Below the pieces are notes generated by a model. The model had not been told where the DNA came from, did no database searches, and saw only the letters and a list, made by a program, of their open reading frames with translations. From the IMG/VR virus record IMGVR_UViG_3300003322_000883, positions 1 through 47,247 of that record: a stretch of DNA of 47,247 nucleotides; one strand, written 5' to 3'. Shown here piece by piece: positions 1 through 47,247 of this stretch (its first letter is position 1; the number at the start of each line of letters is the position of its first letter). The translations under genes and the position numbers were made by a program. This DNA comes from a virus.

Positions 1-9328: not shown

Positions 9329-9356
9329 ATGGGTTCGAGTCCCATCAGCCACCCCA
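9329..9356 (+). other. attP core candidate: 3' end of a tRNA-His gene (T-arm, acceptor 3' strand, discriminator C, CCA)
   Basis: 'ATGGGTTCGAGTCCCAT' forms a T stem-loop. It is followed by 'CAGCCAC', 'C' and 'CCA', closely matching my recollection of the bacterial tRNA-His 3' end (GGGUUCGAAUCCCAUUAGCCACCCCA). No matching 5' acceptor strand (GTGGCTG) lies upstream, so this is a fragment. The integrase gene is adjacent. Confidence 0.65.
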
Positions 9357-9439
9357 ACGAAATGACAAGCGGGACGCGCACTTAGCGCCGGCCGGCGATC
9401 CGCCGGGGTAGCGCCAGGGCAGTTTCGCAAGGGGGCTCG

Positions 9440-9589
9440 ATGCGCTACCTGTGGGCTGCGATCTTGGCGCTGGTGCTGCTGGCGGTGTGGGGCCGGTTCG
9501 GCGAGGGCCTGACCGCGGCGGGCAACGCCGTGGCGTTGGCGGGCTTCATCGCTGTTCTGTTCGTGGTGCTGCGCCGCCCGGGACGCTGA
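9440..9589 (+). CDS. Small two-TM membrane protein (49 aa), unannotated in the track
   Basis: AAGGGGG lies 5 nt upstream of ATG 9440. Sequence: 'MRYLWAAILALVLLAVWGRFGEGLTAAGNAVALAGFIAVLFVVLRRPGR'. About 44 of 48 third positions are G/C. It overlaps the integrase 3' end convergently by 44 nt. Confidence 0.45.
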   Translation: MRYLWAAILALVLLAVWGRFGEGLTAAGNAVALAGFIAVLFVVLRRPGR

Positions 9590-10688
9590 GCCAGGCCTCC
9601 AGGCCGGCCACCTCTCGGTCATCCTGCTGGCCGTCGAGCCAGCGGCTGTACGTGCGCAGGAACATCTCCACGCTGTGGCCGAGCTGGCGGGCGCACCATC
9701 CAGGTGTGCGCCCGGCCATCAGCATCATCGTCGCGTAGGTGTGGCGCATGTTGTTCGGCGGCCGGTAGCGGATGCCCAGGCGCTTGAGCGCCGGGGTCCA
9801 GTAGCTGCGTCGGAACGCGCGCTCCTCGGTCCATGGCGCGCCGTACCTGGGGTCGAGCCACACGTGCTGCCCGGCCAGCAGGGTGTGCGCCTTCTGGCGC
9901 TGCAGCGCGGCGAGCGCGCGGCTGTTCAGGATCACGTTGCGGGCCACGGCCGTCTTGGTCTTGCCCTTCTCGACGCCGCGCACCAGCGCCTCGCGCACCG
10001 TCATGTAGCCCGACGCCAAGTCGACGTTGGGCCACTGCAAGCCCGCAGCCTCCGACGTGCGCACGCCGGTGAAGAAGCGCCATTCCACCAGGTTGCGGAT
10101 CGGGCCCTCGGGCATGGCGCCGATGATCGCCTCGGCCTCCTCGCGCGTGAACGGATCGGGCGGCTCGCGCTGCCACTCCGCGCGCGGCACGCCGTCGAAC
10201 GGGCTGGCCGGCAGCACCTTGTCGACGACGGCGAGCGCGAACGCCTCGCGCGCCACGCTCACGTAGTTGTTGACGGTCTTGCCGCTGAGCTCGGGCCGGT
10301 CGGCCAGGGCCTTGAGCACCTCGCTGTGCTTGACGCTGCGCGCCGGCCGGTCGCCGCCGAGCGCGGCCTTCCAGAACTTGACGGCCGAGGTGTACCCGGC
10401 CTTGGTGCTGTGCTCGATGCGCTGGGCCGCGAGGCCCGTGTCCAGCACGTCGGCCACCGTGGCGCCGCCGACGCCGCCCACCACGCTGAAGTAGTCGGAC
10501 ATGACGAAGGTGTCGTGCCGAATCTTGTCGCGAATCTCGGCGACGAGCCGGTGAGCGTACTTGACGTTGGCCGGGGTGGGCGCGAGCGGCTTGCCGTTGA
10601 GCATGAGGGTCGGCCGCTGGAGGGCACCCTCGTAGGTGAAGACCAGGCGGATGCTGGTCTCGCGGACCTCTACCCCTTTTCGACCCAT
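9546..10688 (-). CDS. int: Tyrosine integrase
   Basis: 'TGVRTSEAAGLQWPNVD' (box I Arg), 'MRHTYATMML', 'LGHSVEMFLRTYSRW' (catalytic Tyr). The likely start is ATG 10688 ('MGRKGVEVRETSIRLVF'); the track ORF extends to 10760. Confidence 0.9.
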   Translation of the reverse strand: MGRKGVEVRETSIRLVFTYEGALQRPTLMLNGKPLAPTPANVKYAHRLVAEIRDKIRHDTFVMSDYFSVVGGVGGATVADVLDTGLAAQRIEHSTKAGYTSAVKFWKAALGGDRPARSVKHSEVLKALADRPELSGKTVNNYVSVAREAFALAVVDKVLPASPFDGVPRAEWQREPPDPFTREEAEAIIGAMPEGPIRNLVEWRFFTGVRTSEAAGLQWPNVDLASGYMTVREALVRGVEKGKTKTAVARNVILNSRALAALQRQKAHTLLAGQHVWLDPRYGAPWTEERAFRRSYWTPALKRLGIRYRPPNNMRHTYATMMLMAGRTPGWCARQLGHSVEMFLRTYSRWLDGQQDDREVAGLEAWLSVPGGAAPRTEQR

Positions 10689-10879
10689 TCCATGATCCCC
10701 TTGATGTCCAGCCAGATGTTGCCGTCGGGGTCGCGATGGTACTGCTTGCCGTCCAACCACTTGCCGTCCTCGATCTTGCGGCGCACGGCCTTGACGGTCA
10801 GCCCCAGCGACGCAGCGGTGACCGGCGTGAGCCGGGCGCGTGGGGCCAGGTGCACTTCGATGGTGGTGTCGGTGCTCAT
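10670..10879 (-). CDS. xis: Excisionase-like DNA-binding protein
   Basis: 69 aa: 'MSTDTTIEVHLAPRARLTPVTAASLGLTVKAVRRKIEDGKWLDGKQYHRDPDGNIWLDIKGIMEWV'. It lies directly upstream of int and overlaps it. TGATG junction with the upstream gene. Confidence 0.65.
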   Translation of the reverse strand: MSTDTTIEVHLAPRARLTPVTAASLGLTVKAVRRKIEDGKWLDGKQYHRDPDGNIWLDIKGIMEWVEKG

Positions 10880-11436
10880 CAGTTCCGCCCGGGATAGCGG
10901 TCGTATGGGACCTTCACGCCGTCGACCAGGAAACCCCACCGCTGCGCCTTCGGACCCGTGATGAACAGCGTGGTGCAAGGTTCACACGGCTCACCCTGAC
11001 GACCAGGCAAAACGAGCTTGTGCCAGCTGCCGGCAGGTCGGTAAAGAATCGATCCCGGCCCGTGCCATTTCACGCTGGTCACATTGCCCTTGTCGTCGAA
11101 GCGCTGCTCCTCGTAGCCCCCGCGCAAGATCACCGTGAGGTAAGGCCAAGGGTGGTCATGCGGATCGCGGCCTGTGTCGCTGCGCAGAATCTCGTGCACA
11201 CGCACAGCGATGCCCAGCTTCTGAAGCACCCAGGTGAACGGCCGGCGCCACGGGTTGACCATGCCGGTGCCGTCGGTGTGAACAATCTCATAGCGCGCAG
11301 CCCGCCGATCACCGTGGGGCAAGGGTATCGGTCGTTCGATCACCACGTTGTAGGGCACCAGCCACCACCGGTTCATGTAGCCGTTCAGATGGAAATAGGG
11401 CGTGCGCTTCGCGCGGTTGATGAGCCAGTCGATCAT
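10879..11436 (-). CDS. Conserved prophage protein with an 'HDHPW' motif (cupin-like; function unknown)
   Basis: AAGGAG lies 7 nt before ATG 11436. Motifs: 'YMNRWWLVPYN', 'RVHEILRSDTGRDPHDHPWPYLTVILRGGYEE'. Confidence 0.7.
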   Translation of the reverse strand: MIDWLINRAKRTPYFHLNGYMNRWWLVPYNVVIERPIPLPHGDRRAARYEIVHTDGTGMVNPWRRPFTWVLQKLGIAVRVHEILRSDTGRDPHDHPWPYLTVILRGGYEEQRFDDKGNVTSVKWHGPGSILYRPAGSWHKLVLPGRQGEPCEPCTTLFITGPKAQRWGFLVDGVKVPYDRYPGRN

Positions 11437-11798
11437 CGTGCAACTCCTTCCAGTCGATCGGCCACGAGCTTCGCGTAGCCAGCGATGTCCACCCACGAGT
11501 CGGCGTAGTTCGGGTCGCCGTTGAGAATGCGTCCGATCTTGTGAGCGATCATGTGCAGCGCTTCCTTCTGGTCATCTTCCAGGGCGTCCCACTTCGGCGT
11601 ATGGGCCATCTGGCGCTTGAGGCGCATCGTGATGTCGGCGTGGCCGACGAAACGCCCGTAGCGCGCGCCGCGCTCGGTAAGCGTGGCGGTCAAGGGGTCG
11701 ATCGGCGCCGGTGGAGTCTCCGGGCGTTCCTCGTTGAGGGTCTGGCGTAGCAGCATGGTGGTTTCCTCGACAGGTCTGCAATCGGGGCAGTGATTCAT
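11433..11798 (-). CDS. Conserved phage protein (DUF6378-like by recollection)
   Basis: ATGA overlap with the helicase stop at 11795-11798. Motifs: 'ERGARYGRF', 'KEALHMIAHKIGRILNGDP'. The track ORF 11433..12323 has a spurious extension into the helicase gene. Confidence 0.65.
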   Translation of the reverse strand: MNHCPDCRPVEETTMLLRQTLNEERPETPPAPIDPLTATLTERGARYGRFVGHADITMRLKRQMAHTPKWDALEDDQKEALHMIAHKIGRILNGDPNYADSWVDIAGYAKLVADRLEGVAR

Positions 11799-13195
11799 CG
11801 CTTCCTCTTCATGTAGTCCAGCAGCGCGTCCTGCACGCTGCGCTTCGATGCGCGTCGGGCCACCACCAGCTCGTCGACGGTGCCGCGCGCCACGATGTAG
11901 TGGACGTGCACGTTGCGCTTGAGGCCGGCCTGGAACTGGCGCATGGGCCCGACGCGCTCGATGAGCTGGTCGTGGTTCTCGAGCGACCAGTCCTGGGCGA
12001 AGAAGCACACGGTGTTGCAGTGGTACTGCAGGCCGTCCACGCCGTGGCCCATGCTGGCCGGGTGGCCCAGCCACAGCACGCCTTCTCCCCGCATCGCCGC
12101 GGCCATGCCGTCCTTGGTGCTCAGGTCCAGCGCGTCGGGGAACGCCTCCAGCAGGCGCTTGCGGTCGCTCTTGAAATGGTAGGCCAGTAGCAGGGGCTCG
12201 CCGCCCAGCTCGTTGAGCAGGGACTCGACGGCCTCGATCTTGGCGGTGTGCACCTCGATGGCGACATCGGGCCCGTAGCGGTCGGGGTCCAGGTACATCG
12301 CGCCGTTGGCGAGCTGCAGGCACTTCATCGTGAGCGCCGCGGCGTTGAACACCTCGACCTCCTCGCCCTTGCCGAGCTGCGTGAACATCTCCTTCTCCAG
12401 CTCGCGGTAATGCTTCTGCGCGCTGGGCGGCATGTCCACCTCGATCACGTTCACGATCGGGTCGGCAAGGTCGAACCAGTCCTTAGGGTCGAGGGTGAGG
12501 CAGATGTCGGCGAGGCGCTCCTGGATGTCGGCCTGCGCGTGCTCGGTGGCCACCCAGCGGTTGAACTGGCCGTTCTTGACCGGACGGAACCACCGGGATT
12601 GAAAGGCGCTGAAGGTGCGGCCCAGGCGCTGGCCCGCATCCAGGAACCACACCTGCCCCCACAGGTCTTCCAGTCCGTTACTGCTCGGCGTGCCGGTCAG
12701 CTCAATGAACCGCTTGACCTCCTTGTGCGCCACCTGGCCGAGGGCCTGGGCGCGCACGCCGCCCTGGCGCAGGCGGAACGATTTCAATCTCGTGGCCTCG
12801 TCAGCAACGACCGTGGTGAAGGGCCACGCTCGTTTGCGTTCCTTGTACCAGTCGCGCAACCACATAAGGTTTTCGAAGTTGATCACCACCACGGGCGCGT
12901 CTTTCATCAACGCCACGCTGCGCTCGGTGACGGCCCCCGTGACGCTAACCAAGTCAAGCCCCCTGAAGGTGGACCACTTTCGTTGTTCGTTGGGCCACGT
13001 GTCTTGCGCCACGCGTTTCGGTGCGAGGATCAAGGTCTGACCGTTTTCGCCCCATACGTTGTGCAAGATGTCAAGATAAGCAAGGGTGATGGAGCTCTTG
13101 CCAAGGCCCGGTTTTGCCCATAGCGCGCATCGATCGCGCTGGCTGATGAAGTCGAAGGCAACACGTTGATGCGGGCGAGGTGAAAACTCACGCAT
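11795..13195 (-). CDS. SNF2-family helicase
   Basis: 'KPGLGKS' (Walker A), 'VADEATRLK' (DEAx box), 'LTGTPSSNGLEDLW', C-terminal 'GHGVDGLQ'. Start ATG 13195 ('MREFSPRPHQ'). Confidence 0.85.
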   Translation of the reverse strand: MREFSPRPHQRVAFDFISQRDRCALWAKPGLGKSSITLAYLDILHNVWGENGQTLILAPKRVAQDTWPNEQRKWSTFRGLDLVSVTGAVTERSVALMKDAPVVVINFENLMWLRDWYKERKRAWPFTTVVADEATRLKSFRLRQGGVRAQALGQVAHKEVKRFIELTGTPSSNGLEDLWGQVWFLDAGQRLGRTFSAFQSRWFRPVKNGQFNRWVATEHAQADIQERLADICLTLDPKDWFDLADPIVNVIEVDMPPSAQKHYRELEKEMFTQLGKGEEVEVFNAAALTMKCLQLANGAMYLDPDRYGPDVAIEVHTAKIEAVESLLNELGGEPLLLAYHFKSDRKRLLEAFPDALDLSTKDGMAAAMRGEGVLWLGHPASMGHGVDGLQYHCNTVCFFAQDWSLENHDQLIERVGPMRQFQAGLKRNVHVHYIVARGTVDELVVARRASKRSVQDALLDYMKRKR

Positions 13196-13704
13196 CACAC
13201 AAACACCCACAACAGTCCCGCGCTACGTCGCCCGGTACGGGCGGCTCTAGCAACAGCCCCCGGAACGACGCCGACGGCATCGGCGGCGTCAGCGACGCAG
13301 GAAAACGTTCGACCGTCAGACGCTCGGACCGGCTTAGCGTTCGGGCTCTGGCCGCGCACGCGCCCTTTTGACCATGCGACGCGACCCAATTCGCGATAGG
13401 CGTGAGCGTGATTCTCGCCGTAGGTAGCCCACTCCAGATTACCAACGGCGTCGCCCCGGTCGACACCACGTTTGTGGTTCACGGTTGGTTTGTTGTCCGG
13501 GTTCGGTATGAAAGCCCGAGCCACCAGCACGTGAACGTAGGCCGATTGGGATGCGCCATCTTTACGTAGCGCCACAGTTCGATAGCCTGCGCTGGTGAGC
13601 CCAGGACGCAGATACTTGCAAGATAGGTGTGAAAACACCGCGCCATCGGCACTGACGCTATAACGGCCTTCGTACCCTTCAACCTCTCGAAGGTCTTGGC
13701 TCAT
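13195..13704 (-). CDS. HNH homing endonuclease (NUMOD4 + HNH_3 type)
   Basis: 'VEGYEGRYSVSADGAVFS', 'VHVLVARAFIPNPDNKPTVNHKRGVDRGDAVGNLEWATYGENHAH'. G+C is lower than in the neighbouring genes. It is wedged between the VRR-NUC and SNF2 genes, with 1-4 nt overlaps. Confidence 0.8.
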   Translation of the reverse strand: MSQDLREVEGYEGRYSVSADGAVFSHLSCKYLRPGLTSAGYRTVALRKDGASQSAYVHVLVARAFIPNPDNKPTVNHKRGVDRGDAVGNLEWATYGENHAHAYRELGRVAWSKGRVRGQSPNAKPVRASDGRTFSCVADAADAVGVVPGAVARAARTGRRSAGLLWVFV

Positions 13705-14003
13705 CGCAGCAACTCCTCGACGCCTTCGATTGAATCGACCACCACCACGACCTGGCCCTTGGCGCGCATGCGCGCGTGCTCGCGAAGCTGGTGGCTTTTA
13801 GCCGGAACGCCGGGCGCCTTGAGCTCCACCCAGATAGTGCGTGCTTCGTGGAAGATCTTGAGCCGCGTGTCGATCACTCGCGCTGGCAGCATCACCAGCC
13901 GATCCGGCGCGCCGCGGCGCTCGATCCACTGGACCTTGCGCACCTCGCCGCCCAGCTCCTTGACGCGCTTGACCAGGTGGCGCTCGATGTCGGACTCACG
14001 CAT
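13701..14003 (-). CDS. VRR-NUC domain nuclease
   Basis: 100 aa: 'GAPDRLVML...WVELKAPGVPAKSHQL', a PD-(D/E)xK pattern typical of VRR-NUC. It sits next to the SNF2 helicase, as in many phage replication modules. Confidence 0.75.
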   Translation of the reverse strand: MRESDIERHLVKRVKELGGEVRKVQWIERRGAPDRLVMLPARVIDTRLKIFHEARTIWVELKAPGVPAKSHQLREHARMRAKGQVVVVVDSIEGVEELLR

Positions 14004-14295
14004 TGCGAGCCCCCAACAACCGATCCTCCCAGGCCTCGCGCAGCATCTTCGACGCGCGGTTTACCTCCTCGGCCGGGATGAACTCGCCGGTGTCCAGGCA
14101 CACGCCAAAGTTCTCGTCGTCGGGGATGTCCGGCAGCGGCGGCTCGCGCTGTTCCTGGTGGAACTGCGTGTTGCCTGAGAGCATGTCGCGCAGCTCGCGG
14201 CGCGTGCGGTCGACGTCGGCCTTGGTGACCTTCTTGGTCGGCTCGTTCACCGTCTCCATCATCCCGGTGGCGGGGTTGAAAATGACCTGCGTCAT
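13996..14295 (-). CDS. Hypothetical protein
   Basis: AAGGAG lies 7 nt before ATG 14295 ('MTQVIFNPATGMMETV'). ATGA overlap with the upstream gene. High GC3. Confidence 0.6.
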   Translation of the reverse strand: MTQVIFNPATGMMETVNEPTKKVTKADVDRTRRELRDMLSGNTQFHQEQREPPLPDIPDDENFGVCLDTGEFIPAEEVNRASKMLREAWEDRLLGARNA

Positions 14296-14507
14296 GGCTT
14301 CACTCCTTTGCGTTGGACACGGGCCAGCAGGTGCACAGGCCACTGCGACTTGATCATCCGGTGGGTGCCGGGCAGGATCACGTTGCAGTGGATGAGGCGG
14401 CCCTGCTGGGTGACGTCGAACACGGTGAGCACGTCGCTGTCCGGGTCGTGCACCGGCACCACAGCATCGCCCGTGAGAATCTCGCCCGGCTTGGCTTCGC
14501 GCAGCAT
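14292..14507 (-). CDS. Hypothetical protein (71 aa)
   Basis: GGAGGA lies 5 nt before ATG 14507. Overlap-coupled to its neighbours. Confidence 0.55.
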   Translation of the reverse strand: MLREAKPGEILTGDAVVPVHDPDSDVLTVFDVTQQGRLIHCNVILPGTHRMIKSQWPVHLLARVQRKGVKP

Positions 14508-14508
14508 G

Positions 14509-14955
14509 TCAGTCCTCCGCGCGCAGCACGCGCCCGCGCTGGTTGCCGCCCATGATCCGCGGCAGCTCGACTTCCTGGAACCGCGGCAGGTGGCTCGGGC
14601 ACAGCGTGAATTTGAAGTTGGGCGAGTACACCGCGTCGCCGGACAGATGCGCGGGCGCCTCGGGGTTGTGCGAGCCGTGCGTCGCGTTCATCCTGGCCTT
14701 GCCGAAGGCGGGACTGCGCAGGGTAAGCTCGTGGTTGCGCACGACCTTCTCGGCTCGCGCCTTGCTGGTGTAGTAGCGCACCGACTTGTGTCCCAGCTTC
14801 GCCTTGAAGAGCATGCCCTTCTCGACCATGCGGTTGGCGTGCTGGCACGACTCGGTGGTGCGGTACTCGGCCAGAGCTGGGTCGCTGCTGTGCACGCCGC
14901 ACTCGCGCGCCGCGAGCTTGAGCAGCAGCTGGGTGAGGTCGCCCTTCACGGTCAC
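14509..14955 (-). CDS. Hypothetical protein, possible winged-helix N-terminus
   Basis: GTG 14955 overlaps the upstream stop (GTGA), with GGAGGGGG just before it. Motif: 'MVEKGMLFKAKLGHKSVRYYT'. Confidence 0.5.
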   Translation of the reverse strand: MTVKGDLTQLLLKLAARECGVHSSDPALAEYRTTESCQHANRMVEKGMLFKAKLGHKSVRYYTSKARAEKVVRNHELTLRSPAFGKARMNATHGSHNPEAPAHLSGDAVYSPNFKFTLCPSHLPRFQEVELPRIMGGNQRGRVLRAED

Positions 14956-15146
14956 CCCCTCCACGCAAGGATGCAGCCGGTGGCGGCGCAGGCCGCCACG
15001 GTGATGATGGCCACCAGCCAGTCGGGCAGGCGCCGCCACCAGGGCGTCGTGTAGATCGTGACCGGGCTCGCGTACTCGGCGCGGGTGTGACCGCTGCGCG
15101 GCGTGCGCTGGCTGAAGAAGGGCTGGTCGAGGAATCGGGGTCGCAT
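14952..15146 (-). CDS. Small tail-anchored membrane protein (64 aa), first gene of a leftward operon
   Basis: AAAGGAA lies 8 nt before ATG 15146. C-terminal TM helix 'WLVAIITVAACAATGCILAW'. Confidence 0.5.
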   Translation of the reverse strand: MRPRFLDQPFFSQRTPRSGHTRAEYASPVTIYTTPWWRRLPDWLVAIITVAACAATGCILAWRG

Positions 15147-15178
15147 GGGGTCGTTCCTTTCTGATTCAGTAAAGCCAA

Positions 15179-15194
15179 TTTAGCACATGCTAAA
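15179..15194 (-). promoter_or_regulatory. Operator/promoter palindrome TTTAGCA-CA-TGCTAAA (copy a)
   Basis: Perfect 7+2+7 palindrome, 33 nt upstream of ATG 15146. On the - strand it reads TGCTAAATT, which is TGn plus a -10-like TAAATT. The conserved downstream 12-mer CTTTACTGAATC is shared with copy c. Confidence 0.6.
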
Positions 15195-15197
15195 GCG

Positions 15198-15578
15198 TTA
15201 GGCGCAGGAAAAACCCTTAGCCCGGCGGGCATCACGCCTCTGGCAGTTCTCCGACGCCGTGACCGGCTCGTGGTGGTCGGGGTGGATGCAGTTCGGTGTG
15301 ACGCACAGGTGGTCCAGCTCGAGGCCGCTGTGGCGCAGCTCCAGGTAGGCGAGCCAAAACTCGTCCATGTCGGCTGGTGCCGCCTCCAGCCGCACGAAGA
15401 GGGCCAGGTGTGCCTGCACCGTGACCACCGCGAGAAGGCCCGGCACGTACACGTTCAAGCGCCCGTAGCCCCAGCGGTCGCGCTTCGATGTCCAGGGCCA
15501 GCACCCGTTGTCGGATGCCGGCTCGGCCGTGTTCGCGACCAGGCGCAGGTGCAGCGTGGGGTAGGGCGAGCGGGCCAT
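15198..15578 (-). CDS. HNH endonuclease (CWxW...GYG / DHxC...N type)
   Basis: 'GCWPWTSKRDRWGYG' and 'DHLCVTPNCIHPDHHEPVTASENCQRR'. Confidence 0.7.
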   Translation of the reverse strand: MARSPYPTLHLRLVANTAEPASDNGCWPWTSKRDRWGYGRLNVYVPGLLAVVTVQAHLALFVRLEAAPADMDEFWLAYLELRHSGLELDHLCVTPNCIHPDHHEPVTASENCQRRDARRAKGFSCA

Positions 15579-15579
15579 G

Positions 15580-15810
15580 TCACTGGTAGGCCGCGCCCAC
15601 GTTCACGCCGATCGCCTCGCGCATCGACACCATCATGAGCGACAGGTGGACCATCTGCTCGGCGATGTTCATCCAGCGCGGGCGCGTGTTCTCGGCCGCG
15701 ATGATGGCCGTGCCGCCGATCGGCACCAGGTCGTCGGGGTTGAGCTGCAGGCGGCCGCAGTAGATGCGCGCCGGGGCTTCGTAGGGGAGAAGGTCGCGTT
15801 GGGTCAGCAT
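15580..15810 (-). CDS. Hypothetical protein (76 aa)
   Basis: AAGGA lies 8 nt before ATG 15810. It sits between two HNH genes. Confidence 0.5.
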   Translation of the reverse strand: MLTQRDLLPYEAPARIYCGRLQLNPDDLVPIGGTAIIAAENTRPRWMNIAEQMVHLSLMMVSMREAIGVNVGAAYQ

Positions 15811-15821
15811 GGGTCAGTCCT

Positions 15822-16340
15822 TTAGATATGCGTCCATTGACGCCGGTTGATGATGTTTTCCACCTGAGAGATGCTGATGCCGAACTGCTCAGCGATGAGC
15901 TTGTAGGTGCGTCGGAGCGCCGCTTCACGTATGAGCCGCACGTCGGCTTCCGTCAACTTGGAACTCCCATGCTTCGCACCGCGCAAGACAGTGCCGTGCC
16001 TCTTCATGTCGTCGCTGTTGTCTTGGCTGGTCCCGTACGCAAGGTTTGCCGCAGCGCAGTTCATTCGGTTTCCGTCGAGGTGACGCACCAGCATGCCGGT
16101 AGGTCTTGGCCCGTGAAAGGTCAGCGCGATCAAAACGTGACGCGTGAAGGACTTGTGTTTGCCGTCGCGGCTCAGGTTCACAACGTCGTAACGCTGTCGT
16201 GAGCCCTCAATCAGCCGCCCACGTCGTAGCAACAGCACGCCGGTGTAGTGCGGCATCAGCCTATCCAACGAACGAATGCGGCCACGATCGCTCGCCTCGT
16301 AAAAGCCTTCATACCCGGGAATGGGCTTCCAAACTTCCAC
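15822..16340 (-). CDS. HNH homing endonuclease (NUMOD4 + HNH_3 + C-terminal HTH)
   Basis: GTG start at 16340. Motifs: 'WKPIPGYEGFYEASDRGRIRS', 'VRHLDGNRMNCAAANLAYGTSQDN', 'SKLTEADVRLIREA...IAEQFGISISQVENIINRRQW'. Lower G+C. Immediately downstream of the polymerase gene. Confidence 0.8.
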   Translation of the reverse strand: MEVWKPIPGYEGFYEASDRGRIRSLDRLMPHYTGVLLLRRGRLIEGSRQRYDVVNLSRDGKHKSFTRHVLIALTFHGPRPTGMLVRHLDGNRMNCAAANLAYGTSQDNSDDMKRHGTVLRGAKHGSSKLTEADVRLIREAALRRTYKLIAEQFGISISQVENIINRRQWTHI

Positions 16341-16343
16341 ACT

Positions 16344-18518
16344 TCACCCCTTCGAATAGCGGTAGGCGCTGAAGCCCGCGGCGGCGAGCGGCAGGCCGGG
16401 GGCCCAGGTCGGTTGACGCGCCAGCAGTGCGGCGAGGCCGTCGCCAGTGAACTCATCGGTGTCGGGGGTCTCGGCCAGCCACTCGTCGTGAATCCCCAGC
16501 ACTAGCTCATAGCCGGCTTCCTCAATGCCTGGTGCGTTGCCGGCGAACACGTCGCGGGCAAAGCCCTGGGTGGCCTGCTCGGCCCCTTTCCCACCATAGG
16601 TGCGGATGCGACGCCACTGTCTCGAGTATTGGTCCACGCCAAAATAGGAGATGCCGTCTTCGTCCACACGTGGGTTGAGGTAGCACAGGTAGCGACCGCT
16701 GGGCAACCGGACGCGCAGCCACGCACCATCCCGGCGAACCTTGAGGTGCCGGCCCGCGCCGTAAACCACACCTGGGTTCTGAATCGCCTCGCGCATTGCG
16801 TCGTCGATGGCCTTCCACAGCGCAACGGTGGCGGGATGAGCTTCGCGCCAGCTCAGCACCAGGACCTCGCACGCGACCCACACGCGATCGCTCAAACCGT
16901 GGGTGCTCTTGCGCTGCTTCTTGAACCACGCAAGCATGTCCTGGGCACGTTCGATCATCTCGACCGACGCGGTAGCCCACACCGATTCCGCGAGCTCGTC
17001 GAGGTCCATGCCGTAGACCGCGGCGAACGTGATGAAGGCGGCAACGCCACCGCCGTAGCCCAGGCCAAGCTCCATGACCTTGCCGATTTGCCGCTGCGAC
17101 TTTCCCACCTCGCTCGGATCGATGTTGAAGGCCCGCGCGTAGGCCGCCACGTACAGGTCAGGGCCAGCGCGCAGCGCCTTGCCATTGTCGTCGTAGCCGG
17201 TGATGGTGTCGTAGTCCTTGAAGGCTTTGAGCTTCCAGTCTTCGTTGCCCAGAAAGGCCAGCCCGCGGCCTTCGATGTTGGCCAGGTCGGCCACACACAG
17301 CTTGCGGCCAGGTGGTGCCACGATGCAGCCCCGCACGAGGTTCGCGGTCAGCCCGATGATGTTGTTGAACGTCACGTCGACGAAACCACCCTTCAGTGCC
17401 GCCACGCCCTGGTCCAGATACTCAGGGAGGAAGTGCTCGGCGTCTTTGCGGGCGACATCGAAGTGCGCGGCCACGAGGTCCAAGTCAGGCCTTGGCTGGT
17501 TACCCGGCTGGAATCCGCGGTGTGCCCATCGGCCTGTACGAGATGCCCCACAGAACTGCGAGGTGTTCCTCATGCGACCGTCCGCACTCGTCATGTTCAA
17601 TGCGGCCTTGTACTTCGCGGTACTGGTCTTCGTGGCCTCCAGGCGCAGCGACAGCAGCAGCTTCACGCCCTCGGGCAGCTCGGGGTCCTCCATCCGCCGG
17701 CGCAGGGTGTCGGCGCGCATGTCGGGCAACTCGACGCCGTACTCGGCCAGGATGAACGTGAGCAGCTGGTCGCGCTTGGAGGGCGAGGACACCAGGCCGT
17801 CGGTCGCTTCCTGGGTCTCCTTCTTCAGCCGCGCCTGCTCCACGGCCACCGCGTCGATTGCAGCACGTGCCAGGTCCAGGTCCACAGCGAACCCGCGATC
17901 GTTGATGCGCTGGTCCAGATGCCACAGAGCAAGCTCGTCGTGGCCATCACGCATGTTCCAAGAAGGAAGCCGCTGATCACAAGCACGCATAGCCACAATA
18001 TCTTGAGCAGAGTAGGCCAAAAACTCCCCCCACTCTTCCGGGTGCGTTTCACGGGTGGCCCTCCGTAGCTTGCGGCCCTTCGGTTGCAACTTGCAAAACA
18101 GCTGGATGAGATCGCGGCCGCGCTTGTCCTTGGCCTTGTCGTCTTCGAGGCCGAGCACCGCGCCCACCTTGTCGAGGCCACCTGGCAGGCCGTGGGCCAG
18201 GGCCTTCACCATGGTGTCGCGCCAGCGCTCCACCGGCACGTCGACGCCCCAGCAGCGCCGCAACAACGTGCGGTCGAATGCCGAGTTATGAGCCACGACA
18301 TGGACTCGGGGGTCGGCCAGCAAGTCGCGCAGTTCGTGGGCTGGGGGGTAGTGGCGCCAGTACTCTTCGGTGCAGTCGATGACAACCGGTTCGCCGTCGT
18401 CGATCGCGTACTGCGCCACGATGATCTCGGTGCTCTCGTGCTCTGCGTACCGATGCGTGCTGTGCGCCTTGAGGTCGCACTCGCTGAAGGTCTCGCAGTC
18501 AAACCAGAGCGTTCTCAT
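16344..18518 (-). CDS. Family A DNA polymerase with 3'-5' exonuclease domain
   Basis: 'WFDCETFS' (Exo I), 'HNSAFDRTLL' (Exo II), 'CVADLANIEGRGLAFL' (motif A), 'QRQIGKVMELGLGYGGG' (motif B), 'LVLGIHDEWLAE' (motif C). Confidence 0.9.
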   Translation of the reverse strand: MRTLWFDCETFSECDLKAHSTHRYAEHESTEIIVAQYAIDDGEPVVIDCTEEYWRHYPPAHELRDLLADPRVHVVAHNSAFDRTLLRRCWGVDVPVERWRDTMVKALAHGLPGGLDKVGAVLGLEDDKAKDKRGRDLIQLFCKLQPKGRKLRRATRETHPEEWGEFLAYSAQDIVAMRACDQRLPSWNMRDGHDELALWHLDQRINDRGFAVDLDLARAAIDAVAVEQARLKKETQEATDGLVSSPSKRDQLLTFILAEYGVELPDMRADTLRRRMEDPELPEGVKLLLSLRLEATKTSTAKYKAALNMTSADGRMRNTSQFCGASRTGRWAHRGFQPGNQPRPDLDLVAAHFDVARKDAEHFLPEYLDQGVAALKGGFVDVTFNNIIGLTANLVRGCIVAPPGRKLCVADLANIEGRGLAFLGNEDWKLKAFKDYDTITGYDDNGKALRAGPDLYVAAYARAFNIDPSEVGKSQRQIGKVMELGLGYGGGVAAFITFAAVYGMDLDELAESVWATASVEMIERAQDMLAWFKKQRKSTHGLSDRVWVACEVLVLSWREAHPATVALWKAIDDAMREAIQNPGVVYGAGRHLKVRRDGAWLRVRLPSGRYLCYLNPRVDEDGISYFGVDQYSRQWRRIRTYGGKGAEQATQGFARDVFAGNAPGIEEAGYELVLGIHDEWLAETPDTDEFTGDGLAALLARQPTWAPGLPLAAAGFSAYRYSKG

Positions 18519-18705
18519 GTTCGTGTGTAGGCCCGTTCCCGAGCATCAGCTGCCAATCTAGTTACCCGCCAGCAGCAGGAATCTCAACGCGCGGAGGTGG
18601 TCATTTCCCCCGGGGCACCTCGGTGCACGTCTATGCTCGGGCTTCGTCCCTCGTGGGCCTGGGCGAAGGTGTGAAATGCTGGCGCCCCTGTATTCGGAGC
18701 AGAGA

Positions 18706-18726
18706 CGGGGCGGCACCGCCGCCCCG
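18706..18726 (-). terminator. GC-rich hairpin after the SSB gene (weak terminator candidate, no U-tract)
   Basis: CGGGGCGGC-ACC-GCCGCCCCG at 18706-18726, in the 214-nt gap between the SSB and polymerase genes. Confidence 0.3.
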
Positions 18727-18732
18727 AAACCG

Positions 18733-19308
18733 TCAGGCGAAGTCCTCGGCGCCCGCGCCCTCGGTGACTTCCTCGAACTCGTCCGAGTCCGCCGGGCGGC
18801 CGGCGGCGAAGGCATCGCCGTCGCGCAGGAACTGCACCCCGCGCAGCTGAGCCGAGAGGCCCACGCCCTGCTGGTTGTACATGAAGAAGTCGATGGAGGC
18901 GTTGACGTAGCAGCCGGCGTACGGCTTGCCATCGTTCGGGCCCAGCGGGCTCTTGAGACCGTCGATCACCAGCGGACGCACGTCACTCTTGGCCGACAGG
19001 GCCATCATTCCGGCGTAGCCATCGTAGGACTTGTTGTCGCCGTCCTGCCAGCAGAACTTGTTCGCGTTGGTGGCGGTGGCCGCGATGAACTTCTTGGCCT
19101 TGGCCTGGTCGCCCTTGAAGTAGTCGGTGACCACGCGCAGGATCACGGCGTCGACCTTCTTGCGCAGGTCGCTGTCCTGGGGCACCAGCAGGGTGGCCTT
19201 GAACTTGGGCTTGTCGCCCGGCTTGAAGGCCTCGGCCTCGAACAGGGCCGGGAACGAGAGACGGACGTTGGGCAGCGAGATGCGGCCCACAGGGGTTGCT
19301 TGGGTCAT
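18733..19308 (-). CDS. ssDNA-binding protein, T7 gp2.5-like (DUF2815)
   Basis: 'GRISLPNVRLSFPALFEAEAF' N-terminus and an acidic C-terminal tail ending 'EEVTEGAGAEDFA'. AAGGAGG lies upstream. It sits between the DUF2800 and PolA genes. Confidence 0.75.
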   Translation of the reverse strand: MTQATPVGRISLPNVRLSFPALFEAEAFKPGDKPKFKATLLVPQDSDLRKKVDAVILRVVTDYFKGDQAKAKKFIAATATNANKFCWQDGDNKSYDGYAGMMALSAKSDVRPLVIDGLKSPLGPNDGKPYAGCYVNASIDFFMYNQQGVGLSAQLRGVQFLRDGDAFAAGRPADSDEFEEVTEGAGAEDFA

Positions 19309-19322
19309 GGTGTTGGCCCTCC

Positions 19323-20708
19323 TTAGGCCAGGTCGTTGAAGTCGGGTTCGGCCGTCACGGTGTCGAACTCATCCACCACCGGTGTGACGGCCAGGGCCGG
19401 GCGGGGATCGGAAAGAGGTGCGACGTGCTTCTTGGCAGGCGCGCGGGTGATATGGGTCTGCAGCTGCTGCCACTGGCGCGGGCCCAGCGGCGTCTTCGGC
19501 GCGGCCTCTCCTTTCTTCAGCTTCTTGGGCGGCGCGAGCTTCTCGGCACTGGTCGGGCTGATGAGCTTGAAGTCGTACATCTCCTCCTGCTTCAGGCGCA
19601 TCGTCTTGAGCAGCGCCTCGACTGCCTTCTCGTCGGTCCACGCGCGGTTGCCCTGCTTGCCCTCGACCAGCTTGAAGCCGGGCACGGTCTCGCCGGCCAG
19701 CATGCGGCGCTCGGTCTCGGCGCGCACGGCCTTGCACCAGTCCTCGATCAGGTCGACCTTGCCCAGGCATGCGGCGAGCCATTCGTTGGCGAAGGCGTTG
19801 GGCTCGATGACCAGCGTCTCGGCTGCGAACTCGTCAGGCGATGCGGTGCTGTCGCTGCGCCCATAGATCGTGTCGTGCACCTCCTCGCGCAGCGCCGGGC
19901 ACGTGGCCTTCGCGCGGCAGAACTTGCACGACTTCTCGTTGGGGCGCAGGTACTCGGCCAGTTCCTCGTGACGCAGCTCGGCGTCTTGGCACACCTGCAC
20001 CGCCTGGCGCGCTTCGCTCGCGGCCCACTGCTCGAGCTCGGCCACGCTGAGGTCGTACTCGCTGGGCTTCACCGTCACGCGCGGCTGGCTGATGACCAGG
20101 CGCACGCGCTGGAAGTCGCCGAACTCCTTGAACTCGGCCAGCGCGCCCAGGCCGTACAGCGCCAGCTGCGGGTTGGGCTTGCGCACGCCGGCCGTGATGT
20201 CGCCGTTGACGTAGGCCGCGTCCACGTAGACGATGCTGCCGGCGCCGAGCTTGACATCCTCGCCCGCGCTCACCTCCACGCCCATGCCGTACTTGAAGTC
20301 GATGACGATGATCTCGCCGTCGAGCATCAGCACGGCCACGTCGAGCGTGCCCCAGGCGTCGGTCTCGGGCACGCCGAGGTAGCGGCTGTAGTTCACCTTG
20401 CGATCGACCAGGATGACGCCGTGCTCGCCGGCCACGTCGTGCACGTAGTCGAGGCACACCTGGACGTGGCGGGCCATGTCGTCGGTGACGTCGAACGTGA
20501 AGCCGTCGGTCTTGATCACGCGGCCGATGTAGGCGCTGGCCGGGCGGTCGTCTTGCAGCGCCCAGGTCAGCACCTGATGCGCCGCCGTGCCCTCGGCCGC
20601 GTAGCTGCTCGTGCGGTCGGGCAGGCCCTGTTCGAGCACGCGCTTGCCCGGGCACAGCATGATGGCCTCGAACCCGGAGGCAGGCCAGGAGCTGTGTGCT
20701 TCAGGCAT
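19323..20708 (-). CDS. PD-(D/E)xK nuclease, DUF2800 / Cas4-like with an Fe-S cysteine cluster
   Basis: 'IMLCPGK' near the N-terminus plus 'CKFCRAKATCPA' give a four-Cys pattern. 'IVIDFKYGMGVEV' is the nuclease core. It sits in the canonical DUF2800-DUF2815-PolA module. Confidence 0.75.
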   Translation of the reverse strand: MPEAHSSWPASGFEAIMLCPGKRVLEQGLPDRTSSYAAEGTAAHQVLTWALQDDRPASAYIGRVIKTDGFTFDVTDDMARHVQVCLDYVHDVAGEHGVILVDRKVNYSRYLGVPETDAWGTLDVAVLMLDGEIIVIDFKYGMGVEVSAGEDVKLGAGSIVYVDAAYVNGDITAGVRKPNPQLALYGLGALAEFKEFGDFQRVRLVISQPRVTVKPSEYDLSVAELEQWAASEARQAVQVCQDAELRHEELAEYLRPNEKSCKFCRAKATCPALREEVHDTIYGRSDSTASPDEFAAETLVIEPNAFANEWLAACLGKVDLIEDWCKAVRAETERRMLAGETVPGFKLVEGKQGNRAWTDEKAVEALLKTMRLKQEEMYDFKLISPTSAEKLAPPKKLKKGEAAPKTPLGPRQWQQLQTHITRAPAKKHVAPLSDPRPALAVTPVVDEFDTVTAEPDFNDLA

Positions 20709-20967
20709 CGCGCGCCTCCCGTGCGGCGAGCATCGCGTCGGCCAGTTGGTAGCACTCGCCGGCGAACTTGCCGTAGTTGGACGGCTGCATGTGGACGCGA
20801 TAGCTGATCATCGCGACCATGGCGTCGCGTGCGATCTCGTCGCGGGCGGTGGCGGTCACTTCCTGCACGGCGAGGCGGGTGTGCTCCGCGAGCCAGTGCT
20901 TCGCCTTCGCGCGGTCCATCTCGCCGGCCAGGAGCATCGCCAGGATGTCGTCGATGGTGGGGATCAC
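20701..20967 (-). CDS. Hypothetical protein (88 aa)
   Basis: GTG 20967 overlaps the upstream stop (GTGA). Overlap-coupled on both sides. Confidence 0.5.
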   Translation of the reverse strand: MIPTIDDILAMLLAGEMDRAKAKHWLAEHTRLAVQEVTATARDEIARDAMVAMISYRVHMQPSNYGKFAGECYQLADAMLAAREARDA

Positions 20968-21278
20968 GAGGCGCCTCCCGTCAGCTCACGCACGCCGGCA
21001 TGCGCGCGGCGCAGCGCCTTCAGCTGCTTCAGGAACTGGCGCCGGCCGAGACCTGCCACCAGGTCGCGACGCTCGCGGCGCTTCTGGTCGGTACGGTGCT
21101 GGCCCAGCCACCAGTGCACCCAATTCGGGGGCGGCAGGCCGGGAAGCGGGATGTACGGTGCCTGCTTCGGGCCTTCGGTCGCGATCCGCACCACGGCCTG
21201 GCTGCGGGCGCGGCGCTGGCGGTAGGCGGCCATGGGCTCACCAGGCAGTCGCTCGGGGGTGTGCAGCCCGGCCATCAC
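20964..21278 (-). CDS. Hypothetical basic protein (about 104 aa)
   Basis: GTG 21278 or ATG 21275 overlaps the upstream stop. Motif: 'PNWVHWWLGQHRTDQKRRERRD'. Confidence 0.5.
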   Translation of the reverse strand: MMAGLHTPERLPGEPMAAYRQRRARSQAVVRIATEGPKQAPYIPLPGLPPPNWVHWWLGQHRTDQKRRERRDLVAGLGRRQFLKQLKALRRAHAGVRELTGGAS

Positions 21279-21700
21279 GCGGGCACCTCCAGCTCGGCCA
21301 GCTTCTCCTGCACGGCGGCCAGGGCGGCGCGGCGCTTGCCTTCGGGCAGGTCCTTCATCGACTTCACGCCGAACTGCGCGTTGACGGCACCGGCGGCTTC
21401 GCGGCTGACGGCGGCCAGCTTGAACACGGCCTTCTGCAGCACCTCGTAGGCCAGGGGCTCGTCAGCTGCCGGCTGGGAGGGTGCATCGTCCTTCGGCTTG
21501 GCAGATGCCGAGTCGGCGGCAGGGGTGGCAGCGGACGAAGCCGCCTGGGGCTTGTCCGCCGCGGGCGGGGGGCTGGCGGGCTTCTCCTTCGGGGCGGGCG
21601 CCTTCGCGACGCTCGCATGCTGGATGTCCACCTCGGGCAGGCTGCGCAAGGCGGCCACGGCCTTGTCGATGCTGTCGAAGGTCAGGGTTACTTGGATCAC
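21275..21700 (-). CDS. Hypothetical protein with an Ala/Pro-rich linker; first gene of a leftward operon
   Basis: AGGAG lies 7 nt before GTG 21700 ('VIQVTLTFDSIDKAV'). The track ORF extends spuriously to 21871. Confidence 0.55.
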   Translation of the reverse strand: MIQVTLTFDSIDKAVAALRSLPEVDIQHASVAKAPAPKEKPASPPPAADKPQAASSAATPAADSASAKPKDDAPSQPAADEPLAYEVLQKAVFKLAAVSREAAGAVNAQFGVKSMKDLPEGKRRAALAAVQEKLAELEVPA

Positions 21701-21742
21701 AGTGGGGCTCCTGGTGGGGGTTGAACTAGCAGGGAAGTTTAC

Positions 21743-21758
21743 TTTAGCATCTGCTAAA
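21743..21758 (-). promoter_or_regulatory. Operator/promoter palindrome TTTAGCA-TC-TGCTAAA (copy b)
   Basis: Perfect palindrome arms, 43 nt upstream of GTG 21700. The - strand reads TGCTAAAGT (extended -10-like). It overlaps the TAG stop of the upstream gene. Confidence 0.55.
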
Positions 21759-22245
21759 GCGTTGGGCAAATGAAGATTTCGGGGTCGACCCACAGCACGC
21801 CGACATGGCGCACCGTACGGTCGGGCTGGATTTCGACGACGTGCAGGCCTGCGCGGACAATGCCATACCACACCAATCCATCGCGGTACTTCAGACCTGT
21901 CAACACAGCATTCAGGCTGATCGGAGGATTGCTCTTGCCGTCATGCTCGATCCACTCCCCGGCCTGCGTGGCTGGCTTGGAGGGTGGGGCGGCTTCGGGT
22001 GATGCGCGCTCAGTGCATGTGGCCCCGCTTCCCGGCACCGTGGCCGCCCCATTGAACTTGTCTAGAAGCGAATCCAGCCGGGCCAGTTTCGTCATCGCAC
22101 CCGTATCGAGGCGATCCTTCTCCCGATCCGCTTGCTCTTGCTCAGGAGTGCGACGCTCTCCCTCCACCTTCTCTGCCTTCGATGTCGGGGGACTGTCGTT
22201 CAGGAGGAGGGCGAGGGGAGGCCAGCCGGGGGTGAAGTGGGTCAT
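21754..22245 (-). CDS. Hypothetical protein (163 aa)
   Basis: ORF with moderately lower G+C than the backbone. Its start abuts the upstream stop. Confidence 0.5.
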   Translation of the reverse strand: MTHFTPGWPPLALLLNDSPPTSKAEKVEGERRTPEQEQADREKDRLDTGAMTKLARLDSLLDKFNGAATVPGSGATCTERASPEAAPPSKPATQAGEWIEHDGKSNPPISLNAVLTGLKYRDGLVWYGIVRAGLHVVEIQPDRTVRHVGVLWVDPEIFICPTL

Positions 22246-22246
22246 G

Positions 22247-22654
22247 TCAGTTCTCCTCTTCTTCGTTCAGTTGTTTGGCCCAAGCTTTGAAGTCTTTGGG
22301 GTCACCGTCGAACGTCTTGCCGTAGCCTTCGCACACGAAGCGGATGCTGTTGACGCAGTAGTTTTCATCCTTCGAGAGCCGGATTTCGTAGTTGTATTCC
22401 TCGCGCTGGTCTTCCCGGCCGGTGATGTACCAGAGGCCCGCTTTGTCCTTGAGATGCGCGACCAGTTGGGCAGCAAAACACTGCGGCCCGTTGAAAACCT
22501 TGCTGTCCCCTCCGATGCCATTCACGAACGGGCGCGACACCATGAACTCGGCAAGCTGCTCGCCGACGCCTTCGGGGTAGCCATCGAACTGGCAGTACAG
22601 AGCAAGCAGCATGTGCTCGCCGTCATAGATGCGGGTGGTAGAACGGGTTCCCAT
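22247..22654 (-). CDS. Hypothetical acidic-tailed protein (135 aa)
   Basis: GAGGAA lies upstream of ATG 22654 ('MGTRSTTRIYDGEHMLLALYCQFDGYPEGVG'). It ends in 'NEEEEN'. G+C is clearly lower than in the backbone. Confidence 0.6.
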   Translation of the reverse strand: MGTRSTTRIYDGEHMLLALYCQFDGYPEGVGEQLAEFMVSRPFVNGIGGDSKVFNGPQCFAAQLVAHLKDKAGLWYITGREDQREEYNYEIRLSKDENYCVNSIRFVCEGYGKTFDGDPKDFKAWAKQLNEEEEN

Positions 22655-22697
22655 CTCATTCCTCGTCAGTTGCTTCGTAAGCCGCTCAGCGGGCGGG

Positions 22698-23198
22698 TCA
22701 GTCGCTGTAGCTGCTGCTGCTCGAACTGCTGCTGTCGCTGGAGTAGCTGGACGACGAGTCGTAGGACGAGCTGCTGTCGTAGCTCGGGCTCGGCGACGGG
22801 CTGGGCGATTCCCACGACCCCGACGCGCCAGCGCCGCCGAAGTCGCCGCCACCACCGGAGGAGAACGAGGGAGCCGGGCACGGCGGCTCGTATCGGTGGG
22901 ACTGCATGCTGTTCATGAGCATGGCTGCCATCACCATGTCGGTGCCGCTGGTCTCGGTGCGCGTGGTCGAGACGGGCGGCGGCACGACGTAGCTCGCGGG
23001 GCTGGGAGCCGGCGAGGCTGCCGCGAAGTGGCGGACCGGAGCCGAGTACAGCTGCGCTCGCTGGCGGATGCTTTCCTGCCTCCGCGCTTGCCGCGCCTTG
23101 TCCATGATCTCGTCCAACTCCTTGAGCTTCCGCGCGTTGCGTTCGCGGTCACGGCGAACAGACGGGATCAGGTTCGTGATGTAGGTCCACAGGCTCAT
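22698..23198 (-). CDS. Hypothetical protein with a Gly-rich 'GGGGDFGGAGASGSW' motif and a Ser/Tyr/Asp low-complexity tail
   Basis: AAGGAGAA lies 4 nt before ATG 23198. The C-terminus is 'SPSPSPSPSYDSSSSYDSSSSYSSDSSSSSSSSYSD'. Confidence 0.6.
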   Translation of the reverse strand: MSLWTYITNLIPSVRRDRERNARKLKELDEIMDKARQARRQESIRQRAQLYSAPVRHFAAASPAPSPASYVVPPPVSTTRTETSGTDMVMAAMLMNSMQSHRYEPPCPAPSFSSGGGGDFGGAGASGSWESPSPSPSPSYDSSSSYDSSSSYSSDSSSSSSSSYSD

Positions 23199-23237
23199 GT
23201 CGTTCTCCTTGAGGTTGTCAGGGGGCGGCGGGGTGTG

Positions 23238-23327
23238 TCACTTCGGCCGGCGCCCCAGCGCATGCAGCACCAGCGCGATGAGGTAGCCGAGGATGTCGAT
23301 CAGGGCGTCGAACAGGCGGGCGATCAC
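23238..23327 (-). CDS. Possible 29-aa hydrophobic peptide
   Basis: GTG 23327 overlaps the upstream stop (GTGA). Sequence: 'VIARLFDALIDILGYLIALVLHALGRRPK'. Confidence 0.3.
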   Translation of the reverse strand: MIARLFDALIDILGYLIALVLHALGRRPK

Positions 23328-23680
23328 GACTGGCTCCCGGTAGCCTTGGCGATGGCGGAGAGCTGGCGGATCACCTCGACTGCGTGGCGCAGCGTCTCCT
23401 TGGAGACTTCTGCATGGTTCGCCCACATGGGGTCGTCAGCACAGTCGTTCAGCGTATCGACGAGCGAGTCAACGGTGCCCACCAGCGAGAACCTGAAAAG
23501 CGCGGCGTATGCATCGGCTTCGGTCTCAAAGATGCGCATCGGGTGGGCGCCGTCATTCGTGGCGACCCCGTTCGGAAGCATCCAGCAGCCATGCGCCGGA
23601 TCATCTCGGAACATGACAAACCCGTGCAATTGCGGGCGAACTGACCATTGCGGCCCCGGCGTGTGCTTCGTCGTGCTCAT
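23324..23680 (-). CDS. Hypothetical protein (118 aa), first gene after the PL-like operator
   Basis: GAGG lies 8 nt before ATG 23680 ('MSTTKHTPGPQW'). Confidence 0.55.
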   Translation of the reverse strand: MSTTKHTPGPQWSVRPQLHGFVMFRDDPAHGCWMLPNGVATNDGAHPMRIFETEADAYAALFRFSLVGTVDSLVDTLNDCADDPMWANHAEVSKETLRHAVEVIRQLSAIAKATGSQS

Positions 23681-23716
23681 GTTCATCACCTCACGTTTGC
23701 GATTCGGTAAAGACAC

Positions 23717-23732
23717 TTTAGCACGTGCTAAA
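23717..23732 (-). promoter_or_regulatory. Operator/promoter palindrome TTTAGCA-CG-TGCTAAA (copy c, OL/PL-like)
   Basis: Perfect 16-bp palindrome between the repressor-like gene and the first leftward early gene. The - strand reads TGCTAAAGT. Downstream CTTTACCGAATC matches copy a at identical spacing. Confidence 0.6.
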
Positions 23733-23742
23733 GATGCGTGCG

Positions 23743-23771
23743 AAAGAAAAGGCTAGGGGTTTACCCTAACC
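23743..23771 (-). terminator. Candidate intrinsic terminator after the repressor-like gene
   Basis: On the - strand, an imperfect hairpin (GGTTAGGGT/ACCCCTAGCC) is followed by TTTTCTTT. Confidence 0.4.
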
Positions 23772-23778
23772 TTGCGGG

Positions 23779-24273
23779 TCAGTTCCCGCCCAGGAGCTTG
23801 ACTAGGCGCTGCACGTACGGCTGGTCGAGCTTGCTGGTGAGCTGCTGGTGCTCGTAGACCAGCGTCACCATCTCAGCGAACGCGTCGGCGCCTGGGTTCA
23901 CCTGGGCCTCACGCACGGCCGTCACCACGGCGCGCACGCTCTCACGCAGCTGGTTCTCGTCCGGGGGACGTACAGGCGGGCCCTGCACCTTCACCGCGGG
24001 CTTGGCCGCCGGCTTCGCAGCACCGTGGTCCTCGCTGATCCAGCCGTCGGGCAGCTGCAGCTTCTGCTCGATCTCTTCGGCCACCTTCTCGCTGATCTTG
24101 CGAGAGGGCCGAGGCCCTGCCACCTGGGACAGGAACGATCCGTTGGAGTGCCCCAGCTTGAGCGCCAGGGAGGTGGGTCCGCCGAACTGGCGGATCAGGG
24201 CCCGCAGGTTCGCGAGCCTGATTTCGTAGAGGGTGGATGTCGGCACGATGCCGGGGAGGGTAGCGAGGAGCAT
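23779..24273 (-). CDS. CI-like HTH repressor candidate (no S24 peptidase domain recognised)
   Basis: 'LANLRALIRQFGGPTSLALKLGHSNGSFLSQVAG...ISEKVAEEIEQKLQLPDGWI' is the classic phage repressor HTH plus 'GW(L/I)' ending. It is divergent from a Cro-like gene across an AT-richer 199-nt gap. Confidence 0.6.
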   Translation of the reverse strand: MLLATLPGIVPTSTLYEIRLANLRALIRQFGGPTSLALKLGHSNGSFLSQVAGPRPSRKISEKVAEEIEQKLQLPDGWISEDHGAAKPAAKPAVKVQGPPVRPPDENQLRESVRAVVTAVREAQVNPGADAFAEMVTLVYEHQQLTSKLDQPYVQRLVKLLGGN

Positions 24274-24278
24274 GGTGG

Positions 24279-24295
24279 TTTAGCAAATTGGTAAG
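24279..24295. promoter_or_regulatory. Degenerate operator copy d (TTTAGCA-AAT-TGGTAAG)
   Basis: The left half-site is perfect and the right half matches 5/7 with a 3-nt spacer. It abuts the repressor start codon. Confidence 0.35.
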
Positions 24296-24424
24296 AAAAC
24301 TACGCATAGAGCTAATTGTGTGCCTGAGTGACTACCCACGTAACCACGCATCCTAGGGGGCTCATCCAGGTAAACCCTACAGTAAACATTGCCTTCAGCA
24401 GGTAAGCGCGACTTGCCTCAATTC

Positions 24425-24442
24425 TTTAGCAACTAGTAAAGT
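24425..24442 (+). promoter_or_regulatory. Degenerate operator copy e (TTTAGCA-AC-TAGTAAA) with a -10-like TAAAGT for the rightward operon
   Basis: The left half-site is perfect and the right half matches 5/7. TAAAGT at 24437-24442 lies 30 nt upstream of the Cro-like ATG. Confidence 0.4.
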
Positions 24443-24472
24443 GAGGTCCTCTGTTATCCGAACGACATTCCC

Positions 24473-24814
24473 ATGCCCGACAAGCTCTCCGTCTTCAAGC
24501 TGTTCATGCAAGCGGCCACCACCGAGGAGCAGAAGCTCCTCGCACACCGCGTGGGCACGAGTCACAGCTACCTCTACCACATTGCCGGCGGCTTCCGTGA
24601 GCCCCGGCCCGAGCTCGCTGCGGCGCTCGAGCGCGAGACCGCGGCCATGCACAAGGCCAGCAAGGGGCGCCTGCCCAAGGTGTACCGCACCGACCTCGTG
24701 AAGGCGTGCGCGCAGTGCTCCTTCGCGCAGAAGTGCCTGGGCGCCGCCGCGGTGCGCGCGGACTTCCCGGTGGTAACCGCCGCGGACGTGGCGGGCGAGG
24801 AGAGCGAGGGGTGA
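24473..24814 (+). CDS. Cro/YdaS-like small HTH regulator
   Basis: 113 aa: 'EEQKLLAHRVGTSHSYLYHIAGGFREPRPELAAALERET'. First gene of the rightward early operon. Confidence 0.5.
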   Translation: MPDKLSVFKLFMQAATTEEQKLLAHRVGTSHSYLYHIAGGFREPRPELAAALERETAAMHKASKGRLPKVYRTDLVKACAQCSFAQKCLGAAAVRADFPVVTAADVAGEESEG

Positions 24815-25992
24815 GCGCACGAGACCTCCCCCAGGTGCAGCTGCTGCAAGGTGACTGCCGTCAGGTGCTTGCGGCCCTGGCAGAGGGAAGCGTCGACGCC
24901 ATCGTCACCGACCCGCCGTACGAACTTGGGTTCATGGGCAAGGGCTGGGACAAATCGGGCGTCGCGAACGACCCTGAGACGTGGTGCCAGGCACTGCGCG
25001 TGCTCAAGCCCGGCGGCCACCTGCTCGCGTTCAGCGGCACGCGCACCTACCACCGCATGGTGTGCGCGATCGAGGACGCCGGGTTCGAGGTCCGCGATCA
25101 AATCGGCTGGGTCTACGGGAGTGGCTTTCCGAAGTCGCTCGACGTGAGCAAGGTGATCGACAAAGCCCTCGGCGCGGAGCGTGAGCAGGTAGCGCCGAAG
25201 AGCGTGATCGGTCACCAGCGGAACATCGGCAATCGTCGCCCCTACATGGACGACCCGAACCACACCACAGACAGCGACGAGCCGGCGAGCGAGCAGGCGG
25301 CGCAGTGGCAAGGCTGGGGCACCGCGCTCAAACCCGCATGGGAGCCCATCGTCGTCGCGCGCAAGCCGCTGATCGGCACCGTGGCGGCCAACGTGCTGGC
25401 CCACGGCACGGGCGCGCTGAACATCGACGGGTGCCGGGTGCCGGCCGAGAAGGCGACCGGCTGGGGCGGTGGTGGTAGTGCGCTCTACGAAGGCGGACTG
25501 TCACGTGAGGGTGGCGAAGCGCGACTACAAGACGCCGGCCGCTGGCCCGCCAACATCATTCACGATGGTAGCGACGAGGTGCTGGCGGCTTTCCCGCAGG
25601 CGCCGGGCCAACTGGCCAAGGCGAGCACCAGCGACACGCAGCGCGGCGGCCAGAACGTCTACGGCGTGATGGCCAGGGGGTCGAACGGTGCCGAGCCGCG
25701 CGGCGACACCGGCAGCGCCGCCCGCTTCTTCTACTGCGCCAAGGCCAGCAAGAAAGACCGCGGCGAGGGCAACAACCACCCCACGGTGAAGCCCACCGAG
25801 CTCATGCGCTACCTGTGCCGCCTGGTCACGCCGCCCGGCGGCCTGATCCTCGACCCGTTCATGGGCTCGGGCAGCACCGGCCGCGCCGCTGTGCTCGAAG
25901 GCTTCCGGGTCATCGGCTGCGAGCAGTCGCCCGAGTACCTGGCGCTTGCGGAGGCACGCATCAACTCGGCCCTCTTCGGCGACCTCGCATGA
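24811..25992 (+). CDS. DNA methyltransferase (N6A/N4C, beta-class, DPPY)
   Basis: GTG 24811 overlaps the Cro-like stop. 'AIVTDPPY' (motif IV) precedes 'HPTVKP' and 'ILDPFMGSGSTG' (motif I). Confidence 0.85.
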   Translation: MSARDLPQVQLLQGDCRQVLAALAEGSVDAIVTDPPYELGFMGKGWDKSGVANDPETWCQALRVLKPGGHLLAFSGTRTYHRMVCAIEDAGFEVRDQIGWVYGSGFPKSLDVSKVIDKALGAEREQVAPKSVIGHQRNIGNRRPYMDDPNHTTDSDEPASEQAAQWQGWGTALKPAWEPIVVARKPLIGTVAANVLAHGTGALNIDGCRVPAEKATGWGGGGSALYEGGLSREGGEARLQDAGRWPANIIHDGSDEVLAAFPQAPGQLAKASTSDTQRGGQNVYGVMARGSNGAEPRGDTGSAARFFYCAKASKKDRGEGNNHPTVKPTELMRYLCRLVTPPGGLILDPFMGSGSTGRAAVLEGFRVIGCEQSPEYLALAEARINSALFGDLA

Positions 25993-27974
25993 CAGCAGTG
26001 ACCGACATCACCCCCATCGCCCATATCACGTGCCCCAGCGCCCTGCGCGACCTGCCAGGGTGGGTCATCTGGCGCTTCGAGCCGAACGGGGACAAGAAAC
26101 CCCGAAAGGTGCCGTTCTACACGAACGGTGGCCGGCGCCACGGTGACCACGGCTCAAGGGAAGACCGGGCCCAGCTCACCACCTTCGACGCAGCGCGCGC
26201 CGCGGCCGCCCGGCGCAAGTTCGACGGCATCGGCCTGGCCCTGCTGCCCGAGTTCAACCTGGTGGCTCTCGACTTCGACGACTGCATCGCCCAGGGCCGC
26301 ATCCACCCCGAGGTCCTCGAGCTCCTCTCCGACACCTACGCCGAGCGGTCTCCGTCGGGCAACGGCATCCGCGCCTTCTTCCAGGGGCAGCTCGGCAACC
26401 GCAAGTCGCACAAGGCGAAGGGGTTCGAGTACGGCGTCGAAACCTTCAGCACCAACGGCTTCGTCACCTTCACCGGCCAGGTGCTCGACATCGTGGAGCT
26501 CATGGGCAACATCGACACGGTGGCGCCCATCAACACGGAGGTCACGGACCTCATGCGCCGGCGCTTCAAGCGCGAGCTGGAGGCCCAGGCGCAGGGCGTG
26601 CAGAACCTGGACGTGCTCGGCCTCACGAGCCACGACATCGGTCGCTGCCTCACGGCCTTGCCGCCCGACCTCGACTACGACACGTGGCTCATGGTCGGCA
26701 TGGCCATCCACCACGAGACCAGTGGCACGGGCTTCGACATGTGGGACACCTGGAGCCAGGCCTCGTCCAAGTACAGCACGCGTGAGTACAACCTCGAGCG
26801 CTGGAACAGCTTCGGCAAGTCCGCCTCAGGCCCGACCGTCACCGCACGGTCCCTGGTGCACCTGGCCAACGAACACGGCGCGGGCTTCCAGACCAACGGC
26901 CCGGCCAGTGCCGAGGAGTTCGACGAGGTGGCCCAGGAGGTCGCTCAGGCGCAGGAGGGCGCACCGGCCAAGCCCAACCGCTTCACGCCGCTCAGCCTGC
27001 TCGACTTCACCAGCCAGCCAGCGCCCGAGTGGATCATCAAGGGCGTGCTGCCGAAGGCGGCGCTGGTGGTGCTCTACGGCGAGTCGGGCAGCGGCAAGTC
27101 CTTCGTGGCGTTGGACATGGCCATGGCCATCGCCCGGGGCATCGCGTGGCGCGATCGTCGCGTGTGCCAGGGTAGGGTGGTCTACATTGCCGCCGAGGGC
27201 GCTGGGGGCTTTCGCAACCGCTGCGTGGCCTACCTCAACCAGCACTGCCCCGACGGGTTCGACATCCCGCTTGAGATCATCCCCGACGCGCCGAACCTCT
27301 TGATGAAGGACGAGGCGCTGCAGGTCGCCCGCGGCATCGGCAAGGCCGACGTGGTGGTGGTCGACACCTTCGCCCAGGTGACCCCCGGCGGCAACGAGAA
27401 CGCGGGCGAGGACGTCGGCAAGGCGCTGGCCCACTGCAAGGGAATCCACCGTGCCACGGGCGCTGTGGTGCTGCTGGTGCACCACTCAGGCAAGGATGCC
27501 AGCAAGGGCGCGCGGGGCTGGTCAGGCCTGCGTGCAGCGGCCGATGCCGAGCTCGAGGTGTCCAAGAGCCCAGGCGGGCGGATGCTGCGCACCACCAAGC
27601 AGAAGGATGGAGCGGACGACCTCGCCTGGGGCTTCGGCCTGGACGAGGTGAGCATCGGCATGGACAGCGACGGCGAGGTCATGACCAGCATGGTGGTGGT
27701 CGAGAAGGAGCTGCCCACGGCCAGGGTGCTGAAGCCGATGGGGGCGGTTGAAACGCTGGTCAACGCCGTGATCCAGGAGATGGCCAAGGCGCAGACCTCG
27801 GGCATCGAGGTTGCGGCCATCGTCACCGAGGCGGTCAAGAAGCTGGACCCTCCCGAGGACGGTAAGCGAGACACCCGGAAGCAACGAGTGCGTCGGGCCA
27901 TCGAGACGCTTTGCAGTCCCTCTGACGACACGCCGTATTGGCTGCACGACGACGGGACCATCGAGATCATTTGA
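25989..27974 (+). CDS. Primase-polymerase (Prim-Pol) fused to PriCT and RecA/DnaB-like helicase domains
   Basis: ATGA overlap with the methyltransferase gene. Motifs: 'LVALDFDDC', 'SPSGNGIRAFF', 'YDTWLMVGMAIHHET...WDTWSQASSKY...RWNSF', Walker A 'GESGSGKS', Walker B 'VVVVDTF'. Confidence 0.85.
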   Translation: MTAVTDITPIAHITCPSALRDLPGWVIWRFEPNGDKKPRKVPFYTNGGRRHGDHGSREDRAQLTTFDAARAAAARRKFDGIGLALLPEFNLVALDFDDCIAQGRIHPEVLELLSDTYAERSPSGNGIRAFFQGQLGNRKSHKAKGFEYGVETFSTNGFVTFTGQVLDIVELMGNIDTVAPINTEVTDLMRRRFKRELEAQAQGVQNLDVLGLTSHDIGRCLTALPPDLDYDTWLMVGMAIHHETSGTGFDMWDTWSQASSKYSTREYNLERWNSFGKSASGPTVTARSLVHLANEHGAGFQTNGPASAEEFDEVAQEVAQAQEGAPAKPNRFTPLSLLDFTSQPAPEWIIKGVLPKAALVVLYGESGSGKSFVALDMAMAIARGIAWRDRRVCQGRVVYIAAEGAGGFRNRCVAYLNQHCPDGFDIPLEIIPDAPNLLMKDEALQVARGIGKADVVVVDTFAQVTPGGNENAGEDVGKALAHCKGIHRATGAVVLLVHHSGKDASKGARGWSGLRAAADAELEVSKSPGGRMLRTTKQKDGADDLAWGFGLDEVSIGMDSDGEVMTSMVVVEKELPTARVLKPMGAVETLVNAVIQEMAKAQTSGIEVAAIVTEAVKKLDPPEDGKRDTRKQRVRRAIETLCSPSDDTPYWLHDDGTIEII

Positions 27975-27985
27975 AGGATGAAGGC

Positions 27986-28564
27986 ATGGAACGCATAACC
28001 GTAGAAACGCACCGGCCCAGTCGTCAGCGCCTGGCCGGCGTGTATGGGCTCGTTGACCCCAATGAGCCGGAGCGCGTGCGCTACGTTGGGTCGTCGCAGC
28101 ATCTGGTGAAACGTCTGTACGACCACGCTTCGGGCTACGTCCCAAGGGCGCTGGACGGCCCGAAGCGCGCGTGGCTGGCGGAGCTGAAGCGTGCCGGGCG
28201 CCGGCCGGAGATGGTCGTGCTGCAGCGCTTGGCTAGCGGAAAGGCCACCCCGGAAACTCACGCCGCGGAGCGGGAGTGGATCAGGAAGCTCAACGCGATC
28301 GGGCAGGCTGATTTGAATGCGGTGCTTCGATCCGAACGCTATGAAGTGCTTTTGTTGCGTGAGCAAGTAAAAAACTGCATGCAAGAAATTGCGCGCTTAG
28401 AAGCTGAACTGGCTGCAACGCGCAACGACTGTGCAACGTTGCATCAAAAGTTGCGTTGCGCAGCTCCTCAACCTGCAACGCAACGCAACGGGGGTATAGA
28501 ACCCGTTGCGCGTGTTGCAGGGGAGCGGGGGTCATCGGGCGTCAATCTGCAAGATTTCGCATGA
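27986..28564 (+). CDS. GIY-YIG nuclease (homing-endonuclease-like)
   Basis: ATG 27986 follows AAGGATGAAGG. Motif: 'GVYGLVDPNEPERVRYVGSSQHLVKRLYDH'. GC3 is markedly lower than in the backbone. Whether the C-terminal 50 aa are really coding is uncertain, because they overlap the repeat array. Confidence 0.65.
   Translation: MERITVETHRPSRQRLAGVYGLVDPNEPERVRYVGSSQHLVKRLYDHASGYVPRALDGPKRAWLAELKRAGRRPEMVVLQRLASGKATPETHAAEREWIRKLNAIGQADLNAVLRSERYEVLLLREQVKNCMQEIARLEAELAATRNDCATLHQKLRCAAPQPATQRNGGIEPVARVAGERGSSGVNLQDFA
28414..28520. repeat. Dense GCAACG/CGTTGC direct and inverted repeat array with three nested hairpins
   Basis: GCAACG at 28415, 28422, 28433, 28475, 28480 and 28485. CGTTGC/GTTGC at 28437, 28450-28460, 28504 and 28514. 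Palindrome TGCAACGTTGCA at 28432-28443. Hairpins: GTTGCGTTGCGCAG/CTGCAACGCAACGCAAC and CAACGGG/CCCGTTG. Confidence 0.8.
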
Positions 28565-28577
28565 AAGGGCCTTCGGC

Positions 28578-28913
28578 ATGGTGAGCATGAACCAACGCAA
28601 GCGCCTGGTCGCCGTCAACGCGAAGGGCTACCGCCTGGGCGAAGACCACCACCGCGCCAAGCTGACCAACCACGACATCGACCTGATCCTGGACCTGATG
28701 GAGGCACGGGACCTGCTGCTGGTCGAGTACCAGAAGGTGGGCCTGGGCAAGCACGCGATCCAGATGGCCCTGAGCAAGGCCCAGCTGAGCGAGCGCTGGA
28801 TCGCCGCCAAGTTCGAGATCAGTCGTCGCACGGTGCGCGACATCTACAGCGGCAAGATTCGCGGCCAGGCCGCCGACGACTGGCGGGCGGATAAGCGCCG
28901 ACAGCCCCTTTAG
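28578..28913 (+). CDS. Small HTH DNA-binding protein (same 'KLT..D...I' + HTH architecture as the C-terminus of the 15822..16340 HNH); candidate late regulator
   Basis: ATG 28578. Motifs: 'GEDHHRAKLTNHDIDLILDL' and 'LSERWIAAKFEISRRTVRDIYSGK'. It is the last early-right gene, directly before terS. Confidence 0.55.
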   Translation: MVSMNQRKRLVAVNAKGYRLGEDHHRAKLTNHDIDLILDLMEARDLLLVEYQKVGLGKHAIQMALSKAQLSERWIAAKFEISRRTVRDIYSGKIRGQAADDWRADKRRQPL

Positions 28914-28916
28914 CAT
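28885..28916 (+). promoter_or_regulatory. Late-promoter-like element 2 (GGGCGGATAAG-N15-TAGCAT)
   Basis: The 11-mer lies at 28885-28895 and TAGCAT at 28911-28916, which is 7 nt before the terS ATG at 28923. Confidence 0.5.
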
Positions 28917-28922
28917 TTGGTC

Positions 28923-29531
28923 ATGGCGAACCATCACTTCCCCTGGCACGAGGCTTTCCTGGCGGCGCTGCGCAGCATGCCGGTGGTGCAGCACGCCTGC
29001 GACGCCGTGGGCATCCAACGCAGCACCGCCTACCGGGCGCGCGAGGCCGACGAGGCGTTCGCCCAGGCCTGGGATGACGCCATGGAGGCGGGCATCGACC
29101 GTGCCGAGCAGGAAGCCCTTCGCCGTGGCATGGTGGGCTTCGAGGAGCCTGTGGTGTACCAGGGCCAGCTCACGCCTGTGTGGAAGCGCGACGATGAGGG
29201 CAACGTGGTGATGCGCAAACGCGAGCGCACGGTGCACGACCCGGTGAAGGGCGAGCAGACGTTCACCGAGCAGGTGCCTGTGCAGCAGACCGATGAGCAG
29301 GGCCGACCGGTGTGGCTCACCGTGCGCAAGCACAGCGACGCGCTGCTGGCGCTGGTCCTCAAGGCCCGGCGCAAGGCCTACAGCACCGAGCGCACCGAGC
29401 ACGTCAGCCCCGACGGCAGCATGAGCCCGCTGGCCAACGAGACCGACCGCAGCGCTCGAGCTGCGCAGCTGTTGGCTGCAGCGCGTGAGCGCCGCGAGGC
29501 CCAGGGCGACGACTTCTCCGACTTGGCATGA
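28923..29531 (+). CDS. terS: Terminase small subunit
   Basis: N-terminal HTH 'VVQHACDAVGIQRSTAYRAREADEAF' and 'SDALLALVLKARR'. ATGA overlap with terL. Confidence 0.7.
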   Translation: MANHHFPWHEAFLAALRSMPVVQHACDAVGIQRSTAYRAREADEAFAQAWDDAMEAGIDRAEQEALRRGMVGFEEPVVYQGQLTPVWKRDDEGNVVMRKRERTVHDPVKGEQTFTEQVPVQQTDEQGRPVWLTVRKHSDALLALVLKARRKAYSTERTEHVSPDGSMSPLANETDRSARAAQLLAAARERREAQGDDFSDLA

Positions 29532-31192
29532 CCCCCAAGGAGATCGCCGAGCTCCTGCCCTACATGACCGAGGAGGAGCGCAAGGAGTTCGACGCGCTCA
29601 TCGCTCGCGACATCACCGACGTGCCCTGGCGTGCACTGCCTGGGCCGCAGCTGATGGCCTACGAGAGCGAGGCCGACATCGTGGGCTACGGTGGCGCGGC
29701 CGGGGGCGGCAAGACGGACCTGATCGCAGGCCTGTGCCTCACCAAGCACGAGCGCGCGCTCGTCGTGCGTCGCGAGAAGGCGCAGACCGAGGGCGTGATC
29801 CAGCGCCTGGGCGAAATCCTTGGTGACACCGACGGCTTCAACTCGCAGAAGAGCATCTGGCGCATCCCCGGCGGCGCGCTCACCGAGTTCGCCGGCCTGG
29901 ACAACCCCGGCGACGAGCGCCGGTGGCAGGGCCGCCCGCACGACCTCAAGGCGTTCGACGAGGTGACCGAGCAGCGCGAGCACCAGGTGCGCTTCGTGAT
30001 GGGCTGGAACCGCTCGAACAAGGCGCACCTCAAGGGCAAGGTGCTCATGACGTTCAACCCGCCGACCACGAGCGAGGGGCGATGGGTGATCGACTTCTTC
30101 GGGCCGTGGATCGACAAGAAGCATGCGCTCTACCCCACGCCGCCGGGCACGCTGCGCTGGTGCGCGATGCTGCCCACCGAGAACGGCACGAGCCGCGACG
30201 TGTGGGTGGAGGATGGGCGCAAGTTCGTGCTGAAGGACGGCAAGCCCTGCTACGAGTTCGACCCCGCCGACTACGGTGACGAGGACATCATCCAGCCCAA
30301 GTCGCGCACCTTCATCCCCGCGCGCTTGACCGACAACCCCTACTACATGGCGAGCGGGTACATGAGCACTCTGCAGGCACTCCCTGAGCCTCTGCGGTCG
30401 CAGATGCTGTACGGCGACTTCCAGGCGGGCATCGGCGACGACCCCTGGCAGGTGATCCCCACCGCATGGGTCGAGGCTGCGCAAGCCCGCTGGAAACCGC
30501 GCTCGCCACGCGGCGAGATGCTCGCCATGGGCTGCGACGTGGCGCGCGGGGGCAAGGACAACACGACCATCGCCACACGCCACAAGACCGAGACCACCGA
30601 CAAGTGGTTCGACAAGCTCGAGGCCGGCAAGACCTTCCTGCAAGGCACCGAGACACCGGACGGGCCGAAGGTGGCGGGCTACATCGTCGCTGCGCGGCGC
30701 GACGACGCGCCGGTGCTCATCGACGTGATCGGCGTGGGCGCGTCACCCTACGACGTGCTCAACGGCCTGGGCGTGCAGGTGCTGGGCATCAACGTGGCCG
30801 AGAAGGCGCAGGGCCTGGACAAGTCGGGCCGGCTGCACTTCTTCAACCTGCGCAGCGAGCTCTGGTGGCGCATGCGCGAGACGCTCGACCCAGCGAACGA
30901 CACCGGTGTCGCGCTGCCACCGGACCCCGAGCTCACCAAGGAGCTGTGCATGCCGAAGTGGGAACTGTCGGGCATGACGGTGAAGGTCGAGAGCCGCGAG
31001 GACATCGTGAAGCGCCTGGGCCGATCGCCTGACCGCGCGACGGCCTACGTGCTGGCCAACATCAGCGTGCCCAAGCTGAAGGCGCTGCAGGCCGCGCACT
31101 CCCGCATGGAGGTCGTGAACTACGACCCCATGGCGCACGCACGCCAGGACTACGGCTCCTCGCTCGACTACGACCCGATGGGCCGCCTGTGA
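29528..31192 (+). CDS. terL: Terminase large subunit
   Basis: 'GYGGAAGGGKTD' (Walker A), 'LKAFDEVTEQ' (Walker B), C-terminal nuclease 'AMGCDVARGGKDNT'. Confidence 0.9.
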   Translation: MTPKEIAELLPYMTEEERKEFDALIARDITDVPWRALPGPQLMAYESEADIVGYGGAAGGGKTDLIAGLCLTKHERALVVRREKAQTEGVIQRLGEILGDTDGFNSQKSIWRIPGGALTEFAGLDNPGDERRWQGRPHDLKAFDEVTEQREHQVRFVMGWNRSNKAHLKGKVLMTFNPPTTSEGRWVIDFFGPWIDKKHALYPTPPGTLRWCAMLPTENGTSRDVWVEDGRKFVLKDGKPCYEFDPADYGDEDIIQPKSRTFIPARLTDNPYYMASGYMSTLQALPEPLRSQMLYGDFQAGIGDDPWQVIPTAWVEAAQARWKPRSPRGEMLAMGCDVARGGKDNTTIATRHKTETTDKWFDKLEAGKTFLQGTETPDGPKVAGYIVAARRDDAPVLIDVIGVGASPYDVLNGLGVQVLGINVAEKAQGLDKSGRLHFFNLRSELWWRMRETLDPANDTGVALPPDPELTKELCMPKWELSGMTVKVESREDIVKRLGRSPDRATAYVLANISVPKLKALQAAHSRMEVVNYDPMAHARQDYGSSLDYDPMGRL

Positions 31193-31196
31193 GGGC

Positions 31197-31228
31197 GGGC
31201 GGATAAGCCGGAGTCGGCCTTTTAGCCT
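31197..31228 (+). promoter_or_regulatory. Late-promoter-like element 3 (GGGCGGATAAG-N15-TAGCCT)
   Basis: The 11-mer lies at 31197-31207 and TAGCCT at 31223-31228, with AGGAG plus GTG 31267 downstream. Confidence 0.5.
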
Positions 31229-31266
31229 TTGCTCTGCGCGTCAGTATCGGCGCGAGGAGCGACACA

Positions 31267-31458
31267 GTGTGCCTCAGCAAGCCCAACATCCCCGACCCGG
31301 TTGTGCCCCCGCCTGTGCAGGCGAGCAAGACCCCCGAGCTCAACAGCTTCAGCCGCGACCGCAAGCGCGTAACGAACGGCAGCACGTTGCTCACGAGCTC
31401 GACCGGCGTGGGCACCGGCTCGACGAACACCGGTTCCACGACGCTGCTGGGAGGCTGA
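31267..31458 (+). CDS. Small Pro-rich virion-protein candidate, T7 gp6.7-like (MC... N-terminus, ...TLLGG C-terminus)
   Basis: AGGAG lies 7 nt before GTG 31267. 'MCLSKPNIPDPVVPPP...STTLLGG' recalls the T7 gp6.7 N-terminus 'MCFSPK' (recollection). It lies upstream of the portal gene and is a paralog of the C-terminal half of 31795..32142. Confidence 0.5.
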   Translation: MCLSKPNIPDPVVPPPVQASKTPELNSFSRDRKRVTNGSTLLTSSTGVGTGSTNTGSTTLLGG

Positions 31459-31459
31459 C

Positions 31460-31792
31460 ATGGTGAACCTCAAGTCGGACCCCAAGCCCAGCAAGGAAAG
31501 CACGCTGTGCGCACCGTGCTACGAGGAGCCGGCCTACCCCTACGGCCTGCAGATCACCCTTTGCGACGAGACGCTGCGCAAGCTGTCGATGACCGACCTG
31601 CCGAAGGTGGGCACCGTCATCACCTTCACCGCGCAGGCCACCGTGACGTCGATCAGCTCCTACGAGACCGCCGACATGAACGAGCCGGGTGAGGCGGGTG
31701 AACACCAGGAGCGCACCGTCGCCCTGCAGATCACCGACATGGACATGGCGAAGCCGAGCGCCAGCGCGGCCGATCGCATGTACGGGAGCTGA
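31460..31792 (+). CDS. Hypothetical head-module protein (110 aa)
   Basis: ATG 31460 follows GGGAGG. 'PYGLQITLCDETLRKLSMTDLPKVGTVITFTAQATV'. High GC3. Confidence 0.6.
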   Translation: MVNLKSDPKPSKESTLCAPCYEEPAYPYGLQITLCDETLRKLSMTDLPKVGTVITFTAQATVTSISSYETADMNEPGEAGEHQERTVALQITDMDMAKPSASAADRMYGS

Positions 31793-31794
31793 CC

Positions 31795-32142
31795 ATGTGC
31801 GTCGGCAAGACCGTCGACAACGCGCTGGGCAAGGCCGCGCAGCCCTTCGCGCCCGGCAAGCTCAAGAACTACGTGCCAACCCTGGGCGAGTCCGCGGACC
31901 CGCACTACTTCCGCACGAACGAAAAGGCCGATGCGCGCCACGAGGAGCTCGGTGTCGGTCAGCCCGACATCCCGGACCCGGTGACGCCGCCTGACATGCA
32001 AGAGGCGAAGGCGCCCGACTCCACGCTGCTCACGCGCAACCGCAAGGCCTACGGCAAGAACGCAGGCGGCACGCTGCTCACCGGCCCCTCGGGCGTGAGC
32101 CGCGTGTCCACCGCATTCGGCAGCACGCTGCTCGGGGGCTGA
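31795..32142 (+). CDS. Paralog of 31267..31458 with an N-terminal extension (MC..., IPDPVTPP, ...STLLGG)
   Basis: 'QPDIPDPVTPPDMQEAKAPDSTLLTRNRKAYGKNAGGTLLTGPSGVSRVSTAFGSTLLGG' aligns with the 63-aa protein along its whole length. Confidence 0.6.
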   Translation: MCVGKTVDNALGKAAQPFAPGKLKNYVPTLGESADPHYFRTNEKADARHEELGVGQPDIPDPVTPPDMQEAKAPDSTLLTRNRKAYGKNAGGTLLTGPSGVSRVSTAFGSTLLGG

Positions 32143-32144
32143 GC

Positions 32145-33812
32145 ATGGTCGACCAGCTCTCCCCGAAGCAGCTCAAGCTGCTGCGCAAGCAAAGCCTGTT
32201 CAACGAGCGCAGCAGCTGGATCATGCAGTGGCAGGACATCAGCCGCTACCAGCAGCCGCAGATGGGCCGGTTCCTGATGAGCGACCGCAACAAGGGCGGC
32301 AGTCGCTACAACAACATCTACGACAACACGGCGCTGTTCGCATCGCGCACGCTGGCCGCCGGGATGATGTCGGGCATGACGAGCCCGGCGCGCCCGTGGT
32401 TCCGTCTCACGCTCACCGACACCGACCTGCGCGAGTTCGGCCCGGTCAAGACCTGGCTGCACCGCACCGGTGTGTTGCTGCGCGAGGTGTTCGCTCGCTC
32501 GAACACCTACCGCGCGCTGCACGCCGGTTACCAGGAGCTGGGCCTCTTCGGCACCTGGGCCGATGCGGTGCTGCCCGACTTCCAGAACGTGATGCACCAC
32601 TACCCGATGACCATCGGGGAGTACGCCATCGGCACCGACCATCGTGGCGCGGCCAACACACTGGCGCGCGAGTACGAGATGACGGTGGGCGCCATCGCAG
32701 CGCAGTGGGGCACCTCGACCATGAGCGCAACGGTCAAGAACGCGTTCGACCGCAACCAGCTGGACCAGTGGGTGCCCATCATCCACGTCGTCGAGCCGAA
32801 CAAGAACCGCGATCCGCGCAAGCGCGACAACCACAACATGGCCTACAGCTCCTGCTACTTCGAGGCAGGACAGACGGGCGACGGCTTCCTGAGCGAGTCG
32901 GGGTTCAAGCGCTTCAACGTGCTGGCGCCGCGCTGGATGGTGACCGGCCAGGACATCTACGGCACGAGCCCGGGCATGGAAGCGCTCGGTGACGTGAAGC
33001 AGCTGCAGCACCAGCAGCTGCGCAAGTCGCAGGGCATCGACTACCAGACCAACCCGCCCATCCAGGTGCCCACGGCGTACAAGGACGCTGCGAAGAACCG
33101 CCTGCCCGGCGGTGTGATGTACGTCGACACGAACGCGCCGACCGGCGGCGTGCGCACGGCCTACGAGGTGCCGCTGCGCCTGGACTACCTGCTGGCCGAC
33201 ATCCAGGACGTGCGCGAGCGCATCCGCAGTGCCTACTACGCCGACCTCTTCCTCATGCTGGCCAACATGCCCGACAACGGGAAGATGACGGCCACCGAGG
33301 TTGCCGAGCGCCACGAGGAGAAGCTGCTCATGCTGGGCCCGGTGCTCGAGCGCCTGCACAACGAGCTGCTGTCCCCGTTGATTGACATGACGTTCGACTA
33401 CTGCGCCGAGGCCGGCATCCTGCCGCCCACGCCGCCGGAGCTGGGGGGCATCGACCTCAACATCGAGTTCGTGAGCACACTCGCGCAAGCGCAGCGCGCC
33501 GTGGCCGCGCAGGGCATGGACCGCCTGCTGGGCACGATCACCTCGCTGGTTCAGGTGTTCCCCGGCGCGCCCGACAAGATCGACATCGACCAGGCGATCG
33601 ACGACTTCGGCGAGGCCTACGGCGTCAACCCCGAGATCATCCGTTCGGACGACCAGGTGGCGGAGCTGCGCGAAGCCAACGCGCAGAAGCAGCAGCTCGC
33701 ACAGCAGGCCGGCGCCGCGCAGCCCATGGCCGACGCCGTGAAGACGGTGAGCGAGATCGACGCGGACAACCTCCAGAACGTGATGAGCAACTTCTCCGGC
33801 TACACGCAGTAG
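32145..33812 (+). CDS. Portal (head-tail connector, T7 gp8-like)
   Basis: 555 aa, downstream of terL and upstream of the scaffold and capsid genes. Motifs: 'WIMQWQDISRYQQP' and 'YDNTALFASRTLAAGMMSGMTSPARPWFRL'. Confidence 0.8.
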   Translation: MVDQLSPKQLKLLRKQSLFNERSSWIMQWQDISRYQQPQMGRFLMSDRNKGGSRYNNIYDNTALFASRTLAAGMMSGMTSPARPWFRLTLTDTDLREFGPVKTWLHRTGVLLREVFARSNTYRALHAGYQELGLFGTWADAVLPDFQNVMHHYPMTIGEYAIGTDHRGAANTLAREYEMTVGAIAAQWGTSTMSATVKNAFDRNQLDQWVPIIHVVEPNKNRDPRKRDNHNMAYSSCYFEAGQTGDGFLSESGFKRFNVLAPRWMVTGQDIYGTSPGMEALGDVKQLQHQQLRKSQGIDYQTNPPIQVPTAYKDAAKNRLPGGVMYVDTNAPTGGVRTAYEVPLRLDYLLADIQDVRERIRSAYYADLFLMLANMPDNGKMTATEVAERHEEKLLMLGPVLERLHNELLSPLIDMTFDYCAEAGILPPTPPELGGIDLNIEFVSTLAQAQRAVAAQGMDRLLGTITSLVQVFPGAPDKIDIDQAIDDFGEAYGVNPEIIRSDDQVAELREANAQKQQLAQQAGAAQPMADAVKTVSEIDADNLQNVMSNFSGYTQ

Positions 33813-33820
33813 CCGGGTGC

Positions 33821-33852
33821 GGGCGTTTAAGCGGTGTAGCAATCGCAAAAAT
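33821..33852 (+). promoter_or_regulatory. Late-promoter-like element 4 (GGGCGTTTAAG-N15-AAAAAT)
   Basis: The 11-mer variant lies at 33821-33831 and AAAAAT at 33847-33852, with the same spacing as the other copies. Confidence 0.4.
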
Positions 33853-33858
33853 GGCCGC

Positions 33859-34173
33859 GTGAATCAAACCACGACCGATCCGACGGACTTGCACCAGCAA
33901 CGGCTCGACGCCGAAGCCCGAGTGGCAGCGGAAGAGCTGGAGCGCAAGCAAGAGGCCGAGGACTGGAAGTGGCTGATGGCACACAAGGCGGGGCGCCGCC
34001 TGACGTGGAAGCTGTTGGCGGATTGCGGAGTGTTCCGCACGCCGTTCAACCACTCCGGGTCGATCACCGCCTTCAACTGCGGACGGCATGCCGTCGGGCT
34101 GGAGCTGCTGGGGTCGGTCATGGAACACGTACCGGACGCCCTCCACGTGATGCAGAAGGAGCACACCAAATGA
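33859..34173 (+). CDS. Conserved small head-module protein (Bbp19-like by recollection); start uncertain
   Basis: 'DWKWLMAHKAGRRLTWKLLADCGVFRTPF...AFNCGRHAVGLELL'. Possible starts are GTG 33859, the track start 33817, or ATG 33975. Confidence 0.5.
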   Translation: MNQTTTDPTDLHQQRLDAEARVAAEELERKQEAEDWKWLMAHKAGRRLTWKLLADCGVFRTPFNHSGSITAFNCGRHAVGLELLGSVMEHVPDALHVMQKEHTK

Positions 34174-34778
34174 GCGACGGCGCAAACCCCGCAGACACCA
34201 GCGCAGGGGCGGGCCCACAAGGTGGTGCTGATGGCGGAAACGCCGGAGGCGAGGGCACCCAGCCGAACACCCAGGGGCAACCCAACGGTGGGACGCAACC
34301 GAACACGCAGCAGGCCACGCAAGAGGTCGTCTACGAGTTCAAGACGCCCGATGGCATCGAGCTCGACAAGGCATCTGTCGACGAGTTCAAGGCCATCGCC
34401 AAGGACCTGAAGTTGCCCGCGGACGCGGCGCAGAAGGTGGTCGACCTCGCTGTCAAGCGCGAGGCCGCGAACCGGGAAGCGCACAAGACCATGGTCAAGG
34501 GATGGGCCGAGGAAGTGCAGAACGACAAGGAGCTGGGCGGCGACAAGCTGGACCAGACCCTGGCCACCTGCGCGAAGGCGATCAACCTGGGGCCGCCCGA
34601 GCTGAAGGAACTGCTCAACAACTCCGGGCTGGGCAACCACCCCGCAGTGGTGAAGTGGGCTTTCGCAATCGGCAAAGCACTGAGCGAGGACCGGTTCGTG
34701 GCCGCCCAAGGCGGCCAGACGAAGCCGCAGGGCGGCGCGGAAAACCGGCTTTACGACAAAACGCCCGCAACCGCGTAA
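34170..34778 (+). CDS. Scaffolding protein
   Basis: ATGA overlap with the upstream gene. It has a Gly/Gln-rich N-terminus and a helical charged body, and lies immediately before the major capsid gene. Confidence 0.6.
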   Translation: MSDGANPADTSAGAGPQGGADGGNAGGEGTQPNTQGQPNGGTQPNTQQATQEVVYEFKTPDGIELDKASVDEFKAIAKDLKLPADAAQKVVDLAVKREAANREAHKTMVKGWAEEVQNDKELGGDKLDQTLATCAKAINLGPPELKELLNNSGLGNHPAVVKWAFAIGKALSEDRFVAAQGGQTKPQGGAENRLYDKTPATA

Positions 34779-34790
34779 AGGACACGCACC

Positions 34791-35816
34791 ATGGCAACTC
34801 TCGGTTTGAACGGCAAGGTCACCCTGATGGACATCGCGCAAGCGATGGACCCGCAGGGCAAGATCGCCGACGTCGCGGAACTGCTCACGCAGTCCAATGA
34901 AATCCTGCTGGATATGCCCTGGTTCGAGGGCAACATGCCCACCGGCCACAAGGCCAGCGTGCGCACCGGCATCCCGTCGGCGGTGTGGCGCCAGTTCTAC
35001 CAAGGCGTGCCGCCGGTCAAGACCCAGCGCGCCCAGGTGCTCGACACCTGCGCCATCCTCGAGAACCGCACCGAGGTGGACAAGGACGAGGCCGACCTCA
35101 ACGGCAACGCCGCCGCCTTCCGCCTGAGCGAGGCCGCCGGCATCGTCGAGGGCATGAACCAGCAGATGGCCGCGGCGCTGTTCTACAGCGACACGAGCGC
35201 CAACCCTGAACGCATCCACGGCCTGGCCCCGCGCTTCTCTTCGCTGTCGACCGCCACCGCGGCCACCGCTGCGAACGTGATCAACGCGGGCGGCTCCGGC
35301 GCCGACAACTCCAGCATCTGGCTGGTGGGCTGGGGCAAGCTCAGCGCGCACGGCATCTACCCGAAGGGTTCGATGGCCGGCCTGCAGCACCATGACCTGG
35401 GCGTGATCGACGCCTTCGACTCGAACAACCAGCGCTTCCGCGCCTACGCGGACTGGTGGCAGTGGAAGTGCGGCCTGCACGTCAAGGACTGGCGCGGCAT
35501 CGTGCGCATCGCCAATATCGACATCTCCAACCTCGTCACCGAGACCGGCGCCGCGGACCTGGTGAAGCTGATGATCCGTGCGATGGCGCGCGTTCCGGCG
35601 GCGCTGCGCGGCAGCAACTTCGTGTTCTACGCGAACCGCACCGTCAAGGAAATGCTCAGCATCCAGGCCCTGAACAAGAGCCAGAACGCGCTGAGCATCG
35701 TGGAGGCGGCCCGCCAGTTCGGCGGCGTCACGGTCTCCATGCCCGAGCTGCGTTTCTTCGGCTACCCCGTGCGCACTGTCGACCAGCTGCTCACGACCGA
35801 AGCCGTGGTCAGCTGA
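34791..35816 (+). CDS. Major capsid protein (HK97-fold type)
   Basis: 341 aa. The position and size fit a major capsid protein. Motifs: 'LLDMPWFEGNMPTGHK', 'NSSIWLVGWG', 'VKDWRGIVRIANID'. Confidence 0.8.
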   Translation: MATLGLNGKVTLMDIAQAMDPQGKIADVAELLTQSNEILLDMPWFEGNMPTGHKASVRTGIPSAVWRQFYQGVPPVKTQRAQVLDTCAILENRTEVDKDEADLNGNAAAFRLSEAAGIVEGMNQQMAAALFYSDTSANPERIHGLAPRFSSLSTATAATAANVINAGGSGADNSSIWLVGWGKLSAHGIYPKGSMAGLQHHDLGVIDAFDSNNQRFRAYADWWQWKCGLHVKDWRGIVRIANIDISNLVTETGAADLVKLMIRAMARVPAALRGSNFVFYANRTVKEMLSIQALNKSQNALSIVEAARQFGGVTVSMPELRFFGYPVRTVDQLLTTEAVVS

Positions 35817-35834
35817 TCCCAAGGAGCCACAGAC

Positions 35835-36317
35835 ATGATTCTCGACCTGCAATCCATGTTCAGCGGCACGGTGGCCGCGGACGGCACCAAGACCGCCCAA
35901 GGTCCGGTGACGGCCACGGCCATCTCGACGAACGTCATCGACCTGCGCCAGCCCAACGGTGCGCCGACGGTCGTCGACAACGGCATCCTGGGCATCGATA
36001 TGTACCTGGTGGTGCAGACCATCCAGGCGTTCAACAACCTCACGTCGCTCACGATCACGCTCGAGTCGGACAGCACCGCCAACCTGGCCACCGCGCCGGT
36101 GGTGCACTTCAGCTCCGGCGCGATCCTGCTGGCCGCGCTCGTGGCCAACACCGTGCAGGTGCGCACGCTGCTGCCTTCGGGCAGCTACAAGCGCTACCTC
36201 GGCTTGCGCTACACGGTGACCGGCACCGCGCCGACCACCGGCACGGTCCTGGCCTACCTGACGCCGGACGCGCAACGCAACATCGCCTACCCGGGCGCCT
36301 ACACCCTCGACGTCTGA
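35835..36317 (+). CDS. Capsid decoration/cement protein (BPP-1 Bbp16-like jellyroll by recollection)
   Basis: AAGGAG lies upstream. 160 aa, directly after the capsid gene. Motif: 'YKRYLGLRYTVTGTAPTTGTVLAYL'. Confidence 0.5.
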   Translation: MILDLQSMFSGTVAADGTKTAQGPVTATAISTNVIDLRQPNGAPTVVDNGILGIDMYLVVQTIQAFNNLTSLTITLESDSTANLATAPVVHFSSGAILLAALVANTVQVRTLLPSGSYKRYLGLRYTVTGTAPTTGTVLAYLTPDAQRNIAYPGAYTLDV

Positions 36318-36333
36318 CCAGGAGACTGACCCC

Positions 36334-36594
36334 ATGCAAGTCATCGCAACCGCGCGCGGCTACGACAACCACAGCATTCGTGAGCCGGGCGAGCAGTTCG
36401 AGATGAACATCGATCCCGCCCTGTTCGAACTGCCCGAAGGCAAGGGCCGCCCCACCTGGCTGATGCCGGTGGGCGGCTACCCGAAGCCCAAGGCCGCGAA
36501 GCCGGGCAAGCCCGAGAAGGCCCCGGCGACGCTCGCCGAGGCCGCTCAGGAACAAGCGGGCTCGGTGGTGCAAGGGGCTCAAGACCTGGCCTGA
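36334..36594 (+). CDS. Hypothetical protein (86 aa) with a Lys/Pro-rich segment
   Basis: AGGAG lies upstream of ATG 36334. It is the last gene before a strong terminator. Confidence 0.55.
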   Translation: MQVIATARGYDNHSIREPGEQFEMNIDPALFELPEGKGRPTWLMPVGGYPKPKAAKPGKPEKAPATLAEAAQEQAGSVVQGAQDLA

Positions 36595-36615
36595 GCCCAG
36601 GCCGCACGCAACAAG

Positions 36616-36642
36616 AACCGGGGCGCTTGACGCCCCGGTTTT
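36616..36642 (+). terminator. Rho-independent terminator after the capsid module
   Basis: AACCGGGGCG-CTTGA-CGCCCCGGTT forms a perfect 10-bp stem running into TTTT. Confidence 0.8.
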
Positions 36643-36656
36643 CCTAGGAGCCCCAC

Positions 36657-36941
36657 ATGTTCATCACCTGCCCCACGACCGTCGGCCCGAACGCGCCGGA
36701 GCACAACGAGTACCAGGCGAACCCGATCACGCCGAACGATTCCGTGGACCTCGCGCGAGGCCCCGATGGCGGTGACTGCCGCGCCATCCAGGTGACCGGT
36801 GCGGGCAACGTGGCGGTCCAGCTGAGCGGTGGCGGCACGGCCACCTTGACCGGCCTGGCCGCCGGCCAGCGCGTGGTTGTCGGTGCGTCGCGCATCCTGG
36901 CGACGGGCACCACGGCCACCGGCATTTCCGCGCTCTACTGA
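36657..36941 (+). CDS. Small beta-rich virion-protein candidate (paralog A)
   Basis: AGGAG lies upstream. 'ITPNDS...RAIQVTGAGNVAVQLSGGGTATLTGLAAGQ...ATGTTATGISALY'. Confidence 0.55.
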   Translation: MFITCPTTVGPNAPEHNEYQANPITPNDSVDLARGPDGGDCRAIQVTGAGNVAVQLSGGGTATLTGLAAGQRVVVGASRILATGTTATGISALY

Positions 36942-36951
36942 GGAGCCGGCC

Positions 36952-37221
36952 ATGCCCCAGATTCCGTACAGCTTCGAGACGGTCCCGGCCAAGGACCTGA
37001 TCGCCATCACGCCGACCGACGGCGCCGGCAACCAGTGGGCGTTCCCCATCCGCGGCATCTACGTCGGTGGCGCGGGCAACATCTCGGTGCGCACGCTCGC
37101 CGGCAACGACGTGCTGCTCACTGGTGTGGTAGCGGGCACGATCCTGCAGATCGCCGCGCTGCGCGTCAACGCCACCACCGGCGGCGCCACCACGGCGACC
37201 AACCTCGTAGGTTTGGTGTGA
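36952..37221 (+). CDS. Small beta-rich virion-protein candidate (paralog B)
   Basis: GAGGAG lies upstream of ATG 36952. 'ITPTDG...RGIYVGGAGNISVRTLAGNDVLLTGVVAGT...GGATTATNLVGLV' aligns with paralog A. Confidence 0.55.
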   Translation: MPQIPYSFETVPAKDLIAITPTDGAGNQWAFPIRGIYVGGAGNISVRTLAGNDVLLTGVVAGTILQIAALRVNATTGGATTATNLVGLV

Positions 37222-37685
37222 CCGACGAGCTCTACCAGCCCGGCAACGGCCTGGACATCGGCGGCCAACGCACGCCGACGCTCGGGCCGAACCTTGCGCC
37301 CTTCGGGGACTTCGCATCGGGCGTCGGTGGCTTGCTCGCCTTCCTGGGTGCGACGGTTGCGAACGTGCTCAACGAACTGTTGATCACGCTCGCGGGCGGC
37401 TCGGGTGGTGCGTACTACGACTTCCCGGTGCAGGCCGGGCGCTGGGTGCAAATCTCGGTCGACGCGCGCCGCGTGACGGCCGCGCAGGCCGCCTTGCGCG
37501 TGTACGACGGCGCGAGCTTCGGCACGCAGCTGGCGGCGCAGACCACCACGTCGACCACCAACGTGCCGCTGGCAGTCCAGGTGGTGGCGCCTAGCGGTGT
37601 GCTCCGTGTCTACCTCGAGGCCAGCGGATCGGTCCTCAACACCGCCGCGTTCGACAACCTCGTGGTCTGCGAAATCCAGGGGTGA
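37218..37685 (+). CDS. Hypothetical tail-module protein (155 aa, possible jellyroll/CBM-like)
   Basis: GTG 37218 overlaps the upstream stop (GTGA). 'RWVQISVDARRVTAAQAALRVYDG...GVLRVYLEASG'. Confidence 0.5.
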   Translation: MTDELYQPGNGLDIGGQRTPTLGPNLAPFGDFASGVGGLLAFLGATVANVLNELLITLAGGSGGAYYDFPVQAGRWVQISVDARRVTAAQAALRVYDGASFGTQLAAQTTTSTTNVPLAVQVVAPSGVLRVYLEASGSVLNTAAFDNLVVCEIQG

Positions 37686-37873
37686 ACATGTTCGACAAGA
37701 TCATCAGCTTCTTGCGCCCCGCGCCCGTGGCTGCGGGGGCCGTTCACGACATCGAGGCGCTGGTCGCGCGCAGCCAAGAGCTCGGCCGCCAGATGGACGC
37801 ACTGCGCGAGCAGCGCCTGGTCCTGCGCCAGCAGATCGACGCGCTGATCGCGCAGAAGAACACGGGAGGCTGA
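37682..37873 (+). CDS. Small coiled-coil protein (63 aa)
   Basis: It overlaps the upstream stop. 'ALVARSQELGRQMDALREQRLVLRQQIDALIAQ'. Confidence 0.45.
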   Translation: MNMFDKIISFLRPAPVAAGAVHDIEALVARSQELGRQMDALREQRLVLRQQIDALIAQKNTGG

Positions 37874-37874
37874 C

Positions 37875-38295
37875 ATGGCATCCGGCATCTACGGCGCCGC
37901 CCTGAACAACATCGTCCGGGGCAACGTCGACCTGGACACCGACACCTTCTACGTGATGCTGACGACCTCGGGCTACACCGAGGACTTCGACACCCACGAC
38001 TTCCGCAACGACGTGACGAACGAAGTGAGCGGCACCGGCTACGCCGCAGGCGGCCAGGCCGTGACCGTCACGGTCAACGCCTACGACACCGTGAACAACC
38101 GCCTGGAAATCACGCTGGGTGGGGGGCTCGTGGGCCAGCAGCACGATCACGGCGCGCAAGGCCGTGTACTACAAGCGCCGCGGCGGTGCCTCGTCGGCCG
38201 ACGAGTTGATCGGCGTGAACGACTTCGGCAGCGATGTCGTGAGCTCCGGCGGCACCTTCACGCTCAACTCGTCCACCTTCCGCCTGCAGAACTGA
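37875..38295 (+). CDS. Tail-module protein (about 140 aa) interrupted by a +1 frame change at a G6 tract
   Basis: Frame 0 runs from ATG 37875 to the G run at 38121-38126. After it, the +1 frame has about 95% GC3 and reads 'SWASSTITARKAVYYKRRGGASSADELIGVNDFGSDVVSSGGTFTLNSSTFRLQN', ending at TGA 38293-38295, just before the next RBS. The frame-0 continuation is Arg-rich and has low GC3. Confidence 0.6.
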
Positions 38296-38305
38296 GGAGC
38301 ACACC

Positions 38306-39850
38306 ATGCCACTGACCGCTGCCGAGAAGGAAGAGCTTTTCACCAGCGTGGCGGCCGCGCTCAACGCGTTGCGGCTGGCCGCGGCGGTCATCATCGCCGA
38401 GATTCCGACCGCAGCGCCGACACCGGCGCCCGCTCCCGAACCGCCGCCCGCACCGGAGCCGCCACCTGCACCGACCTGGGTGCACGTCGCCAACGAGGGC
38501 GAGTCGTTCGCGCTGGAGGCCCCGGCACGTGTGCGTTACGGCGCAGACACGCGCTGGGCCGAGCTCGACCTGCCGGCCGGCACGATCGTTTGCGGCAACG
38601 CCCGGTTCGGCGACCCGGCCCAGGAAACGCCCAAGACCTGCCAGGTGCTGACCGTCGGGGCACCGCCGGCTCCCGCACCTGAACCGCCTCCGGCACCGGC
38701 ACCTGAACCCCCGCCCGCACCGCCCCCGGCGAGCACGCGGCCGGCGCTCTACTTCGCCGCCAGCGGCAGCAACAGCAACCCCGGCACCGCGGCCGCGCCC
38801 AAGCGCGACCTGTCCGGCGTCAACCTGAACGCGCTGCCGCCGACCGATCTCTACTTCGCCGTGGGCGACTCGTTCGCCTTCCCGTCGACCGTGCGGCTGA
38901 TGAACCCGAACGTCAGCAAGGCCAACCCGCTGCGCTTCCGCCGGTGGGGTGCTCTCACCGCGCGTGCGCGTTTCAGCTTCACGGGCCTGAACCACGGCTT
39001 CGAATGGGGCGAGTGGAACGACCCGCGCGCCTGGGAGGGCTACGAGTTCGAGGGCATCCACTTCGATGGCAACGGCGTGGGCAACTTCGGCCTGTGGCTG
39101 CGCGGCAACGTGGGCGCCGTGGTGATCGACGACTGCGAGGTGTCGAACTGGAAGTTCGGCATCGTCGGCCAGGCCGAGCAGCAGGCCCACGACGTGCGCA
39201 TCGTCGACTGCAACATCCATCACAACAGCGACATGGGTGCGCTGGGCAAGTTCACCGACTTCCTGTTCGAAGGCAACACGGTCGAGCGCAACAACTTCAC
39301 CGGCTCGATCTACAGCCACGGCACCTACTTCAGCTTCCTGAAGAACGCGGTGATCCGCGCGAACCACTACCTGCGCAACTCGGTGGTGCCGGTGGATGGC
39401 GTCGAGATCGGCCTGGGCGGGAACATGACGTTCCACGGCATGAACGACAACGTGCTGATCGAGCTCAACACGATCGAGCAGGACCGCTGCCGCGCCTACA
39501 TGATGTCGCTCACCCAGGGCTACGGTGCTCGCGCCGAGGGCTTCACGAACACGGTGGTGCGCAACAACCGCCTGATCAACCCTGGCCCGAACGGCATCAA
39601 CTGCCAGTCGGCCCCCGGCATCGTGGTCGAGGACAACCTGATCATCAACCGCCAGGGCACGAGCTGCACGGCGATCAGCGTCGGCCACACCGACTACCCG
39701 GACGGCGACCTCGTCGACGACGGCGCGATCGTGCGGCGCAACCGCTACCACCGCATGAACGGCAGCACCGGCACCTGCGCCTACGTGTTCCCGACCGCGA
39801 ACCCCGCAGTCAACACCGACAACCTCGTGCTCGACGGCGAGCCGGCCTGA
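38306..39850 (+). CDS. Second right-handed beta-helix protein (tailspike/depolymerase candidate) with two PAPEPPPAP linkers
   Basis: GAGGAG lies upstream. Linkers: 'PTPAPAPEPPPAPEPPPAP' and 'PPAPAPEPPPAPAPEPPPAPPP'. Beta-helix rungs: 'VVIDDCEVSNW', 'VRIVDCNIHHN', 'FLFEGNTVERNN', 'VVRNNRLIN', 'IVVEDNLIIN'. Confidence 0.7.
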   Translation: MPLTAAEKEELFTSVAAALNALRLAAAVIIAEIPTAAPTPAPAPEPPPAPEPPPAPTWVHVANEGESFALEAPARVRYGADTRWAELDLPAGTIVCGNARFGDPAQETPKTCQVLTVGAPPAPAPEPPPAPAPEPPPAPPPASTRPALYFAASGSNSNPGTAAAPKRDLSGVNLNALPPTDLYFAVGDSFAFPSTVRLMNPNVSKANPLRFRRWGALTARARFSFTGLNHGFEWGEWNDPRAWEGYEFEGIHFDGNGVGNFGLWLRGNVGAVVIDDCEVSNWKFGIVGQAEQQAHDVRIVDCNIHHNSDMGALGKFTDFLFEGNTVERNNFTGSIYSHGTYFSFLKNAVIRANHYLRNSVVPVDGVEIGLGGNMTFHGMNDNVLIELNTIEQDRCRAYMMSLTQGYGARAEGFTNTVVRNNRLINPGPNGINCQSAPGIVVEDNLIINRQGTSCTAISVGHTDYPDGDLVDDGAIVRRNRYHRMNGSTGTCAYVFPTANPAVNTDNLVLDGEPA

Positions 39851-39866
39851 GAGATGAGGCCATGAC

Positions 39867-47247: not shown

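Follow-up and report, generated by a model that had tools for sequence, protein, structure and literature searches.

The segment between positions 28376 and 28561 of the window (the whole 47,247-nt stretch analysed, IMG/VR record IMGVR_UViG_3300003322_000883) probably serves a BPP-1-like phage as its replication origin, one in which iterons of the type known from SaPI Rep/ori and P4 alpha/ori are combined with a stem-loop like that of pRN1. Most likely this is an origin of a known kind with an unusually clear rule matching the protein to its DNA. Such an assignment, made by comparing sequences, locates a probable origin for the BPP-1-like (Rauchvirus-like) temperate podophages and for many uncultured relatives; previously, only a stem-loop guessed from a single sequence was available for BPP-1-like phages.

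Organization of the Repeat Array

In a count made over the whole window, six copies of GCAAC and five of GTTGC (starting at 28438, 28450, 28455, 28505 and 28514) make up 11 pentamers within 28415-28518. The expected number per 110 nt is 0.29 (Poisson P ~3e-14), the second-densest 110-nt interval of the genome holds four, and the maximum reached in 200 simulated genomes (first-order Markov) is five per interval. The clustering of GCAAC thus far exceeds chance. The exact hexamer GCAACG occurs six times on the + strand (at 28415, 28422, 28433, 28475, 28480 and 28485) and three times on the - strand (at 28437-42, 28454-59 and 28504-09), with 46 further copies across the remaining 47 kb. A preliminary description of this DNA had counted at least six direct and at least four inverted GCAACG copies; the first figure stands, while the second is true of the GTTGC pentamer core and not of the exact hexamer.

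The repeats are arranged in two modules (Table 1), and lie on both sides of a centre in opposite orientations, three plus three in the case of module 1. The spacers of module 1 are not complementary to each other, so this module represents a symmetric array of sites rather than a conserved hairpin. The 12-bp palindrome TGCAACGTTGCA described earlier is indeed found at 28432-28443. Module 2 contains three direct iterons and two inverted ones, the latter rising to three in some relatives. Both modules are enclosed by short dyads, and similar motifs, (GAAC)GTGCA-N5-7-TTGC, flank the arrays of relatives whatever their repeat word.

Table 1. Features of the repeat array and of the neighbouring genes (positions in the window; a point in the strand column marks features given without a strand).
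Feature	Position	Strand	Remarks
Primase-helicase gene	25983..27974	+	Prim-Pol-type N-terminus, PriCT_2, AAA_25 ATPase; proposed initiator
Predicted C-terminal winged-helix domain	27744..27971	+	AlphaFold2 model
Helix 3 (RKQRVRRAIETL)	27876-27911	+	
Arg codon	27885-27887	+	His in GCACC phages
GIY-YIG-like ORF	27986..28564	+	apparently inserted between primase gene and putative origin; origin DNA from ~28376
Upstream flanking dyad (TGCA TGCAAGAAATTGCG)	28376..28393	.	independent of repeat word; motif recurs downstream
Module 1	28412..28461	.	three direct iterons abut three inverted iterons
Module 1, direct iterons	28415-19, 28422-26, 28433-37		
Module 1, inverted iterons	28438-42, 28450-54, 28455-59		
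Module 2, conserved long hairpin	28463..28526	+	from folds, covariation and covariance model
Module 2, outer stem	28463-67/28522-26		
Module 2, A-rich 5' bulge	28468-71		
Module 2, direct iterons	28475-79, 28480-84, 28485-89		pair with inverted iterons 28505-09, 28514-18
Module 2, apical stem	28490-92/28502-04		loop GGTATAGAA
G-run GGGGG	28527..28531	+	after the hairpin in most relatives (alignments)
Downstream flanking dyad TGCAAGATTTCGCA	28548..28561	.	just 5' of the HTH gene's ribosome-binding region
Small HTH gene (BPP-1 bbp27 position)	28578..28913	+	neighbour of the array, not reader of the repeats

The surroundings of the array agree with what had been described: it begins 440 nt after the primase stop codon, ends 58 nt before the start of the HTH gene (60 nt in the preliminary description), and falls within the tail of the GIY-YIG ORF, where GC is low (0.46-0.56 over 28300-28500 against ~0.66 genome-wide). 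The centre of the array is only moderately A+T-rich, with an A-rich hairpin bulge and without a long AT tract, a point on which the loci SR18 and L021 differ. Cumulative GC skew has its maximum near 29-31 kb, a feature that is not diagnostic in a phage. The record itself is an assembly of the circular type, with a terminal overlap.

Folding and Covariation of Module 2

The minimum-energy fold of the 131-nt region consists of two adjacent hairpins that correspond to modules 1 and 2, at -40.1 kcal/mol as DNA (z -5.6) and -66.1 kcal/mol as RNA (z -5.1); none of 200 shuffles folds as well as the native region. The hairpin of module 2 is ~64 nt long and, as RNA, reaches -45 kcal/mol for 81 nt. In a gapless alignment of 11 sequences, assessed against a named structure to which it had not been fitted, 86.4% of the cells are paired as opposed to 71.0% in shuffles, none of 500 shuffles reaching as high a value, and 15 of the 24 hairpin pairs have changed on both sides. 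Strong covariation is seen in the non-repeat stems of module 2. Moreover, a covariance model finds a single match in the whole window (68 bits, E 6e-18), and the native 5' and 3' halves fold together at a mean of -39.3 kcal/mol, compared with -29.1 kcal/mol for between-phage chimeras sharing the same word. The two strands are not equivalent, the + strand folding better in 21 of 27 loci, with 45 G.T mismatches (G.U as RNA) against 12 A.C. Judged from these comparisons, module 2 is a structurally conserved hairpin with a + strand bias. The alignment of this module was anchored manually at the apical stem-loop, as automatically placed palindrome centres confused modules 1 and 2. An RNAalifold result was discarded: in the 27-sequence alignment beneath it, made with MAFFT alone, the 3' arm was mis-registered, and the outcome was a meaningless stem of six pairs.

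Several hairpins had been proposed from inspection of the sequence. The second of them, placed at 28486-28508, is recovered as the pairing 28484-92/28502-10, and the alternative pairing of the distal repeat as 28472-79 with 28514-21. The long hairpin at 28450-28489 fares less well: its pairing (28450-60/28479-89) exists, but it is absent from both the minimum-energy and the centroid folds. Since any inverted copy can pair with any direct copy, this alternative is expected from repetition alone.

A stable, covarying hairpin located 52 nt upstream of the HTH start raises the question of whether its primary role is exerted in RNA, with module 2 acting in the early operon transcript as a pause site, a U-less terminator, or a processing or stabilising element that times HTH expression. 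The stability as RNA, the covariation of stems outside the repeats, the better folding of the sense strand and the excess of G.U over A.C would all fit such a role. However, the hairpin is followed by GGGGG and lacks the U-tract of a terminator; scans found no intrinsic terminator within 27500-29500 and no sigma-70 promoter, and Rfam 15 returned only spurious miRNA-hairpin matches of 14-21 bits (gathering scores 40-100) and no matching family. An RNA role would also leave module 1 unexplained, with its unpaired spacers, as well as the concerted change of the 11 words with helix 3 of the primase-helicase (see below); the HTH protein stays the same across different words, and the alternative pairing, missing from the minimum-energy fold, would be expected from the repetition alone. 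A primary function at the RNA level is consequently considered unlikely, and the attenuator-type leader for the HTH gene put forward in the preliminary description is not upheld, given the missing U-tract terminator, the lack of an Rfam match and an HTH protein that does not co-vary with the repeats. Because the + strand bias fits an RNA role equally well, the hairpin of the proposed origin may nonetheless have an additional function in the transcript.

Conservation of the Array in Related Phages

The same two-module layout is present in about 40 related phage and viral contigs, which were reached via a primase search and a TerS alignment. In these relatives the array likewise follows the primase-helicase gene and precedes those for HTH/TerS/TerL, and module 2 comprises three repeats, the apical stem-loop, two inverted repeats and a closing outer stem. 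In at least 10 of them the array begins within a few tens of nucleotides of the primase stop codon. In at least 10, too, the end of the primase ORF precedes the module-2 reference point (defined as 38 nt before the last direct iteron) by 60-80 nt, which puts the beginning of module 1 almost at the primase stop. In BPP-1 the array occupies record positions ~26593-26733, between bbp27 and bbp28. A DNA similarity search with 27900-28950 against isolate phages gave no match, and the GIY-YIG and HTH proteins, each used singly as a query against viral contigs, gave none either.

The genes for TerS and TerL lie within 400 nt of the array, and the pac and cos sites already characterised are built on short repeated words. 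The array could accordingly be imagined as a pac/cos recognition site for the terminase encoded just downstream, in the manner of the P1 pac hexamers or the lambda cosB R sites. Against this, the N-terminal HTH of TerS is common to phages with different words, and the array travels with the tail of the primase and not with the HTH/TerS module: the loci L059 and L021 have another replication protein and a different type of array, but the same type of HTH/TerS. A packaging site is therefore regarded as very improbable.

Correspondence between the Repeat Word and Helix 3 of the Primase-Helicase

The candidate initiator is the primase-helicase encoded upstream, whose Pfam matches are PriCT_2 (5.9e-20) and AAA_25 (6.8e-37) and whose PHROG matches are DNA primase/polymerase families. 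For its last 130 aa, AlphaFold2 returns a model with a mean pLDDT of 81, blocks from residue 51 on scoring 82-93, and a topology of three helices followed by a beta wing (H-H-H + wing). The best compact Foldseek matches of this tail are winged helices, none of them significant (E 0.07 or worse), and no PDB entry matched the C-terminal domain significantly in a sequence search. On the strength of the model, the domain is predicted to be a winged helix, and the residues that co-vary with the repeats would lie in its helix 3.

Seven types of repeat word are found across the phages (GCAAC, GCACC, GCAAT, CCTTC, CCTAC, CCCTT and CGAAC), and from one phage to another all copies of the word change together. 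The type of word matches the type of helix 3 in all 28 loci, seven types of one facing seven of the other. Phages with GCAAC have a helix 3 of the form DTR(K/R)xR(A/V)xR, with Arg in 16 of 16; those with GCACC have ...QHA.., with His in nine of nine, including six new loci obtained by a search with pattern and model; and those with GCAAT have ...RARK in four of four. In phages with CCTTC, CCTAC or CCCTT, the segment is a replaced loop, KGNxK... A pattern scan for TGCAATGCAATGCAA yielded no further independent GCAAT locus.

How often the word has switched was followed on a tree built from the last 235 aa, in which helix 3 had been masked. On this tree GCACC requires six changes, at least three of them on well-supported branches, and a single origin of GCACC appears in 0% of the bootstrap trees. 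Independent pairs are concordant in three of three cases on supported branches (sign test p 0.25) and in six of six on the best tree. On a tree of the helicase core, the word needs 11-14 changes where the minimum is six, which is about what shuffled labels give (11 vs a shuffled mean of 11.7). Part of the association between protein and DNA could reflect the co-inheritance of neighbouring DNA. Taken together, the repeat word can be predicted from helix 3 of the primase-helicase tail, and this co-variation is indirect evidence suggesting that the two are matched in specificity. A testable recognition rule follows, in which one residue of helix 3 tracks one base of the pentamer through several independent switches.

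Other proteins encoded within the retrieved loci were compared as possible readers of the repeats. The HTH protein was rejected despite its proximity of 58 nt, its recognition helix being identical in GCAAC, GCAAT and CCTTC phages and showing two conservative replacements in L023, a CGAAC phage. TerS was likewise rejected, its N-terminal HTH (e.g., GIERSTAYRAR) being common to GCAAC, GCACC and CCTAC phages. Among the functions first suggested for the array, that of an origin with iterons for the Prim-Pol/helicase is thus the one that gains support, from the co-variation of the word with helix 3 and from the location of the array directly 3' of the primase stop in many relatives.

Comparison with Known Origins and Proposed Mechanism

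In SaPIs (Staphylococcus aureus pathogenicity islands), the self-loading Rep and PriRep helicases use a C-terminal winged helix to recognise iterons of five or six nucleotides in an element-specific manner. The SaPI ori has 6-12 of these iterons just after rep, divided equally between the two sides of a centre and opposed in direction; in SaPI5, the initiator-helicase is fused to a primase (PMC9371898). The system described here resembles them in having an initiator-helicase with a predicted C-terminal winged helix and opposed short iterons downstream of its gene. It differs in its ATPase, which is of the AAA_25 (RecA/RepA-like) type and not MCM-like AAA+ as in the SaPI Reps, in having its iterons in two inverted sets, and in a centre formed by a covarying, + strand-biased hairpin in place of a simple AT-rich tract. 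No sequence similarity was detected between the SaPI Reps and the primase-helicase.

The alpha protein of P4 unites a primase, a helicase and a C-terminal winged-helix origin-binding domain in one polypeptide, and reads short direct and inverted repeats (PMC4234260). The present system departs from it in its Prim-Pol-type primase, its AAA_25 ATPase, its pentamers and its conserved hairpin. P4 has a Toprim-type primase, an SF3 helicase, octamer iterons (type I) and a second site, crr. We know of no conserved hairpin described for the P4 origin.

A precedent for the hairpin is pRN1, whose origin is a stem-loop of 100 nt situated 3' of the prim-pol/helicase gene and needs an intact stem for replication; the ORF904 protein of pRN1 comprises Prim-Pol, helicase (SF3) and winged helix, and iterons are reported to be absent (PMC4234260). 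The likeness lies in a long, structurally conserved stem-loop just 3' of a Prim-Pol/helicase gene. The pRN1 idea has already been extended to BPP-1-like phages, with a stem-loop origin predicted 3' of the replication gene of BIP-1/BPP-1 (PMC4234260). That prediction came from folding one sequence and drew on neither comparison nor evidence of specificity, and the array identified here in BPP-1 may differ from the stem-loop then predicted. The origin type proposed here would join iterons in the style of SaPI and P4 to a structured stem-loop in the style of pRN1.

In design, the array also recalls the core origin of SV40 and other polyomaviruses, with its four inverted GAGGC pentamers, on which T-antigen forms double hexamers, and an adjoining tract that melts easily. 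T-antigen, from a eukaryotic virus, has its origin-binding domain fused to an SF3 ring helicase; the likeness is one of design only, without homology. In RSF1010, oriV combines iterons for recognition with the ssiA and ssiB hairpins, which are single-stranded signals for the primase (PMC4234260). Its functions are distributed over three proteins (RepC, RepA and RepB'), and its hairpins are separate from the iterons and not built from them.

A plausible sequence of events at the proposed origin would begin with subunits of the primase-helicase docking on the iterons via the winged helix, and the presence of about six sites per orientation would fit two rings placed head to head. The protein would assemble by itself, needing no separate loader, and open the low-GC centre, whereupon the palindrome of module 2 would fold on the + strand. 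The folded hairpin might either stabilise the open complex or expose single-stranded loops on which the helicase could load or the Prim-Pol could prime. A bolder version of this scheme, possible though rather doubtful at present, is a hybrid origin in which the winged helix reads the very pentamers that build the stems of the + strand hairpin, the latter being extruded on melting as a loading or priming signal for the Prim-Pol/helicase. Single helix-3 residues would then be enough to shift the iteron specificity (GCAAC with Arg, GCACC with His, GCAAT with Lys), which would amount to a simple code for orthogonal replicons.

The GIY-YIG Reading Frame across the Array

In the window the array is contained in an ORF with a weak GIY-YIG match (residues 18-103), for which 27 homologous proteins were found. 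In the aligned 16 best of these 27, the tail motif 'ATQRNGG' corresponds to GCAACGCAACGCAACGGGGG, and the C-terminal ends vary. An array located inside the ORF, together with a tail peptide that looks conserved across homologues, could speak for a recognition, homing or regulatory element of a mobile GIY-YIG gene, or for a functional peptide tail. Nevertheless, many relatives devoid of the gene (L002, L003, L016-L018, L029, L039 and others) have this array as intergenic DNA, and their covariance-model scores reveal no decay of the array. In addition, the GIY-YIG ORFs differ in where they stop, be it inside the array or beyond it, and where the peptide looks conserved, the iterons are invariant at third codon positions as well. 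These observations make a GIY-YIG-bound element scarcely credible, and the proposal that the array is tied to the mobile gene was rejected on account of the relatives in which it is intergenic. The situation is the reverse of one in which relatives keep the protein and lose the repeats: it is the nucleotide array that is kept, whether coding or not.

Returning to the origin reading, the GIY-YIG gene would have been inserted later, separating the primase stop from the origin, with an ORF that runs on through origin DNA, and the wide gap between primase and array in the window would be due to this insertion. The interval from the primase stop to the putative origin is a hot spot for inserted genes. 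As the array is intergenic wherever the GIY-YIG gene is absent, the 'conserved' C-terminal tail of this protein family is probably origin DNA read as protein, which calls for caution in its annotation.

Genomic Setting and Repeat Structure of the Array

The window is a complete viral record of 47,247 bp with a terminal overlap, and its TerL shares 67% identity with the Bordetella phage BPP-1 protein. Its gene order (Cro-like, DNA methylase, primase-helicase, small HTH, TerS, TerL and T7-type portal) agrees with that of BPP-1 and related contigs. The repeat array lies between the primase-helicase gene on one side and the small HTH gene on the other, and is best read as an origin of replication of a known kind.

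Positions of the array, its neighbours and comparable elements (window coordinates unless a related contig is named)
Feature	Position	Remark
Primase-helicase gene	25983-27974	PriCT_2 + AAA_25
Helix 3 of primase-helicase tail	27876-27911	RKQRVRRAIETL
Primase-stop-to-array gap	27975-28375; L002 3137-3400; L003 5986-7270	Also L041
Weak GIY-YIG ORF	27986-28564	Array inside its 3' part
Dyad	28376-28393; 28548-28561	Either side of array
Module 1 (hairpin in the predicted fold)	28412-28461	
Module 2 hairpin	28463-28526	
Covariance-model site	28455-28536	68 bits, E 6e-18
Small HTH gene	28578-28913	
GGGCGGATAAGCG box	28885-28916	HTH gene 3' end, just before TerS
BPP-1 repeats	L008 3990-4130 (record ~26593-26733)	TTTGCCTCG x2, central palindrome TTTCTCATacgtgtacATGAGAAA, CGAGGCAAA x2
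Caulobacter phage SR18 repeats	L009 2700-2970	GTAACCAC
L021 repeats	L021 ~3030-3200	GGGTACA
L014 module 2	L014 721-802	Third iteron GCACC, pairing partner GGTGC
Degenerate array	L004/L048 1220-1345	GCACC and GCAAC words mixed
GCACCT-type arrays	L126 2215-2299 (- strand); L089 1343-1425	Also L133, L137
18-nt repeats	L003 2620-3000	~20 tandem units, GACCTGGGCGTTGCCGTA with CAGG/CTGG variants

Exact GCAACG occurs six times on the + strand and three times on the - strand within 28415-28509, and 46 times in the remaining genome. The true repeat unit is the pentamer, which clusters as 6 GCAAC and 5 GTTGC within 110 nt (11 against an expectation of 0.29; 4 in the next-best window; at most 5 in 200 simulated genomes). 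The preliminary description had counted at least six direct and at least four inverted GCAACG copies; the direct count stands, and the inverted one holds only for the pentamer. Its 12-bp palindrome and listed hairpins are all present. The pairing of 28450-28460 with 28479-28489, described as mutually exclusive, exists but is absent from the minimum-energy fold, and is expected from repetition alone. Folded as single-stranded DNA or RNA, a 131-nt region forms the two adjacent hairpins of modules 1 and 2 (z-scores -5.6 as DNA and -5.1 as RNA), and 0/200 shuffles fold equally well.

The gap between the primase stop and the array is a hot spot for gene insertion. Unrelated small genes occupy it: the window, L006 and L007 carry the GIY-YIG ORF there, L002 has an ORF whose product resembles a LuxR-type HTH regulator (judged by eye), and L003 and L041 have several small ORFs. 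The primase-to-array distance ranges from 60 to ~1760 nt; in at least 10 contigs, 60-80 nt separate the end of the primase ORF from the module 2 reference point downstream (38 nt before the last direct iteron), so that module 1 begins almost at the primase stop codon.

The array had also been proposed to be an element tied to the GIY-YIG gene. Among the 27 homologues of that protein, the best 16, which were aligned, have an apparently conserved tail ('ATLH..LRC....ATQRNGG'). The DNA beneath is invariant GCAACGTTGC / GTTGCGTTGC / GCAACGCAACGCAACGG, with third-codon positions retained, and the ORF end points vary among homologues. The same element is intergenic in relatives lacking the gene (L003, L002, L004 and many more). 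Because of this, and because other genes are wedged in the gap, the element is not part of the GIY-YIG gene, and the proposal was rejected. Rather than relatives keeping the protein and losing the nucleotide repeats, the opposite is seen, the array DNA being kept whether coding or intergenic. Conservation acts on the DNA and not on the protein, and the ORF reads through the array.

Architecture of the Array in Related Phages

In about 40 related viral contigs, module 1 consists of three direct copies of a repeat word (R) set directly against three inverted copies (R'), with non-complementary spacers. Module 2 runs from G(A/C)AG through the 5' outer-stem arm, an A-rich bulge, R-R-R and a variable apical stem, with loops resembling CTATAGG, CTAAGG or CTAGAAG, to R'-nnn-R', the 3' outer-stem arm and usually GGGGG. 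The word is phage-specific (mostly GCAAC, otherwise GCACC, GCAAT, CGAAC, CCTTC, CCTAC or CCCTT) and changes in concert, all R copies within a phage being identical. In BPP-1 a different word stands at this genomic place. SR18, L021 and L059 encode other replication proteins, and there repeats flank an AT-rich tract (strongly AT- or purine-rich in SR18 and L021); this position holds separate repeat sets in other replicon types.

In the GCAAC phage L014, one iteron of module 2 and its partner are both altered, a compensatory double change within the hairpin by which pairing is preserved.

In most contigs a word-independent dyad, roughly (GAAC)GTGCA-N5-7-TTGC, brackets the array on both sides, as in L017, L018, L029, L032, L034, L058 and L061. 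It is often followed by GCGGATT, has two downstream copies in some contigs, and is present too in phages with CCTTC or CCTAC iterons. Candidate roles are operator, promoter element and host-factor site.

The Primase-Helicase Tail Follows the Repeat Word

Three neighbouring proteins were compared with the word. The small HTH gene starts 58 nt downstream of the array, and the recognition helix of its product, VSKSCVAHIATGRRRGQ, is identical across GCAAC, GCAAT and CCTTC phages, with two conservative residue differences in the CGAAC phage L023. The N-terminal HTH of TerS is likewise common to phages with differing words, and since TerS does not track the word, the array is unlikely to be a pac or cos site. 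By contrast, the C-terminal 45 residues of the primase-helicase sort perfectly with R (28 loci).

Primase-helicase C-terminal tails by repeat word
Word	Tail
GCAAC	DGKRDTR(K/R)xR(A/V)xRAL
GCACC	...RKQHARRAL
GCAAT	...RARKAL
CCTTC	...D.KGN(Y/F)KSNARRAL
CCTAC	...DKKGNCKTLARRAL
CCCTT	...DPKGNARGAARTAL
CGAAC	...GDDSRRSRVKRAL

Six further GCACC arrays came from a pattern scan and a subsequent covariance-model screen, with His at the key position in 6/6, bringing the totals to 9/9 for His with GCACC and 16/16 for Arg with GCAAC. When helix 3 is masked, the tree of the C-terminal 235 aa requires six changes for GCACC, at least three of them forced by well-supported branches, and none of the bootstrap trees has a single GCACC origin. 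Independent pairs were concordant in 3/3 cases on supported branches and 6/6 on the best tree, three supported pairs being too few for a formal sign test to reach significance. Mapped on the helicase-core tree, the word takes 11-14 changes (minimum 6), close to the number for shuffled labels (11 versus a shuffled mean of 11.7). The word is therefore unmatched to the helicase core, and tail and array travel as one module, apart from both flanks.

Modelled with AlphaFold2, the last 130 aa (pLDDT 81, with 82-93 over most of the domain) have winged-helix topology, the co-varying residues falling in helix 3. The best compact Foldseek matches are winged helices (histone H1x globular domain, MORF WH, MukE), none significant, so the fold is a prediction. 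Together, tail and word suggest a specificity rule of nearly one residue to one base.

The degenerate array of L004/L048, which may be an origin in decay or a recombinant one, lies beside a divergently oriented upstream gene and accompanies a primase tail of the Arg (GCAAC) type. In L126, L089, L133 and L137, the ORF of a different replication protein, with C-terminus ...WHIVQAEWVAQLRMVKSAPNAPERT, runs into the array, and the module 2 hairpin design is identical, so an initiator tail of unrelated type may use this origin design as well.

The Module 2 Hairpin

All 27 module 2 sequences fold individually into one common hairpin (-28 to -46 kcal/mol for ~82 nt). In 12 GCAAC phages, joining the native 5' and 3' halves gives -39.3 kcal/mol on average and chimeras give -29.1, the native partner ranking first in 9/12. 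In a gapless MAFFT alignment, fitted without use of the structure, 86.4% of paired cells are complementary versus 71.0% in shuffles (slid controls, at most 45%), both sides change in 15/24 pairs (expected 8.0), and the covariation score is 0.411 versus 0.144, with 0/500 shuffles as high. Searched with a covariance model, the window yields exactly one site, and each related contig likewise yields one; in the alignment fitted by the model, 23/24 pairs have a compensatory change.

The + strand folds better than the - strand in 21/27 loci, and G.T exceeds A.C by 45 to 12 (24 to 12 minus one conserved wobble). Selection for pairing thus seems to act on a + strand in single-stranded form, which could be either melted DNA or the sense transcript, the data fitting both alike. 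The + strand bias of the hairpin and its location inside the early operon make a role as RNA leader (an attenuator-type leader was among the earlier proposals), pause or processing element possible as a second function. However, a U-tract terminator was not found, and such a role leaves both module 1 and the tail/word match unexplained. This match favours the iteron origin.

Comparison with Known Origins

At such an origin, the primase-helicase winged helix would bind the iterons, a ring would assemble on them (~6 sites per orientation), melting would follow, and the module 2 hairpin would be used for loading or priming. The alpha protein of P4 has a mode of action similar to that of SaPI Reps. 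The latter are self-loading initiator-helicases, primase-fused in SaPI5, whose C-terminal winged helix recognises 6-12 iterons of five or six nucleotides located immediately downstream of rep, half per side in opposite orientation (PMC9371898). The phage array would resemble the SaPI ori in having its word read by a predicted C-terminal winged helix, and its repeats likewise lie downstream of the putative initiator gene and point in both orientations. The pRN1 Prim-Pol/helicase/winged-helix protein uses a 100-nt stem-loop downstream of its own gene, and the same authors predicted from a single fold that the origin of BIP-1/BPP-1 is a stem-loop located 3' of the replication gene (PMC4234260); a long stem-loop follows the primase-helicase gene in this phage family too. 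New here are the family-wide definition of an origin-type array, the joining of iterons to a co-varying, strand-biased hairpin made of them, and the putative specificity rule.

Further Observations

The GGGCGGATAAGCG box also occurs upstream of TerS in L006, which has the HTH type of the window; L007, whose HTH is of another type, has a differing sequence at that place. The 18-nt units of L003, upstream of the primase gene, are probably no iteron array but a hexapeptide repeat encoded on the - strand.

Follow-up and report, generated by a model that had tools for sequence, protein, structure and literature searches.

Introduction

The virus genome analysed here (IMG/VR record IMGVR_UViG_3300003322_000883, positions 1 to 47,247, referred to below as the window) has its structural genes in T7 order and no recognisable RNA polymerase gene. 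What, then, switches its late genes on? A preliminary description of the sequence had pointed to five copies of a short box, each followed at a fixed distance by a -10-like hexamer, and had proposed that these are phage-specific late promoters whose box replaces the sigma-70 -35 element and is recognised either by an activator or by an alternative sigma factor. No account of late-gene timing in such polymerase-less, T7-ordered phages was found in the literature. We have followed the element through the window and through related phages. The reading that we favour, with moderate confidence and on the strength of sequence comparison, is that the repeated element supplies a temperate, BPP-1-like podovirus with its late promoters, and that this phage would use the host RNA polymerase together with a phage-encoded reader of the box.

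Results

A Bipartite Element Repeated in the Late Region

When the window was rescanned on both strands, the five copies were recovered at the same positions, with the same variants and all on the plus strand. The box GGGCGGATAAG occurs exactly three times (at 5884, 28885 and 31197), and close variants are GGGCGTTTAAG at 33821 and GGCGCTTAAG, which together with its preceding G is GGGCGCTTAAG, at 40768. The pattern GGGCGNNTAAG has five matches in the window, every one on the plus strand, against 0.19 expected, and none of 100 shuffled sequences reached that number. When two mismatches were allowed anywhere in GGGCGGATAAG, we obtained 15 matches with 11.1 expected, which is no excess over chance; it is therefore the conserved core of the box that counts, not overall similarity. 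The hexamers that begin 26 nt past the first G of the five copies were read just as originally described: TAGCAT, TAGCAT, TAGCCT, AAAAAT and GATCAT. A composite of core and hexamer, GGGCGNNTA-N18-A-NNN-T, has seven matches where 0.06 are expected, all of them on the plus strand within the late block; the 20-kb early region contains no match. One of the seven, at 4572, is degenerate and doubtful. Another, at 44027, is a probable sixth copy, so that the original count of five was one too low; the T at position 10 of its box is tolerated in relatives. The coordinates of all copies are collected in Table 1.

Table 1. Predicted late promoters of the window, with the neighbouring regulatory gene, leader element and operator sites.
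Feature	Coordinates	Strand	Sequence elements	Context
Small HTH protein P0149, 111 aa	28578..28913	+		Closes the rightward early operon, directly ahead of terS
Predicted late promoter, copy 1	5884..5915	+	Box GGGCGGATAAG 5884-5894, 15-bp spacer, -10 TAGCAT 5910-5915	Directly past the giant virion protein gene, ahead of the pectate-lyase-like tail fibre gene 5942-7987; predicted leader of 26 nt with AGGAG
Predicted late promoter, copy 2	28885..28916	+	Box GGGCGGATAAG 28885-28895, -10 TAGCAT 28911-28916	Box within the 3' end of the HTH gene; promoter ahead of terS (28923-29531)
Predicted late promoter, copy 3	31197..31228	+	Box GGGCGGATAAG, -10 TAGCCT 31223-31228	4 nt past the terL stop, ahead of a conserved 63-aa 'MC..' ORF (31267-31458) and the genes beyond
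Conserved leader element	31238..31253	+	GCGTCAGTATCGGCGC; potential hairpin GCGUC-AGUAUC-GGCGC	Just past the start predicted for copy 3; followed by GAGGAG and GTG at 31267
Predicted late promoter, copy 4	33821..33852	+	Box GGGCGTTTAAG, -10 AAAAAT 33847-33852	8 nt past the portal stop, ahead of Bbp19-like, protease/scaffold and capsid genes
Predicted late promoter, copy 5	40768..40799	+	Box GGGCGCTTAAG, -10 GATCAT 40794-40799	Ahead of the tail tubular A (gp11-like) gene 40825-41481; predicted leader of 25 nt with AGGAG
Probable sixth late promoter	44027..44058	+	Box GGGCGTTTATG, N15, -10 TACATT 44053-44058	Inside gene 43759-44298, about 154 nt ahead of the next gene start (~44213)
Early operator	15179..15194	.	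TTTAGCACATGCTAAA, perfect palindrome	Overlaps the -10 TAAATT (minus strand) of a sigma-70-like promoter ahead of a minus-strand early gene
Early operator	21743..21758	.	TTTAGCATCTGCTAAA	Minus-strand promoter TTGCCC, 17 nt, TAAAGT
Early operator	23717..23732	.	TTTAGCACGTGCTAAA	Minus-strand promoter TTCGCA, 18 nt, TAAAGT
Degenerate operator	24425..24440	.	TTTAGCAACTAGTAAA	Divergent control region; another half-site at 24280
Operator-like palindrome	44078..44093	+	TTTCGCACCTGCTAAA, 1 mismatch to TTTAGCANNTGCTAAA	Starts 20 nt past the -10 of the sixth copy

The placement at gene junctions claimed for the original five holds for copies 1 to 4. Copy 5 does not occupy a strictly intergenic position: no stop codon ends ORF 39867-41198 there, although the coding signal shifts frame at that point. 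The hexamers of copies 4 and 5 are weak, with only A2 and T6 kept. In copies 1 to 3 the hexamer is embedded in a longer conserved sequence, TAGCMTTTG(C/G)T, which resembles the phage's own early operator palindrome, discussed below. The leader element downstream of copy 3 is present in the window and in seven related loci (L028, L030, L031, L192, L193, L196 and L200). Its hairpin was considered as an anchor for finding distant relatives and was rejected, being limited to this close subclade.

Geometry and Conservation in Related Phages

Portal-based relatives from GTDB genomes (41-62% identity) do not contain the canonical box, which had suggested a motif private to one genome; closer relatives overturned that view. 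Searching IMG/VR for the exact composite pattern returned 17 singleton matches, about what chance would give in a collection of that size, with a second core match on one contig, and one metagenome scan with terL contributed just L112 and did not recover the closest relatives. In 174.5 kb of sequence from close relatives, TAnnnT begins at offset 26 in 20 of the 31 plus-strand matches to the box core and at offset 25 in one more. It was found at no other offset between 18 and 39 from these matches and behind none of the six minus-strand matches; its background frequency is 0.0012. Across 21 aligned instances the hexamer has T at position 1 in 19, and A at position 2 and T at position 6 in all 21. 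Information is carried by the box and by T-A-n-n-n-T, with A enriched near the predicted +1, while the 15-bp spacer has none, and neither do the ten aligned positions upstream of the box (about -48 to -39).

Each related genome carries two to four copies of its own variant of the box, and the junctions that genomes have in common are those ahead of terS, past terL and ahead of the Bbp19-like gene. Two cultured representatives each have four copies: GGGTGCCCGTGCC in the Bordetella phage BPP-1, with one copy ahead of the tail fibre gene, and GGTGCGCATGAT in the Caulobacter phage SR18, where the form is GGTGCGCAT(G/A)A(T/G) and several of the -10 hexamers have no T at position 6. The BPP-1 copies are on the minus strand, at about 26294, 24132, 20747 and 6185, and those of SR18 precede the genes that start at 2231, 43202, 38749 and 22652. 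The box falls in different reading frames among these phages; its TAA is the stop codon of the HTH gene in many of them, and in the HTH gene of the window it encodes ..ADK... Judged by these differing frames, conservation of the box acts at the DNA level. A box that is uniform within a genome and differs between genomes points to a reader that the phage itself encodes, and we consider this probable.

Copies that lie at gene junctions, often right past stop codons, might instead be signals in the RNA (for processing, translational coupling or structure), or DNA sites used in packaging or recombination. The HTH gene adjoins the terminase genes, and in one relative, L195, the box and its flank form a perfect inverted repeat. 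No common RNA fold was found, however, the z-scores ranging from -2.8 to +1.2 with structures that differ; there is no match to an Rfam family, and the spacer has neither information nor covariation. One would expect a pac or cos site in one copy rather than in four to six dispersed ones. What is more, a rigid 15 bp between the box and nAnnnT, with a start codon 6-7 nt later, is the signature of a promoter. From this arrangement we infer promoter activity and the start sites given here: the elements are very probably promoters, and a role other than that of a promoter seems to us very improbable indeed.

Promoter Class

No sigma-70 consensus promoter was detected by a consensus scan of the 19-kb late region (28000-47247). 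At the site where a -35 is expected, 17 bp upstream of the -10, the sequence reads CGGATA, CGCATA or CGTTTA, and a TTGACA-like hexamer is absent. Together with the conserved geometry and the late junctions, this supports the original proposal of phage-specific late promoters in which the box stands in place of the -35. The description of a T7-ordered genome without a polymerase also agrees with what we found: Pfam searches of about 30 window proteins revealed no RNA polymerase or sigma gene, and PHROGs scans of the late genes returned structural, packaging and replication functions only. The Jessavirus relatives likewise have no polymerase (PMC11053796). Many early ORFs of the window show no recognisable domain, and an unrecognised factor may be encoded among them.

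Two further promoter classes were rejected when the sequences were inspected. An ECF sigma promoter would have GGAAC or TGAAC at -35 and CGT or GTC at -10; here the downstream block is TAnnnT, and no sigma gene was found in the proteins scanned. For a sigma-54 promoter (GG-N10-GC; TGGCAC-N5-TTGCW), the TTGCT that lies directly past the hexamer in copies 1 and 3 has no GG ten bases upstream of it.

The sigma-70 type of the -10 would also suit weak, -35-less promoters read by the host sigma-70 polymerase alone, with the box serving another role or being an upstream element in its own right, for example by virtue of DNA shape or as a site for a host nucleoid protein. An element read by the host should not, however, switch wholly between related phages while being uniform in each genome, and the box resembles neither TTGACA nor the A/T-rich UP elements. 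The restriction of the copies to late genes, in turn, implies temporal control. We regard promoters of this unaided kind as quite improbable.

Probable Leaderless Translation of terS

The ATG of terS (28923) lies 6 nt past the hexamer of copy 2 and has no Shine-Dalgarno sequence. The same arrangement, with the ATG 6-7 nt past the hexamer and no Shine-Dalgarno, was observed in 60 of 126 distinct junctions; most relatives show this spacing, and the TerS N-terminus, M-x-H-H-x-F-P-W, is conserved in relatives. Because of this spacing and the missing Shine-Dalgarno, the terS mRNA is probably leaderless. Of the two leaderless mRNAs originally proposed, the one from copy 2 is thus strongly supported by spacing and by the conserved N-terminus. 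The case for copy 4 is weaker: its GTG (33859) sits 6 nt past the hexamer, relatives have an ATG 16-18 nt past theirs, and a GTG start on a leaderless mRNA would be unusual. In BPP-1, terS probably starts near 26255 rather than at 26318. The junctions as a whole provide evidence that leaderless translation of the terminase may be widespread in this phage family.

A Small HTH Protein as the Candidate Reader

The small HTH gene is the last of the rightward early operon and contains the first box in its 3' end, and early transcription would therefore supply an activator. Its product belongs to an uncharacterised family of 543 members that includes bbp27 of BPP-1 and gp003c of SR18 and is encoded by many Vibrio podoviruses; the protein of the window has a 25-aa insertion. 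Of 114 terL-anchored relatives, 102 have the gene, in each case immediately upstream of terS. Three classes of its helix go with three kinds of box: ..SRRTVRD.. is paired with GCG-N-W-TAA, ..SKGAIAKI.. (the BPP-1 group) with GTGCCCGTGCC, and ..FYTVCEI.. with GCGTACATAGG. A two-by-two comparison of the gene with the box regular expression, in which 25 loci have the gene and a match and 77 the gene without a match, has no discrimination, because the boxes diverge beyond the expression; the pairing was judged by inspection, junction by junction, in place of co-occurrence. We infer the link between protein and box from synteny and clade-level co-variation, both confounded by shared ancestry and physical linkage, and give an even chance to the HTH protein being the phage-encoded reader. 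A small HTH gene beside terS could serve DNA packaging instead.

In fold, the protein is an HTH of the generic three-helix kind, and it lacks a Cys4 motif. Its model (mean pLDDT 79.8) gave no match with E below 1 in a Foldseek search against the PDB, and PDB sequence searches with the family showed generic HTH similarity only. Against Pfam, NCBIfam and PHROGs the family likewise has generic HTH matches only, all under the curated cut-offs. Among ten members, GerE was matched by five (best E 2.5e-6) and Sigma70_r4_2 by four (best E 1.3e-6), both outscored by HTH_23 and HTH_7, and the window's own protein is under every cut-off. A match to a 'late transcriptional activator' PHROG came from one repeat of one member. 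RefSeq labels bbp27 'endonuclease'. The literature consulted, to which the first account of the BPP-1 genome (Liu et al. 2004) did not belong, contains nothing on bbp27 and no relevant paper with the box sequences.

The faint matches of some family members to Sigma70_r4, Sigma70_r4_2 and ECF models bring up a single alternative sigma factor that would read box and hexamer together without any activator, be it a host ECF or other induced sigma or an unrecognised phage sigma. A rigidly spaced bipartite layout is what one sigma reading two elements would be expected to show, and the early ORFs without a recognisable domain leave room for such a gene. On the other hand, the downstream element is of the housekeeping TAnnnT type, not the CGT or GTC of ECF factors; the window proteins scanned yielded neither a sigma region 2 nor a full-length sigma; and the HTH protein, of just 80-110 aa, has no region-2-like part. 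In addition, the box differs sharply among phages of related hosts (GGGCGGATAAG, GGGTGCCCGTGCC, GCGTACATAGG), whereas phages infecting an alphaproteobacterium and phages of likely betaproteobacterial hosts have similar boxes. Because the boxes differ among related hosts yet are similar across distant ones, a host sigma is hard to reconcile with them. We consider an alternative sigma unlikely, so that of the two kinds of reader originally put forward, activator or alternative sigma, the activator is the more likely.

The late promoter of lambdoid phages contains the Q-binding element, and the gene for the regulator is immediately upstream. The gene order here is the same, with a regulator gene and then the first late promoter, and one member of the HTH family weakly matches a Q-like PHROG and a Q Pfam model. 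The box might accordingly be where a Q-like antiterminator or polymerase modifier loads, with the promoters constitutive and control exerted through resistance to termination rather than through recruitment. Six dispersed promoters are not the single late promoter and terminator of that scheme, however, and the late region has no excess of intrinsic terminators and none on the plus strand. Constitutive firing is unlikely because the promoters have no -35, and the similarity to Q is at the level of a generic HTH and confined to that one member. We therefore hold a Q-like mechanism to be improbable and retain the activator as the candidate reader.

Early Operators and Possible Repression of Late Promoters

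The early operator is the palindrome TTTAGCA-NN-TGCTAAA, whose half-site TTTAGC may resemble the operators of IncP KorA/KorB, although the spacing differs and no part of the argument depends on this likeness. The window contains eight sites within three mismatches of TTTAGCANNTGCTAAA, compared with 0.18 expected. One of the operators listed in Table 1 is in the divergent control region between a CI-like gene (23779-24273, minus strand) and a Cro-like gene (24473-24814, plus strand). Three of the eight sites overlap late copies and one is just downstream of the sixth. In copy 1 the operator-like sequence is at 5908-5923 (CATAGCATTTGCTAAG), in copy 2 at 28909-28924 (TTTAGCATTTGGTCAT), and in copy 4 at 33835-33850 (TGTAGCAATCGCAAAA), about 10 bp further upstream than in copies 1 and 2. 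In L030, L193 and L192 the promoters past terL are overlapped in like manner, at about 1-3 mismatches as counted manually. Operator-like sequence overlapping several late copies suggests that these promoters are repressed directly.

Discussion

We propose that the host sigma-70 holoenzyme would read the TAnnnT-type -10, with the usual -35 hexamer absent, and that the asymmetric 11-bp box GGGCG-S-W-TAA-S, which spans about -38 to -28 and is separated from the -10 by exactly 15 bp, would be bound by a phage DNA-binding factor that recruits or stabilises the polymerase, in a manner similar to class II activation or -35 replacement. Early transcription would make the HTH activator, which would then switch on the terS promoter and five more internal promoters spread along the packaging, head and tail block. 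The terS transcript would begin at or beside the ATG and be leaderless, and transcripts from the other copies would have 25-38-nt leaders with AGGAG. An operator-binding repressor probably shuts copies 1, 2, 4 and 6 directly, through the operator-like sequence that overlaps or adjoins them.

In its general form, to which we give slightly less than even credence, the proposal describes a previously undescribed late-transcription system in a large, mostly uncultured family of temperate podoviruses. A monomeric protein of the bbp27 family, 80-110 aa long, would bind a lineage-specific box of 11-13 bp and stand in for -35 recognition by sigma-70 region 4 at four to six late promoters; several of the mRNAs (terS, bbp24, bbp19) would be leaderless, box and protein would co-evolve, so that every lineage would own a promoter code, and the prophage repressor would gate some of the promoters. 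The phages with this system would include BPP-1/Rauchvirus, the Caulobacter Jessaviruses and, probably, a Limnohabitans phage.

Diversity-generating retroelements have BPP-1 as their model phage, and freshwater, soil and sludge metagenomes are rich in its relatives. For these genomes the analysis provides a promoter map of four to six sites each, with a rule for prediction (box, N15, nAnnnT), and likely corrections of gene starts, and it names a candidate regulator among proteins now labelled 'endonuclease' or 'hypothetical'. Lineage-specific pairs of box and protein could also be orthogonal, compact expression switches for high-GC Proteobacteria.

Among known systems, a T7-type set of promoters is similar in being a repeated, strand-specific element at the junctions of a T7-ordered structural block. 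T7 promoters, however, are contiguous over about 23 bp (-17 to +6) and are read by the phage polymerase, whereas the element here is bipartite with a free 15-bp spacer. Lambdoid Q/QBE control differs in its single late promoter and terminator, as compared with six dispersed copies and no plus-strand terminator found. The start at or beside the A of the start codon, without a Shine-Dalgarno, has a counterpart in lambda cI transcribed from PRM; here the gene predicted to be leaderless is instead terS (in BPP-1 also bbp24 and bbp19), and the arrangement is conserved across a large family. The lambda cII promoters (PRE, PI, PaQ) also have an activator site at a poor -35, with the activator gene just upstream in an early operon, but cII is a tetramer that recognises a TTGC-N6-TTGC direct repeat at promoters for lysogeny, and the site here is single, asymmetric and ahead of morphogenesis genes.

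Mu (C/Mor) and P2/P4 (Ogr/Delta) are similar in their dispersed late promoters, four in Mu and four in P2, that have no usable -35 and are switched on by one small phage activator made from an earlier transcript. The Mu proteins C and Mor, however, bind as dimers to dyad-symmetric sites at about -30 to -55, unlike the asymmetric box at -38 to -28, and the Mor Pfam domain is absent among the 25 listed of the 46 Pfam families matched by the HTH family. P2 Ogr is a zinc-finger protein acting at TGT-N12-ACA near -55, while the candidate here is an HTH protein without the Cys4 motif.

In T4, the MotA box, of the 9-11 bp class, asymmetric and centred near -30 to -33, is used by a phage protein together with the host polymerase. 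The middle promoters of T4 (MotA/AsiA, sigma appropriation) share with the element described here the retained sigma-70 -10 and a phage-specific box that replaces the -35 at a fixed distance. They differ in the box itself, (a/t)(a/t)(a/t)TGCTTtA in T4, and in serving the middle genes of a virulent myovirus rather than the late structural genes of a temperate podovirus. Neither a MotA nor an AsiA domain turned up in the window proteins that the searches covered. In the boldest form of the proposal, the bbp27-family protein may be a detachable region-4 substitute that docks on the polymerase with no AsiA-like partner. If the HTH protein is indeed the reader, it would represent a third way of replacing the -35, with a structure unlike those of MotA/AsiA and Mor/C.

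A box and a hexamer at fixed spacing recur through the late block

The 11-bp pattern GGGCGNNTAAG (the box) occurs five times in the window (copies 1 to 5), always on the plus strand, where 0.19 matches are expected and no shuffle reached five. A -10-like hexamer begins 26 nt past the first G of every copy, and PHROGs and Pfam gene calls place all five at the gene junctions named in the preliminary description, which had read them as late promoters. When GGGCGGATAAG was searched with two free mismatches, no excess was found in the window (15 matches, 11.1 expected); the signal thus resides in specific conserved positions. The composite pattern GGGCGNNTA-N18-A-NNN-T returned seven sites against 0.06 expected, all confined to the plus strand of the late block. 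Six are credible, so that the original count of five was right for those sites and too low in total, copy 6 being the addition. The seventh match is doubtful, since its box departs from the consensus at positions 7 and 10; it is probably a chance match or a very weak site.

No sigma-70 consensus promoter was found between 28000 and 47247, and Pfam detected neither an RNA polymerase nor a sigma factor among the ~30 window proteins scanned; several small early ORFs gave no Pfam domain match. These results agree with the earlier proposals that the genome lacks an RNA polymerase and, together with the conserved geometry described below, that an upstream box would replace the -35 element. A signal acting at the RNA level is an alternative reading, but the copies share no fold (z -2.8 to +1.2) and match no Rfam family. 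Loading of a Q-like antiterminator at the box would be consistent with the gene order; six dispersed promoters, however, do not fit it, and no plus-strand terminators were found in the window. Readings as sigma-54, ECF or T7-type promoters each fail a defining feature.

Bases 1-25 of the window are repeated exactly at 47223-47247; the 47,222-bp assembly is therefore circular (or overlaps at its ends), and it has a G+C content of 66.8%. The phage is distantly related to Bordetella phage BPP-1 and to the Caulobacter SR18/JessA group; nucleotide identity to them, ~66-71%, is confined to terL and the portal gene. Three homing-endonuclease-like ORFs (27938-28564, 13195-13704 and 15198-15578; weak matches to GIY-YIG, NUMOD4 and His-Me finger) are dispersed through the early region, one directly 5' of the HTH gene. 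Ahead of tail tubular A, the Ala/Gly/Thr-rich ORF 39867-41198 runs past the junction without a stop codon and overlaps the next gene by ~370 nt, and the third-position GC signal changes frame at ~40780; a genuine overlap, a frameshift site and a misassembly are the possible explanations. Tandem proline-rich repeats at 38417-38722 (~18-24-nt periodicity, PEPPPAP-like units) lie within a beta-helix protein (38306-39850), a probable tail spike or fibre. The giant internal virion protein (19-5883) gives weak, sub-threshold matches to ART-PolyVal (ADP-ribosyltransferase) and MIF/tautomerase at residues ~389-561.

Box copies, operators and genes of the window, and box copies in related phages. Distances run from the end of the hexamer to the next start codon; genes are from PHROGs/Pfam.
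Feature	Position (strand)	Box or site	-10	Next start	Remarks
Copy 1	5884 (+)		TAGCAT	ATG 5942, 26 nt	Shine-Dalgarno AGGAG
Copy 2	28885 (+)		TAGCAT	ATG 28923, 6 nt	no Shine-Dalgarno
Copy 3	31197 (+)		TAGCCT	GTG 31267, 38 nt	Shine-Dalgarno GAGGAG
Copy 4	33821 (+)		AAAAAT	GTG 33859, 6 nt	no Shine-Dalgarno
Copy 5	40768 (+)		GATCAT	ATG 40825, 25 nt	Shine-Dalgarno AGGAG
Copy 6	44027 (+)	GGGCGTTTATG-N15	TACATT		within gene 43759-44298, ~154 nt upstream of next gene
Seventh match (doubtful)	4572-4603 (+)	GGGCGCCTACG-N15	GACGCT		inside giant virion protein gene
Perfect palindromes	15179-15194, 21743-21758, 23717-23732	TTTAGCA-NN-TGCTAAA			before minus-strand early genes
Degenerate palindromes	24280, 24425-24440				divergent CI/Cro-like control region, ~24.3-24.4 kb
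Operator-like sites	5908, 28909, 33835				at copies 1, 2 and 4 (the last shifted ~10 bp)
Operator-like site	44078-44093	TTTCGCACCTGCTAAA			1 mismatch; in coding region, 20 nt downstream of copy 6 -10
HTH gene (P0149)	28578-28913 (+)
terS	28923-29531
terL	29528-31192
Portal	32145-33812
Bbp19-like gene, protease					late genes
Capsid	34791-35816
Tail tubular A	40825-41481
Tail tubular B	41478-43766
Giant virion protein	46818 across window ends to 5883
Pectate-lyase-like tail fibre	5942-7987
Early genes					integrase, SNF2 helicase, family-A DNA polymerase, SSB, methyltransferase, primase/helicase
L027 (close relative)		GGGCGCATAAG-N15	TAGGAT, TACATT, TACATT
L031 (close relative)		GGGCGGATAAG-N15	TAAGGT, TAGCAT, TAAAGT
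L193 (close relative)		GGGCGCTTAA(A/C)-N15	TAAGGT, TAGCAT
L213 (wider family)		GGGCACATA			3 copies
L223 (wider family)		GTGCGGATAA			3 copies
L231 (wider family)		GTGCGCTTA			3 copies
L233 (wider family)		GTGCGCTTAGG			2 copies
L234 (wider family)		CGTCGAATAA			2 copies
SR18	late strand	GGTGCGCAT(G/A)A(T/G)-N15		7 nt to terS ATG	4 copies: before terS, after terL, before Bbp19-like gene, before gp039
BPP-1, before terS	late strand	GGGTGCCCGTGCC-N15	AAAACT	ATG, 6 nt
BPP-1, before bbp24	late strand	GGGTGCCCGTGCC-N15	TACTGT	ATG, 7 nt	after terL
BPP-1, before bbp19	late strand	GGGTGCCCGTGCC-N15	TAGAGT	ATG, 6 nt
BPP-1, before bbp9	late strand	GGGTGCCCGTGCC-N15	TAGCCT	ATG, longer leader	tail fibre gene

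The geometry is conserved and the box is not

On sequence grounds, what decides the question of the element is comparison with close relatives, represented by the regions surrounding terL homologs (68-73% identity). There the element stands at equivalent junctions with equal spacing, and the 15-bp spacer has completely diverged. In a hexamer-blind test, all matches to the loose core GGCG-N-W-TA-H-N were collected across 174.5 kb of these relatives (31 on the plus strand, 6 on the minus strand). Of the 31 plus-strand matches, 20 have TAnnnT (background frequency 0.0012) at offset 26 and one has it at offset 25. Over the range 18 to 39 no other offset yields it, and the minus-strand matches all lack it. 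The fixed box-to-hexamer distance proposed from the window is thus borne out, with the spacer free to vary. Aligned, 21 instances yield an information profile of two blocks, GGGCG-S-W-T-A-A-S and T-A-n-n-n-T, with a spacer essentially devoid of information and an enrichment of A at the predicted +1. The variant copies of the window (GTTTAAG, GCTTAAG) fall within the range that relatives show at the corresponding junctions.

Viral contigs were then searched with the protein family to which the small HTH protein encoded ahead of terS belongs. One module recurs in dozens of distinct phages: an HTH gene, a box overlying or adjoining its stop codon, N15 (rarely 14 or 16), nAnnnT, 6-7 nt, terS ATG. 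The reading frame of the box varies among phages; its TAA is often the HTH stop codon, and the window box encodes ..ADK.. there. What is conserved is therefore the DNA rather than the protein. With nAnnnT required at +26, a looser box pattern gave 92 plus-strand and 11 minus-strand matches in the viral loci. Every genome has a variant of its own in two or three copies, which stand ahead of terS and the Bbp19-like gene and behind terL. Cultured phages share the layout: Caulobacter phage SR18 has four copies, and BPP-1, which gave no match to the box regex used for relatives, carries an exact 13-mer four times. Its junctions and geometry are like those of the window, whereas the box sequence is completely different. 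Such comparative evidence strongly supports the late-promoter interpretation.

GenBank places Limnohabitans phage DC33 (PQ492659.1) under Inoviridae, apparently in error: its 39-kb genome is podovirus-like and encodes terL, portal and an HTH homolog. Where the box would stand, DC33 and related loci share a distinct 11-mer, (C/A)GAGC(A/G)CAAAC. It lies ~26 nt upstream of hexamers of the AAAGAT/AAAAAT/AAAGGT type, and 5 nt separate these hexamers from the called terS ATG.

Start codons and a predicted leaderless terminase mRNA

The preliminary description had predicted leaderless mRNAs at copies 2 and 4. For terS the prediction is strongly supported by the short distance, the missing Shine-Dalgarno sequence and the comparative data, by which the arrangement is conserved: at 60 of 126 distinct junctions, a count affected by noisy start-calling, the called ATG follows the end of an nAnnnT hexamer after 6-7 nt, and the N-terminus M-x-H-H-x-F-P-W is alignable across relatives. 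At copy 4 a leaderless mRNA is possible and less certain. The window has ACG at the position homologous to the relatives' ATG, leaving GTG 33859, 6 nt from the hexamer, as the only in-frame start; in the relatives, however, that ATG lies 16-18 nt past the hexamer.

The terS gene of BPP-1 (NC_005357.1; bbp26) is annotated from 26318, a start that precedes the conserved series of box, -10 and ATG; translation probably begins instead at the ATG near 26255. Between the post-terL promoter of the window and ORF 31267-31458, a conserved 60-75-aa ORF starting M-C, lies a leader, GCGTCAGTATCGGCGC (31238-31253), with a potential 5-bp hairpin (loop AGUAUC). It is kept in at least eight phages despite diverged flanks and could be an mRNA stabiliser or a protein-binding site.

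Part of the late set overlaps a probable early operator

The hexamers of copies 1-3 each form part of TAGCMTTTG(C/G)T, a sequence that matches the 16-bp palindrome TTTAGCA-NN-TGCTAAA in its left half and spacer. The three perfect palindromes overlap the minus-strand -10 (TAAAGT or TAAATT) of promoters with a sigma-70-like -35, which gives these the appearance of classical repressor-controlled early promoters; the palindromes are probably repressor operators. With up to three mismatches the window holds eight sites against 0.18 expected. Relatives use the same early operator (perfect in L029, L031 and L194; conserved also in L195 and L196), and it overlaps the post-terL promoters of L030, L193 and L192 with ~1-3 mismatches by manual count. 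The near-perfect site beside copy 6 suggests an internal promoter under repressor control. As a secondary point, the chances seem evenly balanced that the early-operator-binding protein also represses part of the late set. The half-site presumably resembles the IncP KorA/KorB operators.

A probable phage-encoded reader

With a housekeeping-type -10, no -35 and no phage polymerase or sigma factor among the proteins scanned, host sigma-70 polymerase would need assistance at this site. Within a genome the box is uniform, and between genomes it is different; it is similar across host classes (Caulobacter and likely Betaproteobacteria) and differs in phages of related hosts. A reader encoded by the phage is therefore probable.

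As a DNA-binding protein for this role there is a single conserved candidate, P0149 (111 aa), a small, generic three-helix HTH protein. Its gene is the last of the rightward early operon and, in relatives examined individually, lies directly upstream of terS; the first box is in or at its 3' end. A family member, such as BPP-1 bbp27, is present in 102 of 114 terL-anchored relatives, and recognition-helix classes track box classes, a co-variation confounded by shared ancestry and linkage. We infer that P0149 reads the box; possibly it serves DNA packaging instead.

Residues ~42-66 of P0149 form a 25-aa insertion (..EARDLLLVEYQKVGLGKHAIQMALSKAQ..) relative to all homologs examined, predicted to extend the long helix before the HTH. 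A few short metagenomic contigs (P0168, P0174, P0165) match P0149 with 61-70% identity over about three quarters of its length and so may share the insertion. RefSeq labels bbp27 (26337-26573) 'endonuclease'; it is a 78-aa HTH protein without a nuclease domain.

Relation to known late promoters

In the searchable literature, a scope that leaves out the BPP-1 genome paper of 2004, we found no prior description of these promoters. Jessavirus phages lack an RNA polymerase (PMC11053796), and that paper nowhere mentions promoters. The layout spans a large phage family and is present in BPP-1, the DGR model phage; the conserved leaderless terminase mRNA that it predicts is a point of interest, and cultured systems exist for direct tests. 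In its presumed working the element is similar to the MotA-box middle promoters of T4, the C-dependent late promoters of Mu and the Ogr-dependent late promoters of P2. It differs from each in box sequence, site symmetry or protein and, as judged from these features, belongs to none of the three families.
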